Made by a program: the position numbers and the translations under genes | Origin: an uncultured Candidatus Saccharibacteria bacterium | GTDB lineage: Bacteria > Patescibacteriota > Minisyncoccia > Phycocordibacterales > UBA2163 | Direction: 5' to 3' | Length of the DNA stretch: 62,505 nt | Assembly (NCBI GenBank): GCA_964626705.1 | Contig: CAZVGL010000004.1 | Coordinates: 1 to 62,505, forward strand | Part shown: in pieces, positions 1-62,505 of the stretch | How positions within the stretch are numbered: the stretch's first letter is position 1 | Layout: each line of letters opens with the position of its first letter | The notes under the pieces: generated by a model | The model's database searches: none | Seen by the model: the letters and a program-made list of their open reading frames with translations, nothing else | What the model was told of the DNA's origin: nothing

Positions 1-23
1 AGGTTCGAGCAAAGTCTATTAAA

Positions 24-165
24 AGAGCACCAAAATTAACTTCGTCCAAATCGTGAAAATTATTCGCTAAATCATTTGGCAAAAACGGATGGGAAAACGG
101 CGATTTCGTAGCGTAAGCAAAGGATAATTCAGACGGCGGGCACGCGCCGAAGTGGGCTGATTTGT
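24..165 (+). repeat. 142-bp inverted repeat, left copy (partner 1583..1724)
   Basis: Compared base by base: exact reverse complement of 1583..1724; begins with the tRNA 3' end AGAGCACCA. Confidence 0.95.
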
Positions 166-189
166 TAGTTTCATATCAAAAAACTATAT

Positions 190-1779
190 ATGAGTATCAA
201 ACCAAAATATTTTCTTTATGCTCGCAAGAGTACGGAGGATGATAATAAGCAGATTATGAGTATTGAAGCGCAGCTATTTGAATTGCGAGAGTTTGCTCGC
301 AAAGAAAATCTTGAAATTCTTGAGGAATTTCAAGAGTCGAAAAGCGCAAAGACACCCGGTCGCTTAGTGTTTGGTGAAATGATGGCAAAAGTTGAGGAAA
401 TGGGTAATGTTGGTATTTTAGCGTGGCATCCAGACCGTCTTGCGCGTAATAGTGTAGACGGCGGGAGAATAATCTATGCAGTGGATCAGAGAAATATTGT
501 GTCTTTACGCTTTCCGACATTTTGGTTTGAACCGACACCGCAGGGGTTATTTATGTTGCAAGTGGCGTTTGGTCAATCTAAGTATTATTCGGATAATCTC
601 GTGCAGAATATAAAGCGGGGGATGCGCCAAAAAGTTCGTCGGGGAGAGTGGCTTGGTTTTGCTCCTCCAGGGTATATTAATAATCCGCGCACTCGGAATA
701 TCGAACCTCATCCAACTCATTCGCGTATTATCAAGAGAGCTTTTGAGGAATATGCAAAAGGCAAGCACACACTTATTTCCTTGGCGAACTTTTTGGCGGA
801 ACATGGCATGAGCACAAGGGAGAACACGCCACTTGCCAAATGTTCCATCAAAATCATACTGACAAACAAGGCGTATTTAGGGTTTGTAAAATATCATGGA
901 GAATTGTTTGAAGGAACATTTGCGCCAATTATTACCCCGAAATTATTTGAAGCCGTGCAGAAAGTTCTCGCAACAAGAGGAAAACCGCGTAAATCTAAAG
1001 TGGGGCATAATTTTCCTTTCGTTGGACTTTTTTGTTGTGTAGAGTGTGGGAGTATGATTACTGCTCAATGGGCAACTAATCGTTTTGGCACAAAATATAG
1101 ATATTATCGTTGCACAAAAAAGAAAGGAAAATGCTCCCAAGGATATTTACGCGAGGATAGGCTTGTCGCTCAAATACAGGAACGGCTTCAAAAAATTTCT
1201 CTTTGCGATGAGAGTATTGATAAGATGCTCAAGCAAGTTGATAAATGGGAAAAAGAAAACAATCTCTCATCGCAAACTTGCGTTCAAAATCTTGCTGATA
1301 AAATCAAAGTGAGTGAAGATCGCTTAGAAAAGTTAGTCAGTTCATATTTAGATGGTGATATACCGAAAGAGATTTATATACAAAAGAAAGAGGGGAATAT
1401 GCGCTCCACACTCGCTTTGAAACAGAAACAGAAAGATTTGGAACGCAAGGGTAACAATTGGGTCGAACCCCTGCGGAATTGGATTTTAGATATGAAACTA
1501 GCCAATTTTTTATCCTCATCCACAGATTTTCACGAAATCAGCTCCTTCGTCAAAAAAGTTGGAACGAACCCTACGGTTCGTGACAAATCAGCCCACTTCG
1601 GCGCGTGCCCGCCGTCTGAATTATCCTTTGCTTACGCTACGAAATCGCCGTTTTCCCATCCGTTTTTGCCAAATGATTTAGCGAATAATTTTCACGATTT
1701 GGACGAAGTTAATTTTGGTGCTCTCAGTAGGAATCGAACCTACATCGCATCTTCCGCAAAGATGTATTCTATCCGTTGA
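190..1779 (+). CDS. Large serine recombinase (resolvase + recombinase + Zn-ribbon + coiled coil)
   Basis: YARKS catalytic motif, DRLARN, CxxC (CVEC), YYRC; C-terminal tail is encoded by the inverted repeat and antisense tRNA. Confidence 0.92.
   Translation: MSIKPKYFLYARKSTEDDNKQIMSIEAQLFELREFARKENLEILEEFQESKSAKTPGRLVFGEMMAKVEEMGNVGILAWHPDRLARNSVDGGRIIYAVDQRNIVSLRFPTFWFEPTPQGLFMLQVAFGQSKYYSDNLVQNIKRGMRQKVRRGEWLGFAPPGYINNPRTRNIEPHPTHSRIIKRAFEEYAKGKHTLISLANFLAEHGMSTRENTPLAKCSIKIILTNKAYLGFVKYHGELFEGTFAPIITPKLFEAVQKVLATRGKPRKSKVGHNFPFVGLFCCVECGSMITAQWATNRFGTKYRYYRCTKKKGKCSQGYLREDRLVAQIQERLQKISLCDESIDKMLKQVDKWEKENNLSSQTCVQNLADKIKVSEDRLEKLVSSYLDGDIPKEIYIQKKEGNMRSTLALKQKQKDLERKGNNWVEPLRNWILDMKLANFLSSSTDFHEISSFVKKVGTNPTVRDKSAHFGACPPSELSFAYATKSPFSHPFLPNDLANNFHDLDEVNFGALSRNRTYIASSAKMYSIR
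1583..1724 (-). repeat. 142-bp inverted repeat, right copy
   Basis: Reverse complement of 24..165; overlaps the last 9 nt of tRNA-Arg. Confidence 0.95.
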
Positions 1780-1790
1780 ACTATGAGAGC
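1716..1790 (-). tRNA. tRNA-Arg(GCG), CCA encoded
   Basis: Cloverleaf GCTCTCA...TGAGAGC-ACCA; anticodon arm CATCT-TTGCGGA-AGATG; T-loop TTCGATT. Confidence 0.93.
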
Positions 1791-1855
1791 GTTTCCTAAA
1801 GATACCAAGGACTGTCCTTTGTTGCAACAAATGAGTGTATGATAAAATAAAGAGT

Positions 1856-2806
1856 ATGAGCAAGCATAAAGACATACTTTTTATTATCCCATTTATATTG
1901 ATCGTCATATTTGGCGGAGCATTAACATTTTTTTCTTTTAATGCTTCATACGAGAAGTTAAGAGCTGTAACTGTGGACGACATATCACGCAGTGTTGACG
2001 ACTTACCTCCACAGATTAATAGGGATTATTCAAAGCATGTGTCTGTCGACCTTGAAGCAGTTGCTGTGGTGGCAGAATTTGACGACGGTAAGACTTACGA
2101 GTATTGGACTTTTAATAAGCAGGTCCCAGGGCCTTTTATACGTGTGAGAGAGGGTGACACAGTGGAAATAACACTTACTCATTTGCGTAAGGTATTTATA
2201 AAACAAAACAGTTCTCATAGTCATGGGCCTAGTGATATAGAACGTATTCGCGCAATAAAGACTGATGGTGCTGAAGAGTTGGACCGTTTTGAATATTCTA
2301 TCGATTTACAGTCGGTACTTGGTCCTGCCGGAGCAGACTTGATGAAAGTTGGTCTTGGAGAAACAAAGTCATTTGAATTTAAAGCTACAAGCCCTGGTCT
2401 GTATATGTACACTGGTGGTGGCTCTAACGCATCTACCTACATCGCAAGGGGAATGTACGGATTAATACTGGTTGAGCCTATAAATGGACTCTCTCGGGCA
2501 GATAAAGAGTACTATGTTACAGAAGGTGAGATATATACAGACAAAGGTGTTGGAAAAATAGGCTTTCATAAAATAGATGAAAAAAAGCTTTCAGCGAAGA
2601 CTCCAAGCTATACTATATTTAACGGGCGTGTCGATGCATTAGAAGGGGACGGCGTACCTGTTGCTGATACGGGAGATGTTGTAAGGATATTTTTTGGAAA
2701 TAGTGGGCAAAATACTTCAAGTTTAAATATAATTGCTAATATAAACTTACAGTCAACATCTGTTCCTACTAGAGAGGCGGTTATGATCGAGATTGTGTCA
2801 CAGTAG
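1856..2806 (+). CDS. Membrane-anchored NirK-like cupredoxin lacking most copper ligands; second domain truncated (alternative GTG start 1835)
   Basis: YWTFN..VPGPFIRVREGD, PGLYMY and GMYGLILVEP match copper nitrite reductase; HNIDFH reads YSIDLQ and YHC reads YTG. Confidence 0.8.
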   Translation: MSKHKDILFIIPFILIVIFGGALTFFSFNASYEKLRAVTVDDISRSVDDLPPQINRDYSKHVSVDLEAVAVVAEFDDGKTYEYWTFNKQVPGPFIRVREGDTVEITLTHLRKVFIKQNSSHSHGPSDIERIRAIKTDGAEELDRFEYSIDLQSVLGPAGADLMKVGLGETKSFEFKATSPGLYMYTGGGSNASTYIARGMYGLILVEPINGLSRADKEYYVTEGEIYTDKGVGKIGFHKIDEKKLSAKTPSYTIFNGRVDALEGDGVPVADTGDVVRIFFGNSGQNTSSLNIIANINLQSTSVPTREAVMIEIVSQ

Positions 2807-2899
2807 GATAACTTTGTTGCTTGAGTCTATAGCAATGTGAGATAATCTGTGTAACATTGTGGTCGAGAGTTGTCGTTGTTTAATTTATTAAATTATATT

Positions 2900-3355
2900 A
2901 TGAATAATATTTCAAAATTAAGATCAATCGTACTTGCTGTCATCGTTATCGACCTGATCTTAGTATTCCCAGTGATGCTTTCTTACGAGAAAGTGGGTGT
3001 ATTCTTTAAGGTAAGTTCAAACGGAATACCAGAAGTATTTGTAACTCTGCTTGTAGAGATCATCCTTCTTGCCGTCACAGCTTTGGTGGCGTATTTGGTT
3101 GCACGTATATTTAGAGGAACTCCATTTGCTTCTGCTCTTTATTTTATAGCATGGGGAGTACTTCTTTACGGAGTTGGAGACTCGCATATCCTTATCTGGA
3201 TGTATACAGGAGTGGAGTCATTCCCTGCGTTTCTAGGGCCTGCCGGTTCGTCAATAGCTCACGCTCTTGGTGTAGGGTTAGGGTTTATCTTAGTGATCTT
3301 GGGTCTATACAAACTTGCAAAAGCTCGTAGTAAAATAGGAGGTGGGTCAATTTAA
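2900..3355 (+). CDS. Hypothetical ~4-TM membrane protein with two intramembrane His
   Basis: Hydrophobic segments; GDSH and IAHA; ATG at 2900 preferred over 2870. Confidence 0.75.
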   Translation: MNNISKLRSIVLAVIVIDLILVFPVMLSYEKVGVFFKVSSNGIPEVFVTLLVEIILLAVTALVAYLVARIFRGTPFASALYFIAWGVLLYGVGDSHILIWMYTGVESFPAFLGPAGSSIAHALGVGLGFILVILGLYKLAKARSKIGGGSI

Positions 3356-3453
3356 TCCATTTTCAATCTTGTACTATATTCAAAACACACAACGATATGT
3401 TGTGTGTTTTGTTTAATAGAAAGTTTTTTTATGTTAAGTTTAATATAAGTTTT

Positions 3454-4695
3454 ATGAAAACTGTAAAAGAAAATATTTATTTGATTATAGCAGGAGTGTT
3501 CGCATTTGGGATTATAAATGCAGCATTGTTTTATTCATACACGGATAAGTTTTCGAGTATAGCATACGTAACATTTCTTATAGCACCCCTTCTAATTGCT
3601 GTGGTTGTCGTATTTACTAAGTTTTCATTTTTATTTACATCAAGGATCTCTGAACAAGAAGACGAGAAGAAACTGTTGCGTGAACGACAGAAAGAAATAG
3701 TAGAAAACATGATAGAAGGGCTTGTGGTGCACGACAAAGTAGGTAAAATACTTTCGGTTAATAGTATGGCAGAAAAGTTCTTAGGTATCCCTATATCGGA
3801 GCTTATTTATAAGAAGAATTCAGAGATAACAAAAAGATCGTCACTTCTCGATGCTTTGTTTAAGAAGTTTAATAAAGGAGATAGTCAGGAACATTCATTT
3901 AAAGATAAGCGTGGTAAAGAATATGTGTTTAAGATAATAAGTGTAGAGCTTAATAAAAAGCGTGGAGAGGTTCTAAAAATAATAAGAGATATTTCGAGAG
4001 AAAAACATTTGGATAAGATGAAGTCTGAGTATATTACTATTATGTCTCATAAGTTTTTGACACCACTTAACGGTATTAAGTGGACAGCACCTAGCTTGTT
4101 AGATAAGGCTATAAAAGAAGATGACAAAGAAAGGTTTGTAAAAAACATAATAGAAAGCACAGATAATCTAATAAATCTGACCTCACTGCTACTTAGGGTT
4201 ACAGAGATGGAGGAAGGGAACTTCGTGTATAAATTAGGACCAGTTGATATAAAGTCAATTGTTGAGAATGCTGTTAAAGATAGAGGTGACGATGTAAAGA
4301 AGAGGAAGATATCGATGATGTTTCATAAACCAGGAGTTTTGATGCCAAATGTTATTGCAGATAGGGATAGGGTAAAAGTTGTCGTCGATAATCTTATAGA
4401 CAATGCGATAAAGTATACCTTAGATGGTGGTAATATAGAGATCTCTTTAAAAGAAGAGGGTGGTAATGTTCGGTTTAGTGTTAAAGACGATGGTATCGGT
4501 ATATCAAAGAAGGCTCAGTCAGATATATTTTCAAAATTCATCAGGGACGATAGAGCTATAGCAATGCATACAGAAGGTTCTGGACTGGGGCTTTTCATAT
4601 CAAAAAATATAATAGAAGAACTTAAAGGTAAGATTGGCTTTACTAGTTCTGAGGAAGGAGGTTCAACGTTTTTCTTCACACTACCAAGAAAATAA
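3454..4695 (+). CDS. Sensor histidine kinase (2 TM, PAS, HisKA, HATPase)
   Basis: H-box SHKFLTP, N-box NLIDNAIKYT, G boxes DDGIGI and GSGLGL. Confidence 0.93.
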   Translation: MKTVKENIYLIIAGVFAFGIINAALFYSYTDKFSSIAYVTFLIAPLLIAVVVVFTKFSFLFTSRISEQEDEKKLLRERQKEIVENMIEGLVVHDKVGKILSVNSMAEKFLGIPISELIYKKNSEITKRSSLLDALFKKFNKGDSQEHSFKDKRGKEYVFKIISVELNKKRGEVLKIIRDISREKHLDKMKSEYITIMSHKFLTPLNGIKWTAPSLLDKAIKEDDKERFVKNIIESTDNLINLTSLLLRVTEMEEGNFVYKLGPVDIKSIVENAVKDRGDDVKKRKISMMFHKPGVLMPNVIADRDRVKVVVDNLIDNAIKYTLDGGNIEISLKEEGGNVRFSVKDDGIGISKKAQSDIFSKFIRDDRAIAMHTEGSGLGLFISKNIIEELKGKIGFTSSEEGGSTFFFTLPRK

Positions 4696-4696
4696 T

Positions 4697-4734
4697 AAAA
4701 AACTTCTCAGATGATGTTATCTGGGAAGTTTTTT
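4697..4734. terminator. Bidirectional intrinsic terminator between convergent kinase and response regulator
   Basis: Hairpin AAAAAACTTCTCAGAT..ATCTGGGAAGTTTTTT. Confidence 0.7.
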
Positions 4735-4738
4735 GTTT

Positions 4739-5122
4739 TTATTCAGAGATCATTTTGTCTTTTTCTGATAAAAGTATCTTTATCTTTTGTATAATCTCTT
4801 GAGGTGTGCTTTGGGCTTTTATTATGTAGTCTTTTACTCCAAAAGACTTAGCTGTGTCTGCACTCTCTTGGTCGTATAGGTTTGATAAAACAACTATGGG
4901 TGTCATATTGTTTTCAGCTCTAAGCTCTTTTAGGAGCTCAAGTCCGTGTAGTTTGGGTAAGATAAGGTCTAGGAGTACAATGTCAAAATTCCCCTTCCTT
5001 ATCTTTTCTAGACCCGCTTCTCCGTCAGTAGCTATTTCAATATTAAAACCTTCTTGTGTGCCTGCTACAGAAAGCATTTCAAGAAGAAAATTATCATCTT
5101 CTATTATAAGTATTTTAGACAT
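4739..5122 (-). CDS. Single-domain response regulator (receiver)
   Basis: ILIIEDD, DIVLLDLILP, VLSNL, YIIK. Confidence 0.93.
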   Translation of the reverse strand: MSKILIIEDDNFLLEMLSVAGTQEGFNIEIATDGEAGLEKIRKGNFDIVLLDLILPKLHGLELLKELRAENNMTPIVVLSNLYDQESADTAKSFGVKDYIIKAQSTPQEIIQKIKILLSEKDKMISE

Positions 5123-5181
5123 AGTTTAATTGTAATTTATTTTTGATTAGATGACAATAAGAAATTGTATTTCAAATAGGG

Positions 5182-5646
5182 CTAAAATCCAAAGAACTCT
5201 ACTATTTTTTGAGCTAAAGATTCGCTGTCTTCCTCCTCATCAAGATAGTTTATAAGAAAATCATGCACATCTGAAGCTGATGTGTCACCTAGAGGTATTA
5301 CTGTGTGTGGAGCGAGTAGTTTTTTAGATTTTATTAAAAGTTTTGGTTCTATGTATTCATTGCTATCCTCTACCCAAAACGATTCGAGTGTTGTAAAAGG
5401 ATGTAGTTTTTTGTCTATTATTATTCCGCGGTTATTGATCTTAAAACTTATAACATTTGGTCTTTTGATAGAATTAATGCCAAGTGTAAATGCTCCTATT
5501 AAGATAACTATTGCAAATAACATATTGCTAAAAATAATAGAGGTTGCAGCAGCTGCTACAGCAATAATACCAAGCGCCCAAAACCAATCAGGGCTTTTGT
5601 GTACGTATTCATATTCAAGAGTTTCCCACTCAAACTGCTGTATCAT
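5182..5646 (-). CDS. Conserved CPR membrane protein (DUF5673-like)
   Basis: W..LEYEY..KSPDWFW N-terminus, 2 TM; start re-assigned to the ATG at 5646. Confidence 0.7.
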   Translation of the reverse strand: MIQQFEWETLEYEYVHKSPDWFWALGIIAVAAAATSIIFSNMLFAIVILIGAFTLGINSIKRPNVISFKINNRGIIIDKKLHPFTTLESFWVEDSNEYIEPKLLIKSKKLLAPHTVIPLGDTSASDVHDFLINYLDEEEDSESLAQKIVEFFGF

Positions 5647-5810
5647 ATGTTTATTATAAATGATTGAGTTAGTAACGCAATGATTTTTTTTGGAAGGTTG
5701 AGGATTGTTTTTGTTACGTAACATGCTACGTAACACCGCGACAATCTCAATAGGACTTGTTTATAGCAAGAATTTAGCTTAGTATAATGAAATAGTAATA
5801 ATTGAATATT

Positions 5811-5898
5811 GGAGAGGTGGCTCGAGTGGTTGAAGGCGGCTGTCTTGAAAACAGCTAAGGGGGAGACTCCTTCGAGGGTTCGAATCCCTCCCTCTCCG
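5811..5898 (+). tRNA. tRNA-Ser(TGA)
   Basis: GGAGAGG acceptor, GCTGT-CTTGAAA-ACAGC, long variable arm, GGTTCGAATCC. Confidence 0.95.
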
Positions 5899-6089
5899 CA
5901 AAGTGAAAAATCTGTGTACTGATAAGTACATGGATTTTTTACTTCTTCGCGAGACGGTAGCGGGATTCGAAAGCCGCAAAAAACATGCTGGGAGCATGTT
6001 TTTGAGGCGTGGTCGAGAACACTTAGTATTTTATAAGGTACAAAATAAAATACTTAGTGATTCGTGACCGAATCCCTCCCTCTCCGCCA
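5881..6089 (+). mobile_element. Small structured insert bounded by a direct repeat of the tRNA-Ser 3' end
   Basis: CGAATCCCTCCCTCTCCGC at 5881..5899 and 6069..6087; three hairpins in between; only the second copy ends in CCA. Confidence 0.6.
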
Positions 6090-6191
6090 ATTTGTAGTAT
6101 AATTATATTATGAAAGAAACTACACAAATAGTCGTAATGATACTTTTTGTATTATTGATTGCATTTATATTGTTCGCATTATTCTTATAAG

Positions 6192-6599
6192 ATGAATTTG
6201 GAAAGAACCTTAGGTGTTGATTTCGGCACAAAAAAGATAGGTATTGCGATCTCAGATGAGGGTGGCAACTTTGCCTTTCCTAAGGTTGTTCTAAAGAATG
6301 ACAAAGATCTAATACAAAGCTTTAAGAAGATCCTCGAAGAGGAAAATATTGCAGAGGTGGTGATAGGTGAGTCTGTAAACTATAAAGGAGAAGAGAACCC
6401 TGTCATGAAGGGTATTAGAGACTTTATAGAAAAAATAAAAGGATTTTCCAATGTATTGATAACACTTGAGCCAGAGTTCTTAACATCTTCACAGGTAAGA
6501 AACACTCAAGGTGATAGTGACCTGATAGATGCATCAGCCGCAGCACTTATACTCCAAAGTTTTTTGGATAAAAAAAGTAATCAAAACGGTTTTAAATAA
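6192..6599 (+). CDS. ruvX: YqgF/RuvX family RNase H-fold nuclease
   Basis: LGVDFGTKKIGIAISD, EFLTS, DASAAALILQSFL. Confidence 0.9.
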   Translation: MNLERTLGVDFGTKKIGIAISDEGGNFAFPKVVLKNDKDLIQSFKKILEEENIAEVVIGESVNYKGEENPVMKGIRDFIEKIKGFSNVLITLEPEFLTSSQVRNTQGDSDLIDASAAALILQSFLDKKSNQNGFK

Positions 6600-6602
6600 A
6601 AA

Positions 6603-7205
6603 ATGAAAAACTATCTAAGAAAAATAAAGATAAATATGCGTGACTGGATGGTTAAACATGCTGGAGGTATCCATGCGAGAAGATGGTTGTCTTTTTTTTC
6701 ATTTGCAGAAGCTTCTTTCTTTCCTATACCTCCTGATTTTATACTTATCGCAATCTTAGGTGCAAAGCAGCAGAAAAACTGGTTTTATTATTCAATGCTC
6801 ACAGCTCTGTGGTCTGTTTTGGGTGGAGCTCTTGGGTATGCTATAGGGTTTCTTCTTTTTGATAGTGTGGGGCAGTGGCTTGTAACAACATACAACCTCC
6901 AAGACCACATGATTACTGTAAAAGAGCTTTTTGACCAGAATGCATTTTGGGCTATCTTTATATCTGGCTTTACACCTATTCCTTATAAGATATTTACTAT
7001 TTCTGCAGGGTTTTTTAGTATTAACTTCTTTACGTTTATTGTGGCCTCAATCATTTCTCGTTTCTTACGCTTCTTTATAGTCGGTTATATAATGAAAGTC
7101 TTTGGAAAAGAGATGAGTAAGTTTGCATTTAAATATTTTAATATTCTAACTATTGTTTTTGCAGTAGGAATTATCGTTTTTGTTGTAGCAATAAAAATCT
7201 ATTGA
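6603..7205 (+). CDS. YqaA/DedA (VTT domain) membrane protein
   Basis: SFAEASFFPIPPD, GFTPIPYKIFTI. Confidence 0.88.
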   Translation: MKNYLRKIKINMRDWMVKHAGGIHARRWLSFFSFAEASFFPIPPDFILIAILGAKQQKNWFYYSMLTALWSVLGGALGYAIGFLLFDSVGQWLVTTYNLQDHMITVKELFDQNAFWAIFISGFTPIPYKIFTISAGFFSINFFTFIVASIISRFLRFFIVGYIMKVFGKEMSKFAFKYFNILTIVFAVGIIVFVVAIKIY

Positions 7206-7220
7206 GATATAATATAGTTA

Positions 7221-8321
7221 ATGAATCCTGTAGAAAATAAAAGTTTTTTTAAAAGATTTTTTCCTGTCCCTAAGATTTTATCTACACCTACTGTTGGTGT
7301 GGATATCTCTGATAACTCAATACGTTTTTTGAAATTTAATGCTACGTCTGGTAACGCTACACTAGAGAAATTTGGGGTGTATTCTATACCGGAGGGTGTT
7401 ATATCAAAAGGGGAGATAAAGAATACAAAAGCATTGTCAGATGTATTAAGGAAATTTAAAGAAGATCATAAAATAAACTTCGTTAGGGCATCTCTCCCAG
7501 AAGAAAAGGTTTATCTGTTTGAGACACAAATACCTGACGATGTGCCAGACAAAGATATTAGAAATATTGTTGAGTTTAAGCTTGAAGATCATGTTCCTAT
7601 ATCTCCTAAAAATGCAGTGTTTGACTATAGTGTGATACCTAATCATGATAGTCATAAGGGGCATACCGACATTATTGTCGCTGTATATCCTAAGCAGATC
7701 GTCGAGCAATACACCAGTGCTTTTGAGGATGCTGGGTTCACTGTTTTGTCTTTTGAAACTGAAGCTCAGGCTATTGCCCGAGCTATTATAAAAGAAAAAG
7801 ACGATGGAACATATATGGTAGTAGACTTTGGAAAAACAAAAACCGGTATTTCTATAGTAAGAAGCGGTATATTGAGTTTTACATCAACTATTGAGATTGA
7901 GCAAAAAAGTATGACAGAAGCGATGATGAAACACCTTTCTGTGTCAGAAGGAGAGGTTAGTCGTGTAAAAGATGAACAAGGACTTATAAAGACAAGAGGT
8001 AATAAAGAGCTGTTCTCAGTTCTTATGAAAGTAGCAGAGTCTTTAGAATATAATATTGATAAGCATTACAAATACTGGAAATCCAAAGTAAATGAAAAGG
8101 GGGATCGTGTAAAACCGATTGAGAAAATTATTCTGTGTGGCGGTAATTCAAATTTGGCTGGATTGCCTGAATATCTTTCATCAAGTCTTAAGATACCGGT
8201 TGAGCGAGCTGATGTGTGGATAAATGCACCTGAGTTTGGTGACAGTGTTCCTGAGATTAGTAAGACTGAGTCACTTTCTTATGCAGCATCTGTCGGACTT
8301 GCACTGCGCGACACAAATTAA
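7221..8321 (+). CDS. pilM: Type IV pilus assembly protein PilM
   Basis: Actin-like fold motifs VGVDISD, VVDFG..KT, ILCGGNSNLAGL; A.VGLALR C-terminus. Confidence 0.88.
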   Translation: MNPVENKSFFKRFFPVPKILSTPTVGVDISDNSIRFLKFNATSGNATLEKFGVYSIPEGVISKGEIKNTKALSDVLRKFKEDHKINFVRASLPEEKVYLFETQIPDDVPDKDIRNIVEFKLEDHVPISPKNAVFDYSVIPNHDSHKGHTDIIVAVYPKQIVEQYTSAFEDAGFTVLSFETEAQAIARAIIKEKDDGTYMVVDFGKTKTGISIVRSGILSFTSTIEIEQKSMTEAMMKHLSVSEGEVSRVKDEQGLIKTRGNKELFSVLMKVAESLEYNIDKHYKYWKSKVNEKGDRVKPIEKIILCGGNSNLAGLPEYLSSSLKIPVERADVWINAPEFGDSVPEISKTESLSYAASVGLALRDTN

Positions 8322-8340
8322 GTGATTTAAATAAATATAC

Positions 8341-8880
8341 ATGCGAAACATTTTATTACAAGAAAATAAAAACAGACTTTTTAAAGAGCATAAGCTTCGC
8401 GTCTTGTTGTTGGTGTTGATATTTATATTTTTTACATTAATAATCGCACTATTGTTTCTATCTCCTTCGTATCTTGCTTCTAGATATAAAGAATCCAATA
8501 CATTAGAGTATGCCAATGTGTTAAAGAGATCTGTTGAAATACAGGAAAAGAATATTTTAGGACTAACGTTAAATGATACAAAAACAAAACTACAACTCCT
8601 TTCTGGTGACAAAGATGATGTTTCTTTTGTAGATATTGTAAGGGTAATAATTAAAAACAAATCAGATGATATAAAAATAGATAGTTTCTTGTATACAAAA
8701 GACAGTAAAGATGGGGATCAGGTTCTTGTAACTGGGATAGCTTCGGACAGAAGTGTATTGCTGCAATTTCAGAAAGATTTAAAAAATGAAGTACTGTTTT
8801 CAGATATTATCCTTCCGACGTCCAACCTTGCTTCGGATAGAAATATAGAGTTTTCAATAAGAGCAATTAATAAACTTTAG
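8341..8880 (+). CDS. PilN-like protein
   Basis: N-terminal TM and ferredoxin-like C-terminus; directly after pilM. Confidence 0.65.
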   Translation: MRNILLQENKNRLFKEHKLRVLLLVLIFIFFTLIIALLFLSPSYLASRYKESNTLEYANVLKRSVEIQEKNILGLTLNDTKTKLQLLSGDKDDVSFVDIVRVIIKNKSDDIKIDSFLYTKDSKDGDQVLVTGIASDRSVLLQFQKDLKNEVLFSDIILPTSNLASDRNIEFSIRAINKL

Positions 8881-8886
8881 AAATAT

Positions 8887-9456
8887 ATGGACCAATTCAA
8901 AAAAACAAAAAACGCTATTATATTTATGACAATCTTGGTCATCGTAGCTGTGGTGGCATACGTAATGTTTTTTGTAAGTATAAAAAATAAAAATGAAAAT
9001 GTTTCTTTAATAACAAATGAGATAGATATTGCTGTGGAAAAGGAAGTGAAATTAAAATCTGTTAAGAATCTTGTAAACGATATAGAAGAAGATCGTTTAA
9101 AATTGGACACCTACTTTATTAAAGATGATGAAGTCGTGAATTTTATAGAAAGTGTAGAAGGTATGGCGGAAGACGCTGATATAAGTGCCGAAGTAACAGC
9201 TGTTGATATAGGTGATTATAAAAATAATGTAAATCAGGCAAGCGACATGGTAGAAAGGCTCCTACTCAGTCTTAAGGTTTATGGGAAATGGAATGATGTA
9301 TTTCATTTCATATCGCTTATTGAGAAAATGCCGTTTGTTGTAGATCTATCAAATATAAACATAGGAGCTGTTTATAGTAATAATAAGAAGACAAGCTATT
9401 GGCAGGGGACTTTTAAAATGAGTGCTTTAAAACTAAAAGAAGAAGATAAACAATAA
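8887..9456 (+). CDS. PilO-like protein
   Basis: TM + coiled coil + G.WNDVFHFISLIEKMP; third gene of the pilM cluster. Confidence 0.65.
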   Translation: MDQFKKTKNAIIFMTILVIVAVVAYVMFFVSIKNKNENVSLITNEIDIAVEKEVKLKSVKNLVNDIEEDRLKLDTYFIKDDEVVNFIESVEGMAEDADISAEVTAVDIGDYKNNVNQASDMVERLLLSLKVYGKWNDVFHFISLIEKMPFVVDLSNINIGAVYSNNKKTSYWQGTFKMSALKLKEEDKQ

Positions 9457-9458
9457 AC

Positions 9459-9785
9459 ATGAATATAAATATTTTTAAAAAAGGTTTAGGTAAGATGAAT
9501 ATAGGGAGTAGTGAAAATCTATCTGATAAAAGTAAGATATGGAGCAGGTTGCTTATGGTGTTTGTGCTTGTAAATGTGGTTGTTGTCGCACTTAGTCTGT
9601 ATTTATTCATACAAATAAGTAGTGGAGATATTTTTAGTATAAAACAAGAGACTGTTGTGTCCGTAGAGACTGTCGATAGAGCCACTCTTAGAGATATTAT
9701 TGTTTTCTTCGAGCAAAAGGAAGAAGAGTTCGATAGATCTAAAACAGAGGGACCTAGTGGTGACCTTGTTGACCCAGCGCTTTAG
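9459..9785 (+). CDS. Hypothetical single-TM protein of the pil cluster
   Basis: ORF 2 nt after the pilO-like gene; one TM. Confidence 0.6.
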   Translation: MNINIFKKGLGKMNIGSSENLSDKSKIWSRLLMVFVLVNVVVVALSLYLFIQISSGDIFSIKQETVVSVETVDRATLRDIIVFFEQKEEEFDRSKTEGPSGDLVDPAL

Positions 9786-9807
9786 TATTGTTACATTAGT
9801 ATTTATT

Positions 9808-9879
9808 GCCCCTGTAGTTTAACGGATAAAACAACTCCCTTCTAAGGAGTGGCTCTAGGTTCGATTCCTGGCAGGGGCA
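9808..9879 (+). tRNA. tRNA-Arg(TCT)
   Basis: GCCCCTG acceptor, ACTCC-CTTCTAA-GGAGT, GGTTCGATTCC. Confidence 0.93.
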
Positions 9880-9934
9880 CAAGTTGATAATTTATATTTT
9901 TTCTATATACTTCTCTATATAATCTATATAAAGA

Positions 9935-10007
9935 GGGCGATTAGCTCAGTTGGTAGAGCAGTTCATTTACACTGAAAAGGTCGGGGGTTCAAATCCCTCA
10001 TCGCCCA
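9935..10007 (+). tRNA. tRNA-Val(TAC)
   Basis: GGGCGAT acceptor, D-arm AGCTCAGTTGGTAGAGC, anticodon loop TTTACAC. Confidence 0.92.
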
Positions 10008-10012
10008 CACAA

Positions 10013-10057
10013 AACACTAAACCGCCCATTTCATACTGAAATGGGCGGTTTAGTGTT
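10013..10057. terminator. 21-bp-stem hairpin after the tRNA pair
   Basis: AACACTAAACCGCCCATTTCA-TAC-reverse complement. Confidence 0.65.
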
Positions 10058-10068
10058 AATATGTTGAG

Positions 10069-10776
10069 ATGAATATAAAAATACTATTTGAAAACGATGA
10101 GGTACTTGTGGTTGATAAACCTGCAGGTCTTGTGGTGCATGGCGATGGGAAGACTGACGAGCCTTCTCTGACTGACTGGGTGCTTGAGAAATATCCGGAG
10201 ATGGAGAGTGTTGGCGAACCTGCGCAATATGATGGTAAAGAAATAGCACGGCCGGGTGTTGTGCATAGACTAGACAGAGATACATCAGGAGTGATAGTGC
10301 TTGCAAAAACTCAAGAATCTTTTTTAAATCTAAAGAAACAGTTTCAAGAAAGGAAAACAAAGAAAATCTACAATGCTTTTGTATACGGTGCTGTAAAAAA
10401 TGAAGAAGATACTATAGATAGACAGATAGGAAAAAGCAAAAGCGACTTTAGAAAATGGTCAGCACAGCGCGGAGCGCGAGGAGTGCTTCGTGAAGCTGTT
10501 ACGGATTATAAAGTTTTACAGAAGAATAAAGATTTTTCATATCTAGAAGTGTCACCACAGACTGGGCGAACACATCAGATACGTGTGCACTTGAAGGCTA
10601 TAAACTATCCAGTGGTGTGCGATAAGCTGTATGCTCCAAAGCGTGAACATGCTCTTGCTTTCGAGCGTTTGGCGCTCCACGCAAGGTCTATTACATTTTC
10701 TCTCCTAAATGGCGAAAGCGTCTCGATGGAGGCAGATTTGCCAAAAGACTTTGAAAAAGCTCTAGGTTTGCTATAA
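10069..10776 (+). CDS. RluA-family pseudouridine synthase (no S4 domain)
   Basis: VDKPAGLVVH, HRLDRDTSG, GRTHQIRVH. Confidence 0.93.
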   Translation: MNIKILFENDEVLVVDKPAGLVVHGDGKTDEPSLTDWVLEKYPEMESVGEPAQYDGKEIARPGVVHRLDRDTSGVIVLAKTQESFLNLKKQFQERKTKKIYNAFVYGAVKNEEDTIDRQIGKSKSDFRKWSAQRGARGVLREAVTDYKVLQKNKDFSYLEVSPQTGRTHQIRVHLKAINYPVVCDKLYAPKREHALAFERLALHARSITFSLLNGESVSMEADLPKDFEKALGLL

Positions 10777-10828
10777 CAGTGGCTAATTATTGCTAATTTG
10801 AGCCTACTGTGTTAAAGTGTCTAGCATT

Positions 10829-11446
10829 ATGGCTACAACAGAAGCAACATCTGGAATCACGGTTTCTCCGGTAAATATGGAGAGCAGACAAGAACTCGGC
10901 ATTCGTGCTGGTGATACTGTGCGTGTGTGGCAGAAGATCCAAGAAAAAGGCAAGACAAGACTACAGGCGTTTGAAGGGCTTGTGCTTGCGCATAAGCATG
11001 GTAGTGAGGCAGGAGCTACATTTACAGTAAGAAAGGTTGCAAGTGGCGTAGGTGTAGAAAAAATATTCCCATTGTATTCTCCAGTTATAGATAAAATAGA
11101 GATCGTGAAGCGTGCAAAAGTTCGTCGAGCTAAGCTTTATCATGTTCGTGATAAAGCCGCTAAAGAAATAAGACGACAAATGAGAAATACTATGTTTGTA
11201 GATATACAGACGGTAAGTGACACAGAGGAAGCAAATAAAAAAGTAGCAGATGAAGAAGCTGCTAAAAAAGCTGAGGAAGAAAAAGTACAAGCAGAAGCAA
11301 CTGCAAAGGCAGAGGCAGAGAAAGCAGAAGAGGTGGTAGAAGAAGCTTCAAAAGATACTGCTACAGATGCACCAGCAGAAGAAAAGAAAGAGGAGGTGGT
11401 AGAAGAACCAAAAGCAGAGGAAAAGGTAGAAGAAGAAAAGAAATAA
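10829..11446 (+). CDS. rplS: 50S ribosomal protein L19 with long acidic C-terminal tail
   Basis: GDTVRV, RLQAFEG, GVGVEKIFP, VRRAKLY. Confidence 0.96.
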   Translation: MATTEATSGITVSPVNMESRQELGIRAGDTVRVWQKIQEKGKTRLQAFEGLVLAHKHGSEAGATFTVRKVASGVGVEKIFPLYSPVIDKIEIVKRAKVRRAKLYHVRDKAAKEIRRQMRNTMFVDIQTVSDTEEANKKVADEEAAKKAEEEKVQAEATAKAEAEKAEEVVEEASKDTATDAPAEEKKEEVVEEPKAEEKVEEEKK

Positions 11447-11501
11447 AAATAACGAGGTAACTCGTTATTTTTTTGTTTTTAATATATACTCTATTTATTA
11501 A

Positions 11502-11585
11502 GCCCAGGTGGCGAAACTGGTAGACGCGCTACCTTGAGGGGGTAGTGTCCGTAAGGACGTGCTGGTTCAACTCCAGTCCTGGGCA
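11502..11585 (+). tRNA. tRNA-Leu(GAG)
   Basis: GCCCAGG acceptor, CTACC-TTGAGGG-GGTAG, variable arm. Confidence 0.93.
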
Positions 11586-11610
11586 CAATTATTTCTGCTA
11601 TAATAAACAA

Positions 11611-12147
11611 ATGTTATATACAAGAGTAGGCGACGATGGTACAACCAAAATTTTTGGTTGTGACCAAAGGATATCTAAAAGTTCTGCAGTAACAGAAGCG
11701 CTTGGTGCTATGGATGAAGTTAATTCTTATCTAGGACTTTGCAAGGTTGGGTCAAAAGAGCAGGGATTTGGTTTTGAGAAAGCTATACATAGTATTCAGA
11801 AGAATCTTTTTATAGTGCAGGCAGAACTTGCCGGAGCTAGGGAATCTATAACAGATAAAAAAGTAAAAGATTTAGAAGGTGTAACTAATAGTATTGAGGA
11901 AAAGCTTCCTAAAATAAATAGTTTTTTTATATCTGGCAGTACAGAACTATCTGCATCTTTTGACTTTGCACGCACCCTTGCAAGAAGAGCTGAGAGGAGA
12001 GTTGTGGCTGTGTATGAAGATGGAGATGTAGGGGTGAGCAAATACACACTTCAATACCTAAACCGTCTTTCAAGTGTTTTATATGCATTTGCTAGACTTT
12101 CTAGTCATTTATCTGGTATAACTGAACAGTCTCCGGACTATAAATAA
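11611..12147 (+). CDS. PduO-type ATP:cob(I)alamin adenosyltransferase
   Basis: YTRVGDDGTT, DEVNSYLG, RTLARRAER, YLNRLSS; start at 11611 because the longer ORF overlaps tRNA-Leu. Confidence 0.9.
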   Translation: MLYTRVGDDGTTKIFGCDQRISKSSAVTEALGAMDEVNSYLGLCKVGSKEQGFGFEKAIHSIQKNLFIVQAELAGARESITDKKVKDLEGVTNSIEEKLPKINSFFISGSTELSASFDFARTLARRAERRVVAVYEDGDVGVSKYTLQYLNRLSSVLYAFARLSSHLSGITEQSPDYK

Positions 12148-12150
12148 TAT

Positions 12151-12223
12151 GGTGTCTATGGTGTAACGGTTAACACTGGAGTTTGTGGAACTCCCAATTC
12201 GGGTTCGATTCCCGATAGACACC
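12151..12223 (+). tRNA. tRNA-His(GTG) with encoded G-1
   Basis: G-GTGTCTA...TAGACAC-C; GGAGT-TTGTGGA-ACTCC. Confidence 0.93.
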
Positions 12224-12232
12224 CAAAGTATT

Positions 12233-12793
12233 ATGATCATCATAGGAATAACAGGAATATTGGGCGCAGGTAAGGGTACTGTCGTTGATTACCTTACAGA
12301 AGAAAAAGGGTTTAAGCATTATTCTGCTCGTGCTTTTATAACTGAAGAAATAGAAAGAAGAGGTTTGTCGGTAGATAGAGATACTATGACAGAAGTATCA
12401 AACGATTTAAGAAAGAGTAATTCTCCAGCCTATATAATAGAACAACTTTATAATATTGCAGAGTTAGAAGGACACAGTGCTGTAATAGAATCAATCCGTA
12501 CTTCTGGTGAAGTAGAATTCTTGAAAAGCAAAGGAGATTTTCATCTTTTGTCTGTAGATGCTCCTTCAAAAATTCGATACGAAAGGATCTCCACTAGAGG
12601 AAGTGAAACAGACAATGTCTCGTTTGAGAAATTTCTGGCAGATGAAGAAAGAGAGATGAAGTCGGTCGATCCTAATAAGCAAAACATAGGTTGGTGTGTT
12701 GACCATGCTGACTATAAACTAATGAATGACGGTACTGTTGAAGATTTACAAAAAGACGTAGATATTATTCTTAAAAAAATAAACCATATCTAA
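12233..12793 (+). CDS. P-loop nucleotide kinase (dephospho-CoA kinase/NMP kinase-like)
   Basis: IGITGILGAGKGT Walker A, IESIR, RYERI..RG. Confidence 0.8.
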   Translation: MIIIGITGILGAGKGTVVDYLTEEKGFKHYSARAFITEEIERRGLSVDRDTMTEVSNDLRKSNSPAYIIEQLYNIAELEGHSAVIESIRTSGEVEFLKSKGDFHLLSVDAPSKIRYERISTRGSETDNVSFEKFLADEEREMKSVDPNKQNIGWCVDHADYKLMNDGTVEDLQKDVDIILKKINHI

Positions 12794-13884
12794 TGAGATC
12801 TTTTTTTCAAAAATATAAAGAATTTTTCAAACGCAATGAGCGATATATTTCTGGTGGGGCACTTTTGCTTGGTTTTATAGTAGACAACTTTACTTTGACG
12901 AGGATCGATCTTAGTTTTGACAATATTGTACTTTTTACATATCTGACTATTGCACTCTTGGCGATAGTGGCTATAAACTTTTATGAAGAAGGGGTTTTGA
13001 AAGGGTTCTTATTTGAGAAAGTTAGGTTTATCGCACCACTTGCAATGCAATTTGCATTTGGTGGCCTTTTCAGTGGGTTCGTAATCTTCTATTCTAGAAG
13101 TGCATCGCTCATTACAAGCTGGCCATTTATTTTGATGCTTATTGCACTTTTAGTCGGTAATGAATTTTTCAAGAAAAAATATACTAGGTTTACTTTTAGG
13201 ATGAGTATATTTTTTGTAGCGCTTTTCTCTTTCTTAATCTTCTATGTTCCTGTTGTCACAAAGTCTATAAATGCTGGTATCTTTCTCTTAAGTGGAGTTA
13301 TAAGTTTGGCACTTATGGCGATTTTGGTCCATACTTTGAGAGTTTTTATTCCAGCTCGGATTAAAAAAAGTAAAAATGCTCTTAGGTTAAGTATTGTGAG
13401 CATCTTTGTTCTTATAAATATTTTTTATTTTACGAATATTATCCCACCGATACCACTTTCACTTAAAGAGGCAAGCGCACATTATTTTGTAGAGAGAACA
13501 GTTGGAGGCGACTATCTTGCGACAAGTGAAATTGAAAAATGGTACAGCTTTTTAACACTAGGTAATACTATTTATGTTTCAGTAGGTGAGCCAGTGTATG
13601 TTTTTAGTTCGGTATTTGCACCAACAAAACTCAATACGCAGATTTTCCATAAGTGGCAGTATTATGACGAGGGGAGGGATGAATGGATAGAGAGTGATAA
13701 GCTAGGGTTTGCAATATCAGGTGGACGTGACGGCGGGTATAGAGGATATACTATGAAATCAAACGTGACCGAAGGTCTCTGGCGTGTGGATGTGCTAACA
13801 AAGCGTAACCAACTTCTCGGAAGGGTGAAGTTTAAGGTAGAAGAAGTGCAAAAAACTATAGATTTAGAGATAAAGACTATTTAG
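12793..13884 (+). CDS. Polytopic membrane protein with C-terminal DUF2914-like domain
   Basis: ~7 TM then H.W, GGRDGGYRGYT, G.WRVDV. Confidence 0.8.
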   Translation: MRSFFQKYKEFFKRNERYISGGALLLGFIVDNFTLTRIDLSFDNIVLFTYLTIALLAIVAINFYEEGVLKGFLFEKVRFIAPLAMQFAFGGLFSGFVIFYSRSASLITSWPFILMLIALLVGNEFFKKKYTRFTFRMSIFFVALFSFLIFYVPVVTKSINAGIFLLSGVISLALMAILVHTLRVFIPARIKKSKNALRLSIVSIFVLINIFYFTNIIPPIPLSLKEASAHYFVERTVGGDYLATSEIEKWYSFLTLGNTIYVSVGEPVYVFSSVFAPTKLNTQIFHKWQYYDEGRDEWIESDKLGFAISGGRDGGYRGYTMKSNVTEGLWRVDVLTKRNQLLGRVKFKVEEVQKTIDLEIKTI

Positions 13885-13890
13885 TTATCC

Positions 13891-13913
13891 ACACAAAGGA
13901 CAGTCCTTTGTGT
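13891..13913. repeat. REP family A palindrome
   Basis: ACACAAAGGAC-A-GTCCTTTGTGT preceded by AGTTATCC; related imperfect copy at 1806..1821. Confidence 0.85.
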
Positions 13914-13959
13914 TTTTTTGATATTACAATATAAGTATTAGTAATTAACTTTTAATAAT

Positions 13960-14355
13960 ATGGAATCAATATTTCTTGTGCAGGTTATCGGTATCTATTT
14001 TCTAGTAGTTGGTATCTCTGCGCTTATTAAGTCAAAAGAGTGGCAACATGTCGTGAAGCATCTTATGGAACACGAGCATACAGCTCTTGCATATCTTGCG
14101 GCTATCTTCACTTTTATTATCGGACTTATCGTTGTGCTTAATCACAATGTTTGGACAGGTGGTATACCAGTTGTCATAGCGACAGTAGTAGGGTGGCTTA
14201 TCTTAGTAAAGGGAGTTACGTATTTCTTGCTTCCAAGTCATGTGTGGGTCTCATGGGTGCGAAAGATGAATGGTCTGAAATTATATAAGATATTTGGAAT
14301 TATCTATATAATAATAGGAGCATATATGGCATACAATGGATTCTTTGTAGCGTAA
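13960..14355 (+). CDS. Small 4-TM membrane protein
   Basis: Four hydrophobic segments; no family confidently assigned. Confidence 0.75.
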   Translation: MESIFLVQVIGIYFLVVGISALIKSKEWQHVVKHLMEHEHTALAYLAAIFTFIIGLIVVLNHNVWTGGIPVVIATVVGWLILVKGVTYFLLPSHVWVSWVRKMNGLKLYKIFGIIYIIIGAYMAYNGFFVA

Positions 14356-14359
14356 TATA

Positions 14360-14413
14360 AAAACAAAAACACCGCCCAGTCGCTCGCGAGCGACTGGGCG
14401 GTGTTTTTGTTTT
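14360..14413. terminator. Perfect 54-nt palindrome between convergent genes (likely bidirectional terminator)
   Basis: 27+27 nt with no spacer; A/T tails on both sides. Confidence 0.75.
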
Positions 14414-14415
14414 AT

Positions 14416-15192
14416 CTATACTTCAAACGCTAAAAGTGCAAACATTATTGCGATACCGACTACTATAGCTATGAATTGAAGGATGGAGTGTTTTTTGGAT
14501 GAGGTCTTGTGAAGTTCTGGTACTAGGTCAGAGCCTGCTATGTAGATAAACCCACCAGCTGCAAAAGCAATCAAGAATGGAATATAAGAATCAATATTTT
14601 TACCGAAGATAAAAACTATAGCAGTACCAAGTATGGCAGAAAGTGATGAAAAGAAGTTGAACAAAATAGCTTTTGTTTTTGAATAGCCGGAATGTATAAG
14701 TACTGCAAAATGTCCTATCTCTTGTGGTATTTCGTGGAGGATTATCGCAATGGTTGTAGCGATACCGACTTCAATACTTATAAAATAACTTACACCTATG
14801 ATTATTCCATCTACCATGTTGTGTAAAGCATCTGATGTGAGTATGAGAGCACCCATAGGGTGTATCTTCTTTTCTTTTGTCTCGCACTCTTCTGTGTCGC
14901 AACTATGTTCGTGTGAATGATGCCACCGTATAAACTTTTCAAGTACAAAAAAGAGCATTATACCAATAAGTATTGCGAGGGAAACTATAGAAGGGTTGCC
15001 TATCTCATTAAATGCTTCAGGTATAAGGTGTATAATAGCGTCACCAAAAAGTGCACCCACTGACAAGCTTACAAGTAGAAAAGTTATTCTCTTTAAGAAT
15101 GCCTGCTTCAAGCCAAGTGAAAATAAACCTACGAGAGATATAAGGCTTACTAGTATTACACTTCCAAATGCATATATAGTTATTGTATCCAT
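14416..15192 (-). CDS. ZIP-family divalent metal (Zn) transporter
   Basis: HHSHEH loop, DALHNMVDG, ILHEIPQEIG. Confidence 0.93.
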   Translation of the reverse strand: MDTITIYAFGSVILVSLISLVGLFSLGLKQAFLKRITFLLVSLSVGALFGDAIIHLIPEAFNEIGNPSIVSLAILIGIMLFFVLEKFIRWHHSHEHSCDTEECETKEKKIHPMGALILTSDALHNMVDGIIIGVSYFISIEVGIATTIAIILHEIPQEIGHFAVLIHSGYSKTKAILFNFFSSLSAILGTAIVFIFGKNIDSYIPFLIAFAAGGFIYIAGSDLVPELHKTSSKKHSILQFIAIVVGIAIMFALLAFEV

Positions 15193-15273
15193 ATGGGCAT
15201 AATAACATAATTGCCTTTTATTGGAGAGCGTTATATATTAAGTATATAATTATCAACTAACTAATTATTTATT

Positions 15274-16089
15274 ATGCATAATGAAACAAATAATCACGGT
15301 TACTGTGGTTTTGGAAGCGGTCGTGTAAAGAAAATGCTTGTACTTGTACTTTTAGTGCTCGCAATCTTTCTTGTGTTTAAGACATTAAATACTATTAAAG
15401 AATATCGCTTTATAGGAGGAGGAGTATCTGCTACTAATACTATTAGTGTATCTGGTGAAGGGGAAGTGTTTGCAGTAGCTGACATCGCAGAATTTTCGTT
15501 CTCTGTGGTTGAAGAAAAAGATACTGTAACAGAAGCGCAGGAAGTTGCGGCACAGAAGATCAATGTCATTTTAGGTTTTCTAAAAGATAGTGAAATAAAA
15601 GATAATGATATTAAAACAACAAATTATAATGTATATCCTCGTTATGATTTTATCCGAAAAGCATGTTCTGGAGGTTTTTGTCCTCCAGGGGAGAGGGTAC
15701 TGAAAGGGTTTGAGGTAAGTCAGAATATTTCTGTAAAAGTTCGTGATACGAAAACTGCCGGAGCTATACTTGCTGGTATAGGTGAACGAGGTGCGACAAA
15801 TATAAGTAGCCTTAACTTTACTATAGATGATGAAGAAGATCTGCAAGAGGAAGCACGTAAGAGTGCTATAGAGGACGCACGAAAAAAGGCTAAACAGCTT
15901 GCAAAAGATCTAGATGTAAAGCTTGTACGAGTAGTCAATTTCTCTGAATCTGGAGGTAGTCCAAGGTTTAAGACATTTGCAGTGGCAGAGATGGCAACTC
16001 TAGATGCTGTAGGCGGCGGAATACCTGAAATACCAGTTGGGGAGAATAAGATCACTTCTAATGTAAATATTACTTACGAGATAAGGTAG
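15274..16089 (+). CDS. SIMPL/DUF541 domain protein
   Basis: ISVSGEGEV.A.AD, AIEDARKKA..LA..L, final V.ITYEI. Confidence 0.9.
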   Translation: MHNETNNHGYCGFGSGRVKKMLVLVLLVLAIFLVFKTLNTIKEYRFIGGGVSATNTISVSGEGEVFAVADIAEFSFSVVEEKDTVTEAQEVAAQKINVILGFLKDSEIKDNDIKTTNYNVYPRYDFIRKACSGGFCPPGERVLKGFEVSQNISVKVRDTKTAGAILAGIGERGATNISSLNFTIDDEEDLQEEARKSAIEDARKKAKQLAKDLDVKLVRVVNFSESGGSPRFKTFAVAEMATLDAVGGGIPEIPVGENKITSNVNITYEIR

Positions 16090-16091
16090 TA

Positions 16092-16119
16092 TTGACTTTT
16101 TTCCTAAAACGAGTAATAT
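16092..16119 (+). promoter_or_regulatory. Putative sigma70 promoter for secE-nusG-rplK
   Basis: TTGACT-16 nt-TAATAT. Confidence 0.45.
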
Positions 16120-16160
16120 ATTAAATAACACCCGAGGGGTGTTTTTTAATAAAATTCATA

Positions 16161-16212
16161 GCTCCTCAAGGTCTCACCTCTCTCTACGAGGCGAGGAAAG
16201 ACCTTTTCCCGC
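16161..16212 (+). repeat. Bipartite REP-like repeat, family B
   Basis: GCTCCTCAAGGTCTCACCT...GAGGAAAGACCTTTTCCCGC; relatives at 27708, 58293, 59051, 59931. Confidence 0.8.
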
Positions 16213-16234
16213 AATGAATTTTTAATACAAAATC

Positions 16235-16414
16235 ATGAAATTAATCAATTATATAAAGGATACAAGGGGAGAACTAAAGCATGTTAGCTGGCCAACAAGA
16301 CAGCAGGCTATTGTGTTTACAGCACTTGTTATTATAATTTCGCTTTTTACAGCGGCATTGTTAGGGTTCTTTGATTTTATCTTTTCGTATTTACTAGAAA
16401 ATTTCGTTCTGTAA
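16235..16414 (+). CDS. secE: Preprotein translocase SecE (59 aa, absent from the ORF track)
   Basis: ELKHVSWPTR followed by one TM; directly upstream of nusG. Confidence 0.95.
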   Translation: MKLINYIKDTRGELKHVSWPTRQQAIVFTALVIIISLFTAALLGFFDFIFSYLLENFVL

Positions 16415-16424
16415 AAAACTTATC

Positions 16425-16970
16425 ATGGCAAAACAAGACACAGCACAAAATAGAAACTGGTATGCTATCCATACATATTCTGGATATGAAAATGCGGTGA
16501 AGCGTAACTTACGTCAGCGTATAGAGTCTTTGGGTATGGAAGATAAGATCTTTGATGTTATAGTTCCAACAGAAAAAAAGATAAAAATAAAAGCAGGAAA
16601 GAGGGTAGAAGAAGAAGATAAGATATATCCAGGATACATACTTGTAGACATGGTGGTAGATGACGACTCTTGGTATGTTGTTAGAAATACACCTAGAGTT
16701 ACAGGATTTGTCGGTTCTGGAGTGCACCCAGTCCCTCTTTCAAAAGGAGAGTTAGACTCACTTCTAAAGAGAATGGAATCTGATACTGCAAAACATAAAA
16801 TAGAACTTGCAGTATCAGACGCTGTGACTATAATAGATGGACCGTTTAAAGAGATGGATGGAAAGGTTGCAGAAGTGGATGATGAACGAGGTAAGGTTAA
16901 AGTGTTGGTATCAATGTTTGGACGAGAGACACCTGTAGAACTAGACTTCCTTCAAGTTAAAAAGATTTAG
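16425..16970 (+). CDS. nusG: Transcription factor NusG
   Basis: WYAIHTYSGYE, PGYILV, VTGFVG, FGRETPVELDF. Confidence 0.98.
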   Translation: MAKQDTAQNRNWYAIHTYSGYENAVKRNLRQRIESLGMEDKIFDVIVPTEKKIKIKAGKRVEEEDKIYPGYILVDMVVDDDSWYVVRNTPRVTGFVGSGVHPVPLSKGELDSLLKRMESDTAKHKIELAVSDAVTIIDGPFKEMDGKVAEVDDERGKVKVLVSMFGRETPVELDFLQVKKI

Positions 16971-16987
16971 TAAAATAAAAAATTATT

Positions 16988-17413
16988 ATGGCAAAGAAAG
17001 TAGAAAAAAAATTAAAACTTCAAATAGAAGCAGGGAAAGCAAATCCTGCTCCTCCTGTGGGGCCTGCGCTTGGTCAGGCCGGTATTAATATTGGTGAATT
17101 TGTTACAAAGTTTAACGATGCAACAAAAGAGATGATGGGGGACATTATCCCTGTTGAGATATCTGTATATGAAGACAGAAGCTTTGACTTTGTACTTAAG
17201 ACTCCTCCAGCATCAAGACTTCTCTTAAAAGCACTTGGTATAAAAAAAGGTTCAGGTAAGAACTTAACAAGTAAGGTTGGAAAGGCTACAAAAGCGCAAC
17301 TTATAGATATAGCTACAAAAAAACTTCCAGACCTAAATACAAACGACCCAGAGCAGGGTGCTAAAGTGATAGCAGGTACAGCACGAAGTATGGGTATCGA
17401 AACTGACCTATAG
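16988..17413 (+). CDS. rplK: 50S ribosomal protein L11
   Basis: [23 protein letters not shown]. Confidence 0.98.
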
Positions 17414-18070
17414 TATAAAATCTCTCAAATCTTTTGAGGAAGATAACTGAGGGCATTCTATGTCCTCTTTTTCTTTGGGTACGTTTACTAGAATTGCGTT
17501 TATGCCAAGCTCTTTTGGTGCGAAGTAGTCAGAAGATGGTCTGTCGCCAATATAGAGAAACTCTTCAGGAGACACGTCTTTGTAAAACGACATCCATAGT
17601 TTGAAAGCACCTCCGTCTGACTTAGATGCTATCTCACCTGTAATGATATTTGAAAATATTTCCTTTGGAATGTTTAAGTACTCCATCTTTTGATATGCAT
17701 TGTTTTTGTCAGACCCTGTTATTAGGTCTATATTCCCATATTTTTCTTTTACATCTTTAAGAAGTTGCAAGATCTCTCCGTCAGGAGCCAAAAACTCAGC
17801 TATATCAGCATTCTCTAATGCTTCTTGCACTATATCTCCTGCATTAGGTATCTCAAGCTTTTGAAGGGTTTTTGTGCCTGACAGCCCACTACCGTCTTTG
17901 TACAGATCTTTAAAAAGCTCTTCTGCTTCTTGTAAGCTAACTCCTTTGTGTGCAGATATCTTTTTATATATGTAGCTCTGTATAGCCTCATCAATAGTTG
18001 GAGATTTGGGATACAGTGTTTGGTCTAGGTCAAAACCAATAACTTTAATTTTATTTTTATAAATAATCAT
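17408..18070 (-). CDS. HAD-superfamily phosphatase (nucleotidase-like)
   Basis: FDLDQTLY motif I, ITGS motif [11 protein letters not shown] motif IV. Confidence 0.88.
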
Positions 18071-18071
18071 T

Positions 18072-20471
18072 TTATTTGTATGCTATGTAGAACAGTGTAA
18101 GTGTTCCAAGCTTAGATTTCAACTCTTTTGCATGTTTACTTGTAATATAGTTACACATCTCTATATCTTTTGTTTTGTTAGATAGTGGTCTATTTGCAAA
18201 TACCGCTGTCGCATGGATCTTGTCTCCAAATATATTTGCTTGGAAGAATACAAGAGCATTACTCTGTGGGTCTGACTCACCTGCAACATAGTCTGAAAGC
18301 ACAGTGTTGTTGTGCATCACACCTTTTTCTTTTAAGTATGTTATAGCTCGCGCAACAGTGTCTACACCGTTTAGGTTTTCAAGTATATCAAGTATTTTAT
18401 TTTTAGGGCGTTTTGTTATTTTCTTAAGTTGTAAATGTTCGTATGCGACACCACCTGACTTTTTAGGTGTTTTTACATTTTTACCAACTAAGTATGGCCC
18501 TATAGCTTTGTCGTTCTTATGACTTAGTGGCTTTGACGGTTCGCCAAGTATCTTTTTTGTTTTCTGCTCCTCTGTAAGAAGAAGAATATTTGCTCTGTTT
18601 GAAAGCATAAACATATCCCCACCTTTAACTTTGAGAGATTTCTTAATAGTTGTTGTGTACGCATCATAAAGTCCAAATATATTTTCTGGATATGCGTTTA
18701 CGGTGTTGTGAGCACGTGCGATATGGAATGAGTGGAGTTTATTGTTCTTTATAAAAAATATATCGTGCGTAAGGCAAGGGTCATGTGTGAACTTTGTTAT
18801 ACCGGTTTCTTTTTCGACATAAGTGCCCATGTCTTGTGTTGGGTCAAAACGTTGTACTATTGTAGCTTTGTTTTTATCTGCTTTTAAAACTTTTATCGTG
18901 TTTTTAAGTTGATCAAAACCAAAGAAAGTTCGTGTTCTTTCCCCATAGCTGTATGAGCCGTCGCTGTCAAAACGCAAAAGCTGTTTTTTATATGCGTCAC
19001 GCATCTTTTTTGTAGAGTCCTCGCCTTGTTTATAGAGTTTAGGCATTGCCTTTAAAGCGTTCTCAGTATCTCTATATATAGCTAAAACAGAGGCTGTTCT
19101 GGCAGGCCCTTTCCATACATCTCCGTGCTCTTCGGTAATACCTTTTGTATATATCTGCTGAAGAACTGATTTGTGTACATCTAAGAAATTGTCGCCGTCT
19201 GCTATAACAAAAGGCAAGTTGCTAGTGTTTATTTGGAAGATATTTGAGAAGTCTTGTATGAAAGAATAATTCTTACTTGCAGCCACATATGCTCTGCCAA
19301 GCTGTGTCCCTATGTCCATCCTGTGTAGTATGTCCATTTCATAATCTTCGAATCTATTTAATTCTGCAAGCTTCTTTATTATAGAAGGAATACTTTTTGA
19401 TTGTAGTTCAAACACTTCGTCACACACATCAAACGCCATACACATACAAGAAACTTTTTTATCTTTTGTACTGATTTTATAATAATATTTTGTATCCACT
19501 TTTAAGCTCATGCTTGGTTCTAGGTGGATCTCCTTCTTGCCTATTATATTAGTGTTCTGTACAAGAGAAGGGATAGAGATATTATTTGCTATTTCTGTAC
19601 CAACACGCCCTATTTCTGCACCAAGAAGTATCTGATCTTCTACTTCAAGTAAAGATTTATCTTTTTCTAAAAACTTCATAAGGGAATACTCTAAAAGGAA
19701 TTCGTTTTTAGCTTTTATATAATATTTTTTATTATTGATAGCTATATCGAGACGGACTAGCCCATTCTCCGCTGTAACTTTAAAAGGAACTTTCTTTTTT
19801 GTCTTACTCTCACTTAATATTATTCTAGGTGGCTGTAGGTGCTGAAAATCTTTCGCATTAAGATATGGAATATTTTTCTTTTTATGTTTTATTTTCTGAA
19901 GTTTCTCTAAAAGTTCGTTAAGAGAGTCATAATAGATTTTCTTCTTACTATTTATTTTTATAAGTGTGTCATAAACTTCCTTAGAGACCTTTGGTTTTAA
20001 TGTTTTCAGATAAGAGTCTACTATTTTTTTACTGTCTTTGTTTTTTGAAGCAAATACAGGAAGTACGACTATGCTATCTTTAAAGGCATTAAATATTTGC
20101 TCAGATATATTTGGATATTGCGCACTTGCAGCGATACCGCCTTTTATGTAGTTGCCAGAGACACTCTTCTCAAAACCCTTTTGTATTGCTTGAAGCAAGT
20201 TTGTGCTTGGGGAGAATGTTATGGATTCTTCTGAGAACAGTATAAGATATCTAACAGTAGGGTGGGCGAGAGAGTTTATTATCATCCTTTCTGTGCCATC
20301 ACGGCTAACAATAAGGGATCCAAGTACGGAAACCTGTTTTCGGTATTTATTGTCTATTTCATTTAAAACCTGTCCTGAAGCAGTGGTGTTGGTACATATA
20401 CCTATTTCGCCACCACGTCCTTCGTTTGGTGTTAAAAGCAGAGCATCTATTACTGGGAAGTTTGTTTTCAT
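18072..20471 (-). CDS. Fusion: MtrA-like domain + two DUF4346-like domains + thymidylate-synthase domain + degenerate TS-like C-terminus
   Basis: GTERMIINSLAHPTVRYLIL (MtrA-like); GAEIGR and GTQLGRA...FIQD (DUF4346-like); YSYGER, DQL, DPCL, RAHN, YPEN (TS). Confidence 0.7.
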   Translation of the reverse strand: MKTNFPVIDALLLTPNEGRGGEIGICTNTTASGQVLNEIDNKYRKQVSVLGSLIVSRDGTERMIINSLAHPTVRYLILFSEESITFSPSTNLLQAIQKGFEKSVSGNYIKGGIAASAQYPNISEQIFNAFKDSIVVLPVFASKNKDSKKIVDSYLKTLKPKVSKEVYDTLIKINSKKKIYYDSLNELLEKLQKIKHKKKNIPYLNAKDFQHLQPPRIILSESKTKKKVPFKVTAENGLVRLDIAINNKKYYIKAKNEFLLEYSLMKFLEKDKSLLEVEDQILLGAEIGRVGTEIANNISIPSLVQNTNIIGKKEIHLEPSMSLKVDTKYYYKISTKDKKVSCMCMAFDVCDEVFELQSKSIPSIIKKLAELNRFEDYEMDILHRMDIGTQLGRAYVAASKNYSFIQDFSNIFQINTSNLPFVIADGDNFLDVHKSVLQQIYTKGITEEHGDVWKGPARTASVLAIYRDTENALKAMPKLYKQGEDSTKKMRDAYKKQLLRFDSDGSYSYGERTRTFFGFDQLKNTIKVLKADKNKATIVQRFDPTQDMGTYVEKETGITKFTHDPCLTHDIFFIKNNKLHSFHIARAHNTVNAYPENIFGLYDAYTTTIKKSLKVKGGDMFMLSNRANILLLTEEQKTKKILGEPSKPLSHKNDKAIGPYLVGKNVKTPKKSGGVAYEHLQLKKITKRPKNKILDILENLNGVDTVARAITYLKEKGVMHNNTVLSDYVAGESDPQSNALVFFQANIFGDKIHATAVFANRPLSNKTKDIEMCNYITSKHAKELKSKLGTLTLFYIAYK

Positions 20472-20475
20472 ATCT

Positions 20476-21357
20476 TTACCATTTTTTACTTGTCCAAACG
20501 TCTGATAAATATTCGTTCATATCTCTCTTTTCATAAACGTCAGTATCTTTAGCAAAAAGTAATAATTCTGGATTTATATTAAACTTACTCATCATCTCTG
20601 CTAAAAATTGTCTACAAGATCCACACATATGAGCCGGTTCATCTTTATGTTTTGTTGAAACAAGTCCTATGTGTGTTATCTCAGTATCTTTTTCCATAAG
20701 TGCAGATATAACAGCTGCCATCTCTGAGTGTACATTCATTCTCTTGTCAAAGCTTGAATACTGCCCACTAAAATAAATCTTACCGCTTTTTGTCATTACT
20801 GCCGTGCCATAGCCACTTGCTGAATCATATCTTGGAAGGTTTTTTTCTACGCCAAGCATGGCATATTTTTTTAACACACCTTTTATATCTAAATCCTTTT
20901 TAAGTTGTGCTTTATTAGACTGTGTTTCTGTACTAGAATCTATCTTCTTTAAAAAAGTCCGTTCAGGTTTATAGAAAGGAAATAAAGAAGAGACGTCATC
21001 TGCGCTAAAAAGTATATTTCCTTCTATATCTATCACAGTATATTTTATTTGTTGACCAGTTCTTCGTGCAAAGTCTATAAGTATTTTTATTATTATAGGT
21101 GACGCAGTTTCTGCTTTGTCATAAGTTTCAAGCATAGTAATGACACTTTCTATTTGGAAGTCATTGTTTTGCATTGCGCCCAAAAGCGCAACCTGTTCTG
21201 AGGGCATACTTAAAAGATTGGTGTCAGATCCTATGTGTGCACCAAGATAGCTCTGCCCGCTTTTTGAATATGCAATAGACGAACTTCTTTTGTCCTCTTC
21301 TTTTTTTATGATACACAAATTTAGTGTCTCTTTGAGTTTTTCTGTATCAAAATCCAT
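20476..21357 (-). CDS. Tandem cytidine-deaminase-fold protein (N-domain degenerate, C-domain intact)
   Basis: C-domain HSE...MCGSCRQ; N-domain has PSE and no CxxC. Confidence 0.82.
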   Translation of the reverse strand: MDFDTEKLKETLNLCIIKKEEDKRSSSIAYSKSGQSYLGAHIGSDTNLLSMPSEQVALLGAMQNNDFQIESVITMLETYDKAETASPIIIKILIDFARRTGQQIKYTVIDIEGNILFSADDVSSLFPFYKPERTFLKKIDSSTETQSNKAQLKKDLDIKGVLKKYAMLGVEKNLPRYDSASGYGTAVMTKSGKIYFSGQYSSFDKRMNVHSEMAAVISALMEKDTEITHIGLVSTKHKDEPAHMCGSCRQFLAEMMSKFNINPELLLFAKDTDVYEKRDMNEYLSDVWTSKKW

Positions 21358-21363
21358 ATTAAA

Positions 21364-22260
21364 TTAGTTAATTTCGGTTTTAGTACGAAGGCTACTTACT
21401 TTGAGCCCACCTTCTGTCCAGTCGTAGTGCATTACTTTTTTTATAAAGTCGTTAAAAAGATGAATCTTATCTCTTTCGATGCGTGGGTACATTTTCTCAG
21501 AGCGCTTGCTGGATAGTCTTATTGTCGGTCTAAATGGCACAGGAAAGGCATAATACGGCATAAGAGGTTTCTTTTCTGTCTCTATGAGTAAGACTTTTAT
21601 GGGCTTATTGAGTGTTTCTATGGCGTAGTCTATTCTGTGCATGCCGTCGCATACTATGTGGAATTTATGTTTTCCATTGTACTGCAGGCCGTAGTTTATA
21701 AGCGATGCATTTGAATGAAAAATATCAAGATGATTAATCTTACTTACTTCATCTACAAAGAATGAATTAAGATATCTTTTTGAAAGGTCGTGTAAGTTTC
21801 CAGCTGCGTCTTTTACAAAACGGTTTTTAAATCTGTTGGTTAATTTTTCCAAATCAAAAAAACCTTTTTTTAGATCATACGTATGAGTCTCTATTATAGG
21901 TGGTAAAACATGGAAATCACCCCTTCCTTCCCATTCGTATTCCACAGCTTCTTCAAGTCCGTTAATAGCAAGCCCTTCTTTTTCTAAAAATTTGTGAAGA
22001 GTTTTTATAACGTCTAACTGATTTTCATAAATTGTAGGTTGTGGAGAAAATAGTGGTTCTTTTTTTCCATTTACTTTAACAACAGGTGAGCCGCCCATTT
22101 TTTCTTGAGGGTATAATGTGGCGATAGAGATCTTTGCATTTTTGTACGGATACAATGCTCCACCATTTTTATCATAGAGTCCTCTAAACTTAACTTTCCT
22201 CAATACTTCTTGTAAGTCATTAAGAGCAACTGTCTTTTTTAGAGTCAGTTTATGTTTCAT
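21364..22260 (-). CDS. Hypothetical protein with ParB/sulfiredoxin-like motif
   Basis: LPPIIE...VCDGMHR followed by PYYAFP; start at 22260 or 22275. Confidence 0.6.
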   Translation of the reverse strand: MKHKLTLKKTVALNDLQEVLRKVKFRGLYDKNGGALYPYKNAKISIATLYPQEKMGGSPVVKVNGKKEPLFSPQPTIYENQLDVIKTLHKFLEKEGLAINGLEEAVEYEWEGRGDFHVLPPIIETHTYDLKKGFFDLEKLTNRFKNRFVKDAAGNLHDLSKRYLNSFFVDEVSKINHLDIFHSNASLINYGLQYNGKHKFHIVCDGMHRIDYAIETLNKPIKVLLIETEKKPLMPYYAFPVPFRPTIRLSSKRSEKMYPRIERDKIHLFNDFIKKVMHYDWTEGGLKVSSLRTKTEIN

Positions 22261-22348
22261 AATAAAAGTATACAATGTATTTATCTATATAGTAAGTTGA
22301 CTGTATTATGCAATATCAGCTTAATTTTTCATGATATAATACACTTGT

Positions 22349-22783
22349 ATGACATTAAAATTAAAAATAAAAAGACTATCAGGTGAAGCTAAGTTGCCAA
22401 ATTATCACTATGAAGGAGACGCTGCTTTAAATTTGTATTCTGTTGAGGATGTTTTATTAAAACCAAATGAACAAGTTAGTGTTAAAACAGGTATTGCTAT
22501 GATAATCCCTGAAGGACACACAGGGCTTATCTGGGATAGAAGTGGACTTTCAATAAAGCACGGTATTAAGACGCTTGGTGGAGTGATAGATGCTGGATAT
22601 CGTGGAGAAGTAGCTGTGGGGTTTATGAATATATCTAAAAATGATTATCAGATAGAAAAAGGTGATAAAATAGCGCAGATCATCATCCAAAGATTTGAAA
22701 ATGTTTATGTGGAAGAAATAGATGAGATTGAAGATAGGGATACGCATAGGGGAGAAAAAGGCTTCGGTAGCTCTGGCAAATAA
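22349..22783 (+). CDS. dut: Trimeric dUTP diphosphatase
   Basis: RSGLS, GVIDAGYRGEV, IAQ, RGEKGFGSSG. Confidence 0.95.
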   Translation: MTLKLKIKRLSGEAKLPNYHYEGDAALNLYSVEDVLLKPNEQVSVKTGIAMIIPEGHTGLIWDRSGLSIKHGIKTLGGVIDAGYRGEVAVGFMNISKNDYQIEKGDKIAQIIIQRFENVYVEEIDEIEDRDTHRGEKGFGSSGK

Positions 22784-22836
22784 GCTAAATAAACGCCTAA
22801 ATAGCTATTTTAGGCGTTTATTTGTATACTGGATAG

Positions 22837-24522
22837 ATGGTTAGAGAAGAACTAAAGAAAGTGATAAAAGACACAGTTTTGAGTCTTGGGCTTGAAATAG
22901 AGGATGTTCACCTAGAGCATCCGGCTGATCTAGCGCATGGAGACTATTCTACAAATATCGCTATGGCGCTTGGAAAAGTAAATAATAAGAATCCAAAAGA
23001 TTTGGCACAAGAGATTGCTGAGAAGCTTTCTGAAAATAAAATAAAAGAAGTAGAAAAAGTAGAAGTCGCAGGAGCTGGGTTTATAAACTTCCACCTTTCA
23101 CAGGAATTCTTTACTGGAAGTATTGAAGAGATTTTAAGGAGTAAGGATAAGTGGGGAAGTAATGAATCTCTAAATAAGCAAAAGACGATAGTAGAGTACA
23201 CTGACCCGAATCCGTTTAAAGAGTTCCATATTGGGCATTTGATGAGCAACGCTATCGGAGAGTCTATTTCAAGACTTGTGGAGTTCTCAAGTGCAGAAAC
23301 AAAACGTGCAAATTATCAAGGTGACGTGGGTCTTCATGTTGCAAAAGCTATTTGGGGTCTTATGCAAGGTTCGACCTTGCAGGATTCTGAAGCTTTAGGG
23401 AAAGCTTATGCAGAAGGTGCTAAAGCGTATGAAGAAGGCGAGAAAGCAAAAGAAGAAATAAAAGAAATAAATAAAAAAGTTTATGAAAAGAACGATGAAG
23501 AGATAAATAAACTTTATGATGATGGTAGAAAGGTATCATTAGAACATTTTGAAGAAATTTATGAGAAACTTGGAACAAAGTTTGATAAAGATTTTTATTT
23601 TTATGAAAGTGAGACTTGGGAATTAGGTAAAAGACTTGTGAGAGAGAATGTCGGGAAAGTTTTTGAAGAGAGTGACGGTGCTGTGATATTTAAAGGTGAG
23701 GATGTAGGTTTGCACACTAGAGTATTTATAAACTCTGAAGGACTTCCAACATATGAAGCAAAAGATCTAGCTTTGGCGAAAATAAAAGCAGAAAGATATA
23801 GCTATGACAAGTCTGTTGTGGTTACAGCAAGTGAGCAGAAAGAATATTATAAAGTAGTACTTGCGGCGATGAAAGAGGTCTCTCCAGAGCTTGCAGAGAA
23901 AACAAAACACATAACACACGGCATGATGCGCTTGCCAAGCGGAAAGATGTCGTCTAGAACAGGTGACGTAATAACTGGCGAGTCTATGATAGAAGATGTT
24001 AAGAATAGGGTGTTAGAAAAAATGCAGGATTCTGAACTTGAAAACAAAGAGGAGATAGCAGAGATGGTAGCAGTAGGAGCTATAAAATATTCAGTATTAA
24101 AGCAGTCTGCAGGTAAAGATATAGTATTTGATATGGACAGGTCCCTTTCATTTGAGGGAGATTCTGGGCCATATTTGCAGTATTCTCTAGTAAGGGCAAA
24201 TGCTATATTAGAAAAGGCTGAACAAGAAAACATAAAATCAGATACAAAAAATGCAAGGTCGAACCTTGCAGTGGGAGAGCTGGAGAAGCTTTTGTATAGA
24301 TTTCCTGAAGTTGTGGAGAGGGCAAATGAAGAATATGAACCGCACTATGTGACGACGTATCTGACAGAACTTGCTGGAGCGTTTAATAGTTTCTATGCTA
24401 ATACAAAGATAGTAGAAGAAAGCGAAGAAGCTCCGTACAAAGTTGCACTGACACAAGCATTTAAAATAACAATTAAAAATGGTCTCTGGCTTCTCGGAAT
24501 AAAAACACCTAATAGAATGTAA
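22837..24522 (+). CDS. argS: Arginine--tRNA ligase
   Basis: HGDYSTN, NPFKEFHIGH, KMSSRTG, GPYLQY. Confidence 0.97.
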   Translation: MVREELKKVIKDTVLSLGLEIEDVHLEHPADLAHGDYSTNIAMALGKVNNKNPKDLAQEIAEKLSENKIKEVEKVEVAGAGFINFHLSQEFFTGSIEEILRSKDKWGSNESLNKQKTIVEYTDPNPFKEFHIGHLMSNAIGESISRLVEFSSAETKRANYQGDVGLHVAKAIWGLMQGSTLQDSEALGKAYAEGAKAYEEGEKAKEEIKEINKKVYEKNDEEINKLYDDGRKVSLEHFEEIYEKLGTKFDKDFYFYESETWELGKRLVRENVGKVFEESDGAVIFKGEDVGLHTRVFINSEGLPTYEAKDLALAKIKAERYSYDKSVVVTASEQKEYYKVVLAAMKEVSPELAEKTKHITHGMMRLPSGKMSSRTGDVITGESMIEDVKNRVLEKMQDSELENKEEIAEMVAVGAIKYSVLKQSAGKDIVFDMDRSLSFEGDSGPYLQYSLVRANAILEKAEQENIKSDTKNARSNLAVGELEKLLYRFPEVVERANEEYEPHYVTTYLTELAGAFNSFYANTKIVEESEEAPYKVALTQAFKITIKNGLWLLGIKTPNRM

Positions 24523-24524
24523 AT

Positions 24525-27500
24525 ATGGAAAATAAAAACGAACAAAAAAACGAAATAGCTAAAAATGAGATAGCTCAGAAGGAGGAGGAAGTCTTGAAGT
24601 TTTGGGGTGAGAATCAGATTTTTAAGAAGTCTGATGAAAAAGAAGCGCCAAATGGCGAGTTTATTTTTTACGAAGGGCCACCTACTGCAAACGGTAAGCC
24701 AGGAATGCACCATATGGAAGCGCGAGCTTTTAAAGATGCAATACCTCGGTATAAAACTATGCAAGGTTTTCATGTGCGCAGAAAAGCTGGTTGGGACACA
24801 CATGGACTTCCTGTGGAGATACAGGTGGAGAAAGAACTTGAGCTACATTCTAAAAAAGATATTGAAGAATACGGTATAGCGAATTTTAATAAAAAATGTA
24901 AAGAAAGTGTTTGGAAATATGTAGACCTGTGGGAGAAGTTTACGGACAGAATAGGCTTCTGGCTTGATAAAGAAAATCCGTACATAACATACGAACCAGA
25001 GTATATGGAATCTGTGTGGAATGTTGTAAAGAAAGTTGATGATCAAAAACTTCTATATAAAGACTATAGAATAGTAAACTGGTGTCCTCGTTGTGGTACA
25101 GGGCTTTCGAGTCATGAGCTTGCACAAGGGTATCAGGAAGTCCACGACATGTCTGTTTACGTAAAATTTAAGGTTAAAAATAAAGAAAATACATATCTAC
25201 TTGCGTGGACTACTACACCCTGGACGCTTCCTGGGAATGTCGCGCTTGCAGTAGGAGAGAAAATTAAATACAAAATGCTTAAAGCAGATGGCGAGAATTT
25301 AATTCTAGCGGAAGATAGAGTAGAAGATGTAATGAAAGATAAGGAGTACGAGGTTGTGGAAGATCTGAGCGGTAAAGATTTGACAAAATATGAATACGAG
25401 CCTTTATATTCATATTTAGAAGATACATTACCAGAAAGCGAAACTAAAAAACTTAAAAATGCATATAAAGTATATGAAGCTGACTTTGTAAATACAGAAG
25501 ATGGTACAGGGATCGTGCATACTGCTGTGATGTATGGTGCAGATGACTTTATACTTGGTACAGAAAATGATTTGCCTAAACACCACATAGTTAATGAAGA
25601 CGGTAGGTTTATAAGTGGTACAGACTTCTTAGAAGGTAAAAAAGTAAGAGGTTCTAATGATGAGATAATAGAAGATTTAGAAAAGAAGGAAATCCTTTTT
25701 GATAAAGAGAGGATAAAGCATACATACCCGCATTGTTGGAGGTGTAAAACTGCGCTTATATACTATGCACGGGACTCTTGGTATATACGAATGTCAGATC
25801 TACGCGACAAACTTGTAAAAGAAAACAATACTATAAACTGGGAGCCAGAACATATAAAAGAAGGACGGTTTGGTGAGTGGGTAAGAGAGGTGAAAGACTG
25901 GGCGATCTCAAGAGAGAGGTATTGGGCTACACCACTTCCAGTCTGGCAAAATGATAAAGGAGAGAATACGGTAATCGGTAGTATAGAAGAGCTTAAAAAG
26001 TATACAAAGAAGAGTGGAAATAAGTATTTTGTAATGCGTCATGCAGAGGCAGAGAACAATACGCTAAGTGTAATAAGCTCTAAGGCAGATAACCCGCATC
26101 ATGTAACAGAGAAAGGAAAAGAACAGATGGTAGATGCTATCAAACAATTAAAGAAAGAAAAAATTGATTTAATAATCGCTTCTCCGTTTGTGAGAACACG
26201 TGAGACTGCAGAAATAGCTGCGGATGGTATTGGTATTGATAAAAGTCAGATAATATATGAACAAAGAATACAAGAGCTGGATGCGGGGGATCTTGAGGGG
26301 GTGAGTGTTGAGGAATATCATGCATACTTTGATTCTACTAAAGAATGTTTTGAAAAAGGGTGTCCAGGTGGTGAAAACTATGTACAGATAAAGAGTAGAA
26401 TGGGTAATTTTATTTATGATATAGAAAATAAATATAAAGGTAAAAATATTTTGATTGTTACACATGATGCACCAGGGTGGCTTTTAATTAATGCAGCGTA
26501 TGGATATAGTGGTGAAAAAGCTGTCGCACAGAGGAAGGATGACAAAGATCATTTTATTTTTAATGCAGAAATTAAAAAACTTAATTTTGTTCCACTACCA
26601 CATAATGAAAATTATGAACTTGATCTGCATCGGCCGTACATTGATGAAGTAGAGCTTGTAGATGAGAAGGGAAATAAACTTACAAGAGTGAAAGAGGTTA
26701 TGGACGTGTGGTTCGACTCTGGAGCGATGCCGTATGCACAAGACCATTATCCGTTTGAGAATAAAGAGCTTATAGAAGGAGGCGGCTACCCAGCTGATTT
26801 TATATCAGAAGCTATTGACCAGACTCGTGGATGGTTCTATACACTGCATGCTATCGGTGCCTTGATGTGCCGTGGGAAAGCATATAAGAATGTGATCTCA
26901 CTTGGACATATCTTAGATAAAAAAGGTAAGAAGATGTCTAAATCTGTAGGTAATGTAGTAGATCCGTGGGAAATGACAGATAAATACGGAGTAGATGCAT
27001 TGCGCTTCTGGATGTATACGGTGAACCAGCCAGGGGACTCCAAAAACTTTGAAGAGAGAAGTGTTGATGAGGTGGTAAAGAAGGTGTTTAATCTTTTGAA
27101 CAATATTGTTAAGTTCTATGAGCTTTATAGTATAAAAGAGCAAGTCTTTGATGATAAACATACGAAGAGTGGAAATGTGCTTGATGTATGGATACTTGCA
27201 AAACTTAATAAGCTAAAAGAAAATACAACAAAGAGTTTAGATGAATATCATTTGTTTGAACCAGCACGCGAGGTCAGAGAGTTCATAGCAGACTTCTCAC
27301 AATGGTATGTTCGTCGTTCTCGCGATAGGTTTAAAACAACAGGAGGGGATAAAGAGTACGCGCTTGCGACTACTCGGTTTGTGCTTCTTGAGCTTTCAAA
27401 ACTTATGGCGCCGTTTACACCATTTATAGCAGAGCAGGTGTATCAGAAAGTGAGGAGTATTGATATGGCAGAGAGTGTGCACTTGGAAAGCTGGCCAGAA

Positions 27501-28049
27501 TTTGAAGTGAAAGACACAACAATACTTGACGATATGGAAAAAATAAGAAAAATAGCTTCGCTTGGGCTTGAGGCGCGAGCTAATGTAAATATAAAAGTAC
27601 GGCAACCCTTGGCTTCGCTTAAGTTAAAAACTGAAGGAGGAAAGCTGGACGATGGTTTATTGCAGTTAGTTAGGGATGAGGTGAATGTAAAAGAGATTTT
27701 GTTTGTCGCGGAAGAAGGTCTTTCCTCGGGTAGCGAAGCGGACGGAGGTGAGACCTTGGGGAGCGATATTGTTGAGCTAGATACAAACCTTACGCAAGAA
27801 CTTAAAGACGAGGGTGTCGTGCGTGAACTCACTCGTGCTATTCAAGGTGCAAGAAAAGTCGCAGAGCTTACCCCACAGGATTTTATAAACTTAGATGTCG
27901 AGACAGATAACAAAGGACAGTCCTTTGTAGAAAAGTTTGAAGAGCAAATAAAAACAGGAGCTCTTATAAAAGAAATCAGTTTCACCAAAACAGAAGGCGA
28001 CGAAATAAATGTAGATCCATATATATTCAAGTTTAAGGTAATAAAATAG
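24525..28049 (+). CDS. ileS: Isoleucine--tRNA ligase (type 2-like) with inserted histidine-phosphatase domain and in-frame repeat insertion
   Basis: GWDTHGLP, WTTTPWTLP, DWAISRERYW, KMSKS; RHA phosphatase insert at about 26019..26595. Confidence 0.96.
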   Translation: MENKNEQKNEIAKNEIAQKEEEVLKFWGENQIFKKSDEKEAPNGEFIFYEGPPTANGKPGMHHMEARAFKDAIPRYKTMQGFHVRRKAGWDTHGLPVEIQVEKELELHSKKDIEEYGIANFNKKCKESVWKYVDLWEKFTDRIGFWLDKENPYITYEPEYMESVWNVVKKVDDQKLLYKDYRIVNWCPRCGTGLSSHELAQGYQEVHDMSVYVKFKVKNKENTYLLAWTTTPWTLPGNVALAVGEKIKYKMLKADGENLILAEDRVEDVMKDKEYEVVEDLSGKDLTKYEYEPLYSYLEDTLPESETKKLKNAYKVYEADFVNTEDGTGIVHTAVMYGADDFILGTENDLPKHHIVNEDGRFISGTDFLEGKKVRGSNDEIIEDLEKKEILFDKERIKHTYPHCWRCKTALIYYARDSWYIRMSDLRDKLVKENNTINWEPEHIKEGRFGEWVREVKDWAISRERYWATPLPVWQNDKGENTVIGSIEELKKYTKKSGNKYFVMRHAEAENNTLSVISSKADNPHHVTEKGKEQMVDAIKQLKKEKIDLIIASPFVRTRETAEIAADGIGIDKSQIIYEQRIQELDAGDLEGVSVEEYHAYFDSTKECFEKGCPGGENYVQIKSRMGNFIYDIENKYKGKNILIVTHDAPGWLLINAAYGYSGEKAVAQRKDDKDHFIFNAEIKKLNFVPLPHNENYELDLHRPYIDEVELVDEKGNKLTRVKEVMDVWFDSGAMPYAQDHYPFENKELIEGGGYPADFISEAIDQTRGWFYTLHAIGALMCRGKAYKNVISLGHILDKKGKKMSKSVGNVVDPWEMTDKYGVDALRFWMYTVNQPGDSKNFEERSVDEVVKKVFNLLNNIVKFYELYSIKEQVFDDKHTKSGNVLDVWILAKLNKLKENTTKSLDEYHLFEPAREVREFIADFSQWYVRRSRDRFKTTGGDKEYALATTRFVLLELSKLMAPFTPFIAEQVYQKVRSIDMAESVHLESWPEFEVKDTTILDDMEKIRKIASLGLEARANVNIKVRQPLASLKLKTEGGKLDDGLLQLVRDEVNVKEILFVAEEGLSSGSEADGGETLGSDIVELDTNLTQELKDEGVVRELTRAIQGARKVAELTPQDFINLDVETDNKGQSFVEKFEEQIKTGALIKEISFTKTEGDEINVDPYIFKFKVIK
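27708..27764 (-). repeat. Family B repeat inserted in frame in ileS
   Basis: 57 nt; reverse complement is near-identical to 59931..59985; encodes AEEGLSSGSEADGGETLGS. Confidence 0.85.
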
Positions 28050-28050
28050 C

Positions 28051-28653
28051 ATGTCACATACTCTATACAGTACAGAATGTATAGTCCTAGGAAGTATTGA
28101 TTCTGGCGAGGCAAATAGATATATCTCTTTGTTTACAAAAGAGATGGGTTTTGTGCGTGCTGTTGCAAAGAGTGTACGAGAAGAAAGGTCAAAACTTCGA
28201 TACTCTCTACAAGCTTTCTCGTTTACAAATGCAACACTTGTTCGTGGGCGTGAAGTGTGGAGAATAACAGGTGCAGAAGAGAAGTATAGTTTGCATCATG
28301 ATTTGAAACATGACAGTAATAAATTATTTGCAATTACGCAGATATTAAATCTCTTAAACAGGCTTTTGCATGGAGAAGAGAAGAATGATTATCTTTTTAA
28401 TACTTTGTCAGATGGTTTAGAATATCTGCGTGCAAATAATATGGACGAAGAAGCTATAAAAAATTTTGAACATCTTATAGTCCTTCGTATGCTTTACTCG
28501 CTTGGGTATATTGCAAAAGAAAAAGAAAAAGACAACCTTGCCGAATTATTACAGCTAACTGTGGTGGATGAAGGATTGTTAATAAAAACACAATCTGAAC
28601 GAAAACAAGTTTTATTTGCTATAAATAGAGCGTTGAAGGAAGCGCATCTGTAG
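28051..28653 (+). CDS. recO: DNA repair protein RecO
   Basis: N-terminal OB fold: GEANRYISLFTKEMG.V.A.AK.VR..RSKL. Confidence 0.85.
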   Translation: MSHTLYSTECIVLGSIDSGEANRYISLFTKEMGFVRAVAKSVREERSKLRYSLQAFSFTNATLVRGREVWRITGAEEKYSLHHDLKHDSNKLFAITQILNLLNRLLHGEEKNDYLFNTLSDGLEYLRANNMDEEAIKNFEHLIVLRMLYSLGYIAKEKEKDNLAELLQLTVVDEGLLIKTQSERKQVLFAINRALKEAHL

Positions 28654-28668
28654 TGGTATAATAATATT

Positions 28669-30588
28669 ATGTCAAAAGATAAAAATAGGAGCAGTATAGA
28701 CGAAATGCGTAAAAGCTTATACCGACGTGGTGTTGAAAAGCTCGGCTCAAAAAAACGAAGACCCCTTCAAGCTATTGATTATGGTACAAAAACACAATGG
28801 TCTGACCAAGGTGAAAAGCCAGCTTTTAAGGAAAAGAAGAAGCGTCGCTCAACATTGTCAGTGCTTCTTGTTGCATCTCTTGTATTTTTTATCATAGCTA
28901 TTGGTATATCTGCATTTTTCATATATGGAGGTTCAAATGTTGTCTCGTCTCAAAATATCGATATTAGTATAGAAGGTCCTGTGACTATAAGTGGTGGGGA
29001 AGAACTTTCTTTGCAGATAGCTATCACAAATAAAAATAATATACCTATAAAACTAGCTGATTTACTTGTTGAATATCCAAATGGTACTCGCAGTGCGACT
29101 GATATATCAAAGGCATTACCAAGGTATCGTGAGCCAGTTGGTACTGTAAAGTCTGGAGAAACGCTACAGAGAACAGTAAAAGCAATACTGTTAGGGTCAG
29201 AAGATACTAAACAAAATGTTAAAGTTACTGTCGAATACAGAACTGATGATTCAAACGCTATTTTCTTTACAGAAGAAACTTATGAAGTGACTTTGGTTTC
29301 TTCACCACTTAGTCTTACTGTCTCAAATGTTGAAGAGGTGACGTCTGGTCAGGAGGTTGAGTTTGATGTGGTTGTTACGTCTAATTCAAATACAATTATA
29401 AAAAATGCATTGCTTGAAGTGGAATATCCTTTTGGTTTTGAATTTGTCTCAGCTACTCCAGCGCCGGCATTTACAGATAGTGTGTGGGACTTGGGAGATA
29501 TACAGCCAGAGAGTAGTAGGAAAATAAAGTTACGAGGGATTATCCTTGGAGAAAATGAAGAAGAAAGAGTGCTTAGGTTCTCAAGTGGTGTACAAGATGA
29601 AAGAGATGAAAAAGAAATAGGCGTAGCTTTTATTACATCTACAAAATCAATATTTGTTAAAAAATCTTTTATAGAAGTTGATCTTGCTCTAAATGGAAAC
29701 AAGTCTTCAGAATATGTGTCTGGGCTCGGTGATGATATACGTGCAGATATAACATGGACAAATAATATGCCAGTCAGTGTTTCAGATATTGAGATTGAGA
29801 TTAGGTTCTCTGGCTCATCCCTTGATAAACTATCAGTATCCGCAGACCGTGGTTTCTATAATTCATCTACAAATACTCTTACTTTTAGCAGAGAGACAAA
29901 CGACGACCTTGCATCACTATCTCCTGGTGAGCAGGGAAGAGCAAAGTTCTCTTTTGCATCTTTGGGACAATCTTCAGGAAGTATATTTAAGAATCCAGAA
30001 ATATTGCTTGATATAACTGTGAAAGGAAAACGTATCTCAGAAAGCCAAGTACCACAGACTATAGATTCGTCAGTAAAAAGAACAGTAAAGCTTGCTTCGG
30101 ATCTCTTGCTCGCACCACGTTCGGTTTTCTTTGTAGGGCCGTTTACAAATACAGGTCCTGTACCACCTAAAGCTGAAAACGAAACGACGTATACTATTAT
30201 CTGGACTATTACTAACTCTTCAAATATAGTAGATAACACTACTGTCACTGCGACTCTTCCTTCGTATGTACGTTGGACAGGTAATACAAGTCCGTCAAGT
30301 GAGAAAATATCTTTTAACCCTGATGGTGGTAAGATAACGTGGGACGTTGGTAGTGTGAAGCCAAAGTCAGATGTCTCAAGTACAGGGCAAAGGGAGATCG
30401 CGTTTCAGGTGGCGCTTCTGCCTAGTTTGAGCCAGATAGGTGATATGCCAATACTTGTAAATGAGCAAACGATAACAGGAACTGACCGCTTCTCTGAAAC
30501 ACAGATAAGTGCTACAAAAAGAGAATTAACAACACGCCTTTTCACAGATCCAAATTTTGCAACAGAATGGGCTCATGTAGTAGAGTAA
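28669..30588 (+). CDS. Membrane-anchored protein with tandem Ig-like (DUF11-like) domains
   Basis: Basic N-terminus, one TM, repeated beta-rich modules (YTIIWTITN, ITWDVGSV). Confidence 0.75.
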   Translation: MSKDKNRSSIDEMRKSLYRRGVEKLGSKKRRPLQAIDYGTKTQWSDQGEKPAFKEKKKRRSTLSVLLVASLVFFIIAIGISAFFIYGGSNVVSSQNIDISIEGPVTISGGEELSLQIAITNKNNIPIKLADLLVEYPNGTRSATDISKALPRYREPVGTVKSGETLQRTVKAILLGSEDTKQNVKVTVEYRTDDSNAIFFTEETYEVTLVSSPLSLTVSNVEEVTSGQEVEFDVVVTSNSNTIIKNALLEVEYPFGFEFVSATPAPAFTDSVWDLGDIQPESSRKIKLRGIILGENEEERVLRFSSGVQDERDEKEIGVAFITSTKSIFVKKSFIEVDLALNGNKSSEYVSGLGDDIRADITWTNNMPVSVSDIEIEIRFSGSSLDKLSVSADRGFYNSSTNTLTFSRETNDDLASLSPGEQGRAKFSFASLGQSSGSIFKNPEILLDITVKGKRISESQVPQTIDSSVKRTVKLASDLLLAPRSVFFVGPFTNTGPVPPKAENETTYTIIWTITNSSNIVDNTTVTATLPSYVRWTGNTSPSSEKISFNPDGGKITWDVGSVKPKSDVSSTGQREIAFQVALLPSLSQIGDMPILVNEQTITGTDRFSETQISATKRELTTRLFTDPNFATEWAHVVE

Positions 30589-30614
30589 TATACGCGGGAT
30601 AAAAAATAAAAATT

Positions 30615-31898
30615 ATGAAAAAAGAAGAAGGAAAAATGGAGAAAATAGTATCACTGGCAAAACGAAGGGGTTTTGTGTATCAAGGTTCTGAGATATGGGG
30701 AGGGCTTTCTGGTATGTGGGATTATGGACCTCTTGGTGTTGCTTTAAAAAATAATATAAAGAATTCTTGGTGGAAAAAGTTTGTGGATGATCGTGAAAAC
30801 ATGTATGGACTTGATGCAGCTATAATAATGAATTCAAAAGTCTGGGAAGCAAGTGGGCATCTTAAAAATTTTACAGAAAAACTTGTTGAATGTAGTAAAT
30901 GTAATACACAATTTCGTGCCGATCAGTTAAAAGAAAAAAAATGTTCTAAATGTGGAGGTGAATTAAAAGAAGAACAGCAGTTTAATGAAATGTTTGAAAC
31001 AAATGTGGGCGCTTCAAAAGATTCGTCGTCTGTCGCATATCTTCGTCCAGAGACTGCACAAGGTATATTTTCAAACTTTAAAAATATTATTGATTCATTT
31101 CATCCGAAACTGCCGTTTGGTATAGCGCAGATTGGTAAAGCATTTAGAAACGAAATAAATGCGCGAGAGTTTCTTTTTAGAACACGAGAGTTTGAACAAA
31201 TGGAAATAGAATTCTTTTTTAAGGGAGATGAATGGGAAAAACATTTTGAAGACTGGAGAGGGTATTCATGGGAATGGCTTAATGAACTAGGCCTTACAAA
31301 AGAGAGTGTGCATGAGCTGGATGTTGAAGATAAAGACAGAGCTCATTACTCAAAGAAAACTATTGATTTTGAATATGATTTCCCGTTTGGTAGAAGTGAG
31401 CTTTTTGGTCTTGCATACAGGACTGATTATGACCTTACAAACCATGGTGTAGATTATCTTGATGATGTGGCTGGTGAAAAGTTCGTGCCACATGTAATAG
31501 AACCATCATATGGTGTAGATAGGGTGATGTTTGCTCTACTTAATGAAGCTTATACAGAAGACGAGCTAAATGGAGAAAAAAGAGTATATCTTAAATTTAA
31601 ACCAAATATCGCACCTGTAAAGGTGGCAGTTTTTCCTCTTCTTAAGAATAAGCCAGAGCTTGTGACAAAAGCACGAGAAGTGTTTGATATGATACGAAAA
31701 GAAGTACCGCAAACAATGTTTGACGATAATGGTAATATCGGTAAAAGATATAGAAGACAAGACGAAATAGGTACACCAAACTGCATAACTATAGACTTCG
31801 ATACACTTGAAGATGACACAGTAACTCTACGTGACCGCGACACCGGCGAGCAAAAGCGTATAAAGGTAGAAGAAATCATTTCATCTATTTTTATATAG
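30615..31898 (+). CDS. glyQS: Glycine--tRNA ligase, homodimeric type
   Basis: YLRPETAQG, FRNEI, REFEQME, GKRYRRQDEIGTP. Confidence 0.97.
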   Translation: MKKEEGKMEKIVSLAKRRGFVYQGSEIWGGLSGMWDYGPLGVALKNNIKNSWWKKFVDDRENMYGLDAAIIMNSKVWEASGHLKNFTEKLVECSKCNTQFRADQLKEKKCSKCGGELKEEQQFNEMFETNVGASKDSSSVAYLRPETAQGIFSNFKNIIDSFHPKLPFGIAQIGKAFRNEINAREFLFRTREFEQMEIEFFFKGDEWEKHFEDWRGYSWEWLNELGLTKESVHELDVEDKDRAHYSKKTIDFEYDFPFGRSELFGLAYRTDYDLTNHGVDYLDDVAGEKFVPHVIEPSYGVDRVMFALLNEAYTEDELNGEKRVYLKFKPNIAPVKVAVFPLLKNKPELVTKAREVFDMIRKEVPQTMFDDNGNIGKRYRRQDEIGTPNCITIDFDTLEDDTVTLRDRDTGEQKRIKVEEIISSIFI

Positions 31899-31916
31899 TG
31901 TTATTATATTAGTAAT

Positions 31917-33005
31917 ATGGAACATTTGAAAAATATGAATATTACGATAAGTTCTGGAACTATTATAAAAAGTATTTTGTTTGTGCTTTTGGTTGCGGCA
32001 CTGTTCTTCTTAAAAGATTTGGTGCTTATTCTTGTCACAGCGATAGTTATAGCATCAGCGATCGAGCCTATTACAAGATGGTTCGTCGGATACAAAGTAC
32101 CGAGAGTTATCGCAGTGCTTATGGTATATGTGCTCATACTGCTCGCACTTTTAAGTATATTTTATTTCTTTGTTCCAACTTTACTTCAAGAAACTTCAAA
32201 CTTCCTTACATTTTTACCTACGTATACAAACTCTATTGACCTCTCTAGTACTATCGGCGGTGATTTCTTTGGTGCTCCAGAATCTATAGTAAAAACTTTC
32301 TCTATTAAAGATGCATTGCAGTCTCTTCAGGAGTCGTTTAGTAATTTGTCTCAGGGCTTTATACAATCGATCAGTGTTATCTTTGGTGGTGCGATGAGCT
32401 TTATCCTTATAATTGTGTTCTCTTTTTATTTTGCTGTGCAGGAAACAGGTATCGATGACTTTCTTCGTGTTGTAACGCCTGTAAAGCATCAGGGTTATAT
32501 ACTCGATCTTTGGCGACGCTCACAAGTGAAGATCGGCCGGTGGATGCAAGGACAGCTTATACTCGCACTTATCGTAGGTGTGTTGGTATATATGGGACTT
32601 ACTATACTTGATGTTAGGTATGCATTATTGCTCGCAGTACTTGCAGGTGTGTTTGAGCTTATACCACTTTTCGGAGCGTTTTTGGCGGCAGTTCCTGGTA
32701 TCGCCATCGCTTCTGTTGATGGAGGTATTACCCTTGGGCTTATGGTAACAGGTCTTTATTTGATAATAAGTCAGTTTGAAAATCATCTTATTTATCCGCT
32801 TGTTGTTACTAAGGTTGTAGGTGTGCCACCTCTTATGGTGATTATCGCGCTTATTGTAGGTTTTCAAACAGCTGGGTTCTTAGGTGTCATTCTCTCTGTT
32901 CCTGTTGCTGCTATCGTTCAAGAACTTATAAAAGATGTGCAAAAAGAAAAAGCGACATTCTTGAAAAAACATCCACAAAAGACTAGTATTGAGGGTAATG
33001 GATAA
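31917..33005 (+). CDS. AI-2E (PerM) family transporter
   Basis: ELIPLFG, QFENHLIYP.V, GFLGVILSVP. Confidence 0.9.
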   Translation: MEHLKNMNITISSGTIIKSILFVLLVAALFFLKDLVLILVTAIVIASAIEPITRWFVGYKVPRVIAVLMVYVLILLALLSIFYFFVPTLLQETSNFLTFLPTYTNSIDLSSTIGGDFFGAPESIVKTFSIKDALQSLQESFSNLSQGFIQSISVIFGGAMSFILIIVFSFYFAVQETGIDDFLRVVTPVKHQGYILDLWRRSQVKIGRWMQGQLILALIVGVLVYMGLTILDVRYALLLAVLAGVFELIPLFGAFLAAVPGIAIASVDGGITLGLMVTGLYLIISQFENHLIYPLVVTKVVGVPPLMVIIALIVGFQTAGFLGVILSVPVAAIVQELIKDVQKEKATFLKKHPQKTSIEGNG

Positions 33006-34416
33006 AAATTTATATCTAACAACGACACTTCCATATGTAAATGCTGACCCACACATAGGGGCGGCGTTTGAGTTTGTGACGGCTGATATTATCGCTCGAC
33101 ACCACAGACTTTCGGGTGACAATGTATTTTTTAATACTGGAGTAGATGAGCATGGACAAAAAGTTTATACAAAAGCGCTTGAAGCAAAACAAGATCCGCA
33201 AGAATATGTAAATGAGTATGCGGAGAAGTTTCATGTTTTAAAAAATACTCTTAACTTAAGTTATGATAACTTCATACGAACCACTGACGAGCATCATAAA
33301 AAAGCTGCGCAAGAGTTTTGGAAGCAGAGTCTTGCGAAAGGGGATATTTATAAAAAGCAATACAAGACAAAGTACTGTGTAAGCTGTGAGCTTGAAAGAA
33401 CAGACTCAGAGCTTGTGGACGGGTGTTGCCCAGAGCACTTGGATAAAGAGCTTGAGACAGTAGAAGAGGAAAACTATTTCTTTAAATTTTCAAAATATCA
33501 AGAACCACTCCTAGAGCTATATAAAGAAAATCCAGAACTTGTAGTACCAAGCTTTCGGTTTAATGAAATAATAAAGTTTGTAGAAAGAGGGCTGGAAGAT
33601 TTTAGTATTTCGCGTTTGAAAAGTAAGATGCCTTGGGGTGTACCTGTACCAGACGATGATGAGCATGTTATGTATGTGTGGTTCGACGCGCTTGTAAACT
33701 ATATCTCTGCTATAGGTTGGCCAGAAAATATAGAAGAGTTTGAAAAATGGTGGCCTGTGACACAGTTTGCTGGCAAAGACCAAGTAAGACAACAGGCTGC
33801 TATGTGGCAGGCTATGCTTATGTCGGTGGACCTTCCGCCTTCAAAGCAGATTGTAATACATGGGTTTATTACATTAGATGGTGAGAAGATGAGTAAGAGT
33901 ATTGGGAATGTTATAAATCCGGAAGATTTGGTAAAAGAATATGGAGTAGACGCTCTGCGGTATTACTTGGCACGACATATTAATCCGTTTGAAGACAGTG
34001 ATTTCACAAAAGATAAATTTAAAGAAGCTTATAATGCAAACTTGGCAAATGGTGTAGGAAATTTAACTGCGAGGATAATGAAGCTTGCAGAAACTCATTT
34101 AGACAAACCGGTAGAACTTCCAGACACACAGCTACCTCCGAACTTGGTAAGTCTGATAGAGAGTTTTGAAATAAGTAAAGCAATGGATCTGATATGGGAG
34201 CACGTGGGGGACTTGGATGGGTATATACAAACTGAAAAGCCTTTTAGTGTAATAAAAGAAGATAAAGAAAAAGGTATTGAACTTATACAAAATATAACTA
34301 TAAAACTTCATTCTGTAGGACAGATGCTTGAGCCAATTTTGCCTGAAACGTCAGAAAAAATAAAAAATGCAGTACTCGAAAACAAAATGCCCGAAACTTT
34401 GTTTGAAAGGAAATAA
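32998..34416 (+). CDS. metG: Methionine--tRNA ligase (short form)
   Basis: LPYVNADPHIG, YVWFDALVNY, KMSKS. Confidence 0.97.
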   Translation: MDKNLYLTTTLPYVNADPHIGAAFEFVTADIIARHHRLSGDNVFFNTGVDEHGQKVYTKALEAKQDPQEYVNEYAEKFHVLKNTLNLSYDNFIRTTDEHHKKAAQEFWKQSLAKGDIYKKQYKTKYCVSCELERTDSELVDGCCPEHLDKELETVEEENYFFKFSKYQEPLLELYKENPELVVPSFRFNEIIKFVERGLEDFSISRLKSKMPWGVPVPDDDEHVMYVWFDALVNYISAIGWPENIEEFEKWWPVTQFAGKDQVRQQAAMWQAMLMSVDLPPSKQIVIHGFITLDGEKMSKSIGNVINPEDLVKEYGVDALRYYLARHINPFEDSDFTKDKFKEAYNANLANGVGNLTARIMKLAETHLDKPVELPDTQLPPNLVSLIESFEISKAMDLIWEHVGDLDGYIQTEKPFSVIKEDKEKGIELIQNITIKLHSVGQMLEPILPETSEKIKNAVLENKMPETLFERK

Positions 34417-34425
34417 AAAACCTAA

Positions 34426-35232
34426 ATGAAACCGAAATATTTTGATATACATGGGCATATTAATTTTGATAGCTTTGGCGATGATAGAGATGAGGTTATA
34501 AAAAGGATGCGCGATGATGGCGTGTGGGGTATCTCTGTGGGGACTGATCTGACGACTTCTAAAGAGGTGGTAGAGCTTGCAGATAAAAATGAAAATATTT
34601 ATGCTACCGTTGGACTTCACCCAGACGATAACGAACATGAGGATTTTAAAAAGCAGGATTATGTAGAGCTTGTAAAAAATAAAAAAGTGGTAGCGGTGGG
34701 CGAGTGTGGTCTAGACTACTTTAGGATCAAAGATGGCGAGGAAGAGGAAACTAAAAAAAGACAAAAAGAAAACTTTATAAAACAAATAGAGTTTGCACTT
34801 GAGAATGATTTACCACTGATGCTTCACTTCAGACCATCTGGGAAAAGTATGGACGCATATGAAGATGGACTTGAAATATTAAATAAATATAAAAAAGAGC
34901 ACGGAGCAAAACTTCGGGGTAACTCACATTTTTTTGCGGGAAATCTAGATATCGCAAAGAGGTTTGTTGGGTTTGGTTTTACACTCTCTTTTACTGGAGT
35001 TATAACTTTTGCAGATAGCTATGATGAGATAATAAAAGAGATACCATTTGAAAGTATAATGGCAGAGACTGACTGTCCGTTCGTCGCGCCTGTGCCGTAT
35101 AGGGGAAGTAGATGTGAGCCAGTGCATGTAAAAGAGGTAATTAGGCGAATTGCTGAAATAAGAGGCGAAGATGAAGAAAAAGTCCGTGAGATTCTTGTAA
35201 ATAACGCTTTTAGGGTATTTTTGAACGGCTAA
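34426..35232 (+). CDS. tatD: TatD-family hydrolase
   Basis: DIHGH, GLHP, GECGLDY, ETDCP. Confidence 0.93.
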   Translation: MKPKYFDIHGHINFDSFGDDRDEVIKRMRDDGVWGISVGTDLTTSKEVVELADKNENIYATVGLHPDDNEHEDFKKQDYVELVKNKKVVAVGECGLDYFRIKDGEEEETKKRQKENFIKQIEFALENDLPLMLHFRPSGKSMDAYEDGLEILNKYKKEHGAKLRGNSHFFAGNLDIAKRFVGFGFTLSFTGVITFADSYDEIIKEIPFESIMAETDCPFVAPVPYRGSRCEPVHVKEVIRRIAEIRGEDEEKVREILVNNAFRVFLNG

Positions 35233-35323
35233 GCTTCAATAAAGTTTAGCCATTGGTAAGGTAGGGCTTTAAATAGCGCTTTCTGTTGCTTTATAAAGAA
35301 CTGTGTGCTAATATGCTCTTTAC

Positions 35324-35896
35324 ATGGCAGAAGATATTATAAAAGAAGAAATAGCTCAGGATGGAGCAGATGAGGCTGAAACTCAGGTATATGAGCTCGG
35401 TTTTCACATTGTGCCATCTGTAGAAGAGGGTGATGTTGCTTCTGAGGTAGATACTATAAAGGCTCTTGTCGAGAAAAATGGAGGAGTGTTTATATCAGAA
35501 GAATCTCCAAAACTTATCGACCTTGCATATACTATAATAAAAGCAATTGAAGGTAAGAAAGAAAGGTTTGATACAGCGTATTTTGGATGGATAAAATTTG
35601 AAATGAAAACAGACAGTATAGGGGTGGTTAAAGAAGAGATCGATCTTAATAAAAATGTTTTGCGATATTTGATTATAAAGACTGTAAAGGAATCAACTCT
35701 TACACCAAAAACTGCAGTTTTTGCAAAAGAGGATGTATCTAGAAAGCCAGCGCCGAAAACTAATACAGCAAGTTCAGAAAAGGTAGAAGAGGATGTAAAG
35801 AAAGCAGATGAGGTTGAAAAACCTGTTGTTAAAGAAAAGAAAGAACCAGTGTCAGAAGAAGATCTTGATAAAACTATTGAAGAATTAGTAGTATAA
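35324..35896 (+). CDS. rpsF: 30S ribosomal protein S6 with acidic extensions
   Basis: YELGF, LAYTI, VLRYLII; rpsF-ssb-rpsR synteny. Confidence 0.92.
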   Translation: MAEDIIKEEIAQDGADEAETQVYELGFHIVPSVEEGDVASEVDTIKALVEKNGGVFISEESPKLIDLAYTIIKAIEGKKERFDTAYFGWIKFEMKTDSIGVVKEEIDLNKNVLRYLIIKTVKESTLTPKTAVFAKEDVSRKPAPKTNTASSEKVEEDVKKADEVEKPVVKEKKEPVSEEDLDKTIEELVV

Positions 35897-35905
35897 TAAA
35901 ATTAT

Positions 35906-36358
35906 ATGTATCTAAACAAAGCATTGGTATATGGAAATTTGACAAGAGACCCAGAGCTTAAAGCTCTTCCTTCAGGATCTCAGGTTACTACTTTTTCTGT
36001 AGCGACGAATCGTGTGTGGAAAGATAAAGATGGAGCAAAGCAAGAAAGTCCTGAGTTTCATAATATCGTAGTCTTTGGAAGACAAGCAGAGACTGTTGCA
36101 CAGTATTTGAAAAAGGGGAGTTCAGCGCTTGTAGAAGGAAGAATGCAAACAAGAAGTTGGGAGAGTGACGGTGTTAAAAAGTATCGTACAGAGATAGTGG
36201 CAGATAGAGTACAGTTTGGTCCAAGAAGTGGAGGCGCTGGTGCTCCCACAGCTACAGTGTCTACGGGAGGTGCAGATGTACCACAGGCACAAGCTCCAGC
36301 ACCAGCAGATATAGAATACCCAGAAGAAGATATTAAACCAGAAGATATACCATTTTAA
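35906..36358 (+). CDS. ssb: Single-stranded DNA-binding protein
   Basis: LNKALVYGNLTRDPEL, C-terminal DIPF. Confidence 0.98.
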   Translation: MYLNKALVYGNLTRDPELKALPSGSQVTTFSVATNRVWKDKDGAKQESPEFHNIVVFGRQAETVAQYLKKGSSALVEGRMQTRSWESDGVKKYRTEIVADRVQFGPRSGGAGAPTATVSTGGADVPQAQAPAPADIEYPEEDIKPEDIPF

Positions 36359-36360
36359 TT

Positions 36361-36561
36361 ATGAATAAAGATTTTTTCTCAAAAAATAATATAAAACACA
36401 TAGACTACAAAGATGTAGAGCTTCTTAAGAATTTCCTAAAAACTCACGGAAGAATCACTCAACGTATGAATACAGGAGCAACAGCAGGTGAACAAAGAAA
36501 GCTTGCTCAAGCTATCAAGAGAGCTAGGTTTATGGCACTACTTCCTTTTACTATACAGTAG
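36361..36561 (+). CDS. rpsR: 30S ribosomal protein S18
   Basis: IDYKDVELL, QRKLAQAIKRARFMALLP. Confidence 0.97.
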   Translation: MNKDFFSKNNIKHIDYKDVELLKNFLKTHGRITQRMNTGATAGEQRKLAQAIKRARFMALLPFTIQ

Positions 36562-36623
36562 TAGATAATACCTCCACATATTCATTTGAAAAAATCCCCC
36601 AGCGGGGATTTTTTTCTTTGCTA

Positions 36624-37187
36624 TTATGATACACGCTCTGCATATTCACCTGTTTCAGTATTTACTTTTATTATATCTCCTTCATTTATAAAAATAGGTG
36701 CATTTACTACAGCTCCAGTTTCCAGAGTGACTTGTTTGTTTGCACCTTGCGCGGTGTTACCACGGACGGCAGGAGGAGCTTCTGTCACTTTAAGTTCGGC
36801 TTTTATAGGTATTTTAATACTTATAACTTCATCGTCAAAAATGAGAGCTATTATTTCAGAGTTTTCTTTTATAAACTTCATTTGGTCACCGACTATATCT
36901 TCGTTTAAGTTAAAGCGTTTACTTTTATCATCTATATCTCTAAACCAAAACTCACCTTTGTTGCTATATAAATAGACGATAGTCTTTGTTTCTATATCGG
37001 CTTCTTTGGCATTGTCTGATTGCTGGAGTGATTTCTCAGCAGTCTTTCCTGTCATAAGGTTCTTAAGTTTTACTTGGTTCACAGGTTTCCTTTGTTGTTT
37101 CCTTAGGATATTAGAAGAAAGTACTTCATATGGCGCGCCATCAAGTACTATAAACTTGCCTTTTGTTATGTCATTATAATCAAGCAT
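36624..37187 (-). CDS. efp: Elongation factor P
   Basis: PPAVRGNTA, LETG, P.FINEG, NTETGEY. Confidence 0.95.
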   Translation of the reverse strand: MLDYNDITKGKFIVLDGAPYEVLSSNILRKQQRKPVNQVKLKNLMTGKTAEKSLQQSDNAKEADIETKTIVYLYSNKGEFWFRDIDDKSKRFNLNEDIVGDQMKFIKENSEIIALIFDDEVISIKIPIKAELKVTEAPPAVRGNTAQGANKQVTLETGAVVNAPIFINEGDIIKVNTETGEYAERVS

Positions 37188-37256
37188 ATTGTTGTATTGT
37201 GACTTTTATATTTCCATATATGTTGCAAAAAGTAAATAGGTCGATATAATTGCGAG

Positions 37257-37838
37257 ATGCTTAACGAAACAGAAGAAAATCAATATATGGAAAAAAGTGA
37301 TGAGGAAATATTAGTCATGTCTCAGGCTAAACCATATCTTTTTGGTATTTTACTTGATAGGTATCAGGATGCTTTTTTGCGTAAAGCTATTTCAGTGCTT
37401 GGAAATAAAGAAGATGCAGAAGATATAGTGCAGGAAGCTTTTACTAAGATCTATAGATATGCTGATAAGTTTCAAGTGCAAGATGGTGCGTCTTTTAAGT
37501 CGTGGGGGTATAAAATACTTCTCAATACCGCTTTTACTAGGTATCAGAAGATGAAGAAGCATAAAGGTGCTGTGTTTAATCCAGACCCAGAGTGGTACGA
37601 AGTCATGGCTGACACAAAAACACAACAGTTTGAGAAAGAAGAGAATAAAGATTATATAGACTCAGTATTGTCTCGGCTCCCAGAACATTTGGGCAGGGTA
37701 CTTAAACTTCATTTTATAGAAGGTAGGCCACAAGAGGAGATAGCTAAGATGGAAGGAGTCTCAGTAGGAGCAATAAAAACAAGGGTTCATAGGGCAAAAA
37801 AAGAGTTTAAAAAGATAAATGAAACTATTGGTAATTAA
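37257..37838 (+). CDS. ECF RNA polymerase sigma factor
   Basis: DAEDIVQEAF, FKSWGYKI, EIA...SVGAIKTRVHRAK. Confidence 0.93.
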   Translation: MLNETEENQYMEKSDEEILVMSQAKPYLFGILLDRYQDAFLRKAISVLGNKEDAEDIVQEAFTKIYRYADKFQVQDGASFKSWGYKILLNTAFTRYQKMKKHKGAVFNPDPEWYEVMADTKTQQFEKEENKDYIDSVLSRLPEHLGRVLKLHFIEGRPQEEIAKMEGVSVGAIKTRVHRAKKEFKKINETIGN

Positions 37839-37962
37839 TGAGGTTATAAAAGATATAGAAAATCGTTCCGTAAAATATGTTTTTAGAAAAGTCCTCGGAC
37901 CTCCTCGGCTTGCCTCGGCCAGACTTTTAAAAACATACTTTACTTCACTTATTTTAATTAAT

Positions 37963-38307
37963 ATGAATAATTTACAGCTTAAGAAAAAAATAATGAGACG
38001 AGTATATATGTTGTATGTACTTGGTAAAGTATTAAGTAGAGCCGCATTTAAGGTGTATGCAACGCTCGCGCTTTTATACGGTATAAAAATATTCGTACAT
38101 GTAGAAGCAGTTGCAAACAATATGCCTGAGTTTAGTAATTTGTCTGCACTATTTGATTTCATGTCATATGCTGCAGTAAATACAAATCTTGCAGTGCAGT
38201 TTCTGATATTTGGTATCGTAGCACTTGTAGTGTGGGTGTTGAGAGACAGTATTAAAAATATATTTGAACATAGTGTCAGAAATAACTCAGTACAAAACGC
38301 ACACTAA
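37963..38307 (+). CDS. Hypothetical membrane protein after the ECF sigma (possible anti-sigma)
   Basis: 2-3 TM; ATG at 37963 preferred because the longer ORF crosses an intergenic repeat. Confidence 0.6.
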   Translation: MNNLQLKKKIMRRVYMLYVLGKVLSRAAFKVYATLALLYGIKIFVHVEAVANNMPEFSNLSALFDFMSYAAVNTNLAVQFLIFGIVALVVWVLRDSIKNIFEHSVRNNSVQNAH

Positions 38308-38325
38308 ATCTAATGTATTAATTTC

Positions 38326-38363
38326 AATAAAAAACTCCCTAATTAATTAGGGAGTTTTTTATT
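38326..38363. terminator. Bidirectional terminator (perfect 38-nt palindrome)
   Basis: AATAAAAAACTCCCTAATT|AATTAGGGAGTTTTTTATT between convergent genes. Confidence 0.75.
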
Positions 38364-38365
38364 TT

Positions 38366-39370
38366 TTATTCTGCTAGTTTTTTGCGGATTTCTTTTAGTA
38401 TGCTGTCGGCGATTTTTTTATTTCCTTTTAGGAAGATCCTTGTTGCATCGTAACCTCGGCCGAGCTTTTGCTCGCCGTATGAATATGATGCACCAGACTT
38501 TTGTACTATGTCATATTTCTCGCCGAGCGCTAATAGCTCTCCTTCTCTTGAGATACCTTCGTTATACATAAGGTCGAACTCACTTACTTTAAACGGTGCT
38601 GCGACTTTGTTCTTTACAACCTTTACACGCACACGCCCGCCCATTACTTCATCTGCTTTTTTAATCTGGGCGATCCTTCTTATGTCTATCCTTACTGATG
38701 TATAGAACTTAAGTGCTTTACCTCCCGGAGTAGTCTCTGGGTTGCCAAACATTACACCTATTTGCATCCTGATCTGGTTTATGAAAATAACAACTGTCTT
38801 TGACTTGGCAACTATTGCAGTAAGTTTCCTAAGAGCTTGCGACATAAGTCTTGCTTGTTTACCTACATGGTGTGCGCCCATGTCACCCTCTATTTCATCT
38901 CTTGGAGTAAGTGCTGCTACAGAGTCCACTACTATTACATCAAGTTTTCCGGAACGTACTAGTGACTCTACGATCTCAAGAGACTGTTCTCCTGTGTCGG
39001 GTTGTGAAAGTAGAAGTTCTTCTGTCTTAACGCCAAGTTTTTTTGCATATACTGGGTCCATAGCATGTTCTGCATCTATAAATGCACACACGCCGTCTTT
39101 CTTTTGTGCTTCTGCTATTACATGCAGTGCGAGAGTCGTCTTTCCAGAAGATTCGGGTCCAAATATTTCGACAATCCTTCCGCGGGGGAGTCCACCTATG
39201 CCAAGCGCCCAGTCTAATCCTATTGAGCCAGTGGGGATCGCATTTACATCTACTTTTGGTGATTCGCCAAGTTTCATTATGGATTCTTCACCAAATTTCG
39301 TTTTTATTTCTTTTATTGTATCTTCAATACTTGACCCTTTTGCTTTTGGAGCTGCTTTTGCTTTTGCCAT
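38366..39370 (-). CDS. recA: Recombinase RecA
   Basis: [25 protein letters not shown]. Confidence 0.99.
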
Positions 39371-39371
39371 T

Positions 39372-39734
39372 TTATTTATATATTAATTCTAATTTCTTCT
39401 CAATGTCTCTATTAAATCTATCTGCTACCTTTATAGTTATTATATTATACCCATAAGATAGGAGCAATTTTTCTCCGAATACACCTTTGTCGTCAGTGAA
39501 TATTTGCCTGCCGTTCATGCTAATATGAGAAATATTTTTTGCATATCCTTTTATTTCAATAAGTGAATCTTCTACAGAAATGCCGTTTTTTGGTTCAGTG
39601 ATCTCTATAACAGGACCTAAGACAATGTTTCTTGCTTGAAAAAAAGCGTAGCCAGATATAATAATTACAAAAAGTATAATTCCCGAAAATTTTATATATG
39701 AACTTAAGCTTTTGTGCAGAATTCTAATTCTCAT
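39372..39734 (-). CDS. Small membrane-anchored Ig-like domain protein
   Basis: TM + GP.IEITEP, L..G.NIITI...D; start overlaps the ftsK stop (39734 or 39740). Confidence 0.7.
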
Positions 39735-42000
39735 CTCCATCTTCTTCCTCTGCCTCTTCTTCGTATTCATCGTCCAGACCTTCAAGAACTTCTCGCGGTT
39801 TTGAACCGTCTGCAGGGCCTATTACACCTCTTTCTTCGAGTATATCCATAAGGCGTGCTGCTCGTGCATACCCTATACGTAGTTTTCTTTGTAAGTATGA
39901 AGTAGAAGCCTTTCCAGCATGAATAACTATTTCTTTTGCTTCACCGTATAGTTCGTCATCTTCTTCATCGTCTTCATCAAGTATTGATTCAAATATGGCA
40001 CTATTGTCTGTATTTTTTACACCATTTACCGAGAGGTCAATCTCAGAATGTATGTCATCGCCATAGTTTTTTACTAGATATTTAACGACCTTTTTTACCT
40101 CAGCTTCTGATACGAATGCAGCCTGTAGTCTGCGAGGTTTAGACATTTCACCTGACATATAGAGCATGTCACCTGATCCTAGAAGCTTTTCAGCTCCTGC
40201 TGCGTCTAATATAGTACGTGAGTCGATCTGAGAAGCTACCTGAAGAGCGATCCTTGAAGGTATATTTGCTTTAATAAGTCCTGTTATAACATTTACGGAA
40301 GGTCTTTGTGTAGAAAGTGTTAGGTGTATACCAACAGCACGGCTCATCTGTGCTAATCGGACTATTACAGACTCTAACTCTCGTGGATACATCTGCATAA
40401 TATCAGCAAGTTCGTCTATAACTACTGCTATATATGGCATTGCTTCCATTTCTTCGTTTTCATCTGAATCCTCGTCGTCAGTATCAGTATTGTTTTCTAC
40501 TTTTACTCCATTAAGTTCAGCTATATGTGTATGGTATGACTCTATGTCGCGTACGGAGTTTTTCTCAAGTATTCCATAGCGCCTATCCATCTCTTTTGCA
40601 GCCCATTTAAGTGCCAAGATAGCTTTTTTAGGATCTGTGATAACTGGAGTAAGTAAGTGGGGGATATTGTTATATAGAGTAAGCTCTACTCGTTTAGGGT
40701 CGATCATGATAAATCTGAGCTGTTCTGCAGAGTTTCTGAATAGTAATGATGTGATAAGTGTATGTACGGTAACTGATTTTCCAGATCCAGTAGCACCTGC
40801 AATAAGTACATGAGGCATTTTGGCAAGGTTTCCAAAGTGAGACTTGCCAGTAATGTCTTTTCCTAGAGATACAAGTAGAGGTTTCTCTGAATTTTGGAAT
40901 TCAGATGATGCAAGTAGGGTAGAGAGACCTACTGTAGTCTTTGCTGTATTGGGTACCTCTACTCCAACTAACGATCTACCAGGGATAGGTGCTTCTATCC
41001 TTACGGGGTGTGCAGCTAAAGCAAGCTCCAGGTTGTTTTGAAGCCCGAGTATTTTAGAGAGTCGAACACCCTCTGCTGGTTTTAGGGCATAACGCGTAAC
41101 AGATGGCCCGATAGATATTTCGTCTACTTGTACATCGACGCCAAAGTTTTGCAGAGTTCTTTTTATGATATTTGCATTTGCTTTTATGTCACCGACACCT
41201 GGCTTACCTTTATCTTTCTCTAATATAGAAAGTGGGGGAGGGGTGTATGAGCCAACATGTATGTGTTTCATCTGTATTACATCTTGCTCAGACTTATCTT
41301 TATTAAGACCTAATATGTTTTTTATTCCAGATTTTTTCTTTGGTTCTTCGTCTTCTTCACTTTCCTCGTCTTCATCCTCATCTTCCTCTTCTTCATCTTC
41401 TTCCTCCTCACTCTCTTCATCTTCCTCTTCTTCGTATTCGTCCTCGTCTTCATAGTCGTCATCTGAATCTTGCTTCTTAAACATGTTCGTAAAAAAAGAG
41501 AGTGGAGGTAGTTTTGCATCTAGTAGTATTAAAAGTGATGCGATAACAAGACCCCAAAGAATAAGAAGTGCGACAACGATATCAAGAAGTCCTATAAGAG
41601 GAGAAGCGATGACTCCGCCGAGAAGTCCTCCTTTGCCGTTTACGGTTGCATCGACAAGCCCGATGCCTGCAAGGAAGAAAATAAGAGCACTGGCTTTTTT
41701 TAATGCACCAAATGAACTACTAAGGTAACGAATGTATGAAGCAGACATAAGGAAAAATAAAACCGGGATTATAAAATATCCTATTCCGAACAGTGTGGAA
41801 AGTAATTTAAATATCGTATCACCAACTACACCAGCACCGTTGAAGGCTGACAGAATAAGGAAGACTCCTAAGATAAAAAAGATTATTGCATATATACCTT
41901 GCGCGGTCTCTTTCTTCATATTGTCGAACATTCTAGGTTTTTCATCTCCGCTCTTTTTGCGCTTCTTTTTTGTATCTTTTTCTTTTAAGAATTTAAACAT
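39724..42000 (-). CDS. ftsK: DNA translocase FtsK/SpoIIIE
   Basis: 4 TM, acidic linker, GATGSGKS, IDELAD, gamma domain LQRKLRIGYARAAR. Confidence 0.97.
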   Translation of the reverse strand: MFKFLKEKDTKKKRKKSGDEKPRMFDNMKKETAQGIYAIIFFILGVFLILSAFNGAGVVGDTIFKLLSTLFGIGYFIIPVLFFLMSASYIRYLSSSFGALKKASALIFFLAGIGLVDATVNGKGGLLGGVIASPLIGLLDIVVALLILWGLVIASLLILLDAKLPPLSFFTNMFKKQDSDDDYEDEDEYEEEEDEESEEEEDEEEEDEDEDEESEEDEEPKKKSGIKNILGLNKDKSEQDVIQMKHIHVGSYTPPPLSILEKDKGKPGVGDIKANANIIKRTLQNFGVDVQVDEISIGPSVTRYALKPAEGVRLSKILGLQNNLELALAAHPVRIEAPIPGRSLVGVEVPNTAKTTVGLSTLLASSEFQNSEKPLLVSLGKDITGKSHFGNLAKMPHVLIAGATGSGKSVTVHTLITSLLFRNSAEQLRFIMIDPKRVELTLYNNIPHLLTPVITDPKKAILALKWAAKEMDRRYGILEKNSVRDIESYHTHIAELNGVKVENNTDTDDEDSDENEEMEAMPYIAVVIDELADIMQMYPRELESVIVRLAQMSRAVGIHLTLSTQRPSVNVITGLIKANIPSRIALQVASQIDSRTILDAAGAEKLLGSGDMLYMSGEMSKPRRLQAAFVSEAEVKKVVKYLVKNYGDDIHSEIDLSVNGVKNTDNSAIFESILDEDDEEDDELYGEAKEIVIHAGKASTSYLQRKLRIGYARAARLMDILEERGVIGPADGSKPREVLEGLDDEYEEEAEEEDGDEN

Positions 42001-42191
42001 GATAAGAAAATAATAACATAAAAGCAGGCATTATTTGAAGAAGTAATTGATTTTATATATGTCCGTTATATAATGGACATATCGTCATATAGCCACAGAC
42101 TAGACAAAAAGCTAATTTAGGGGTATATTCCAGTAAAGGACATCATCAGGCTATATAACTACAGGAGATGTTTTATAAAAGACATAACAAT

Positions 42192-43067
42192 ATGCATGAA
42201 AAATCAATAGAAAATAATAATCCCGTAGATTTTTTTGAAGGGAATCATCTATATATATACTTATATAAAAAAGCTGAAAAACTTGCGTCAGCTTTATATG
42301 TCGTTACCAACCTTATAGGGGACGGCGAGATACTTAAAGGTTTGTTAAGAGAGAAATCAATAAGCGTTTTTTCTGATACCATGCAATTACAAAAAATGTC
42401 CTTAACAAACGCCAGTACAATAAGAAGAGATTTGTCGACGAAAACTCAAGATGTCTCTTCGGATACATTGCTCTCTGGTATTACAGAAGTAATATCGTTA
42501 CTTGAGATAGCTAACGTATCTGGATACATATCAGAAATGAATTTCTCGGTATTGAAGCGTGAATATGTTGACCTAGGTACACTTATAAAAACAAGAAGAG
42601 AAGAGATCGTCTCAGATAATGTACGACTACCGAAAGAATTTTTCGATGTCCCTAATCTATATGAGACACGTGTTCTTAAGCAGGGTATTACAAAAGAAAA
42701 AAAAGATATTTCTATAAAGGACACAAAAAAGGTATCAAATATTACAACGCCAACTACACAGAAAACATATAAGACAAATACACAAAGAGAATCTTTTATA
42801 AAGGACACCTCTAATGCAGTAAGTAATGTTGCGAGAAAACAAAAAGGAATAGAGTATTCAAAAACAGCTGATATACGGCATAACAGTAGAAGGAATACAA
42901 TACTTGAGCTATTACAAAGCAAAGCTTTCGTTACTGTAACTGATGTAACGGATGCGATAGAAGGGTGTAGTTCAAAAACATTACAAAGAGAATTACTGTC
43001 TCTGGTTAGTGAAGGTATTTTAATAAAAAAAGGAGAAAGAAGATGGAGTACTTATAGTTTGGCGTAG
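42192..43067 (+). CDS. Conserved hypothetical protein with C-terminal winged HTH (DeoR-like)
   Basis: Helical N-domain; C-terminal CSSKTLQRELLSLV..G...KKGERRWSTY. Confidence 0.75.
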   Translation: MHEKSIENNNPVDFFEGNHLYIYLYKKAEKLASALYVVTNLIGDGEILKGLLREKSISVFSDTMQLQKMSLTNASTIRRDLSTKTQDVSSDTLLSGITEVISLLEIANVSGYISEMNFSVLKREYVDLGTLIKTRREEIVSDNVRLPKEFFDVPNLYETRVLKQGITKEKKDISIKDTKKVSNITTPTTQKTYKTNTQRESFIKDTSNAVSNVARKQKGIEYSKTADIRHNSRRNTILELLQSKAFVTVTDVTDAIEGCSSKTLQRELLSLVSEGILIKKGERRWSTYSLA

Positions 43068-43115
43068 CTTTATTATAAAGGACAAATAAGATCTAATTTC
43101 TAAGGAATCTTCGTG

Positions 43116-43158
43116 AAAATACAGGCAGGTTTTGCTTTGCAAAACCTGCCTGTATTTT
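43116..43158. terminator. 20-bp-stem hairpin terminator
   Basis: AAAATACAGGCAGGTTTTGC-TTT-reverse complement, followed by a T-run. Confidence 0.75.
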
Positions 43159-43784
43159 TTATATAAACACCCCATGCTTTATGGAGTTATCCACACTTTA
43201 ACACTTGTTGTTATTGGTTATTTTAACACTTGTATTATATAATTGACTTTAGGACTTTTCTGCTTGCATTTTGGCTTGAAATCGTGCATAATGCATGTTT
43301 CAGATGGATATGGATGTAATGGGGCAAAACGGGGGAATAGAGCGGTCATTGACAATTTAATATTAGTAGAAAGCTTCAGAAACACTCTTCCTTATATATG
43401 GATGCAACCTGTTTGCCCAAGAACAAAATAAAGTGATTGGATGCAAACAGCGAGTGCCCTTTGGGTGCAACAAGGTTGAAACTCGGTCTAAACTTCATCA
43501 ACGAATCTTCTATGTTCTGCGTCGATGCATTTTAAGAACATATTAGGTGCAGTAAGATTGTTGAAATTAGTATGGTAGATAAACACAGAAGTTTTACTCC
43601 TGTGTCTATCAGAAATTATTAACACAGAGACTATTAAATTTATTTTTAATAGTCTCAAATACACAATGTATTTTTTGTCGAATATAAAAAATACATTGTG
43701 TAACAGAATTGTTCTTCATTCACAATTTAATTAATTAACAGTGAAGTAAAGGACAACTTAACTTAAATTTAAAATTATAAACTT

Positions 43785-46700
43785 ATGAGTATTATTACAA
43801 AAAGTAATATAGCTACTAAGATTGCTATAGGAGCTATTGCAGTTGCATTTGTTTTCGGACTTATGTTTTCAGCAACAGCACCAGCACAAGCAGCACTGAC
43901 AACAAGTCAGGTTGATGCGATCATTTCACTGCTACAGTCTTTCGGGGCTGACGCAGCAACGATCTCTAACGTGCAAACATCTTTAACAGGTGGAACACCT
44001 ACAACACCGTCAGGTGGTACATCAACGGCTAGCGTATGTCCATACACATGGTCAGTTAGTCTTGACTCAGGAAGCGAAGGGGCAGACGTTATGGCTCTTC
44101 AGAAATTCCTAAACTCTGATTCAGCAACAATGATTGCTTCGTCAGGAATTGGTTCAGCTGGAAACGAAACAGATTACTTCGGTGGTCTTACAAAGTCAGC
44201 TGTTGTTAAATTCCAGAACAAATATGCTTCTGAAGTTCTAACACCAGTTGGACTATCAGCAGGAACTGGATACTTTGGTTCTTCATCAAGAGCAAAAGCA
44301 AATTCACTTTGTGCTACAGCTTCAACACCAACAACACCAACTACTCCAACAACACCTACAACTCCAGCAACTGGAACAGGATTGTCAGTAGTAGGAGGAT
44401 CACAGCCAACAGCAACTCTAGCTCCTGATTCAGCAGCTAGAGTACCCTTTACAACATTTGTTGTAACAGCGGGCTCAGACGGAGATGTTGTTATGAACAG
44501 TGTTTCTGTTGAAAGAACTGGACTTGCTCCAGATGCAGTTTTCTCAGGAATAGTACTTCTTGATCAAGACGGAGTACAAAGAGGAACTTCAAAAACACTT
44601 AATTCAAACCATCAGGCAACTATTGGTGAGAAAATAACAATACCAGCAGGTACATCAAGAACATTTACAGTAGCTGGAAACATGGCATCAGATAACTCAA
44701 CTCGAGATGGTACTGTTGCAGCACTTTCAGTAGTTGGAATTAATACTTCAGCAGCTGTTTCAGGTTCACTACCAATAGTTGGTACATCACAGACAATCAA
44801 TGCATCACTTGCTATTGGTTCAGTAACTATGGGAATATCTTCATTTGATCCAAACTCTGCACAATCAAAAGAGATTGGAACAACAGGAGTACGAATCGCA
44901 GGTATTACTGTAACAGCAGGTTCAGCAGAAGAGATCCGAATCAATAACATTCGATGGAACCAAACAGGTTCAGCCGGAAGTTCAGATATTACTAATGTAG
45001 TAACTACTGTTAACGGAACAGAATACACAACAACAGTTTCTTCAGATGGTAAATTCTACACAGCGCTTCTAGGTTCAGGAGTTGTTGTCGGAAAAGGAAA
45101 TCTTGTAGATATCTACGTAAAAGCAGATATCATCGGAGGTTCAGCACGAACAGTTATCTTCGATATCGACAAGACAACAGACCTAAACATTACAGGTGAA
45201 ACATTTGGTTACGGTATTACACCACCAGCAGGATCAGGTTCTGCAGGAACTACAAGTTCAGCATTCCTATCCGGAACACCATGGTTTGACAACGCAACAC
45301 TTACAATTAGCGCAGGTTCTGTAACAGCAATTCAGAAATCATCTACAGTTGCCGCACAGAACATCGCAGTTAATGTCGCAAATCAGCCACTTGGAGGATT
45401 TGAAACAGACATCAAGGGTGAAGCGATCACTGTTTCAGGAATGGTACTTACAGTAGCTACATCATCAGGAAGTGGTGGTACAGGTACACGTCTATTGACT
45501 AACGTAACAATTGTTGACCAAAACGGTACAGTTGTTGCAGGTCCAGTTGACGCAACTGACCCAACAATTACTGATGGTATACAAACTATTACTTTCACAG
45601 ATTCAGTTACAATACCTGTAGGCAAAATGGTCTACACAGTTAAAGGTAAGGTAGCTTCAACTGAAGGTAATGCTACAACGTACGTTACATCAGTTACACC
45701 TTCAGGATGGACATCACCAGTTGGAGACACAACAGGAGATTCAATCACAATTTCAACTGGCGTATTTACACTTAACACAATGACTGTTAAATCAGCAGCT
45801 CTTGATATAAGTATTTCATCAAATCCAGTAGCACAGAACATTACAGCAGGAGCGCAAGATTTCACTTATGCAAATCTTCAGCTTGATGCATCATCTTCAG
45901 GAGAAGATGTAAGGTTCTCATCTATTCCACTTGCGATGACATTCGCAAACTTGACAGTTACTGAAGTAACAGGATGTCAATTGTTTGATGGAACAACAGC
46001 TTTGAACACAGGTTCAAACGTTGTTACAGGAGCAGGAATTAGTGACGCTGACAATACATTTACATTTGACCAAACACTTATTGTTCCAAAAGGAACAATC
46101 AAGACACTTGCTCTTAAATGTGACCTTTCAAGCGGAACAGCAGCTAATGACTCTCTTTCATGGGGAATCAACGCAGCTCCATCTATTACAGTTACTGGTG
46201 TAACTTCATCAAACTCTGTAACAGAAACTATTACAGCTTCAGCAGGTCAGACTATGACTGTTGCAGCTGTAACAGTAGTTGCTTCAAAAGACTCTTCAAG
46301 TCCTTCTTACACAATAGTGTCAGCAGGTTCAACAGGAGTAAATGCAGGAGTTATCAAATTCCGAGCAGCAAACGAAGCAGTTACTCTTCAAAGAGTAGGT
46401 CTGTCACTTACAAACACAGCTTCATCATCATCTAGTGACCTAGTACAGGTATCTCTATATGATGGATTAACTAAGGTTGGTACAGCTACATTTACAGGTA
46501 CTAACACTAAAGCAACATCAACACTTGACGTGCCTGTAACACTTCCAAAAGACACAGACAAAACATTGACAGTTAAACTTGATCTAGCAGATATTGGTAC
46601 TTCAAAAACAGGTACACAAGGTGCTAAGATCGCAGTTGACATTGACACAAACAGTACAAACACACAGGGAGTTGGACAAGAATCAGGAACAACAGTTAAT

Positions 46701-47381
46701 GCTTCAGGTTCAACAGCTTTCGATGGTGTAAGAATGTTCAAGTCTAAGCCAACATTGGCAAAACTTGCACTACCATCAACAGTTCTTGTGACTTCAACTA
46801 TGGACCTATACCGATTCAGCGTAACAGCTGACTCAAAGGGTGCTATTGGAATCTACAAGTTCACTGTTAACGTAGCTACGTCTTCAACACCTTCAGGAAC
46901 ATCATCAACATCGGTGACGAACCTAAAGATCAAGGCGTTCACAGACGCTTCATTCTCAACTGAAGTATCTGGTTACACAACATCAGGTCAATTGAATGAC
47001 ACAGTTGCTAGCTTGATTTCAAGTGGTAATACAGACATTCTTATGACAGCGTCATCACAGGGTCAGGATTACCTCCAGATTCCTGCGGGATCTACATATT
47101 ACTTCCGAGTAATTGGAGATGTAGCGCTAACAGGTGGACCAACAGGTGGATCAATCACTACGAATCTTCAAGGTGATGCGAACTACCCACTACTAGTTGC
47201 AGCAACTCAAATGGTTAATGCAGCAAGTACAACAGCGTTCACAAATGCTAACGGAAATGACTTTATCTGGTCACCTAATGCGACAACAACATCAGATGTT
47301 ACGCATCAGGACTGGACAAACGGATACTTTGTATCAGGTTTGCCATCAGATAACATGGACAGTTCTGTTATCGTAAAATAA
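43785..47381 (+). CDS. Large secreted Thr/Ser/Gly-rich surface (S-layer-like) protein with peptidoglycan-binding-like domain
   Basis: Signal peptide (AQA/A), GADVMALQKFLN...YFG..T..AV..FQ, PTT repeat linker, beta-rich repeats, strong A/T-ending codon bias. Confidence 0.75.
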   Translation: MSIITKSNIATKIAIGAIAVAFVFGLMFSATAPAQAALTTSQVDAIISLLQSFGADAATISNVQTSLTGGTPTTPSGGTSTASVCPYTWSVSLDSGSEGADVMALQKFLNSDSATMIASSGIGSAGNETDYFGGLTKSAVVKFQNKYASEVLTPVGLSAGTGYFGSSSRAKANSLCATASTPTTPTTPTTPTTPATGTGLSVVGGSQPTATLAPDSAARVPFTTFVVTAGSDGDVVMNSVSVERTGLAPDAVFSGIVLLDQDGVQRGTSKTLNSNHQATIGEKITIPAGTSRTFTVAGNMASDNSTRDGTVAALSVVGINTSAAVSGSLPIVGTSQTINASLAIGSVTMGISSFDPNSAQSKEIGTTGVRIAGITVTAGSAEEIRINNIRWNQTGSAGSSDITNVVTTVNGTEYTTTVSSDGKFYTALLGSGVVVGKGNLVDIYVKADIIGGSARTVIFDIDKTTDLNITGETFGYGITPPAGSGSAGTTSSAFLSGTPWFDNATLTISAGSVTAIQKSSTVAAQNIAVNVANQPLGGFETDIKGEAITVSGMVLTVATSSGSGGTGTRLLTNVTIVDQNGTVVAGPVDATDPTITDGIQTITFTDSVTIPVGKMVYTVKGKVASTEGNATTYVTSVTPSGWTSPVGDTTGDSITISTGVFTLNTMTVKSAALDISISSNPVAQNITAGAQDFTYANLQLDASSSGEDVRFSSIPLAMTFANLTVTEVTGCQLFDGTTALNTGSNVVTGAGISDADNTFTFDQTLIVPKGTIKTLALKCDLSSGTAANDSLSWGINAAPSITVTGVTSSNSVTETITASAGQTMTVAAVTVVASKDSSSPSYTIVSAGSTGVNAGVIKFRAANEAVTLQRVGLSLTNTASSSSSDLVQVSLYDGLTKVGTATFTGTNTKATSTLDVPVTLPKDTDKTLTVKLDLADIGTSKTGTQGAKIAVDIDTNSTNTQGVGQESGTTVNASGSTAFDGVRMFKSKPTLAKLALPSTVLVTSTMDLYRFSVTADSKGAIGIYKFTVNVATSSTPSGTSSTSVTNLKIKAFTDASFSTEVSGYTTSGQLNDTVASLISSGNTDILMTASSQGQDYLQIPAGSTYYFRVIGDVALTGGPTGGSITTNLQGDANYPLLVAATQMVNAASTTAFTNANGNDFIWSPNATTTSDVTHQDWTNGYFVSGLPSDNMDSSVIVK

Positions 47382-47442
47382 TCTAGTTACGTAAGTATTT
47401 AGATTAATCTAGCAAGAGTTTGTTGAGACAGACTCTCTAGAA

Positions 47443-47477
47443 ACAAAAACCCCTCGGCTTAGCCGAGGGGTTTTTGT
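47443..47477. terminator. Intrinsic terminator after the surface protein gene
   Basis: ACAAAAACCCCTCGGCT-T-AGCCGAGGGGTTTTTGT. Confidence 0.8.
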
Positions 47478-47516
47478 GTTGCATAAGACACTGTTTTCTA
47501 TTAAAATAGTCTTCAT

Positions 47517-48356
47517 ATGATAAACAAAAATAAAATTATACTTATAGTAGTGATAATTGTTGTAGTTATAATAATTGCTTTTTTTACATTTAGAACTGAA
47601 GAAAAAGAGCCCAATGTTATAAAAGACGGCGGTATAGGAATAGGGCTAACTGATAATAATAGTGCGGCTGATATAGAAACTATACCTATAGACAACAGCG
47701 TTATCGATGAGAGTGGTATTGTAGACATCAATCGTATTAAAGAGAAAGAATTGGAAATACCAGATCTTAATCGTAAAATAGTATTTTCTAGCTCACTTTC
47801 TAGTGATGCACGTGACATTATTTTAAGTAATATTGCAACCTTAGTAACACAATTGAGAGAAGACCTAACATCATTTCAAAATTGGCTTGGTTTAGCGGTG
47901 CAGTATAAGATTGCTGGAGATTATATTGGAGCACGTGATGTTTGGGAGTTTATCAATGAAACATCTCCAGGGAACAGTATATCGTTTAATAATCTTGGTG
48001 ATTTGTACCATTATGATCTTAAAGATCTTACTAAGTCAGAGCAGAATTTTCGCAAATCTATAGAAAATAATACAGATAATACGCAAGCTTATCTAGGACT
48101 ACATGCCCTCTATAAATACTCATACAAGCAAGATACGACGCTTGTGGTGGATGTTTTGCTTGAGGGTATAGAATCCGTAGAAAACAACATTGACCTGCTG
48201 ACAACCCTTGCAGCGTATTATAAAGAAAGAGGGAATATGGCAAAAGGAGATCCAACAAATGCTAAAAAATACTATGAACAAGCTCTAGAAGAAGCCCAAA
48301 AGATGGGGGATACTCAGCTTATAGACACATTAACTAAAGAAATCTCCAACATATAA
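47517..48356 (+). CDS. Membrane-anchored TPR protein
   Basis: N-terminal TM; TPR-like repeats FNNLGDLY...A..NF, AKKYYEQAL. Confidence 0.8.
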   Translation: MINKNKIILIVVIIVVVIIIAFFTFRTEEKEPNVIKDGGIGIGLTDNNSAADIETIPIDNSVIDESGIVDINRIKEKELEIPDLNRKIVFSSSLSSDARDIILSNIATLVTQLREDLTSFQNWLGLAVQYKIAGDYIGARDVWEFINETSPGNSISFNNLGDLYHYDLKDLTKSEQNFRKSIENNTDNTQAYLGLHALYKYSYKQDTTLVVDVLLEGIESVENNIDLLTTLAAYYKERGNMAKGDPTNAKKYYEQALEEAQKMGDTQLIDTLTKEISNI

Positions 48357-48388
48357 CACAAAGGACTGTCCTTTGTGGGGATAACTTT
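48357..48388 (-). repeat. REP family A, left flank of RAYT
   Basis: CACAAAGGACTGTCCTTTGTGGGGATAACTTT; inverted partner 49140..49171. Confidence 0.9.
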
Positions 48389-48415
48389 TATAAAAATCCC
48401 TTACTTTAAGGGTTG

Positions 48416-48456
48416 TTAACAAAAAAACAAAGGACAGTCCTTTGTTTTTTTGTTAA
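48416..48456. repeat. Extended REP family A palindrome (20+1+20)
   Basis: TTAACAAAAAAACAAAGGAC-A-GTCCTTTGTTTTTTTGTTAA. Confidence 0.9.
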
Positions 48457-48474
48457 ATAGGTTAATATTATTAT

Positions 48475-49140
48475 ATGAGAAGAAAAACTCCTTTTTTTGT
48501 TGGGCAGGTATATCATATCTATAACAGAGGTAATGATAAAAAGATAATTTTTAATGGCGACTATGATTATAAGCGATTTATGCTTTTGCTTTATCTTTGT
48601 AATAGCACGACACCTGTGGATATAAGAAGGCTATTAGAAAAAGGACTGTCTTTTGTTGAACTGTTTGATCTTGATAGAGGGGATACTTTGGTTGATATAG
48701 GTGGTTTTTGTGCAATGCCGAACCATTTTCACTTACTACTTCATGAAAAAATGGAGAATGGTATAAGTCAGTTTATGAAAAAACTACTCACTTCTTATTC
48801 CATGTATTTCAATGCAAAAAATGAAAGAAAAGGAGCTCTTTTTGAGGGGCCTTTTAGAGATAAACATATTGATACTGATTCATATCTAAATTGGGTATTT
48901 TCATATATTCATTTGAATCCTGTTAAATTAATCGATAATGATTGGAAAGAAAAGGGAATATCTGACCCTGTAATTGTTAAAAATTTTATAGATAGTTATA
49001 AGTATTCAAGTTATTATGATTATTTTTTAGGGAATAGGCCTGAAAATTCTGTTTTGAGTAAGGATGCTTTTCCGGGAGATTTTTCGCAATTAGATGATTT
49101 TGAAGATTTAATACAGGAATTTAGAAAAGATAATTACTAA
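48475..49140 (+). mobile_element. REP-associated tyrosine transposase (RAYT; Y1 HUH, IS200-like)
   Basis: YHIYNRG, MPNHFHLLL (HUH), YIHLNPVK (catalytic Tyr); flanked by REP palindromes. Confidence 0.9.
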
Positions 49141-49175
49141 AAGTTATCCCCACAAAGGACTGTCCTTTGTGGGGA
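49140..49175 (+). repeat. REP family A, right flank of RAYT
   Basis: AAAGTTA-TCCCCACAAAGGAC-T-GTCCTTTGTGGGGA. Confidence 0.9.
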
Positions 49176-49206
49176 AAAGGTATGTGAATGTTGATATAAT
49201 TTATTT

Positions 49207-49386
49207 ATGAAATTGTTTAATAAGACCTCTTTGAAGTTTTTTGGTGGATTTGCGGCGATTGTGGTGGGAAGCATTGCAATTGCCTTTATTGCCGTCTACT
49301 TCAGCCCAGAGTCACGTCAGGAGCGCGCGGCGGTAGATCAGGACGCACAGGAAGAGGAGTTAGTGTCGGGTGAAAATCAGCAGTAA
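49207..49386 (+). CDS. Small single-TM protein (59 aa, absent from the ORF track)
   Basis: MKLFNKTSLKFFGGFAAIVVGSIAIAFIAVYF + acidic tail; in line with downstream genes. Confidence 0.6.
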   Translation: MKLFNKTSLKFFGGFAAIVVGSIAIAFIAVYFSPESRQERAAVDQDAQEEELVSGENQQ

Positions 49387-49393
49387 TTTATTT

Positions 49394-49900
49394 ATGAAAA
49401 AACTATTTAGCAAAAGAAGATTAAAGATCGTGGGGATTGTATTTGGAGCTTTGGTTTTGATTTATTTTGTGCTTTTTAGTCCGCAACTTATAGACTCTTT
49501 TAAGGCAGAAAAAGCTGCAAGAAATTATGATAAATGGGAAGAGTCTATTAAAGAACAATATAGAAATGATACATATGGCGGAGATACTCCGGAGGAGACA
49601 TGGGCTATGTTTATAGAAGCTCTTGAAAATAGGAATTTTGATCTCGCGGTTAAGTATTTTGATCTAAATGAACAGGAGAAGTGGGGAAGTGGATTAACTA
49701 AGATAATAGAAGAGAGGGGTATTGAAATATTTTTGTCAGAATTAAGAACTTTTAGAAAGGGCGAAAAAGAAAGCATCGGTGAAGATAAAAGGTATTATTT
49801 TTTTAGCTACTTTGATAAAGAATTTGATCGTGTACTCTCTGCTCAGGTTGTATTCTTCTTCAATCCATACTCTAAAGTTTGGAAGATATTAGGATTATAA
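49394..49900 (+). CDS. Membrane-anchored hypothetical protein (possibly NTF2-like)
   Basis: TM then DTYGGDTPEETWAMFIEALE. Confidence 0.7.
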   Translation: MKKLFSKRRLKIVGIVFGALVLIYFVLFSPQLIDSFKAEKAARNYDKWEESIKEQYRNDTYGGDTPEETWAMFIEALENRNFDLAVKYFDLNEQEKWGSGLTKIIEERGIEIFLSELRTFRKGEKESIGEDKRYYFFSYFDKEFDRVLSAQVVFFFNPYSKVWKILGL

Positions 49901-49902
49901 AC

Positions 49903-52900
49903 ATGTCTAAAAATAATACAAAATTGAAAATAGTTATTTTAACTATTGTTTTGTTGTTTTTGTTTGTAGTTCCTGGTACATCTCTTGCGTATTCTCCAAA
50001 CAATACACATCCTGACCTTACAAAAGAGATGGCAGAGTTGTATAATTTTCTAGAAAAAGATCATACATTTACACAAAAACAGGTGGACTGGATGAAGAAG
50101 GGGGCTGAGAATGAAGACAAGCCAGCACGATGGATAAACCATTTTTATGATCCAGTGCATAAAATAGGTTGGGATGGGAGCAACTTCGGAAACTTGTCTA
50201 AAGAAGAAGGACTTGCTCAAGGAGAGGGTTTGTCTCCGAGAAAGTTACTTCCATCTATAAAGTGGGTGGTAAATCAAGAAGCTCAAGCTATGTATGGTAA
50301 TCAATACGGTAATAGAACATGGCAAAGAGCACTACACTCATATATAAATGGAGACGAGAAAGAAGCTTTTATAACACTTGGGCATGTTCTTCACTTGGTG
50401 GAAGACCTGTCTGTACCTGACCATACAAGGAATGACCCGCATTCAGGTTTGTTTGGAGATTCAAGCTCACCTTATGAAGATTACTCTAAAGAATATAGTA
50501 ATAGTAACACCCTGCTTGTGGCAGAAAAGCTATTTTTAGAAAAAGTGGACTTGATGAATTTTAATAAAGTGCAGGATGCATTTGAACATATGGCTAACTA
50601 TTCTAATAGTAGTTTCTTTTCGGAAGACACTGTCAGTAATGTGAATTATAGAGAACCAAATATTTTCAGATTAGATAAAGTTGTAAGAAGGACAAATAAA
50701 GAAGATCTTATATTTATGTACGATAAAGGTAATAACACATACTTATCGTATAAAGATTCATCTGGGGATTATTCTTTGAAAGAGGAAGAGTTGATTCTCC
50801 CATCTTACGTCGAACATCTCTTCCCGAAAGCTGTACTTGTGGGGGCGAGTGTTATAGATTTGTTTTTTAAAGAGGTTGAAAAATATAAAGAAAATCCGGA
50901 TTTACTCGAGCCTTTAGTTGCTGACTCACATGAATCGATTGTTGCGACCATTAAAAAAAGCCCGAAGATTATAGTTTTAAATACTGTTAATTTTGTGGAT
51001 GATACTGTTGTTGGTACAAAGATTGTTATACAAGATACAAAGGACAAAATAGTAAAATCTGTTTCTGGTATGGCTAGTATTGTCACTAATTTCTTTTCTG
51101 CACCATCATATGTAAATGATATTGATATAAGTAATATTGCAACGGTTGTGAAAGCTGTAGATTCTCCACAAGAATCTACAGAGGTTGTGGTAATAAAAGA
51201 GCCTGTGGTTGTGGAAACAAAGCCTAAAATAGAAGAAATAGAAATACTTGAGGAAATAGTTATTGTAGAAAATAAAAAAATTGAAGAGCAAAATATTACA
51301 GAAGTAGAGTCAGAAATTGAGACAGAAGAAGATTCTACAGATATTTACAAGCCAAAGCTAATTCCAGTAAATACTCCGTTTTTCGGAGGAGGTGGTGGTG
51401 GAAGTAACAATACTCCAGATTCTTCCACAGATGATATTGTATTAGATACAGAAGCGCCAACAGTTTCTTTGACTTCTTTAGAGTGTCAAAACACTCTCGC
51501 TGTTTCCGGATGTCTTGTTGCCACCACTACGCTAAACTTTTCTTGGAGTTCTGAGGCAGATGATCTTGGTTATTACATATTGGATCAAAATGGTGCTATT
51601 TCCACTACAACTGCAACGTCTACAGCATTAATAGTTTCAAATAATACTACTTATAATTTTTCAGTCTCTGCAAAAGACGAAACTGGAAATACATCAGCCA
51701 CATCAACACAAGAAATAGAAATCATGACAAGTCCGATAGTGATAAACGAAGTTGCATGGGCAGGAACAACAGCAGATTCTTCTGATGAATGGGTTGAGCT
51801 CTATAATATATCAACCAAAGATATTGATTTGTCGCAATGGGTTTTTATGGCAGAAGATGGTGTGCCTTACATACCGTTGTCTGGCATTGTTTCAGCGGGT
51901 GAATATTATCTTCTTGAAAGAACTGACGATGATACAGTAAGTGATATTCAGGCTGACTTAGTAGCGCCATTTAGCGGTATAGGTAATGGTTCTGGACTTA
52001 GTAATTCTGGTGAAGATTTACTTCTTTTATATGTAGATCAAAATAATGCTACAAGCACTATTGATGAAGTGCCAAGTTGTGGTGGTTGGTGCGGGGGTTT
52101 GAGTTCGCAAAAATATACGATGGAAAGATATGACCCATATGGTTCAGATTGGGCTACAGCTATAGGATACATGTGGAATGGTTCTGATGCGAGCATCAAT
52201 TCAATAATCGGCACTCCGAAAGCAAAAAATAGTATTAGTTATCAAATAGCAAACGGAACATCACTATCTACCGATAAGACTCTAACACAAGAAAATTCTC
52301 CATACCTTGTTACGAATAGCGGGTTTACTGTTAATGCAGGAATAACACTTACTTTAGAAGAGGGTGTCGTTATAAAAATCGTCAATCCAAATGAACCACA
52401 GATTGTAATTAATGGGACATTGAAGACGACTGGTATAGCGTCTAATCCTGTTGTAATAACTGCATTTGCTGATGACGAGTACGGTGGAGATATGAATAAT
52501 GATGCAACTTCTACTACACCCACAGCGGGTAGTTGGAAAAATCTTACGATAAATGATTCAAGCTTAGGATCATCATTAGATAATACTATTATTCGTTATG
52601 GTGGTAGGTGGTTTAATAATATGAGTGTTCGAGCATCTGTTATTGTAGATACTGCAGATGTTAGTTTTCAAAATGTGACAGTTGAGCATTCTAAGAAACA
52701 TGGGCTCCATCTTACATCTTCTGCTAGTACTGTATTAAATTCTATATTTAAAAATAATAATACAGACGCTGATTCAGCTGGATTGTATGTTGCTAGTGGA
52801 TCCCCAAATATTTCAGATAATACATTTCAAGATAATAAATATGGAATGTTTGTGTCTAGTTCGCCAGATATGTCTGCATCTTCTAATAATTTTATTGATA

Positions 52901-53703
52901 ATTCAATTGAGGCAGTACATGTTTCTAGTTCTATAGGATTATTTTCTGGAAATACAGGTTCAGGTAATGGGCTTAATGCTATTTTGATAGGCGACGATGG
53001 TAGTATTACCGACTCTGGAAGTGGTACTACAACACTTGGAGCTAACTCCTTGCCATATCTTGTAAGGGGTAGTACACAAATAACCGCGAGCACCACGCTC
53101 GCTTTTGAGGATGGTGTCGTGATAAAAAGTTACAACAATGTCTCAAGTTATATGGGTAAAATAATCGTAAAAGATGGAGGTAAATTATTTCACAACAGTA
53201 CAAATTCTGACAACTTAATCTTTACATCAATACATGACGATTCTGTAGGAGAAGCTGTTGATTCTACAATAACTTCTCCTTCGGCTGGAGATTGGTATGG
53301 TATCGACGTCGAAAGTGGGGGAATGTTGGATATGAGTGGGTTTACCGTTCGTTATGCTGGAGGCAAAACAGCAGCAAGTGGTAACGATAAAGGAGGGATT
53401 AAGTTTACGGGTGGGACTGCCACGAGTACGATAGCAAACGCTTTAATACAAGACAATTATCAATACGGGATACGGGCTTTTAGTGGTGTGAGTTTGTCAG
53501 TAAGTAATACTACGATAAAAAATCACACAGAAGAGAAACAGCCGCCAGCTGCTGGGATAATTTTGTTTGATTCAGATCTAGAGCTTCAGAATATGACATT
53601 CGATAATAATGACTTGGATGTATATGCTCTAGGTAGTTATTCACTCAACTGCTTAGAAAACTGTAGTACTGCCAATACAGATCCGATAGGGCTTCTACCA
53701 TAG
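49903..53703 (+). CDS. Secreted multidomain protein: phospholipase C/P1-nuclease-like + linker + FN3-like + lamin-tail domain + right-handed beta-helix
   Basis: Signal peptide; TH, ED, NHFYDP, GHVLHLVED..VPDH Zn ligands; VINEVAWAG..DEWVELYN; beta-helix repeats. Confidence 0.78.
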   Translation: MSKNNTKLKIVILTIVLLFLFVVPGTSLAYSPNNTHPDLTKEMAELYNFLEKDHTFTQKQVDWMKKGAENEDKPARWINHFYDPVHKIGWDGSNFGNLSKEEGLAQGEGLSPRKLLPSIKWVVNQEAQAMYGNQYGNRTWQRALHSYINGDEKEAFITLGHVLHLVEDLSVPDHTRNDPHSGLFGDSSSPYEDYSKEYSNSNTLLVAEKLFLEKVDLMNFNKVQDAFEHMANYSNSSFFSEDTVSNVNYREPNIFRLDKVVRRTNKEDLIFMYDKGNNTYLSYKDSSGDYSLKEEELILPSYVEHLFPKAVLVGASVIDLFFKEVEKYKENPDLLEPLVADSHESIVATIKKSPKIIVLNTVNFVDDTVVGTKIVIQDTKDKIVKSVSGMASIVTNFFSAPSYVNDIDISNIATVVKAVDSPQESTEVVVIKEPVVVETKPKIEEIEILEEIVIVENKKIEEQNITEVESEIETEEDSTDIYKPKLIPVNTPFFGGGGGGSNNTPDSSTDDIVLDTEAPTVSLTSLECQNTLAVSGCLVATTTLNFSWSSEADDLGYYILDQNGAISTTTATSTALIVSNNTTYNFSVSAKDETGNTSATSTQEIEIMTSPIVINEVAWAGTTADSSDEWVELYNISTKDIDLSQWVFMAEDGVPYIPLSGIVSAGEYYLLERTDDDTVSDIQADLVAPFSGIGNGSGLSNSGEDLLLLYVDQNNATSTIDEVPSCGGWCGGLSSQKYTMERYDPYGSDWATAIGYMWNGSDASINSIIGTPKAKNSISYQIANGTSLSTDKTLTQENSPYLVTNSGFTVNAGITLTLEEGVVIKIVNPNEPQIVINGTLKTTGIASNPVVITAFADDEYGGDMNNDATSTTPTAGSWKNLTINDSSLGSSLDNTIIRYGGRWFNNMSVRASVIVDTADVSFQNVTVEHSKKHGLHLTSSASTVLNSIFKNNNTDADSAGLYVASGSPNISDNTFQDNKYGMFVSSSPDMSASSNNFIDNSIEAVHVSSSIGLFSGNTGSGNGLNAILIGDDGSITDSGSGTTTLGANSLPYLVRGSTQITASTTLAFEDGVVIKSYNNVSSYMGKIIVKDGGKLFHNSTNSDNLIFTSIHDDSVGEAVDSTITSPSAGDWYGIDVESGGMLDMSGFTVRYAGGKTAASGNDKGGIKFTGGTATSTIANALIQDNYQYGIRAFSGVSLSVSNTTIKNHTEEKQPPAAGIILFDSDLELQNMTFDNNDLDVYALGSYSLNCLENCSTANTDPIGLLP

Positions 53704-53721
53704 AGTTATCCACAGTTTATC

Positions 53722-53746
53722 CCCACAAAGGACTGTCCTTTGTGGG
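53722..53746. repeat. REP family A palindrome
   Basis: CCCACAAAGGAC-T-GTCCTTTGTGGG right after the stop codon. Confidence 0.9.
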
Positions 53747-53834
53747 ATTGGACAAAAGATATGTGCGGATATATATTGTTGTTAGAAGTACTGAGTACTT
53801 AGTTCTATATATTGAATAAATTTAATTAATCTTC

Positions 53835-54251
53835 TTGGAAAGAGGTGTAACAGTGACGAAAGTTAAAGAGTGTTGGGAAACAAGAAATCTAGCTAAGATG
53901 TCGCTTGAAATATGCACCAATCTTTCTCCTAGATGCAGAGACCATTGTCCTGAATGTCTCATACTCCATTCTCCTAGTAAATGTAAGAAAAAAAATAGGA
54001 TTGATAGTTTTTTTGAACACAATTTGAATCCTGTGTTGTTAGTACTGTTTGGTAAAGATGAATTTTTTTATAGATTGAAAACACCATCTATATCTGAATC
54101 TTCCAAACCTCTCGTCTTTTTAATTTTTATAAAAGAGGAGGCTGCTGTAAAGAAAATATCTTTTGTAACAAGAGTTCGTATAATACGGACATTAAGGAGT
54201 TTGTGTAAGGGGAAAAAAGAAATAACAAGATATCGTATTAAATGGTCTTAG
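53835..54251 (+). CDS. Hypothetical Cys-rich protein, start uncertain
   Basis: ORF only; no family recognised. Confidence 0.4.
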   Translation: MERGVTVTKVKECWETRNLAKMSLEICTNLSPRCRDHCPECLILHSPSKCKKKNRIDSFFEHNLNPVLLVLFGKDEFFYRLKTPSISESSKPLVFLIFIKEEAAVKKISFVTRVRIIRTLRSLCKGKKEITRYRIKWS

Positions 54252-54325
54252 AAATAGGTCTTAGGTTGGTAAGATTATGTACAGAGAGTAGTTGGCGCTT
54301 ATAAGCTGACTGCTCTCTTTTTGGG

Positions 54326-54354
54326 TTGACAAAGTGGTGAATTATAGGTATACT
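54326..54354 (+). promoter_or_regulatory. Near-consensus sigma70 promoter
   Basis: TTGACA-17 nt-TATACT. Confidence 0.65.
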
Positions 54355-54489
54355 TTGGAGAGAAATTTATATTGGATTGTATAAGAGTTGGACATTAATA
54401 AAAGAAAGAGGTGGTACGAACAAAAAAGATTTGGGAAAAGGATTTTCTATTATACTTTTTGTTAAATTTTAGTAAAAGGAGGTTGCATA

Positions 54490-54966
54490 ATGCGTGTGGT
54501 TAAGAAGGATAGAAGACATCGTCCTGGGCTTGATATTCATGTCGGTACAAAAAATCAAAGATCACTTACGTTAAGCGTCATCAGTAATCTACCTAATAAT
54601 CATGCAGGCCATGAAAGGTTGATGGATTATTGTGAGGAAAGCGTTTTGCTTGTAGTAAAAGATTTTGTAATGTTTGGACTTGAAGTAACTTCAAGTGTTT
54701 ACATGCTAAAAGATGAGGATTTAAAAGAAGGTGAGAAAAAGAGAAATGTTGCATCTGTAGATATAAAAGCTATGTCTACGATAGGTAAATTTAAGGAAAT
54801 TTTGGCGGAAATAAAAAAACGTAGTGAAAAGTCTGGTCGGGGTCCTGTAAGGGTTTATAAGGTCTTTGGAGAAAAGAAAAAAGTAAGAATTAAAAAGAAG
54901 AAACTTGTCGCTGTGTCAGCCCCGAAAGACGAAACTGTTGTAAATAAAACTAACACTACCTCTTGA
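54490..54966 (+). CDS. Hypothetical basic protein
   Basis: ORF with strong SD (AAGGAGG) and an upstream promoter. Confidence 0.6.
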   Translation: MRVVKKDRRHRPGLDIHVGTKNQRSLTLSVISNLPNNHAGHERLMDYCEESVLLVVKDFVMFGLEVTSSVYMLKDEDLKEGEKKRNVASVDIKAMSTIGKFKEILAEIKKRSEKSGRGPVRVYKVFGEKKKVRIKKKKLVAVSAPKDETVVNKTNTTS

Positions 54967-54990
54967 CAAATATTGCTAATGGTGTATACT
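54963..54990 (+). promoter_or_regulatory. Near-consensus sigma70 promoter
   Basis: TTGACA-16 nt-TATACT. Confidence 0.55.
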
Positions 54991-55121
54991 ATTAGTAGTG
55001 AATTGAATTGAGCTTTCTTGTTAGAGGGCTCGTGCACCTTATAATGCTCTGTAATCTGCTAAAATACTAAAATCTAATTAGCTATAAAGTAGCAGATTGC
55101 AGAGCAAAAAGGAGGGATGTT

Positions 55122-55280
55122 ATGAAGGTTATATGTGTATATTGTAAGGCGGATTTGGGAGAAAAAGAGCCTTATGAAAATAAGGCAGAAACCCATGGCG
55201 CTTGTACTCCTTGTTTTGAAGCAGAAATGAAGGAGATTAAAAAAAAGCGTGAGGGTAGAAAGAAAACAAGTAGTGGTTAA
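55122..55280 (+). CDS. 52-aa zinc-finger-like protein (absent from the ORF track)
   Basis: CVYC...HGACTPC, basic tail, SD AAGGAGGG. Confidence 0.75.
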   Translation: MKVICVYCKADLGEKEPYENKAETHGACTPCFEAEMKEIKKKREGRKKTSSG

Positions 55281-55511
55281 GATCCATATTCAGCTAATAA
55301 GTTGGATATGGGTCTGTTTTGTTTCAAATTTGACAGAAAGCCAATATCTGGTACACTCATATTCATAGAGGACTGGAGACAGTGGGTGCTCATAAAGAGC
55401 TTAATTTCCTACTTAGGTCAGAAATACTGTATTTTGTATGGTGTTTCAGACTCCAAGCCTGTATTAACAGGTCGTTTTTATTGAAAAATAAATAGAGAAT
55501 TAGTATTACAT

Positions 55512-56000
55512 ATGGCATTAACAAAAGACAAGAAGGGTGAGATATTGAACAAATTAAAAGATATTTTTAGTGGTGCAGAGTCTGCTGTGTTCGTGAAGTT
55601 TAACGGACTTACAGTATTAGACACTGAAGAAATGAGGAATGCACTTCGTGAAGAGGGTGTCGGTTACTTTGTAGCAAAAAAGACACTTATCAAGCGTACG
55701 CTTGCTGAAGCTGGTATCGAAGGAGAACTACCAGCGCTTGACGGTGAGATCGCCGTTGCATACAGTACTGATCTTACAGCACCAGCGAGAGGAGTTTTTG
55801 AATTTGCGAAGAAGTTTAAAGATAATCTTGCTATTGCCGGAGGTATCTTTGAAGGGCGATATATGAATGAAGCAGAGATGACAGAGATAGCTTCTATTCC
55901 ACCACTTCAAACACTGTATGGTATGTTTGTAAATATTATAAACTCACCAATACAAAGATGTGCTATTGCGCTTGATCAGATCGCGCAGAGTAAAGCTTAA
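55512..56000 (+). CDS. rplJ: 50S ribosomal protein L10
   Basis: GLTV.....R..LR, VAKKTL, I..IP.L..L; upstream of rplL. Confidence 0.96.
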   Translation: MALTKDKKGEILNKLKDIFSGAESAVFVKFNGLTVLDTEEMRNALREEGVGYFVAKKTLIKRTLAEAGIEGELPALDGEIAVAYSTDLTAPARGVFEFAKKFKDNLAIAGGIFEGRYMNEAEMTEIASIPPLQTLYGMFVNIINSPIQRCAIALDQIAQSKA

Positions 56001-56024
56001 TTATTAAAATAATAAATTATTAAT

Positions 56025-56531
56025 ATGTCAGAAGAAGAAAATAAAACAGAAGAAGTAAAGGTTGAGGCTCCTGCAACAGAAGCTCCAGCTGAAGAAAAAG
56101 CTCCAGAAGCTGAAGCTCCTAAAGAAGAAGCTAAAGCAGAAGAAGCTGCTCCAGTAGAAGTTCCAGAGAAGTTCAAAAAGATCGTAGAAGAGATCGAGAA
56201 GATGTCAGTAATGGAACTTAACGAACTTGTAAAAGTTTTTGAAGCTAAGTTTGGTGTTTCTGCACAAGCTGTAGCTGCAGGTCCTGCAGCAGGAGGCGCA
56301 GCAGATGCTGGCGAAGAGCAAGATTCGTTTACAGTAGAGCTTACAGAAGCAGGAGGACAGAAAATAGCTGTTATTAAGGCAGTTAAAGGTCTTCTAGGTC
56401 TTGGTCTAAAAGAAGCTAAAGATGCAGTAGATGGTGCTCCGGGAGTACTTAAGGAAGGTGTAAAGAAAGAAGAAGCGGAAGAAATGAAGAAAATGATCGA
56501 AGAGGCAGGTGGAAAGGTAACACTTAAATAA
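56025..56531 (+). CDS. rplL: 50S ribosomal protein L7/L12 with ~45-aa acidic N-terminal extension
   Basis: [29 protein letters not shown]. Confidence 0.98.
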
Positions 56532-56539
56532 GTTATCCC

Positions 56540-56560
56540 CACAAAGGACTGTCCTTTGTG
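56540..56560. repeat. REP family A palindrome after rplL
   Basis: AGTTATCCC-CACAAAGGAC-T-GTCCTTTGTG, followed by terminator hairpin AAAAAGAGGCC..GGCCTCTTTTT. Confidence 0.9.
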
Positions 56561-56655
56561 TGAAAAAGAGGCCTAATGGCCTCTTTTTTGGTGACTATTT
56601 TTAATGCTTGTCAATTCTAGATATTTGTATGTGTAGGTGGTAGAATATCTGCATC

Positions 56656-57291
56656 ATGAAGATCTTAGGAAAACTCTTTGGAAGCCCTGCAATGGTCAAA
56701 CTCCTACGGCTTTTTATTTTTAATCCTGAACATTCGTTTACTAATAAAGAAACTGCAGATCGTGCAAAGATCACGGTGGATACTCTGCGTTTAGAGCTTT
56801 CTATTATGAAGCAAATGGGTTTTGTAAAGAAGAAATACGCATACAGGCAGACAACTACTGGAAAGGGAAAGAAAAAGAAAGTGAAAAAGAAAAAAGTGCC
56901 TGCTTGGACATTAAATGAAAAATTCCCATATATCGAATCACTAAGAAGTTTCTTATTAGAAGCTACTCCTGTAAAAAATAAAGATATACCGAAACGCTTA
57001 AGTACAGCAGGTGTTATAAAGATGATAGTAATTTCTGGTGTTTTAATACAGAACTGGGATAGTAGGATAGATATACTCATAGTAGGGAATGGTATAAGGA
57101 AATCACAGTTAGAAACAGCGATAAAGTCTATTGAGTCAGAGATAGGAAGAGAGCTTAGATACGCTGTTTTCGAGACACAGGAGTTTAGATATAGAATGGG
57201 AATATATGACAGACTTATCCGTGATGTGTTTGATTATCCTCATGAGGTGATCTTGGACAAGATTGGGATAGAACAAAATCCAACAAGCTAA
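56656..57291 (+). CDS. Conserved CPR protein: winged HTH + nucleotidyltransferase-like domain
   Basis: LFGS...VKLLRLF N-terminus; RIDILIVG, IESEIGRELRYAVF. Confidence 0.7.
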   Translation: MKILGKLFGSPAMVKLLRLFIFNPEHSFTNKETADRAKITVDTLRLELSIMKQMGFVKKKYAYRQTTTGKGKKKKVKKKKVPAWTLNEKFPYIESLRSFLLEATPVKNKDIPKRLSTAGVIKMIVISGVLIQNWDSRIDILIVGNGIRKSQLETAIKSIESEIGRELRYAVFETQEFRYRMGIYDRLIRDVFDYPHEVILDKIGIEQNPTS

Positions 57292-57518
57292 ATGAAAAAC
57301 ACCGTCACTCGAAAATGACGGTGTTTTGTTATCCACACTTAAAATAAAAATTTCATAATTAATAGTGATAGAATATATATAAGTGTATGTCTTTCATGCA
57401 CACTTTCTTAAAGGTCGCTTGTTTTGTGTAAAAAAGCGCAGAACAAAATTTTAGTAGTGTTAAATGCCTAGGCAATCCTATTTGTTCTTTCGGGAATGAG
57501 TGGGGCAAAATTAAAAGC

Positions 57519-58205
57519 ATGTTAATACAAACATGGAGCGAAGTTTTAACAGGTTCATTTCAAGATTTATGGCTTGGAGTTGTTGATTTCGTACCAAATC
57601 TTATAATAGCGCTTATAATCTTCATCATAGGATGGATAATAGGTGCAGTGCTTGGACGAGTAGTTGATCAAGTTATACGTTCTCTAAAGGTAGACAATGC
57701 CCTAAGAGGAGCAGGACTTGATGATGCTTTCGGACGAGCAGGTTTTGACATTAATTCAGGCCGATTTTTAGGAGGCTTGGTTAAATGGTTCGTTATAATA
57801 GTATTCCTTGTAGCATCTCTTGATGTTCTTGGTCTTACACAGGTTAATACATTCCTACAGGAAGTTGTATTGCTTTACCTACCACAGGTAATCGTAGCAG
57901 TACTTATCCTTCTTGTTGCAGCAGTTATTGCTGAAGTAATGCAACGACTTGTTATCGGTGGAGCAAAAGCTGCTCATATGAAGTCCTTTAACTTCCTTGG
58001 AAGTGTAACAAAATGGGCTATCTGGATTTTCGCAATCCTCGCAGCATTGTTCCAACTTGGTGTAGCAGCAGCATTCGTACAAACACTTTTCACAGGTGTT
58101 ATCGTAGCGCTTGCTCTAGCTTTCGGACTATCATTTGGTCTTGGAGGACAAGATGCAGCATCAAAGTACATCGAGAAGCTAAAGGGAGATATTACAGACA
58201 AGTAA
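57519..58205 (+). CDS. MscS-related TM-helix membrane protein (CmpX-like)
   Basis: Repeated P.LI.A..I..IGW / LPQVIVAVLIL; AFGLSFGLGG. Confidence 0.8.
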   Translation: MLIQTWSEVLTGSFQDLWLGVVDFVPNLIIALIIFIIGWIIGAVLGRVVDQVIRSLKVDNALRGAGLDDAFGRAGFDINSGRFLGGLVKWFVIIVFLVASLDVLGLTQVNTFLQEVVLLYLPQVIVAVLILLVAAVIAEVMQRLVIGGAKAAHMKSFNFLGSVTKWAIWIFAILAALFQLGVAAAFVQTLFTGVIVALALAFGLSFGLGGQDAASKYIEKLKGDITDK

Positions 58206-58236
58206 GTATTTGATCGGACGGAAATAATATACTTTA

Positions 58237-58269
58237 AAACCACCCGCAGGCTCCGCCTGCGGGTGGTTT
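58237..58269 (+). terminator. Intrinsic terminator
   Basis: AAACCACCCGCAGGC-TCC-GCCTGCGGGTGGTTT. Confidence 0.75.
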
Positions 58270-58292
58270 GTTGTTGCGAAAGAGGGTCTAAT

Positions 58293-58349
58293 GCGGGAAA
58301 AGGTCGTTCCTTGAGGAGGAGCTTTGCGACAGGAAAGGTGCGACCTTGG
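58293..58349 (-). repeat. Family B repeat
   Basis: GCGGGAAAAGGTC...AGGTGCGACCTTGG. Confidence 0.7.
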
Positions 58350-58396
58350 TATGTAAAAAAATTGCAGAGCTTTATTGACGGTGATATTATTTAATT

Positions 58397-58999
58397 ATGA
58401 ACACTATCAAAGAATGTTTCAAAATAATTTTGCATGGCAATAAGAGTGATAGTCGTATAGCTGCCCGTAGGGTAAGGAAATTATTGTACGGTTCACGAAG
58501 CACTAAAGATAGTTTCAGAGATATTAAAGATATTATTAACAGTGCGAGAAGCGAATACACCAGAATCTCTGAAGAATGGCGACAAGAAAATTTTATCTCA
58601 GCACTTTCAGTTATTTATTACTTACATGATAGAGAAGAGCAACCCGACTTTCTTTTCTCTTGGTTATTTCAATTGCTCCAGCATACTAACGGTATTATTC
58701 GTTATGCATCTGTAAAAATGCTTTCTCATGAAATCGGACCACTCACTGTTCATATTCGATGTCCAAAAGATAAACTCTTTCTCGGAGATAAGTTAAAGCC
58801 AGAACAGGCTGATCATATTTTGCGAGCTATTTATATAAATTTAAATGAACTACTACCTATTTTTTGGCATCCGAAGTTTAAAAAATATAAATATATTGAT
58901 GCTTTACCAGCAAGTCCGTATAAGTCTGTGCAGATGGTCTTGGCTGAATTAGAAGATTCTTGTGGGAAAGAGTATATAAATCGTCTTATGGGACATTAG
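58397..58999 (+). CDS. Hypothetical all-helical protein
   Basis: 200-aa ORF between two family B repeats; no family recognised. Confidence 0.65.
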   Translation: MNTIKECFKIILHGNKSDSRIAARRVRKLLYGSRSTKDSFRDIKDIINSARSEYTRISEEWRQENFISALSVIYYLHDREEQPDFLFSWLFQLLQHTNGIIRYASVKMLSHEIGPLTVHIRCPKDKLFLGDKLKPEQADHILRAIYINLNELLPIFWHPKFKKYKYIDALPASPYKSVQMVLAELEDSCGKEYINRLMGH

Positions 59000-59050
59000 A
59001 AATAAAGAGTATTTAGCCAAAACCTACCTCAATTTTGATGGAATGGTGTT

Positions 59051-59112
59051 GCGGAAGAAGGTCTGCACCTCGAAGAGCCCCGCAGGGCGGGGAGAGGTCA
59101 GTCCTTGGGGGG
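59051..59112 (-). repeat. Family B repeat
   Basis: GCGGAAGAAGGTC (identical to the end of the ileS copy)...AGGTCAGTCCTTGGGGGGC. Confidence 0.75.
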
Positions 59113-59153
59113 CAACAGTTAAATTACAGCTTAAAATAGTCACATTTTTGCTA

Positions 59154-59181
59154 TTGACAAACTACCTCAAAATGCTATACT
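59154..59181 (+). promoter_or_regulatory. sigma70 promoter with extended -10
   Basis: TTGACA-16 nt-TATACT with TGc before the -10. Confidence 0.6.
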
Positions 59182-59268
59182 GTTGGGAGTAAAAGTAGTA
59201 TATTCACAAATCTATAGTTAAATAAATTTTTGTTTTAGTTAAACTTTTTTTAAAATAAGGAGGAAGTC

Positions 59269-59532
59269 ATGCATAAAATATCGTGTCGTGATGAAAGGTG
59301 TTCTGGATGTTATGATTCTATATTGTCTGGTCCAGACAGTGGAGTAGATGCATCTGATGAGAATATTGCTCGACTAGAAGAATTAGAAGGGCGATACGAT
59401 GATCCTAGGGAGGAAGAATGGTGTAGGGATGATAATGACGATAACGATTATGATGACTGTGCTTCAGCGTGGGGTGCAATAATGTGCGAAGAGCATAAAA
59501 CATGCAAAACCTGCCCATTAGATCTCAAATAA
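59269..59532 (+). CDS. Small acidic Cys-rich protein
   Basis: SD AAGGAGG; C..C..C at the N-terminus, C.....C...CKTC at the C-terminus. Confidence 0.6.
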   Translation: MHKISCRDERCSGCYDSILSGPDSGVDASDENIARLEELEGRYDDPREEEWCRDDNDDNDYDDCASAWGAIMCEEHKTCKTCPLDLK

Positions 59533-59607
59533 AAATAGCATGTTTACAAAGCTGTAATTAAGTAAGCTTTTGTTTGTTTAAACTTTTTTTGAAAAGGGGA
59601 ATTTAAT

Positions 59608-59787
59608 ATGTTTAGTGATAAAGAAATTAATGATTATGTTGTCAACTTTAAGAGGAATGAGAATATTGAATTATCAAAAGAAGATGCAATTAGTTGTTTA
59701 GTGCAAAAAGCATCTGAAGAAAATCAGAAATGGATGGAGAAACAGTTTACTGAAGATCGAAAATATAGACCGTATCATGTTTCGTAA
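59608..59787 (+). CDS. 59-aa hypothetical protein (absent from the ORF track)
   Basis: MFSDKEINDYVVNF...; SD-like AAGGGG; leader resembles that of 59269. Confidence 0.5.
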   Translation: MFSDKEINDYVVNFKRNENIELSKEDAISCLVQKASEENQKWMEKQFTEDRKYRPYHVS

Positions 59788-59930
59788 GAACAGATCGTCT
59801 AATTTAATAGCCAGACTACAACATTATTGTTGAGGTTTGGCTTTTTTGGTGTAAATTTCTTTAGAAATGATTAACTAAGCTGTTGAGGTATTCAGGAAAA
59901 TCTAGTTTTCGGATAGTTGGTAACTTAATA

Positions 59931-59985
59931 CTCCTCAAGGACCCACCTCCGTCCGCTTCGCTCCCCGAGGAAAGACCTTTTCCCG
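59931..59985 (+). repeat. Family B repeat
   Basis: CTCCTCAAGGACCCACCTCCGTCCGCTTCGCTCCCCGAGGAAAGACCTTTTCCCG. Confidence 0.85.
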
Positions 59986-60011
59986 TATTAAGCACTTTCC
60001 CTGCTTAATAT

Positions 60012-60039
60012 TTGACTTATTTTCTATACCGAGTATACT
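60012..60039 (+). promoter_or_regulatory. Putative rRNA promoter for the stand-alone 23S gene
   Basis: TTGACT-16 nt-TATACT about 350 nt upstream of 23S; multi-hairpin leader follows. Confidence 0.6.
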
Positions 60040-60389
60040 AGTCTCTACGTGTTAAGAAAGAAAGTTAACCAAATATCAAGGCGGGGGAGGTAACCAATAT
60101 CTTTTTATTGTGTTATTTTACCGCTAAGTTGAGCGGTTTTTTTAACTTTAATACGAGACCTTTGATAATTAAATAAGTCTGCATATCTGATTAGAGAACC
60201 AGATGTGTAGACCGAGCAAGCGTCCCGTCAAATTTTTCTTTTGGAAAAATTTGACGGGACAAGACAAAACGCTCACTAATTAGTATGTTAGTGAGACGAA
60301 CACAAGAAAATACTATTTTCTGAATGTATTCTAGACAGTACATTCAGAAAGCTCCGCCTTTGGCGGAGCAAGCGGTTTTTAGATTTCCT

Positions 60390-62505
<2,116 letters not shown>

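Follow-up and report, generated by a model that had tools for sequence, protein, structure and literature searches.

The stretch of DNA analysed here (62,505 nt, referred to as the window) appears to begin within a small mobile element of the integrative kind, carried by a member of the Patescibacteria (CPR). Such elements are probably driven by a large serine recombinase (LSR) and inserted at the 3' ends of tRNA or tmRNA genes, with the order attL, recombinase, inverted attP, cargo, attR. The anatomy of the element, its recurrence in other genomes, the concerted evolution of its arms, its residence at different tRNAs and its accumulation in arrays are all evident from comparing related loci. 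The genomes of CPR bacteria are tiny, and few mobile elements have been recognised in them. Small elements with a spare inverted attachment site would form a very large family in these bacteria, which is apparently undescribed.

The locus in the window is built around a long inverted repeat (Table 1). Recomputation bore out what an earlier note had claimed from the letters alone: the two arms of 142 nt are 100% reverse-complementary and are separated by 1417 nt. The runner-up inverted repeat in the first 4 kb of the window is 27 nt long at 78%, which excludes a chance origin of the 142-bp repeat. The repeat is anchored, as had been proposed, on the last 9 nt of tRNA-Arg(GCG), a gene called by both ARAGORN and Rfam. 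These 3'-terminal nucleotides (AGAGCACCA) lie within the right arm, a second copy opens the left arm, and the tRNA is intact, with the right arm providing its final nucleotides plus new sequence downstream of it. The recombinase reading frame does cross the right arm and then run antisense into tRNA-Arg, another claim that held. No direct duplication flanks the 142-bp repeats in the window. An insertion sequence with terminal inverted repeats was rejected, because the repeats are not the ends of the element (element DNA lies outside the left arm) and such a duplication is missing.

Table 1 Features of the recombinase locus at the start of the window.
Feature	Position	Strand	Remarks
Pf, the outer half of the internal attP-like site	1-23	+	incomplete, as the window begins within it; GGTTCGA at 2-8, separated from the arm by 15 nt
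Copy of the tRNA 3' end (AGAGCACCA)	24-32	+	holds the common core (~GCAC), the putative crossover
Left arm of the 142-bp inverted repeat	24-165	+	inner X arm of the inverted attP-like site, upstream of the recombinase gene
Short second inverted repeat	160-182	+	over the leader just before the start codon; pairs with 1484-1506, 87%
Large serine recombinase gene	190-1779	+	529 aa, with a variable read-through tail
Mosaic patch within the coiled-coil region of the recombinase	1282-1455	+	17 differences from the L001-type allele; equals the L092/L094 allele
Hairpin CGAACC-CTAC-GGTTCG	1565-1580	+	inside the coding sequence; encodes the invariant TNPxVR
Right arm of the inverted repeat	1583-1724	-	putative element-borne X arm of attL
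tRNA-Arg(GCG), intact	1716-1790	-	T-loop and acceptor 3' strand at 1725-1743 (TCGAACC at 1734-1740), the putative host-side B-type half-site

The protein encoded between the arms was confirmed to be a serine recombinase. It matched PF00239 (Resolvase; E = 3.8e-21, residues 8-154), PF07508 (Recombinase; E = 1.1e-13) and PF13408 (Zn_ribbon_recom; E = 6.8e-09), and both the YARKS motif with S14 and the cysteines C283, C286, C308 and C315 were invariant in 22 aligned relatives. The closest solved structures were the SPbeta integrase, which ranked first, and chains of the A118 integrase, at weak similarity (E = 3e-11). The domain set and these nearest solved relatives identify the 529-aa protein as an LSR. 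It is conserved up to ...VGTNPxVRDKSA(H/R)FG at about residue 472 (nt ~1605), beyond which follows a variable tail that often runs antisense through a tRNA T-loop. The family comprises more than 6500 database relatives at E < 1e-20, and nearly every one that carries a name is assigned to Patescibacteria. Its conservation is unusually high, with 60-82% identity for the best relatives, and a genome often holds several copies. Only one distant relative (39% identity) was found in the viral contigs searched, so the family does not look phage-borne. An exact-sequence look-up returned no identical protein on record for the recombinase or for its 161-aa neighbour.

Conserved DNA was found to continue outside the left arm. 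The earlier note had advised inspecting the sequence upstream of the window start, and longer contigs and relatives revealed element DNA there, headed by a conserved motif region that we call Pf (GGTTCGAGCAAAG...). Pf is kept in nearly all loci as GGTTCG(A/C)GCAAAGGnTA..., with weaker conservation for ~110 nt beyond it, and it continues leftward in L001, a longer contig of the same element. In the loci of the family, a divergent gene for an XRE-family regulator is located at -300 to -650 from the left arm. The element can thus not be called recombinase-only, as had been suggested: conserved element DNA lies outside the left arm, the XRE gene adjoins it, and relatives carry a second pair of inverted repeats. 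An 82-aa open reading frame upstream of the left arm (L001, 15142-15390) is of low complexity and was judged to be no real gene.

The sequence AGGTTCGA at positions 1-8 of the window is present as noted earlier, but its reading as a decayed T-loop was not sustained, since the motif is family-wide and keeps a fixed 6-nt offset from the T-loop. Pf does resemble a tRNA T-loop, with GGTTCGA 15 nt from the arm in Pf versus 9 nt in the tRNA, and this offset of 6 nt is constant across loci and in every tRNA class. AGA is also part of Pf in the relative L011. With LI integrase, the distance of the zinc-ribbon-domain (ZD) motif from the site centre is 5 bp greater in attP than in attB (PMC3783163). The 6-nt offset observed here, against 5 bp for LI integrase, resembles this half-site rule of LSRs, and by analogy the tRNA may be read as a host-type half-site and Pf as an element-type half-site.

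The same architecture, which the earlier note had suggested looking for at tRNAs of other CPR genomes, proved to be widespread. One genome per species was scanned, giving 80 loci, including complete chromosomes, or 81 when the window is counted. A gene-flanking inverted repeat of at least 100 nt was present in 67 of the 81 loci, and arm identity reached at least 97% in 41 of the 67. The right arm of these repeat-bearing loci always started at the VRD/KSA codons, and a convergent tRNA or tmRNA 3' end was located inside or against it in 58 of the 67. Targets included Ser, Glu, Arg, Ala, Gly, Leu and Lys tRNAs, a tRNA with the anticodon UUA, and tmRNA. The 2-3 nt before the discriminator differ among tRNA classes, and both arms match them; L011, which is at tRNA-Lys and 82% identical, differs from the element of the window at exactly these positions in both arms.

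A third site was recognised further out in relatives. Among the 38 loci testable for the left flank, the Pf region was repeated in inverted orientation 1.1-4.1 kb further out in 15, and partially in 3 more; it was absent within the available sequence in 20. The distal copies span 148-383 nt, are mostly 98-100% identical, and lead through the same 3-10-nt core (CCGCA, TCACA or GCACA) into unrelated DNA, which often looks like the terminator of a native tRNA. Relatives therefore display three sites with a shared core of 3-10 nt: tRNA-core-X, where X denotes the arm; an inverted Pf-core-X; and Pf-core-host. Since the first and the last are the products expected from recombination of Pf-core-X with tRNA-core-host, they can be read as attL and attR, and the middle site as an intact attP. 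Delimited in this way, whole elements measure 3.1-6.3 kb, and their cargo is variable, comprising transporters, methyltransferases, a deaminase, a lyase and secreted proteins in addition to the XRE gene. Two such junctions bound the element in 15-18 relatives; the window contains the junction at the tRNA, with an intact tRNA. For the element of the window, a distal Pf copy (attR) was sought without success over 5.2 kb in L001, over 10.7 kb in the close relative L095 and throughout the window, and a Pf-pattern scan of JGI metagenomes returned only four copies of the internal site. Neither an empty attB nor a circular junction came to light; the element is present in every contig of this strain. 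The elements contained no recognised recombination directionality factor, no phage genes and no replicon gene.

Mobility is supported indirectly by near-identical elements at different tRNAs. Recombinase cores with 94-95% identity were located at tRNA-Ser(GCU), tRNA-Ser(CGA) and tRNA-Ser(GGA) in different species, with flanks that do not align. Contigs from lake metagenomes (L100-L103) carry tandem arrays, in which junctions, for example in L102, have the form Pf(new)-core-X(old). This is the expectation if a new element enters the occupied site tRNA-core-X. The arrays also hold a remnant of ~110 nt that lacks a recombinase and consists of two outer X ends only. In another locus (L030), X and core of the type seen in L024 are combined with a different Pf.

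The two arms of an element evolve in concert. Their identity has a median of 98.5% within elements versus 61% between elements, and in related pairs the arms are closer to their own partner than to the same-side arm of the sister element. At five arm positions the sister strain L092 departs from the window, and each of the five variants is found in its left and right arm alike. G:U pairs are not favoured among the mismatches between arms, whichever strand is read (31 and 34 of 141); the homogenisation therefore acts at the DNA level, by arm-to-arm gene conversion, rather than through selection on an RNA duplex.

From these comparisons we infer the identities of the att sites, the crossover point, excision to a circle and catalysis by the recombinase. 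In the model that we consider probable, attL would consist of the right arm and tRNA-Arg, whose T-arm and acceptor end would serve as the host half-site. Crossover would take place within the last nucleotides of the tRNA (core ~GCAC), and the X arm brought by the element would rebuild the tRNA end. The left arm and Pf would form an intact second attP (Pf-core-X), inverted, between the recombinase and the divergent XRE genes. The distal inverted Pf copy, joined through the core to host DNA beyond 1.1-4.1 kb of cargo, would be attR, and in this strain it is predicted to read inverted ...CGAAATAGGTTCGAGCAAAGTCTATTAAAAGAGCAC and then unrelated DNA. The integrated element would accordingly hold two nested inverted-repeat pairs, and excision by attL x attR would release a circle with two inverted attP regions of ~370 bp. 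A new element could insert into an occupied tRNA-core-X and so generate a tandem array. Gene conversion from arm to arm would keep the arms identical, and the recombinase segment would rarely come to lie in the other orientation. The strong orientation bias described below counts against this model, because two equally usable attP copies predict roughly equal orientations.

The GGTTCG motif is missing from X and from the host-side half-sites, an asymmetry that is very marked for the sites of an LSR. A broader reading of this asymmetry, which we regard as unlikely, is that each site has one motif-bearing half, either a T-loop spaced as in attB or Pf spaced as in attP, and that the other half is interchangeable. 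Each product would again be attB-like or attP-like, and the whole would be a reversible, shufflon-like cassette system on tRNA genes. If so, integration, excision, inversion and the capture of further elements could proceed without a directionality factor, and flipping would place the recombinase either behind the tRNA promoter (on) or convergent to it (off).

It is also conceivable, but quite unlikely, that the recombinase segment (X...X') and each cargo segment (Pf'...Pf) are separate modules ended by inverted repeats, which circularise to a palindromic site and are added serially at the tRNA, the left arm then being the end of the recombinase module. Each segment does have an inverted repeat of its own at its ends, X and Pf types are reshuffled relative to each other (L030), and the ~110-nt remnant has just the two outer X ends. 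A lone recombinase module between a tRNA and host DNA was, however, never seen, and Pf always abuts the left arm. Moreover, the circle of a single module would carry a perfect palindrome of at least ~260 bp, and its site would be without a GGTTCG half-site. Extra inverted pairs in L102 were considered as module ends and rejected, because they are copies of a palindromic GC-rich repeat.

The earlier note had proposed a self-inverting segment, in which the recombinase flips its own gene between the arms and toggles both its C-terminus and its promoter context, convergent with the tRNA in one state and downstream of it in the other, with the repeat as the functional site. Several observations fit this proposal. 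The recombinase lies within a segment bounded by inverted repeats, as with hin. The left Pf-core-X and the right tRNA-core-X look attP-like and attB-like and are inverted, and recombination between them would regenerate both types. The concerted evolution of the arms points to their physical interaction, and the opposite orientation does exist in nature: in L022, tRNA-Glu, arm and recombinase all run in one direction, and in L096 the recombinase is reversed relative to the XRE cargo. The tally of genome loci, with 58 convergent versus 1 flipped (1 of ~60), nonetheless speaks against a switch as the main function. A switch would predict both orientations within one population, and JGI metagenome contigs contained no match to the flipped junction of this strain, searched as tRNA end + 142 N + leader. 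Orientation alters the last residues of the recombinase reading frame, as had been claimed, but the tail that would change is not conserved across the family. In 13 of 117 homologues the tail runs on into Pf; tandem arrays rather than flipped states account for at least part of them, and none was counted as an inversion. In addition, the element is not recombinase-only and resides at different tRNAs, and perfect identity over 142 bp is far above what the site of a serine recombinase needs. Inversion is possible, but it is not the main reason for the repeat. A duplicated attachment-site arm, belonging to a mobile integrative element, accounts for the repeat better than does a working role in a switch, which we consider quite improbable.

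A function at the RNA level is very unlikely. The arms would then pair the mRNA leader with the 3' end, or act in terminator or antisense control between tRNA and recombinase, the DNA repeat being a by-product. The arms of GC-rich relatives do hold hairpins with GAAA and UUCG loops, which vary between loci, and the short second repeat spans the start region. Against such a function stand the lack of G:U bias in the mismatches given above, the folding of the window's arm, which is no better than that of shuffled sequence (z = 0.28), and the Rfam matches, which are tRNAs and rRNA only. A promoter and terminator scan of the locus was uninformative, with no terminator-like site in the arms.

A fold-back or mis-join at a contig end was the condition under which the earlier note would have abandoned the repeat; the left arm does begin 23 nt from the window start, the window, which is probably the whole contig, ends within 23S rRNA, and many related contigs are also broken near the arms, but this explanation is effectively refuted, because the structure is spanned inside longer contigs from other samples and assemblers, is present in 67 loci of differing sequence and in complete chromosomes of relatives (CP060229.1 and OY970382.1), and contig breaks are the expected result of a genuine repeat. 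The independent contigs were reached through identical copies of a response-regulator gene at 4739-5122. Five other assemblies carry the whole structure colinearly, one of them mid-contig in 288 kb; the spanning contigs include ENA NODE_1 (288 kb) and JGI contigs of 82 and 178 kb. The five differ from the window by only 17 substitutions, all in the cluster listed as a mosaic patch in Table 1. A homologue search with a 222-aa protein yielded only a fragment and no leftward extension of this strain's contig.

The class of enzyme and a lifestyle of targeting tRNAs are known. What seems to be new is the nesting of inverted repeats, the intact internal attP, the restriction of the motif to one half of each site and the size that the family reaches in CPR bacteria; full-text literature searches found no description of the architecture, although this does not prove its absence. 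Large serine integrases (A118/LI, Bxb1, phiC31, SPbeta SprA) share the domain order, namely the domain with the catalytic Ser, the recombinase domain and a zinc ribbon with a coiled coil. As proposed here, hybrid junctions flank the integrated element, and the motif common to both half-sites is further from the centre on the element side than on the host side. In contrast to those integrases, the elements described here target the 3' ends of many tRNA and tmRNA genes, bear the motif in one half per site, and would retain an intact inverted attP inside the element, with nested repeats of 130-380 bp; they are 3-6 kb in size and have no phage genes and no recognised directionality factor. LSRs recombine attP with attB at a crossover of 2 bp and depend on a directionality factor for excision; in the present family, comparison of the three sites delimited a common core of 3-10 nt. 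Among smaller LSR-moved elements, Tn4451 and Tn5397 (TnpX, TndX), which move via a circular intermediate, have different targets and are neither anchored on a tRNA nor built with nested long inverted repeats.

The invertases Hin, Gin, Cin and Pin likewise combine a serine recombinase with a segment bounded by inverted repeats, and the hin gene lies inside its invertible segment. They are ~190 aa long with a C-terminal helix-turn-helix, act on 26-bp sites with Fis and an enhancer, and switch orientations, whereas the present locus has a 529-aa LSR, 142-bp repeats and one dominant orientation; identification of the protein as a Hin/Gin-type invertase was rejected on its length and its domains. 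Islands moved by tyrosine integrases, such as P4-like islands and tycheposons, also insert at tRNA or tmRNA 3' ends and restore the gene end, and they also carry small variable cargo and accrete in tandem at one tRNA. They use tyrosine recombinases and direct repeats of the 3' part of the tRNA; the elements described here have a serine recombinase, a direct core of only 3-10 nt and long repeats in inverted orientation. The predicted circle has a counterpart in the yeast 2-micron plasmid (FLP/FRT, 599-bp inverted repeats), in which two unique segments are split by inverted repeats that hold the recombination sites. That plasmid is self-replicating and has a tyrosine recombinase and identical sites, unlike the putative circle, for which no replicon gene was seen.

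These elements give a recombinase family of thousands of members a concrete anatomy and a target rule, namely insertion where a tRNA or tmRNA gene ends at its 3' side. They offer a handle on gene flow in CPR bacteria through small cargo islands and tandem arrays, and they account for a recurrent cause of contig breaks in CPR assemblies. They are also of interest to genome engineering, as naturally occurring serine integrases with attachment sites that may be read directly from genome sequence. The internal inverted attP and the concertedly kept repeats lie outside the textbook picture of serine integrases and raise a testable question of how directionality is controlled.

Two smaller features accompany the locus. 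A second short inverted-repeat pair of the kind found over the leader in the window recurs in many relatives. The hairpin inside the coding sequence is present exactly as first noted, and it carries a third GGTTCG motif, 2 nt off the inner end of the right arm.

Comparisons within the element showed that its long inverted repeat is accompanied by a short second one of 23 nt (87% identity), and the same pair, 18-25 nt long, was also present in at least 12 relatives. The long repeat therefore appears to be broken on its right side by a coding stretch of about 76 nt. A hairpin within the recombinase gene constitutes a third GGTTCG motif, present on both strands and separated by 2 nt from the right arm's inner end.

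The recombinase gene itself appears to be mosaic. Between the window and five other assemblies of the same strain there were 17 differences, all confined to a single 174-nt patch in which 8 residues are altered, and the allele of this patch is a 100% match to that of the sister strain (L092, L094). The patch could have arisen either by recombination between co-occurring element variants or by chimeric assembly.

In the related elements, contigs were frequently observed to start at fixed distances outside the left arm, and these distances approximate the k-mer length of the assembler (55, 127 or 141) after subtraction of the core, the 3-10 nt common to the sites. Such a pattern is expected from a graph branch at the core and Pf, the conserved GGTTCG-type motif region outside the left arm, which gives a hint that genomes with a second Pf copy are much more numerous than those accessible to direct checking. 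Tandem arrays on lake metagenome contigs (L100 and L101) contained an imperfect palindrome with Pf on one side and, on the other, tRNA-Leu (L100) or a second Pf (L101). The palindrome looks like a non-autonomous, MITE-like derivative, with two copies in one array.

Table: Positions of repeats, contig starts and other features in the window and in loci of related elements (L-numbers)
Feature	Position	Description
Short inverted repeat	window 160-182 and 1484-1506	leader directly upstream of start codon; coding sequence ~80 nt before right arm
Hairpin CGAACC-CTAC-GGTTCG	window 1565-1580	inside recombinase gene; encodes invariant TNPxVR
Mosaic patch	window 1282-1455	coiled-coil region of recombinase; from allele comparison
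Contig start	44-52 nt outside left arm	L012, L027, L032, L033, L055, L081, L085
Contig start	116-125 nt outside left arm	L062, L073, L083, L028, L029
Contig start	134-137 nt outside left arm	L064, L082, L087
Imperfect palindrome, ~110 nt	L100 9445-9589; L101 6881-7026	two outer arm ends, recombinase gene absent
GC-rich palindromic repeat	L102 6831-6905, 8445-8552, 11328-11428, 13074-13155	GCGAGGGCGCGGCGGAA GGGGGG ... GGGGGG AATTCCGCCGCGCCC
Hairpin GGCTCAAGTCGTTGAGCC, three direct copies	L095 1809-1839, 3827-3857, 10373-10403	last-named copy at window coordinate about -337
23S rRNA gene	window 60390-62505	cut off by window end; 2116 nt aligned to model positions 1-1977

Some elements of the family were located at a tmRNA gene 3' end instead of a tRNA (L057 7520-7911; also L047, L064 and L072). 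The tRNA adjoining one element (L087 1832-1905) was called by ARAGORN as tRNA-Stop with anticodon UUA, which may point to a suppressor tRNA or to stop-codon reassignment in that genome.

Copies of a GC-rich palindromic repeat were found among the cargo genes and in the regions upstream of Pf in the array contig L102, and its recurrence produced spurious inverted and direct repeat pairs there. The GGCTCAAGTCGTTGAGCC copy closest to the recombinase lies at the left boundary of the nucleotide homology that the window's element shares with the related one at tRNA-Lys (L011).

At the window end, the 23S rRNA gene carries about 140 nt in excess of the model, possibly as an insertion near 62370-62430. 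Insertions in rRNA genes are known in CPR bacteria, and one here would be in keeping with them.

Follow-up and report, generated by a model that had tools for sequence, protein, structure and literature searches.

The closest described relatives of the protein considered here are the class II copper nitrite reductases (CuNiRs), represented by AniA of Neisseria gonorrhoeae (1kbv, 5tb7), the NirK core of Hyphomicrobium denitrificans (2dv6, 6tfd) and a Bradyrhizobium enzyme (6the). The enzyme is classified as EC 1.7.2.1, and its gene, nirK, is a standard marker of denitrification potential. Copper-less cupredoxin folds are also used for protein contacts at the membrane surface, as in the plant early-nodulin-like phytocyanins and quinol oxidase subunit II (CyoA), but these are single-domain proteins of an unrelated lineage and offer an analogy only. 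The best documented bacterial precedent for such a change is SufI/FtsP of Escherichia coli, which PMC2661564 describes as a metal-free cell-division protein of the multicopper oxidase (MCO) fold, extracytoplasmic and acting as a scaffold rather than an enzyme. For the genes that surround the present one the nearest model is LiaFSR of Bacillus subtilis, in which, as PMC3543457 describes it, an accessory membrane protein gives input to an intramembrane-sensing kinase.

The window analysed is a stretch of 62,505 nucleotides from an uncultured Candidatus Saccharibacteria bacterium (contig CAZVGL010000004.1); this bacterium is tiny, marine and symbiotic. On its forward strand, 1856..2806 encodes a ligand-less, truncated two-cupredoxin-domain protein of 316 aa derived from NirK (P0001), characterised with phmmer, TIGR02376, residue alignment, AF2 modelling and Foldseek. 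The ORF begins with the same ATG as its homologues, and a GTG at 1835 is an alternative start. A preliminary description of this DNA had recognised a NirK scaffold in the ORF, and alignment with CuNiR structures bears this out (best E 2e-48). The top PDB matches in phmmer are NirK structures (2dv6, E 2.3e-48; AniA 1kbv, 3e-47), matched over residues 41-109 and 146-296, and Foldseek with the AF2 model also ranks NirKs first (2dv6, 6the, 5tb7; TMq 0.70-0.72). Both approaches give P0001 a two-domain cupredoxin fold homologous to NirK, of class II (AniA-type). The AF2 model (pLDDT 87.2) still shows domain 2 with confidence, but the evidence this gives for the fold is weak, most of the underlying alignment consisting of full-length NirKs. 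The TIGR02376 (NCBIfam) score of 160.3 bits lies below the equivalog cut-off of 296.3, and the only Pfam domain detected is Cu-oxidase_3 (residues 73-108). P0001 shares with the class II CuNiRs the fold (E 2e-48 to 5e-46), the Asp98 equivalent, the axial Met and a surface tether like that of AniA. It differs from them in the loss of copper ligands and catalytic His, in an insert of 37 residues and in having been shortened by 16 residues internally and by ~55 at the C-terminus.

The fate of the ligands was assigned by residue-by-residue alignment of P0001 with NirK structures and homologues. The former H-x-x-D-x-H motif reads YSIDLQ (2294..2311, forward strand), with a type-1 (T1) His replaced by Tyr147 and a type-2 (T2) His by Gln152, and with the catalytic Asp (Asp98 equivalent) retained as D150. 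YTG (2408..2416, forward) stands in place of YHC, a T2 His having become Thr186 and the T1 Cys Gly187. In TYIARGM (2435..2455, forward), the former (T/M)HIANGM motif, the T1 His is replaced by Tyr195 in the window copy only, the His being kept in all five relatives, and the T1 axial Met200 is kept in P0001 and all five. Asn291 (2726..2728, forward) replaces the catalytic His (His255 equivalent), and the third T2 His is missing, since P0001 stops short of the VDH motif to which it belongs. In sum, three of the four T1 ligands have gone, as have the three T2 His and the catalytic His, leaving neither the T1 His-Cys-His-Met set, nor the T2 three-His set, to which domain 2 of an adjoining subunit contributes one His, nor the Asp/His catalytic pair of a NirK. 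The preliminary description had quoted all three altered motifs correctly, and its statement that the T1 His, Cys and His and two T2 His were lost and the Met left agrees with the alignment. With these residues gone, P0001 is predicted to be free of copper and would be unable to reduce nitrite.

The ligand loss in the P0001 clade is more than chance. Of 119 other homologue clusters checked, 111 possess the complete ligand set, three are fragments or differ solely in the axial Met, and the remaining five are close relatives of P0001. The change also extends beyond the ligands: of 129 columns that are each at least 90% conserved in the 111 intact NirKs, 58 are altered in the ligand-less protein, and the new residues fixed in all six ligand-less members include H144R, H147Y, S189G, Q223E, G230K and E248K. 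It could be argued from such residues that the protein is no inert scaffold but a repurposed binder of metal or small ligands with a new site, for instance a Cu(I) buffer or chaperone, or an anion binder, employing Met200, His195, the HSH of the insert and Arg144/Tyr147. Met200 is indeed invariant, His195 is present in five of the six members, the clade conserves H109, H121 and H123, all six have R144 and Y147, the former-site region (residues 147-210) is strongly constrained (dN/dS 0.086), and Met-rich MxM tracts occur in the tails of the sister NirKs and in the linker of a propeller protein discussed below. However, the window copy has lost His195, the residues form no recognisable known metal-site geometry, and AF2 confidence over the insert is low, so that we consider a new binding site improbable.

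The second domain had been said to stop early, and this is correct: about 55 C-terminal residues are absent relative to the intact sisters (~55-70 for sisters of 370-387 aa), together with a 16-residue internal segment of domain 2. As two terminal strands are thereby removed from the cupredoxin sandwich, domain 2 might be destabilised, a matter that AF2 cannot judge. At the other end of the protein a transmembrane (TM) anchor spans residues 7-35 (1874..1960, forward; AF2 helix and alignment) and contains no Cys and hence no lipobox. An insert of ~37 residues (110-146; 2183..2293, forward; alignment and AF2) carrying SSHSHG...IERIRAIK precedes the former copper site; it is modelled with low confidence, yet is constrained (dN/dS 0.15). 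The preliminary description had listed both anchor and insert as traits of this protein. Both are present, but neither sets it apart: ligand-intact CPR NirKs have the same N-terminal anchor, and also a conserved-His insert ahead of the HS(I/V)DLH motif, reading GHSH...RIRS in the sister clade and longer and His-rich in others. By the alignment, the two features are ancestral in CPR NirKs and no novelty of P0001.

The ligand losses, apart from H195Y, are common to P0001 and its five relatives (66-74% identical), and this ligand-less clade (100/100 support) is nested within the ligand-intact NirKs of the genus. Its stem branch is long, at 0.46 substitutions per site, compared with 0.02-0.05 at most for the same split in a tree of the neighbouring kinase and four-helix membrane protein (4TM). 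Of the ten genomes of the genus, three carry the ligand-less gene (G000, G005, G009), three an intact NirK (G002, G004, G008) and four none, and the ligand-less gene occupies a locus orthologous to that of the intact ones. The intact proteins (P0008-P0011) are 47-52% identical to P0001 in local BLASTP and 51-58% in multiple and codon alignments; their record name is 'nitrite reductase, copper-containing [Parcubacteria group bacterium]'. They have in common with P0001 the locus, the neighbours (4TM protein, PAS histidine kinase and response regulator), the TM anchor and the HSH...RIRS insert, but in them, unlike in P0001, the nine ligand and catalytic residues are all in place and domain 2 is complete, and they lie on the opposite side of the long branch. 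By all these comparisons the gene appears to descend from the genus's own membrane-anchored NirK. It is the only NirK homologue in this genome, and a heteromer with an intact paralogue was rejected on that account. Ligand loss preceded truncation, for the 357-aa P0006 is an intermediate in which the ligands are lost and the C-terminal tail is still present. A single truncation event was not rejected (p-AU 0.41), and the tree of neighbouring genes did not recover the ligand-less genomes as monophyletic, nor did it reject their monophyly (p-AU 0.185); at the level of the species tree the loss may have been a single event.

After the loss, purifying selection was renewed in at least six diverged lineages. 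Among five ligand-less genes pairwise dN/dS ranges over 0.10-0.17, and no bootstrap upper limit exceeds 0.23, figures obtained by NG86, many pairs being saturated for YN00 and dS lying near saturation (0.7-1.5) for most; the cleanest pair (L010/L012) has an omega of 0.11 at dS 0.73. By comparison, an intact NirK pair gives 0.12 and the adjacent kinase gene 0.06-0.19, and every region of the ligand-less gene is constrained (0.04-0.17). The frames are open in all six lineages and end at an identical stop position, and in a neutral simulation at the observed divergence the probability of an open frame was below 1/2000 per lineage. The earlier suggestion that an intact ORF fits retention more than random decay is upheld by this dN/dS, by homologues free of frameshifts and stops, and by the simulation. 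That the gene is nevertheless a slowly decaying relic, or an artefact of assembly or annotation, is highly improbable. The locus has been wholly lost in four of the ten species of the genus, and the terminal branch of the window copy exceeds all others in length (0.24); this copy also has the additional ligand loss H195Y, and no RNA run contains it. Against decay, the dN/dS values have tight bootstrap limits and equal those of functional neighbours, six diverged lineages retain open frames with one common stop, and two marine metatranscriptome runs contain roughly a 20% share of the words that make up the P0007 copy, by which transcription of the ligand-less gene is only hinted at. The dN/dS values, the open frames and the simulation led us to reject a young pseudogene, and an assembly artefact was rejected because the sequence recurs in independent NCBI, JGI, ENA and Logan assemblies and at least seven seawater runs contain 100% of its sampled words.

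P0001 thus has what characterises a pseudo-enzyme of this kind: the cupredoxin/MCO fold is kept, the copper ligands are lost and the gene is under selection. We regard it as very probable that the protein is both retained and non-catalytic, and its job is most likely a non-enzymatic one. FtsP is a precedent for the change and not for the protein, having three domains and being CueO-like, soluble, Tat-exported and not truncated, and no derivative of NirK; no homology closer than the superfamily was seen between the two, the best PDB matches of P0001 all being NirK. The identity of any specific partner is much less certain than retention and loss of catalysis, and here the surroundings of the gene have to be considered.

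Upstream, a tRNA-Arg(GCG) gene (1716..1790, reverse strand) lies 65 bp from the NirK-like gene, where relatives have pilin-like genes, and is overlapped by the 3' end of the gene for a large serine recombinase of a mobile element (190..1779, forward); both are given as context only. Type IV pilus machinery genes flank the locus on both sides. The constant downstream neighbour, as judged by synteny, is the 151-aa 4TM protein (2900..3355, forward). Its family is CPR-only, with invariant D18, E53, D94, H96, E106 and H121, and each of its 84 homologue clusters bears the name 'hypothetical' and comes from CPR alone. A Pfam search of it gave no match, and Foldseek of its AF2 model (pLDDT 92.4) against the PDB found no relative (best E 0.8); a 126-aa protein 3' of a Ryanbacteria NirK, considered as a relative, proved unrelated. 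Next comes a PAS histidine kinase (3454..4695, forward). It starts with a pair of TM helices, spanning approximately residues 8-27 and 36-55, has a loop of ~8 residues (SYTDKFSS) between them and lacks an extracytoplasmic sensor domain; PAS, HisKA and HATPase domains follow the helices (Pfam). On the opposite strand, a receiver-only response regulator (RR), CheY-like by Pfam and without an output domain (4739..5122, reverse), is convergent with the kinase gene and separated from it by a strong hairpin terminator at 4694-4737. No terminator-like site was found between the NirK-like and 4TM genes, and the sole weak one upstream of the kinase end is within the 4TM gene.

The order NirK(-like), 4TM, PAS kinase and opposite-strand RR is identical on all contigs examined. 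The whole set is present in six of the ten genomes of the genus and none of it in the other four, a joint absence that could be one deletion. Since the intact NirKs have identical neighbours, the link to the kinase module is older than the ligand loss. RR-4TM-kinase operons are widespread in CPR, with 4TM and kinase genes overlapping or almost abutting; elsewhere in CPR the module is found without NirK and NirK without the module, so NirK is no obligatory part of it. The two-TM kinase with a negligible outer loop, genetically coupled to a small membrane protein, is what is seen in accessory-dependent two-component systems, and LiaFSR, which has the same two features, could serve by analogy as a model for input to the neighbouring kinase module. 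There is no sequence relation to LiaFSR, the window regulator is receiver-only, and systems of the LiaFSR type have no known cupredoxin-fold partner. The mechanism we consider likeliest, though at clearly less than even odds, is that the NirK-like protein is the extracytoplasmic subunit of a membrane signalling unit with the proteins encoded downstream. Its partners would be the 4TM protein and the PAS kinase, itself devoid of an outer sensor domain, and the kinase would pass the signal to the CheY-like regulator.

A different partner is suggested by the distribution of a 536-aa NirN/NirF-like beta-propeller protein, which within the genus is confined to the genomes whose NirK is ligand-less (G000, G005 in two copies, G009), is absent from the three intact-NirK and four NirK-free genomes, and is encoded also on the contig of P0006. 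In G005, L001 and L002 its gene precedes the NirK-like gene on a common strand, with 33 bp between its end and the NirK-like gene, and in G000 it adjoins rpsT and ruvA, the genes that border the NirK locus of relatives. The propeller matches Pfam Cytochrom_D1 over the full model (3.6e-62), its nearest solved chains being 6rtd (1.6e-51), NirF 6tv2 (1.5e-40) and NirS (~1e-13), and like the NirK-like protein it has an N-terminal TM anchor. Pfam gave nothing for its N-terminal domain even with the threshold relaxed to E 1, and the non-coding stretch beside its gene on contig C1 contained no tRNA and no Rfam family. Contig C1 overlaps, at 3137-3168, the start of contig C4 by 32 bp. On these facts one may picture that a membrane-anchored cytochrome-d1-type propeller, of the other family of nitrite reductases, was gained, that NirK catalysis became redundant or was displaced, and that the relic now acts as partner or adaptor of the propeller, having been kept in a new extracytoplasmic complex for docking or as a scaffold. 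We think this rather unlikely. The shared distribution counts as a single evolutionary event, in G000 and G009 the genes are on separate contigs, and of four other genomes of the order with the propeller, three have no NirK at all and one has an intact NirK elsewhere. Furthermore, neither a CXXCH motif nor a cytochrome c domain was found in the propeller, nor ALAD in the genome, which without ALAD cannot make tetrapyrroles. A haem-d1 enzyme is therefore doubtful, and so is a simple replacement of NirK by NirS.

The best explanation overall, which we favour with somewhat less than even confidence, is that P0001 is a copper-free, non-catalytic descendant of NirK retained as a surface subunit with partners from the module. 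It would be a folded ectodomain tethered at the outer face of the membrane and working through protein contacts. A bolder extension, which is speculative and in our estimate has little chance of being right as a whole, is a staged conversion from enzyme to receptor, passing from intact NirK through the ligand-less full-length form (P0006) to the truncated form. Relic, propeller, 4TM protein, kinase and receiver would then make up an undescribed extracytoplasmic sensing apparatus. Its cue might be nitrite, NO, redox state or a signal from the host, and in this episymbiotic CPR bacterium its output would lie at the protein level, the type IV pilus machinery being one candidate for what it controls.

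For CPR nirK it has been reported that every residue required for function is conserved (PMC5581439), and the ligand-less clade is a clear exception. The warning in the preliminary description that automated pipelines could miscount such genes is justified, in that JGI/IMG labels the ligand-less P0004 and P0006 'nitrite reductase (NO-forming)'. Among 401 sampled genomes of the order 34 have a NirK, which in three is the ligand-less form, and the effect of this clade on nirK counts is small; global data contain several further ligand-degenerate NirK representatives. Ligand-less NirK should not be counted as denitrification capacity, and ligand checks should become routine in nirK counting. Within one genus and at one locus there are an intact enzyme, a ligand-less full-length form, a ligand-less truncated form and complete loss, and with its burst of change followed by renewed constraint this is a compact natural setting in which the passage from metalloenzyme to pseudo-enzyme can be studied. 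The coincident gain of the propeller and the constant linkage to the CPR-wide RR-4TM-kinase module provide testable entry points into signalling in ultra-small symbionts.

The NirK-like ORF (1856..2806, +) starts at an ATG and encodes 316 residues; some gene callers choose an alternative GTG at 1835, and homologues begin at the ATG. It is the only NirK homologue in its genome. The nearest solved structures found by HMMER were copper nitrite reductases (2dv6, E = 2.3e-48; AniA 1kbv, 3e-47; 6the, 5.5e-46), which aligned over residues 41-109 and 146-296 with an insert of ~37 residues between. Pfam recognised Cu-oxidase_3 alone (residues 73-108), and the NCBIfam equivalog TIGR02376 scored 160 bits, below its cut-off of 296. 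An AlphaFold2 model (mean pLDDT 87.2, pTM 0.81; insert lower at ~52) gave NirK structures as its top Foldseek matches (TMq 0.70-0.72). Since the alignment of 117 homologues behind this model consists mostly of full-length enzymes, it is uninformative on the true stability of the shortened domain 2.

Copper sites were assigned from HMMER alignments to AniA and HdNiR and from multiple alignments with CPR NirKs. At the type-1 (T1) site the first His is replaced by Tyr147, the Cys by Gly187 and the second His by Tyr195, and the Met (M200) is retained. At the type-2 (T2) site the first His is Gln152 and the second Thr186, while the third (VDH) is missing since the chain stops about 55-70 residues early. 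The catalytic Asp is retained (D150), the catalytic His is Asn291, and domain 2 has in addition lost a 16-residue segment. The protein is thus derived from NirK with its copper sites and C-terminal strands gone. The preliminary description, which had reported a NirK-like protein with replaced copper ligands, was right in this observation and in every copper motif that it read. Two further traits that it had singled out are not distinctive: ligand-intact CPR NirKs share both the hydrophobic anchor at the N-terminus (modelled as helix 7-35) and a His-bearing insert before HS(I/V)DLH. In every CPR NirK examined this insert, often His-rich, follows the LTH strand and precedes the HS(I/V)DLH copper motif (window residues 109-146, nt 2180-2293); the sister-clade version reads GHSH...RIRS, and longer His-rich versions occur in other CPR NirKs. 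None of the conserved His of this region (H109, H123, H144) occurs in AniA-type enzymes, and the CPR insert may be an extra metal site or donor-docking element.

Five relatives sharing the ligand losses (P0003-P0007, from NCBI, JGI, ENA and Logan assemblies) emerged from a search across 5.8 billion clusters. Their identity to the window protein is 66-72% by BLASTP or 68-74% in the multiple alignment, and they reach 85% identity to one another. Four have 311 aa, an identical internal deletion and a common stop position. The other, P0006 (357 aa), has lost the ligands, but the 16-residue segment is present and so is most of its tail, with a 4-residue gap precisely at the position of the VDH histidine. 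Among the best 120 clusters, the full HDHHCHMHH set was present in 111 of the 114 others, the remainder being axial-Met variants or a fragment. In our sample of the order, 34 of 401 genomes had a NirK homologue, and of 30 NirK loci checked only those of three genomes of the genus (the window's own G000, G005 and G009) were ligand-less. The axial Met of the T1 site is replaced by Leu or Gln in 8 of 27 ligand-intact NirKs from this sample (L047, L048, L051, L056, L061, L062, L064 and L065). A wider survey took in, besides the query itself, its 149 nearest 50%-identity representatives in a library of 1.84 billion proteins. Here some single or double losses were found, together with three independent, full-length members of the NirK family in which the ligand set is degenerate (P0233, P0339 and P0268; e.g. 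YQSG...QQ, His255 to Arg, VDH to VDA/LDQ), and therefore copper-site loss has occurred more than once in the family. Near-complete ligand loss combined with truncation was confined, among the representatives seen, to the window-type form.

In the maximum likelihood tree the six ligand-less proteins formed a clade with 100/100 support that branched from within the ligand-intact NirKs of their genus. The branch leading to this clade measured 0.46 substitutions per site, against 0.03-0.24 for other branches of the group, whereas the deep splits in a tree of the downstream kinase and four-helix membrane protein (4TM) from the same contigs were just 0.02-0.05. It follows that a burst of amino-acid change took place in NirK, after which normal constraint resumed. 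The kinase and 4TM tree did not place the ligand-less genomes in one clade; their monophyly was not rejected (p-AU 0.185). A constrained tree with the five truncated forms monophyletic and P0006 as their sister was likewise not rejected (p-AU 0.41), and the simplest order is that ligand loss preceded deletion and truncation. The ligand-less forms differ at 58 of the 129 columns for which intact NirKs show conservation of at least 90%, and the new residues fixed in all six members include R144, Y147, G189, E223, K230 and K248. A new metal- or anion-binding site could be imagined from M200, H195, the HSH motif and R144/Y147, two of these residues being among those newly fixed; we consider this unlikely. 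The second T1 His (H195) is retained in five of the six members and is Tyr in the window copy.

Codon alignments covering the ligand-less genes of the window, L001, L003, L010 and L012 and the intact genes of L005 and L007 were analysed by NG86. Within the ligand-less clade dN/dS was 0.10-0.17, compared with 0.12 for the intact pair; the kinase gave 0.06-0.19 and the 4TM gene 0.04-0.11. For L010/L012, the pair least affected by saturation, dN was 0.080, dS 0.725 and omega 0.11 (bootstrap 95% interval 0.07-0.17), and the bootstrap upper limits were ≤0.23 in all four pairs tested. Constraint was found in every region: dN/dS was 0.044 for residues 59-109, 0.15 for the insert (110-146), 0.086 for the former copper sites (147-210) and 0.17 for domain 2. 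Neutral simulation at 0.36 substitutions per site produced ~9 stop codons per gene, with an open frame in none of 2000 trials. Together, the low dN/dS in all regions and this simulation rule out a pseudogene, and that the gene represents decay or artefact is highly improbable. The pseudo-enzyme reading is supported by the test that the preliminary description had named for it, neutral evolution of homologues: purifying selection has kept the protein after its burst of change.

The ligand-less genomes also encode a NirN/NirF-like propeller protein (536 aa), membrane-anchored and with a full-length cytochrome-d1-type beta-propeller (Pfam PF02239, 3.6e-62; nearest solved chains 6rtd, 1.6e-51, NirF 6tv2, 1.5e-40, and NirS, ~1e-13). 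Its sequence has no CXXCH motif, its N-terminal domain has no Pfam match and its linker is Met-rich (MDMVMNMDMGGM). The intact sister NirKs P0009 and P0011 (L007:6001-7164) carry Met-rich C-terminal tails, NMNMNMDMDMDMPQ, resembling Cu(I)-binding MxM tracts and this linker. Within the genus the propeller occurs in exactly the three genomes with a ligand-less NirK, being lacking both in the three intact-NirK genomes and in the four that have no NirK. Propeller genes lie at contig C1:3175-4785 (-) of the window's genome (locus L036), L001:2817-4430 and L003:1-1487. The contig that carries the intermediate P0006 has one too. In G005, which has two copies, a propeller gene ends 33 bp before the start of the NirK-like gene (L001/L002), and in the window's genome it adjoins rpsT and ruvA, genes that flank the NirK locus in relatives. 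The window protein might be a partner of the acquired propeller, a possibility that we regard as less likely than not. Striking as its coincidence with ligand loss is, it counts as one evolutionary event. The propeller is rare in the order (7 of 401 genomes); three of these seven lack NirK and one carries an intact copy at another place. That a haem-d1 enzyme simply took the place of NirK is doubtful, since the window's genome has no ALAD and therefore cannot make tetrapyrroles. Positions 1-32 of the window are identical to C1:3137-3168 (L036), ~6 bp beyond the propeller stop, the shared sequence ending ...AAGAGCACCA and resembling a tRNA 3' end. An assembly-graph junction (k-1 overlap), or a duplicate attachment site for a serine-recombinase element, could account for this identity, which hints at linkage between the two loci.

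On every contig examined, the NirK-like gene is followed on its strand by the 4TM gene (151-153 aa; window 2900-3355, +) and a PAS histidine kinase (3454..4695, +), with a response regulator consisting of a bare receiver domain on the opposite strand (4739..5122, -). This arrangement is common to intact and ligand-less forms. NirK(-like), 4TM and orthologous kinase genes occur together in six of ten species genomes of the genus (intact NirK in G002, G004 and G008; ligand-less in G000, G005 and G009), and the other four lack all three. No terminator-like site was found between the NirK-like and 4TM genes; a strong hairpin 3' of the kinase gene (4694-4737, 20-bp stem, flanking T and A tracts) is likely a bidirectional terminator between the convergent kinase and regulator genes. 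Since only ~8 residues join its two transmembrane helices in the sequence, the kinase has no outer sensor domain. The 4TM family is found only in CPR (84 clusters, 145-153 aa, 58-91% identity; further loci at L032:4601-6726 and L034:5001-6027), has no Pfam domain and has invariant D18, E53, D94, H96, E106 and H121; its AlphaFold2 model is confident, yet Foldseek found no PDB relative. Elsewhere across the Patescibacteria there are regulator-4TM-PAS kinase operons without NirK, in which the 4TM and kinase genes overlap or nearly abut, and one Ryanbacteria NirK has unrelated genes beside it. The 4TM protein is therefore primarily the partner of the kinase, and seems to be a kinase accessory or sensor subunit of an undescribed kind; its association with NirK is specific to the window's genus. 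Beyond the regulator, adjoining tRNA-Ser, the window encodes a 155-184-aa membrane protein (5182-5736, -; motif ...DWFWALGII...EEEDSESLAQKIVEFFGF) that in relatives is found on the upstream side of NirK, with a pilin-like gene next to it. The NirK locus is rearranged in the window's genome, with tRNA-Arg and a recombinase element in place of the pilin-like genes.

Judged from its sequence, the window protein is predicted to bind no copper and to be unable to reduce nitrite, and it presumably works via protein contacts at the membrane's outer face. By analogy with LiaFSR, in which the kinase depends on an accessory protein (PMC3543457), the leading reading, quite possible if short of probable, is that it would serve as the ectodomain subunit of a signalling unit formed with the adjacent 4TM, kinase and receiver. 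Within the same superfamily, E. coli SufI/FtsP, a metal-free multicopper-oxidase fold serving as a scaffold (PMC2661564), is a documented precedent for the proposed change from enzyme fold to scaffold. The main paper on CPR nirK reported that all residues required for function are conserved (PMC5581439), and no description of a copper-less NirK was found in the literature searched. The evidence supports a NirK-derived pseudo-enzyme, a known kind of change in a case that we did not find described. The ligand-less truncated NirK is confined to a small marine CPR clade, where it is evolutionarily neat, relevant to annotation and the source of two concrete partner hypotheses.

What the first reader, a model, noticed from the sequence alone, without database searches (positions are those of the whole stretch)
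18072..20471. 799-aa TS fusion with altered active-site residues and a methanogen-type MtrA-like domain
Seen: N-terminal segment GTERMIINSLAHPTVRYLIL...QYPNISEQIFNAF resembles MtrA (GIEKVIANIISNPNIRFL) but lacks the cobamide-ligating His; two DUF4346-like modules follow. The TS domain keeps the catalytic Cys (DPCL) and the dUMP-specifying Asn (YPEN, E. coli N177 equivalent), but the RSxD motif reads RAHN, replacing the conserved Ser and Asp. A second, Cys-less TS-like remnant ends the protein. Inference: altered cofactor or substrate, or an intramolecular pseudo-dimer.
Basis: partly seen in the sequence, partly recalled or inferred. Interest (0 to 1): 0.7.

Follow-up and report, generated by a model that had tools for sequence, protein, structure and literature searches.

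The report
Single-chain pseudo-dimeric thymidylate synthase relative
This gene encodes an 800-residue enzyme of ultra-small bacteria and archaea: a thymidylate-synthase core with altered cofactor- and sugar-phosphate-binding residues, fused to a dead copy of itself and to three accessory domains, and always sitting in the same four-gene pyrimidine operon, which suggests an undescribed way of making or modifying thymidylate.

Summary
ORF 18072-20471 (-) encodes 799 aa with five parts: an MtrA-like Rossmann domain lacking the cobalt ligand (His84->Phe86, Glu54->Ser56), two DUF4346 modules, a TS domain, and a truncated Cys-less TS fold.

In gapless register with E. coli ThyA, the TS domain keeps Cys146, Arg166, Asn177 and Tyr94. 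It changes Ser167->Ala, Asp169->Asn (RAHN), Leu143->His and His207/Tyr209->Asn/Leu, and it lacks the Arg126/127 pair. The dead copy carries an invariant His-Asn-Asn loop where the partner subunit's Arg pair would lie. That makes a single-chain pseudo-dimer the likeliest arrangement.

RAHN and HNN are invariant in all 49 full-length homologues from species genomes, which are Patescibacteria and DPANN archaea. The gene is third in a cassette: ParB/Srx-like (ParB-CE), tandem cytidine deaminase, fusion, HAD phosphatase. This order holds in 43/44 and 46/47 testable loci, often beside dUTPase and SHMT.

MtrA-TS-DUF4346 fusions form a wider family. Canonical members (RSxD, RR, H..Y) sit with dCMP deaminase, SHMT and FolD. 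Asn-type members sit with ParB-CE.

Best guess (about 0.45): a non-canonical thymidylate synthase. Rivals are a flavin-dependent 5-hydroxylase, a hydroxymethylase and a corrinoid-dependent methylase. No literature was found. I rate it a new variant of a known kind.

The parts
18072..20471 (-). Whole 799-aa ORF (stop included): MtrA-like, DUF4346 x2, TS, dead TS copy
19872..20354 (-). MtrA-like Rossmann domain (aa 40-200). The cobalt ligand is lost: Phe86 (20214-20216) replaces His84 and Ser56 (20304-20306) replaces Glu54. R57, D58, E61, R62, N66, H70, E82 and F86 are invariant.
19572..19829 (-). DUF4346-like module 1 (aa 215-300)
   Evidence: hhalign against DUF4346 of the 490-aa fusions: probability 63%, E 7e-5. 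Secondary structure is beta3-alpha2, as in module 2.
19242..19514 (-). DUF4346 module 2 (aa 320-410), with invariant H383, R384 and D386
   Evidence: hhalign probability 96.6%, E 6e-10; Pfam PF14251 significant at the same place in distant relatives
18522..19238 (-). Catalytic TS domain (aa 412-650), archaeal small-TS type
18774..18776 (-). Cys566, equivalent to the E. coli Cys146 nucleophile. It is preceded by the invariant His563-Asp564-Pro565 (His563 at the Leu143 position).
18705..18716 (-). Arg586-Ala587-His588-Asn589, equivalent to Arg166-Ser167-Cys168-Asp169 (RSxD read as RAHN). Invariant in 37 plus 49 homologues.
18681..18686 (-). Glu596-Asn597. Asn597 is equivalent to Asn177, the uracil selector. 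Glu596 replaces Phe176.
18582..18590 (-). Asn628-Ile629-Leu630 at the place of His207-Leu-Tyr209, the binders of the deoxyribose 3'-OH
18075..18515 (-). C-terminal truncated TS fold (aa 653-799). It has no Cys (Gln736 at that place) and no RSxD.
18306..18314 (-). His720-Asn721-Asn722 in the dead copy, aligned to Arg126-Arg127-Ile128 of ThyA. Invariant in bacteria and archaea.
21364..22275 (-). Operon gene 1: ParB/Srx-like 'ParB-CE' protein, 303 aa, with CDG.HR, PYYAFP and ERDK.HL motifs conserved
20476..21357 (-). Operon gene 2: tandem cytidine-deaminase-like protein, 293 aa. The C-terminal half keeps H210-x-E212 and C244-G-x-C247-R-Q-F. The N-terminal half is degenerate.
17408..18070 (-). Operon gene 4: HAD phosphatase resembling pyrimidine 5'-nucleotidases, with an intact DxDxT motif (GFDLDQTLY)
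22349..22783 (+). dUTPase, transcribed divergently from the operon across a 73-bp spacer

Best explanation
The protein is a non-canonical, single-chain member of the small ('archaeal-type') thymidylate-synthase clade.

Shown here:
- The TS domain (aa 412-650) keeps the chemistry-defining residues: the Cys566 nucleophile, Arg586, the uracil-selecting Asn597 and the Tyr509-Gly motif.
- The C-terminal domain (aa 653-799) is a degenerate copy of the TS core.
- The N-terminal domains are a His-less MtrA-like Rossmann domain and two DUF4346 modules. These are the same modules found fused to canonical small TS domains in CPR and DPANN.
- The gene is the third of a tightly packed, nearly universal cassette: ParB/Srx-like (ParB-CE), cytidine-deaminase-like, fusion, HAD phosphatase. 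dUTPase (a dUMP supplier) and SHMT (a methylene-tetrahydrofolate supplier) are frequent neighbours.

Inferred:
- The dead copy takes the place of the second subunit of the obligate TS dimer. It inserts its invariant His720-Asn721-Asn722 loop where the partner's Arg126'/Arg127' bind the substrate phosphate. The enzyme would then work as a monomer with one active site.
- Cys566 adds to C6 of a uracil (deoxy)nucleotide produced by the deaminase/dUTPase branch, and a one-carbon unit is put on C5. The cassette would convert cytosine and uracil deoxynucleotides into thymidylate for organisms that cannot make nucleotides de novo.
- Asp169->Asn blocks opening of the imidazolidine ring in classical TS. 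Ser167, His207, Tyr209 and the Arg pair are also replaced. Cofactor activation and sugar-phosphate binding must therefore differ from ThyA.
- I take the accessory MtrA-like/DUF4346 block to hold or recycle the pterin, playing a DHFR-like or folate-retaining role. I take ParB-CE plus the HAD phosphatase to set the phosphorylation state of the substrate or product.
For: - Fold and residue register. The spacing Cys566-Arg586-Asn589-Asn597 equals Cys146-Arg166-Asp169-Asn177 without gaps.
- Family-wide invariance across 41-89% identity, in bacteria and archaea: R458, Y509, D520, Q521, D564-P-C-L567, RAHN, E596-N597, R626, N628, L630 and H720-N-N722.
- The dead copy has a TS fold. It aligns in register with ThyA residues 90-215. 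In the sister 'T2' family this copy still shows an R-containing 'LSPRDP' version of the RR...WNP loop.
- Operon: ParB-CE and the CDA-like gene lie upstream in 43/44 loci with at least 2 kb of flank. HAD lies downstream in 46/47. dUTPase is present in 18/52 loci, SHMT in 13/52 and FolD in 3/52. Within loci having at least 5 kb upstream, dUTPase or SHMT occurs in 20/38. Gene spacings are 1, 4 and 6 nt.
- The deaminase and the HAD phosphatase keep their catalytic motifs.
- Canonical MtrA-TS-DUF4346 proteins (RSxD, RR, S.AH.Y) exist. One lies in an operon of dUTPase, dCMP deaminase, TS, SHMT and FolD with no DHFR. The accessory block is therefore compatible with folate-dependent TS, and it sits where a DHFR function is missing.
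- CPR genomes commonly carry glyA and folD (PMC11974145).
Against: - Asp169->Asn in classical TS does not allow opening of the methylene-THF imidazolidine ring (title of PDB 1bjg). Asn at this site is the published diagnostic of the flavin-dependent 5-hydroxy-dCMP synthases (PMC13326640).
- The window protein fails the curated cut-offs of TIGR03283 (59.8 vs 174.55 bits) and gives no Pfam PF00303 hit.
- The residues that hold the phosphate and the 3'-OH of dUMP are replaced, so the substrate may not be dUMP.
- A phosphatase in the same operon is not needed for plain dTMP synthesis.
- No function is known for ParB-CE, DUF4346 or the His-less MtrA-like domain, so the DHFR-like role is pure inference.
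- I could not check whether the genomes carrying it also have thyA, thyX or folA. None lies within +/-10 kb in 52 loci.
- Pseudo-dimer packing was not measured, because no coordinates were available.
Confidence: 0.45

Rival explanations
1. Flavin-dependent pyrimidine C5-hydroxylase. As in phage AfhB and RB69 gp48, the folate site would bind a reduced flavin. Cys566 activates the uracil nucleotide and a flavin hydroperoxide hydroxylates C5, giving 5-hydroxy-(d)UMP. The N-terminal Rossmann-like block would bind or reduce the flavin.
For: - Asp169->Asn is invariant here, and it is the diagnostic residue of the 5-hydroxy-dCMP synthases (PMC13326640).
- The top PDB fold match is AfhB, 9iqu and 9iqc with FAD.
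- The same D->N change arose separately in the 490-aa clade, which suggests a selected change of cofactor chemistry.
Against: - The Foldseek ranking does not discriminate: E 1.5e-8 vs 3e-8 and equal TMq. The higher TMt only reflects the shorter target.
- The phage enzymes have N177D and L143E. Here Asn597 is kept and position 143 is His.
- SHMT is a recurrent neighbour, which points to a folate one-carbon donor.
- Many of these lineages are thought to be anaerobic fermenters (my own knowledge), and the reaction needs O2.
- No known flavin-binding motif was found.
Confidence: 0.15
2. dUMP hydroxymethylase, or another non-methyl C5 transferase, in a cellular base-modification module. The TS-like enzyme would make 5-hydroxymethyl-dUMP from methylene-THF without hydride transfer, so no DHFR is needed. 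ParB-CE would act as the kinase or NTPase for the new nucleotide. The HAD phosphatase, deaminase and dUTPase would reshape the pool, as in phages SPO1 and T4.
For: - The gene set parallels phage base-replacement modules (my own knowledge of T4 gp42/gp1/gp56/cd and SPO1): TS homologue, deaminase, nucleotidase, nucleotide-binding ParB/Srx-like enzyme and dUTPase.
- A polar residue (His, or E/K/D in some members) sits at the Leu143 position, where hydroxymethylases carry an acid.
- The SHMT linkage fits.
- No DHFR is nearby.
Against: - Small archaeal TS with fully canonical residues also have D/E at the Leu143 position, so that residue does not discriminate.
- Hydroxymethylation also needs imidazolidine ring opening, which D169N should block (1bjg).
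- I know of no report of modified thymine in CPR or DPANN DNA, and none turned up in the paper searches run here, although no search was aimed at that question.
- The kinase role of ParB-CE is a guess.
Confidence: 0.12
3. Corrinoid-dependent thymidylate synthase. The MtrA-like domain would bind a cobamide His-off and relay a methyl group (from methyl-THF) to the Cys-activated uracil, so no iminium and no Asp169 are needed.
For: - Homology to the cobalamin-binding MtrA.
- Asp169 is dispensable in such a scheme.
- DUF4346 and MtrA-like domains are also associated in Pfam naming with pterin-binding (methyltransferase/DHPS-like) domains (name of PF14251).
Against: - Both members of the Co-ligand relay are lost (His84->Phe86, Glu54->Ser56). 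They are also lost in every TS-fused MtrA-like domain examined, including those fused to canonical TS.
- The same accessory block accompanies canonical folate-type TS.
- No cobamide uptake or remethylation genes lie in the neighbourhood.
Confidence: 0.05
4. The enzyme works on a substrate other than a 5'-monophosphate deoxynucleotide, for example deoxyuridine/uridine, UMP or a di/triphosphate. ParB-CE and the phosphatase would act before or after it. One possible route is dCMP -> dC -> dU -> dT -> dTMP.
For: - All four side chains that define dUMP's phosphate and 3'-OH pocket are replaced: Ser167, Arg126'/127' and His207/Tyr209.
- The deaminase is of the nucleoside (cytidine deaminase, CG.CRQF) type rather than the dCMP-deaminase type.
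- A phosphatase is always present.
- In one relative, ParB-CE is fused to a metallophosphoesterase.
Against: - Arg586 (Arg166) and Arg458 (probable Arg21) are kept, so some phosphate binding is likely.
- No nucleoside-level TS is known.
- This overlaps the main explanation rather than excluding it.
Confidence: 0.13

Closest known systems
Small archaeal-type thymidylate synthase (NCBIfam TIGR03283 thy_syn_methano; about 200-220 aa)
   Same: It is the best sequence relative of the TS domain (E 2.6e-16). Both lack the ThyA segment holding Trp80/Trp83. Both share YxYG.R, DQ, PCL and the Asn177 equivalent.
   Different: Those proteins keep RS[HN]D, the RR pair and S.AH.Y, and they are stand-alone. 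The window protein scores 59.8 bits against a cut-off of 174.55, reads RAHN, has lost RR and H..Y, and is fused to four other domains.
'D490' MtrA-like-TS-DUF4346 proteins of DPANN/CPR (about 470-520 aa, database-annotated 'thymidylate synthase')
   Same: The same three domain kinds occur, including an MtrA-like domain without His84. They come from the same kinds of organisms.
   Different: The domain order is MtrA-TS-DUF4346 with no dead TS copy. The TS residues are canonical. One lies in an operon with dCMP deaminase, SHMT and FolD rather than with ParB-CE and HAD.
E. coli/L. casei ThyA (EC 2.1.1.45)
   Same: Shared fold. The Cys146, Arg166, Asn177 and Tyr94 equivalents are in gapless register.
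   Different: S167A, D169N, L143H, H147L, H207N, Y209L and F176E. The Arg126/127 pair and Trp80/83 are absent. The likely arrangement is a pseudo-dimer instead of a homodimer. There is no profile hit to any PDB TS at E<=0.1.
Phage flavin-dependent 5-hydroxy-dCMP synthases (HY126 AfhB, PDB 9iqu/9iqc; RB69 gp48, DLP3 gp80)
   Same: TS fold with the catalytic Cys and the diagnostic Asp169->Asn. Top Foldseek match.
   Different: The phage enzymes have N177D (dCMP) and L143E and are single-domain. Here Asn177 is kept, position 143 is His, and SHMT is a neighbour. Flavin binding is untested.
Bifunctional DHFR-TS of protozoa and plants
   Same: TS is fused to another domain of the thymidylate cycle. 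The idea that the N-terminal block recycles the pterin is modelled on it.
   Different: There is no DHFR (PF00186) domain here. The accessory fold is MtrA-like/DUF4346, and its activity is unknown.
MtrA, the cobalamin subunit of methyl-H4MPT:CoM methyltransferase (PDB 5laa, 8q3v)
   Same: Rossmann-type fold and the motif G..E....N....NP.(I/V)R(F/Y)L(I/V)L.
   Different: His84 and Glu54 are replaced. There is no membrane anchor. The domain is fused to TS, and its organisms are not methanogens.

Membership tests
Thymidylate synthase ThyA (EC 2.1.1.45, Pfam PF00303) | TS alpha/beta fold | tested here: met
   AF2 model: 397 PDB matches at E<=1e-3, and the 50 listed are all TS-family
Thymidylate synthase ThyA (EC 2.1.1.45, Pfam PF00303) | Catalytic Cys in a P-C motif (Cys146) | tested here: met
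   Cys566 in the invariant HDPCL
Thymidylate synthase ThyA (EC 2.1.1.45, Pfam PF00303) | R-S-x-D motif: Arg166, Ser167 and Asp169 (Asp needed to open the methylene-THF ring) | tested here: not met
   R586-A587-H588-N589. The Arg is kept; Ser->Ala and Asp->Asn. Invariant in 37 plus 49 homologues. Title of 1bjg.
Thymidylate synthase ThyA (EC 2.1.1.45, Pfam PF00303) | Asn177 selecting uracil | tested here: met
   Asn597, invariant
Thymidylate synthase ThyA (EC 2.1.1.45, Pfam PF00303) | Arg126'/Arg127' from the partner subunit, and His207/Tyr209 binding the sugar | tested here: not met
   K535/A536 in the TS domain. H720-N721-N722 in the dead copy. N628/L630 replace H207/Y209.
Thymidylate synthase ThyA (EC 2.1.1.45, Pfam PF00303) | Curated profile score | tested here: not met
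   No PF00303 hit for the window protein; 2 of 37 relatives hit it, best E 3.6e-5. TIGR03283: 59.8 vs 174.55 bits.
Thymidylate synthase ThyA (EC 2.1.1.45, Pfam PF00303) | dUMP + methylene-THF -> dTMP + dihydrofolate activity | not testable with these tools
   Needs an enzyme assay or complementation
MtrA (Pfam PF04208), cobalamin-binding subunit | Sequence/profile similarity to the MtrA Rossmann domain | tested here: inconclusive
   The window protein scores 14.4 bits against a cut-off of 25. The family profile hits PDB MtrA at E 2e-3. 22/37 relatives hit it, best E 4.7e-6. Homology is likely; membership by cut-off is not met.
MtrA (Pfam PF04208), cobalamin-binding subunit | His84 cobalt ligand hydrogen-bonded to Glu54 | tested here: not met
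   Phe86 and Ser56 at those positions (PMC4915002)
DUF4346 (Pfam PF14251, PterinBD-DUF4346) | Profile similarity | tested here: met
   Module 2: hhalign 96.6%, E 6e-10 against DUF4346 of relatives that pass Pfam's cut-off. The window protein alone gives only E 0.48. Module 1: 63%, E 7e-5.
Flavin-dependent 5-hydroxy-dCMP synthase (AfhB / RB69 gp48 type) | Asp169->Asn | tested here: met
   Asn589
Flavin-dependent 5-hydroxy-dCMP synthase (AfhB / RB69 gp48 type) | Asn177->Asp (dCMP) and Leu143->Glu | tested here: not met
   Asn597 is kept and His563 is at position 143
Flavin-dependent 5-hydroxy-dCMP synthase (AfhB / RB69 gp48 type) | Bound flavin and O2-dependent hydroxylation | not testable with these tools
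   Needs purified protein
Bifunctional DHFR-TS | DHFR domain (PF00186) | tested here: not met
   No DHFR hit in the protein. No E. coli FolA-like sequence in the window or within +/-10 kb in 52 loci.

The most novel reading that the evidence does not exclude
The cassette would be a cellular counterpart of phage base-replacement modules. The Asn-type TS enzyme would put a non-methyl group (hydroxyl or hydroxymethyl) on C5 of dUMP. ParB-CE, the phosphatase, the deaminase and dUTPase would channel the pool. Many Patescibacteria and DPANN archaea would then carry a modified thymine analogue in their DNA, or export such a nucleoside.
Probability: 0.08. Interest if true: 0.95.

Novelty: new variant of a known kind. 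Interest (0 to 1): 0.72.

Why it matters
Patescibacteria and DPANN archaea form a large share of microbial diversity, and they depend on salvaged nucleotides. This about 800-aa protein is annotated only as 'hypothetical' or, by transfer, 'thymidylate synthase'. It is conserved from bacteria to archaea together with three uncharacterised partner enzymes.

If it is their thymidylate synthase, three things follow:
- It works although it carries the Asp169->Asn change that inactivates classical TS.
- It is the first single-chain pseudo-dimeric TS.
- Its fused MtrA-like/DUF4346 block is a candidate for the missing pterin-recycling step.

Each of these points can be tested directly.

If it is not their thymidylate synthase, it marks an undescribed pyrimidine C5-modification pathway in cells.

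Either way it gives a first functional handle on three unknowns: DUF4346, ParB-CE and the His-less MtrA-like domains. It also warns that 'thyA' calls in CPR/DPANN metabolic reconstructions may rest on this atypical protein.

Tried and rejected
- Single-sequence and profile searches of PDB sequences found no TS at E<=0.1. Only a marginal 68-residue match to Cryptosporidium DHFR-TS appeared, at E 0.4. The residue register was therefore taken from gapless motif spacing and MAFFT alignments.
- The DUF4346 profile finds nothing in the PDB. ParB-CE finds nothing in the PDB or in PHROGs, and its homologues are all unnamed.
- Literature searches gave nothing relevant: 'DUF4346' had 0 papers, 'ParB-CE' returned only unrelated ParB-centromere/ParB-Cerulean hits, and MtrA+TS searches found nothing on this fusion.
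- Cobamide binding through His84 is rejected, because both His84 and Glu54 are lost.
- The higher fold rank of AfhB over ThyA is rejected as evidence, because the E-values and TMq are equivalent. The BFVD search added only generic viral TS hits.
- tblastn for ThyA, ThyX and FolA found nothing in the window or in 52 loci.
- The supplement of the CPR folate paper lists thyA/thyX/folA counts, but the table of thyA contexts was not held.
- No RNA-seq run holds the gene.
- The pseudoenzyme idea is rejected, because the nucleophile and about 40 polar residues are invariant across two domains of life.


Full report
**1. Observation**

The window is a typical Patescibacteria chromosome segment. It carries secE-nusG-rplK, ArgRS, IleRS, RecO, RecA and FtsK, and its G+C is about 36%.

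The protein is not an oddity of one genome. More than 120 full-length homologues of 51-65% identity were found, all about 800 aa. They are named 'hypothetical protein' or, in JGI, 'thymidylate synthase'. A scan of one genome per species found 52 loci. Most are in Patescibacteria. Ten are in DPANN archaea (Woesearchaeota, Nanoarchaeia, Iainarchaeum) at 41-46% identity over the full length.

**2. Anatomy**

An AlphaFold2 model built on 37 sequences is confident (pLDDT 84.9, pTM 0.79). There are five parts.

(a) aa about 40-200: an MtrA-like Rossmann domain.
- The family profile hits MtrA chains 5laa and 8q3v at E about 2e-3.
- NCBIfam's MtrA subfamily gives E 3.5e-5.
- 22 of 37 members hit Pfam MtrA, best E 4.7e-6.
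- The cobalt ligand His84 and its hydrogen-bond partner Glu54 (PMC4915002) align to Phe86 and Ser56. Phe86 is invariant in the 49 genome homologues; position 56 is Ser, Asn or Thr, never Glu.

(b, c) Two beta3-alpha2 modules.
- The second (aa about 320-410) is a DUF4346: hhalign 96.6%, E 6e-10.
- The first (aa about 215-300) is probably one too: 63%, E 7e-5.

(d) aa 412-650: a TS domain.
- TIGR03283 gives E 2.6e-16, and PHROG thymidylate synthase gives E 9e-9.
- There are 397 PDB fold matches at E<=1e-3, and the 50 listed are all TS-family structures.

(e) aa 653-799: modelled alone (pLDDT 84.6), this part returns almost only TS structures, at E about 3e-4 and rmsd about 3 A over about 100 columns.
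- It aligns in register with ThyA residues about 90-215 and with the protein's own TS domain.
- It has no Cys and no RSxD.

**3. Active site**

The spacing Cys566-(20)-Arg586-(3)-Asn589-(8)-Asn597 equals Cys146-Arg166-Asp169-Asn177 of E. coli ThyA without any gap.

Kept:
- Cys146
- Arg166
- Asn177
- Tyr94 (Tyr509)
- the DQ motif
- a probable Arg21 (Arg458)

Changed:
- Ser167->Ala
- Cys168->His
- Asp169->Asn
- Leu143->His
- His147->Leu
- Phe176->Glu
- His207->Asn
- Tyr209->Leu
- Arg126/Arg127->Lys/Ala

The Trp80/Trp83 segment is missing. It is also missing in all small archaeal-type TS, so this loss is not specific to the family.

In the dead copy, the loop that aligns to Arg126-Arg127 is His720-Asn721-Asn722. 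In the sister 'T2' family the same loop still reads R....LSPRDP, which is close to the TS consensus.

Across 49 full-length homologues from bacteria and archaea, the following are all invariant: RAHN, HNN, D564-P-C-L567 (His563 is Lys in four archaeal members), E596-N597, R626/N628/L630, and the N-terminal R57-D58, E61-R62, N66, H70, E82 and F86. H383-R384-D386 in DUF4346 module 2 is nearly invariant, with one archaeal exception each at positions 384 and 386.

Such conservation argues for a working enzyme whose dead copy contributes to the active site. In all TS structures the partner subunit supplies the Arg pair. The simplest reading is therefore a single-chain pseudo-dimer with one active site.

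**4. Survey of relatives**

A profile of the TS domain was searched against 1.84 billion representative proteins. It found 273 at E<=1e-3 but only 15 at E<=1e-30, so the family is compact. Residue tabulation, Pfam scans and a rough NJ tree give five classes.

| Class | Size | Residues | Architecture |
|---|---|---|---|
| Small stand-alone archaeal-type TS | 200-220 aa | RS[HNQ]D, RR, S.AH.Y: canonical | single domain |
| 'D490' | 470-520 aa | canonical, as above | MtrA-like-TS-DUF4346 |
| 'N490' | 470-520 aa | R[TVAS]HN, no His207/Tyr209 | same as D490 |
| 'T2' | 810-880 aa | R[SA]HD and S.NNYR | same as the window protein |
| Window family | about 800 aa | always RAHN | MtrA-like, DUF4346 x2, TS, dead TS copy |

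None of the fused MtrA-like domains examined has His84. In the NJ tree the RAHN-800 clade and the N490 clade are separate, so Asp->Asn arose at least twice (rough method).

**5. Context**

The gene is third in a cassette whose genes are spaced by 6, 4 and 1 nt.
- ParB/Srx-like 'ParB-CE' (303 aa; CDG.HR, PYYAFP and ERDK.HL conserved).
- A tandem cytidine-deaminase-like protein. Its C-terminal half keeps H-x-E and CG.CRQF, the nucleoside-deaminase signature.
- The fusion.
- A HAD phosphatase with intact DxDxT, whose best NCBIfam hits include the pyrimidine 5'-nucleotidase equivalog TIGR01993.

In the 52 species loci:
- ParB-CE and the deaminase are upstream in 43/44 loci with enough flank.
- HAD is downstream in 46/47.
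- The DPANN loci have the same cassette.
- dUTPase is adjacent in 18 loci, SHMT in 13 and FolD in 3.

In the window, dUTPase is divergent across 73 bp. No ThyA, ThyX or FolA was detected within +/-10 kb.

The relatives show a telling pattern.
- A canonical D490 lies in an operon of dUTPase, dCMP deaminase, TS, SHMT and FolD with no DHFR.
- N490 proteins lie with HAD, ParB-CE and NrdR, or with ParB-CE and a deaminase, near a Metallophos-ParB-CE fusion.
- T2 has ParB-CE upstream.
- Two other N490 loci showed no partner; one of them is a short contig.

ParB-CE plus a phosphatase therefore accompanies the non-canonical TS classes specifically.

**6. Mechanism**

Shown:
- The enzyme belongs to the TS superfamily and keeps the nucleophile and the uracil selector.
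- It sits in a pyrimidine operon next to suppliers of dUMP and methylene-THF.

Inferred:
- It performs Cys566-dependent C5 chemistry on a uracil nucleotide.
- I commit to one-carbon transfer giving thymidylate as the most likely outcome (about 0.45). The reasons are the SHMT/dUTPase linkage, the housekeeping-like distribution, and the fact that the same accessory block accompanies canonical TS in a DHFR-less thymidylate operon. That last point suggests the MtrA-like/DUF4346 block holds or recycles the pterin.

Against this:
- Asp169->Asn prevents imidazolidine ring opening in classical TS (title of 1bjg).
- It is the published marker of the flavin-dependent 5-hydroxy-dCMP synthases (PMC13326640).
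- The residues that grip dUMP's phosphate and 3'-OH are replaced.
- The operon always includes a phosphatase.

Hence the rivals:
- a flavin-dependent 5-hydroxylase (0.15);
- a hydroxymethylase in a base-modification module like those of phages (0.12);
- a different phosphorylation state of the substrate (0.13, overlapping with the main view);
- a corrinoid-dependent methyl relay (0.05, weakened by the loss of His84 and Glu54).

**7. Comparison and novelty**

The protein fails defining features of several families.
- ThyA: RSxD, the Arg pair, His207/Tyr209 and the curated scores.
- MtrA: the His84/Glu54 relay.
- The phage hydroxylases: N177D and L143E.

It should therefore not be filed as a plain member of any of them. 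It works most like a TS.

The domain combination MtrA+TS+DUF4346 is visible in databases, but I found no paper on it, on DUF4346 or on ParB-CE. The following appear undescribed:
- the invariant RAHN;
- the dead-copy pseudo-dimer with its HNN loop;
- the four-gene cassette;
- the spread across CPR bacteria and DPANN archaea.

I rate it a new variant of a known kind, with interest 0.72.

**8. Limits**

- I had no coordinates, so domain packing is inferred.
- There was no whole-genome census of thyA, thyX and folA.
- There are no expression data.
The ThyA numbering reproduces the known residue numbers, which supports its accuracy.
- The NJ tree is crude.

Noticed in passing
window 24525-28049 (+): The isoleucyl-tRNA synthetase (1174 aa) has a histidine-phosphatase (His_Phos_1) domain at aa 502-664, inserted between two tRNA-synt_1 stretches. 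Related CPR loci L001 and L007 show the same architecture.
   Followed up: no
L048, L049, L052, L054, L055, L056, L058, L061, L063, L064: The full 800-aa architecture also occurs in DPANN archaea at 41-46% identity. In most of these loci the ParB-CE/deaminase/HAD cassette is present too. This points to transfer between ultra-small bacteria and archaea.
   Followed up: partly
L010 3689-9741: A canonical MtrA-TS-DUF4346 protein (519 aa; RSQD, RG at the Arg126/127 positions, H..Y) lies in an operon: dUTPase, CTP_transf_like, HIT, dCMP deaminase, TS, SHMT, FolD. There is no DHFR gene in it.
   Followed up: partly
L012 6001-9536; L066 323-7476: Asn-type 490-aa TS fusions (RTHN) lie next to a HAD phosphatase, ParB-CE and an NrdR-like regulator (L012), or next to ParB-CE and a 377-aa deaminase (L066). 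L066 also has an 877-aa metallophosphoesterase-ParB-CE fusion.
   Followed up: partly
L004 2586-6729: A distant 877-aa relative has the same architecture but reads RSHD. It has a ParB-CE gene upstream but no deaminase or HAD. Its dead TS copy still has an Arg-containing 'DRRTDRVVLTPRDP' loop.
   Followed up: partly
window 190-1779 (+) and 48475-49140 (+): A large serine recombinase (Resolvase + Recombinase + Zn ribbon) and an IS200-like Y1 transposase.
   Followed up: no
window 43785-47381 (+) and 49879-53703 (+): Two giant ORFs of 1198 and 1274 aa. The first has no Pfam match and the second has only a lamin-tail domain.
   Followed up: no
window 17408-22275: The exact sequence of the operon is held by many 'seawater metagenome' DNA runs of 2020. 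No RNA run could be listed.
   Followed up: partly
window 20203-20505 (+) and 18304-18522 (+): Two ORFs of 100 and 72 aa lie antisense within the fusion gene. Nothing supports them, and they are most likely chance ORFs.
   Followed up: no

What the first reader, a model, noticed from the sequence alone, without database searches (positions are those of the whole stretch)
27708..27764. Mobile repeat inserted in frame into an essential gene (ileS), adding a 19-aa loop
Seen: 57 nt (19 codons, in phase, residues 1062-1080, AEEGLSSGSEADGGETLGS). Its reverse complement matches the intergenic copy at 59931..59985, with a central 36-nt stretch differing at one base. It falls between VNVKEILFV and DIVELDT in the C-terminal region. 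Known: in-frame palindromic insertions in proteins are documented for Rickettsia RPEs and a few other lineages. Inference: CPR REP-like elements also create new protein sequence.
Basis: partly seen in the sequence, partly recalled or inferred. Interest (0 to 1): 0.72.

Follow-up and report, generated by a model that had tools for sequence, protein, structure and literature searches.

The report
Coding hairpin repeat inside CPR ileS
A 57-base hairpin-forming repeat scattered through the genomes of a group of ultra-small marine bacteria (Paceibacteria, CPR) sits in frame inside the isoleucyl-tRNA synthetase gene and adds a floppy 19-residue surface loop, as is known for Rickettsia, but here in a new phylum, with a new repeat family and in many housekeeping genes.

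Summary
Window 27708-27764 lies in frame in ileS (24525-28049) and is one of five copies in the window of a ~57-nt hairpin repeat. The others are at 16.2, 58.3, 59.0 and 59.9 kb.

About ten copies per genome are implied by contig depth. Dozens more occur in related Paceibacteria MAGs and metagenome contigs. The hairpin is supported by covariation and matches no Rfam family.

Of 118 related IleRS proteins, almost all have a 7-residue loop here, including the window's closest relative. Only three others carry the repeat or a remnant of it. An AlphaFold model puts the insert in a disordered loop of the C-terminal tRNA-binding domain. Priestia IleRS2 has an ~88-residue stretch at the same point.

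The same repeat is in frame in LeuRS, LigA, RNase HII, KsgA, HsdM, a GHMP kinase and other genes. Sense copies use the only stop-free sense frame. The modal length is 57 nt (3n).

This is an RPE-like coding repeat in a new phylum. How it moves is unknown: the flanks are copy-specific inverted repeats, not target duplications. The same IleRS site is occupied patchily across relatives, which is unexplained. Expression was not tested.

The parts
24525..28049 (+). ileS. It encodes a type-2 isoleucyl-tRNA synthetase of 1174 aa and is intact (KMSKS present). It hosts the insert and also carries a His_Phos_1 domain at about residues 497-690.
   Evidence: ORF and translation. 120 homologues with their Pfam domains. 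AF2 model (pLDDT 86.8) matches P. megaterium IleRS2 8c8w/8c8v, E about 1e-84.
27708..27764 (+). Conserved 57-nt repeat unit (family B) in frame in ileS: GCGGAAG-AAGGTCTTTCCTC-GGGTAGCGAAGCGGACG-GAGGTGAGACCTT-GGGGAGC. It is codons 1062-1080, AEEGLSSGSEADGGETLGS.
   Evidence: CM score 85 bits, E 2e-25. pLDDT below 50 at residues 1068-1079, between strands 1055-1061 and 1083-1085.
27704..27768 (+). The whole hairpin, including the copy-specific outer stem (TGTCGC / GCGATA).
   Evidence: RNA fold -30.5 kcal/mol, z -3.8, 0 of 200 shuffles as stable. Outer-stem covariation across 38 copies.
59924..59992 (-). It lies about 400 nt upstream of the 23S rRNA gene.
   Evidence: -28.1 kcal/mol on the minus strand; 88 bits; 23S rRNA from 60390.
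58278..58370 (+). Diverged intergenic copy (49-nt core). Its stem is changed in a compensatory way (GGTCG/CGACC).
   Evidence: (pair I22); (54 bits).
59036..59129 (+). Diverged intergenic copy with outer stem GTTGC/GCAAC.
   Evidence: 44.5 bits, E 9e-12.
16145..16227 (-). Intergenic copy with a short apex (39-nt core), lying between a DUF541 gene and nusG.
   Evidence: (80 bits).

Best explanation
The 57 nt at 27708-27764 are one copy of a dispersed, non-autonomous, hairpin-forming repeat family found in Paceibacteria (CPR). I call it family B.

Architecture: a copy-specific outer stem of 3-8 bp; a G-C clamp; a conserved non-complementary internal loop (GGGAA/GAGGA); the stem AAGGTCT/AGACCTT with an invariant U.G pair; the stem CCTC/GAGG; and a variable apex that is often a GCGAAGC-type mini-hairpin.

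Shown: (1) A copy entered the ileS coding sequence at the tip of a beta-hairpin in the C-terminal tRNA-binding domain, replacing a short 7-residue loop. (2) It is in the only sense frame of the repeat that has no stop codon, and the modal unit length is a multiple of three (57 nt). (3) The reading frame of ileS runs through it intact.

Inferred: (1) The insert is transcribed and translated into an acidic Gly/Ser-rich disordered loop of about 19-22 residues, which the enzyme tolerates as a passenger and not as a functional module. (2) The copies seen inside genes are survivors of purifying selection, which leaves only in-frame, stop-free copies in permissive loops. (3) The family spreads through a folded single strand recognised in trans, without target-site duplication, in the manner of HUH/Y1 enzymes acting on REP or IS200/IS605 hairpins, or by template switching. 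No enzyme has been identified, so this last step is the weakest.
For: Repeat identity: five copies in the window; about 10x contig depth over the insert. A scan of species-representative genomes returned 27 loci, nearly all from about eight Paceibacteria MAGs, with 11-12 copies in each of two MAGs. A metagenome scan gave more than 120 loci.

Structure: 88% of cells are paired, against 79% in shuffles (0 of 500 reach the observed value) and 36-50% in slid controls. 13 pairs show changes on both sides.

Strand specificity: G.U to A.C is 15:1 in the inner helices, plus the invariant U.G.

Insertion rather than ancestral loop: the 7-aa loop is present in nearly all of 118 relatives. Codon alignment. 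The insert-free nearest relative L004 is also nearest by ArgRS and RecO. The intergenic site downstream of ileS is filled in L001 and empty in L004. L004 and L008 contain no copies.

Decay: L005 keeps only the two ends of the element; 30 internal nt are lost and the hairpin is gone.

Permissive site: pLDDT is below 50 between two strands. P. megaterium IleRS2 has about 88 residues at the same point. Other lineages carry unrelated insertions there, including a second 57-nt structured repeat in P0066.

Generality: in-frame copies occur in LeuRS (same site in two contigs, plus an antisense copy elsewhere), LigA (two contigs, +21 aa in the Zn-finger loop compared with 8ak4), RNase HII (about +22 aa compared with 7uwe), KsgA, HsdM (six contigs), a GHMP kinase, a GT1 glycosyltransferase and a DGR-type RT.

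Frames and length: only one of three sense frames is open and all three antisense frames are open. 22 of 32 full-length units have a length that is a multiple of three, and 18 of those are 57 nt.
Against: No transposase or other mobilising enzyme was found, and no target-site duplication exists. The flanks are inverted, copy-specific repeats, which no standard transposition chemistry explains.

The WIN and L001 inserts are 61/63 identical, outer stem included, while the two genes are 75% identical in DNA. Neutral passenger DNA inherited from a common ancestor should have diverged more. That points to nucleotide-level constraint, recent transfer, or repeated insertion at the same site.

The core hairpin is conserved across many CPR lineages with different flanks, which hints at a function beyond selfish spread.

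No transcript or peptide evidence is available. All comparisons rest on MAGs and metagenome contigs. Whether ileS is the only copy in the genome, and so essential, was not checked beyond the window.
Confidence: 0.78

Rival explanations
1. The hairpin is a functional nucleic-acid module, for example a binding site for a conserved protein, or a 3'-end or processing and stability element of RNA. On this view it is kept by selection wherever it sits, including inside ileS, and the peptide is a by-product. This is not exclusive of the best explanation.
For: The core hairpin is conserved in many CPR contigs with different flanks. The U.G pair is invariant, the asymmetric internal loop is conserved, and G.U to A.C is 15:1. 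The WIN and L001 inserts are 97% identical against 75% for the gene. L003 keeps a very stable hairpin (-35 kcal/mol, z -4.1) although its peptide differs. 10 of 31 intergenic copies start within 0-4 nt of the stop codon of a same-strand upstream gene, and copies share the orientation of neighbouring genes 24 times against 13.
Against: Close relatives do without it at the same loci. The L005 copy has decayed. In-gene copies occur in both orientations. There is no Rfam match. No partner protein or phenotype is known.
Confidence: 0.25
2. The insert did not enter ileS in the window's own lineage. One ancient insertion allele has instead been passed between related Paceibacteria by short-patch homologous recombination. 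This would explain why non-sister lineages share it and sister lineages lack it.
For: WIN and L001 have identical junctions and outer stems, at 61/63 identity. Around the insert (alignment nt 3000-3600), informative sites favour WIN+L001 (27) over WIN+L004 (12), whereas the reverse holds for the gene as a whole (214 against 77). The gene tree and local gene order disagree: L001 is syntenic with L004, but its IleRS groups with L008.
Against: The immediately flanking codons follow the species pattern, with L001 resembling L008. The 3' signal is noisy: the third topology gets 17 sites, and 4 of the 27 sites fall in columns misaligned with the insert. L003 carries a different subfamily with a different outer stem at the same site, and P0066 carries an unrelated repeat there. 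Both argue for repeated independent colonisation.
Confidence: 0.35
3. The loop is an ordinary lineage-specific protein feature, and its resemblance to the intergenic sequence is coincidence, or the intergenic copies are gene fragments.
For: This loop varies in length among IleRS proteins.
Against: 0 chance matches are expected. There are five copies in the window and more than 150 elsewhere, most of them intergenic and unrelated to ileS. Conservation follows base pairing and not the peptide.
Confidence: 0.01
4. The insert is an assembly artefact: a repeat wrongly joined into ileS.
For: Short-read graph contigs break at the repeat.
Against: A single contig in run X15 spans 27604-28100 with no differences, and overlapping contigs in X1 and X17 cover both junctions. 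Independent ENA, JGI and Logan assemblies of relatives have it at the same codon with the frame intact.
Confidence: 0.02
5. The insert is removed after transcription or translation, like an intron or an intein, and never appears in the enzyme.
For: It is a stable hairpin with a conserved internal loop.
Against: It matches no known intron or RNA family. It is far too short for an intein and has no intein motifs. In-gene copies avoid the frames with stop codons and favour 3n lengths, which matters only if they are translated. No DNA contig shows a joint that skips it.
Confidence: 0.03

Closest known systems
Rickettsia palindromic elements (RPE; Ogata et al. 2000 Science 290:347; Ogata et al. 2002 Genome Res 12:808; Claverie & Ogata 2003 TiBS 28:75), as summarised in PMC10969869 and PMC6649704
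   Same: A dispersed palindromic repeat in a small-genome, host-dependent bacterium. Copies lie in intergenic DNA and also in frame inside unrelated housekeeping genes. They encode a conserved peptide, sit where the protein fold tolerates them, and decay with time. No transposase is known.
   Different: This family is much shorter (57-77 nt, against about 100-150 bp) and occurs in a different phylum (Patescibacteria/CPR). I saw no resemblance to what I recall of RPEs, but no sequence comparison was run. It has a conserved asymmetric internal loop and an invariant U.G pair. Its outer stems are copy-specific. The same loop of one gene is occupied in several non-sister lineages.
REP / BIME / REPIN elements mobilised by RAYT (HUH Y1) transposases, and IS200/IS605-derived palindrome-associated elements (from my own knowledge)
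   Same: Short imperfect hairpins act as the unit. The structure is strand-specific with conserved mismatches. There is no target-site duplication. There are tens of copies per genome, often just downstream of genes.
   Different: REPs are extragenic by definition. They are 20-40 nt long, carry a conserved 5' GTAG-type tetranucleotide, and co-occur with a RAYT gene. Here many copies are inside genes, there is no GTAG, and no RAYT or TnpA was looked for beyond a few ORFs.
Bacterial MITEs (Correia, ERIC, BOX/RUP, Nezha etc.; review PMC10969869; Delihas, PMC2229807)
   Same: Small non-autonomous repeats that fold into hairpins and occasionally form in-frame fusions with host ORFs.
   Different: MITEs are defined by terminal inverted repeats plus direct target-site duplications and by a parent IS. 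Here the flanks are inverted, not direct, and they differ between copies that have identical cores.
Coding palindromic repeats of Methanocaldococcus jannaschii (Suyama et al. 2005) and the very small dispersed repeats of cyanobacteria (Elhai et al. 2008), both recalled from memory and not checked here
   Same: Short palindromic repeats found inside protein-coding genes with the reading frame preserved, and with no known transposase.
   Different: They belong to other lineages and have other sequences. I have not compared them here.

Membership tests
RPE-like coding palindromic repeats (as a kind of element) | Multi-copy dispersed repeat with hairpin potential, found both between and inside genes | tested here: met
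   Five copies in the window, about 10 per genome, more than 150 in related contigs. Covariation supports the hairpin.
RPE-like coding palindromic repeats (as a kind of element) | In-gene copies are in frame and stop-free, and the host ORF continues on both sides | tested here: met
   IleRS, LeuRS, LigA, RnhB, KsgA, HsdM, GHMP kinase, GT1 and RT. Only one sense frame is open, and it is the frame the sense copies checked use, e.g. IleRS, LeuRS, LigA, RnhB.
RPE-like coding palindromic repeats (as a kind of element) | Orthologues without the element lack the extra residues | tested here: met
   IleRS: 7 against 22 residues. RnhB compared with 7uwe. LigA compared with 8ak4. KsgA is only about +8 in a variable loop.
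RPE-like coding palindromic repeats (as a kind of element) | The insert lies in a surface loop compatible with the fold | tested here: met
   AF2 model: pLDDT below 50 at 1068-1079, between two strands. Priestia IleRS2 has an ~88-residue stretch at the same point.
Rickettsia RPE families proper (RPE-1 to RPE-10) | Length about 100-150 bp, sequence similarity to an RPE consensus, host genus Rickettsia | tested here: not met
   The unit is 57 nt (range 47-77). The hosts are Paceibacteria MAGs. Sequence similarity to RPE consensus sequences was not tested, because none were available in the tools.
MITE | Direct target-site duplication flanking the element | tested here: not met
   The flanks are inverted repeats, e.g. 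CACGC...GCGTG, GTAACGC...GCGTTAC, TTGTTGC...GCAACAA. Helix 1 is 70% paired, with changes on both sides in all 8 pairs.
MITE | Terminal inverted repeats shared with a parent IS that encodes a transposase | not tested
   The stem arms could pass as TIRs. No IS with these ends was searched for, and only a few neighbouring ORFs were scanned.
REP/REPIN-RAYT | Extragenic, 20-40 nt palindrome with a conserved 5' tetranucleotide (GTAG-like) | tested here: not met
   Many copies are intragenic. The unit is 57 nt. The conserved 5' motif is GCGGGAA, with no GTAG.
REP/REPIN-RAYT | A RAYT (Y1 HUH transposase) gene in the same genome | not testable with these tools
   Only a 62.5-kb window and fragments of at most about 8 kb from the MAGs are held. 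Whole genomes could not be scanned for PF01797.
Known structured RNA families (Rfam 15) | Match to a curated covariance model | tested here: not met
   No hit at gathering score in the window or in four repeat-rich loci. No relevant hit at E<=1 in 58200-60100.

The most novel reading that the evidence does not exclude
The conserved core hairpin (AAGGUCKUUCCUYG-apex-CRAGGUGMGACCUU, with its invariant U.G and the GGGAA/GAGGA loop) may be the recognition module of a so-far undescribed, CPR-wide mobile or recombination system that leaves no target-site duplication. It would act on one folded strand, create or require short locus-specific inverted flanks, and repeatedly hit the same permissive loops of essential genes. 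At one IleRS codon position I found two subfamilies of the repeat plus an unrelated 57-nt family. If so, it would be a systematic source of new protein segments in organisms otherwise known for genome reduction and few transposons.
Probability: 0.25. Interest if true: 0.8.

Novelty: new member of a known kind. Interest (0 to 1): 0.62.

Why it matters
In-frame palindromic repeats in essential genes have been a curiosity almost confined to Rickettsia. Finding the same phenomenon in Paceibacteria shows that it recurs in reduced, host-dependent genomes. Here it involves a new 57-nt family, at least about ten different host genes and two orientations. It is a real route to new loops in conserved enzymes.

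There are practical consequences. These inserts inflate and distort alignments of marker proteins (aaRS, LigA) used for CPR phylogeny. They break short-read assemblies inside essential genes. They give a simple sequence tag for tracking lineages.

The unusual anatomy makes the family a tractable handle on how DNA moves in CPR bacteria, for which almost nothing is known. That anatomy includes copy-specific inverted flanks, strand-specific structure, near-identical inserts in diverged genes, and repeated occupancy of one site.

Tried and rejected
(1) Protein-level census of hosts. I searched the 5.8-billion-protein set with the insert peptide. A tandem-duplicated 46-aa profile gave 115 candidates and one hit at E=7.6. 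Short peptides cannot reach significance in a database of that size.

(2) Rfam, at gathering and at permissive thresholds, gave nothing relevant.

(3) RNA evidence: no RNA runs are indexed for this region.

(4) Presence/absence polymorphism in the source population. Logan contigs show no joint that skips the insert, but contigs drop rare variants, so this is uninformative for minor alleles.

(5) Kink-turn reading of the GGGAA/GAGGA loop. Checked by eye against the K-turn consensus in both orientations, and the tandem G.A positions do not fit. Dropped.

(6) Target-site duplication. Looked for and rejected, because the flanks are inverted.

(7) A weak CM hit in L008 (16173-16253, 20 bits) lies in coding sequence and lacks the core. 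It is not a copy.

(8) Recombination test around the insert. The informative-site counts are suggestive but noisy, and I could not decide between independent insertion and allele transfer.

(9) The ORF at 58397-58999, flanked by two direct copies, was considered as a candidate transposase. It has no Pfam match and does not look like one.

(10) The second palindrome family (ACAAAGGACWGTCCTTTGT) inside ileS at 27910-27928 is not an insertion, since there is no length change compared with relatives.
Full report
**1. The observation**

The ORF 24525..28049 (+) encodes a 1174-aa isoleucyl-tRNA synthetase.

The reverse complement matches 59931-59985 over 55 nt at 89% (pair I2). My own search used a 34-nt core pattern with one degenerate position. 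It found only these two sites, with no match in 100 dinucleotide shuffles.

**2. It is a repeat family, not a pair**

A regular expression and then a covariance model (R1, built from 38 copies) find five copies in the window:
- 27693-27780 (+), inside ileS
- 59914-60001 (-)
- 16145-16227 (-)
- 58278-58370 (+)
- 59036-59129 (+)

The window occurs in seawater metagenomes. In their Logan contigs the word depth rises from about 9.5 to 97 exactly over 27705-27758. Contigs from other loci end in the repeat. The genome therefore holds about ten copies that share 31-mers.

A scan of one genome per species with a two-arm pattern returned 27 loci. Nearly all come from about eight Paceibacteria/Parcubacteria MAGs, and two MAGs have 11-12 copies each. 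No Rfam family matches.

**3. Anatomy**

The consensus reads: [outer stem, 3-8 bp, different in each copy] GC GGGAA AAGGTCT TT CCTC [apex of 7-37 nt, usually a GCGAAGC/ACGAAGT-type mini-hairpin] GAGG TG AGACCTT GAGGA GC [outer stem, reverse complement].

The ileS copy folds at -30.5 kcal/mol (z = -3.8).

Across 38 copies:
- 88% of pair cells are standard pairs, against 79% in column shuffles (0 of 500 reach the observed value) and 36-50% when partners are slid.
- 13 of 23 pairs show changes on both sides. Examples are GGTCT/AGACC to GGTCG/CGACC, G-C to A-U in the mini-hairpin, and every position of the outer stem.
- The invariance of the P2 columns is partly imposed by my search pattern.

One U.G pair is invariant. 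In the inner helices G.U outnumbers A.C 15 to 1. The structure therefore belongs to one strand, which is the ileS sense strand.

The flanks are inverted repeats, not direct ones, so there is no target-site duplication. Copies with identical 44-nt cores have different outer stems (WIN ileS against L029; the L001 downstream copy against L033).

**4. Insertion, not an ancestral loop**

In an alignment of 118 related IleRS C-termini, almost all have seven residues here (D-E-x-[ILM]-x-x-x). That includes P0001, the window's closest relative (83% identity).

Only these carry the repeat:
- P0003: AEEGLSSGSEADGGETLRS
- P0002: a 63-nt subfamily, AGKGLSSSRSKAEQGGETLRS
- P0007: a remnant that keeps both ends but has lost 30 internal nt

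L004 (P0001) is also the window's nearest relative by ArgRS and RecO. Its 12-kb contig, and the 23-kb contig of the other insert-free relative L008, hold no copy of the family. L001 and L004 share gene order. The intergenic site just after ileS is filled in L001 and empty in L004.

The net gain in the window is 15 residues (22 against 7). The 57-nt unit replaced most of the old loop.

**5. Where it sits in the protein**

An AlphaFold2 model built with 85 sequences has mean pLDDT 86.8. It matches the type-2 IleRS of Priestia megaterium (8c8w/8c8v, E about 1e-84) and the yeast IleRS-tRNA complex.

The insert is the tip of a beta-hairpin, between strands 1055-1061 and 1083-1085. pLDDT is below 50 at residues 1068-1079.

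In P. megaterium IleRS2, about 88 residues lie between the same two conserved motifs (NVK..F at 847 and LDT at 938). The site is a natural point for large length variation.

Several other Paceibacteria lineages have unrelated insertions there. P0066 carries a different 57-nt, two-hairpin repeat at this site and a second copy in another loop near the C-terminus. The two copies differ by compensatory changes. P0046 has that repeat at the second site.

**6. Generality**

The same family lies in frame in other genes of related contigs:
- LeuRS: sense copies at one site in L015 and L035, and an antisense copy elsewhere in L055
- NAD-dependent DNA ligase: L030 and L070, +21 residues in the Zn-finger loop compared with 8ak4
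- RNase HII: L032, about +22 residues compared with 7uwe
- KsgA/RsmA: L014, antisense
- HsdM methylase: six contigs
- a GHMP kinase, a GT1 glycosyltransferase, an LTD/PKD surface protein and a DGR-type reverse transcriptase

Only one of the three sense frames lacks a stop codon, and it is the frame used by the IleRS, LeuRS, LigA and RNase HII copies. All three antisense frames are open. 22 of 32 full-length units have a length that is a multiple of three, and 18 of those are 57 nt. Copies are not independent, so this is descriptive.

Ten of 31 intergenic copies begin within 0-4 nt of the stop codon of a same-strand upstream gene.

**7. How it most likely works**

Shown:
- It is a copy of a dispersed, structured repeat.
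- It is an insertion relative to relatives.
- It preserves the reading frame.
- It lies in a predicted disordered loop at a naturally variable point.
- The family does this in many genes.

Inferred:
- The loop is translated and tolerated as a passenger.
- The in-gene copies we see are those that purifying selection lets through.
- The family spreads via a folded single strand, without target duplication.

The last step is the weakest, because no enzyme was identified.

**8. What does not fit a simple selfish-DNA story**

The WIN and L001 inserts are 61/63 identical, outer stem included, while the two genes are 75% identical in DNA. Each has a closer relative that lacks the insert.

L003 has another subfamily, with a different outer stem, at the same codon position.

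Informative sites near the insert weakly favour WIN+L001: 27 sites against 12, with 17 for the third topology. This does not settle whether the explanation is short-patch allele transfer, repeated insertion at one site, or nucleotide-level constraint.

The core hairpin also occurs with quite different flanks in other CPR-like contigs (a 'Type II' form, with four copies in L041). That hints at a function for the hairpin itself. I give the functional-module reading 0.25 and allele transfer as the route into this lineage 0.35. Neither contradicts the main conclusion.

**9. Comparison with what is known**

The closest known phenomenon is the Rickettsia palindromic element, summarised in PMC10969869 and PMC6649704. 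The behaviour is the same: dispersed, in frame, tolerated in loops, and decaying.

It is not a member of those families. It is about half the length and occurs in a different phylum.

It fails the MITE definition because it has no direct target duplication. It fails the REP definition because copies are intragenic, there is no GTAG motif, and the unit is 57 nt.

Three full-text searches combining CPR, Patescibacteria or Parcubacteria with palindromic-element or coding-palindrome terms found no report. I rate it a new member of a known kind, with a 0.25 chance that its mechanism is something new.

**10. Verdict**

Interest is 0.62. The result is not categorically new, but it extends a rare phenomenon to the CPR, across many essential genes, with unexplained features that can be tested.

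Noticed in passing
window 24525-28049, residues ~497-690 (about 26010-26600): The IleRS carries a complete histidine-phosphatase (His_Phos_1, PF00300) domain inserted in the catalytic body. It folds well in the AF2 model. All but two of the 120 best Paceibacteria IleRS hits share it; the exceptions are P0036 (973 aa) and the partial P0008.
   Followed up: partly
window 24-165 and 1583-1724; ORF 190-1779; tRNA-Arg 1716-1790 (-): A 142-nt perfect inverted repeat brackets a 529-aa ORF that looks like a large serine recombinase (judged from its sequence by eye; no domain search was run). The 3' end of the ORF overlaps tRNA-Arg(gcg). This could be an integrated element at a tRNA gene, an invertible segment, or an assembly artefact at the end of the window.
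   Followed up: partly
window 13893, 27910, 48358, 48427, 49152, 53725, 56541 (19 nt each): A second palindrome family, ACAAAGGACWGTCCTTTGT. Several copies are followed by T-runs and look like terminators. One exact copy lies inside ileS (27910-27928, NKGQSFV) with no length change. Relatives have only a quasi-palindrome there (AAYAAAGGNCAGNCCTTT), so the gene sequence seems to have been perfected towards the family consensus.
   Followed up: partly
L006:7047-7102 and L006:7332-7387 (ileS of P0066); also P0046: A different 57-nt repeat with two inner hairpins (CTAAAT-CCAGT..ACTGG-ATCGCCCGAT-GTTTCC..GGAAAC-ATTTAG) occurs twice in frame in one ileS gene, with compensatory changes between the two copies. 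It encodes EAKSSFTGSPDVSKETFRE and EAKSAQSGSSDASEEAFRE. It has the same length as family B and a similar peptide pattern.
   Followed up: partly
L041:6620-6657, 7941-7978, 10789-10826, 10885-10922 and many other metagenome loci: A 'Type II' relative of the core hairpin has a 38-nt core (AAGGTCGTTCCTCGCTGTAATCGGCGAGGTGCGACCTT). Its flanks are non-complementary (..GCATTTTA / GGCAAACTTGCATTTT). It is abundant in intergenic regions of other CPR-like contigs that carry LTD and DUF5667 genes.
   Followed up: partly
window 58278-60001, upstream of the 23S rRNA gene at 60390: Three family-B copies cluster within 1.7 kb just upstream of the 23S rRNA gene. Two direct copies bracket a 200-aa ORF (58397-58999) that has no Pfam match.
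   Followed up: partly
L151 (metagenome contig), ORF around 9511-9559: A reverse transcriptase with the DGR hallmark motif (LGNLTSQ, YADD) carries an antisense in-frame copy of the repeat.
   Followed up: no
window 14360-14413: A perfect 27+27-nt palindrome (AAAACAAAAACACCGCCCAGTCGCTCG / reverse complement) with no spacer lies at the 3' end of the ORF 14416-15192 (-). It is probably a bidirectional terminator.
   Followed up: no
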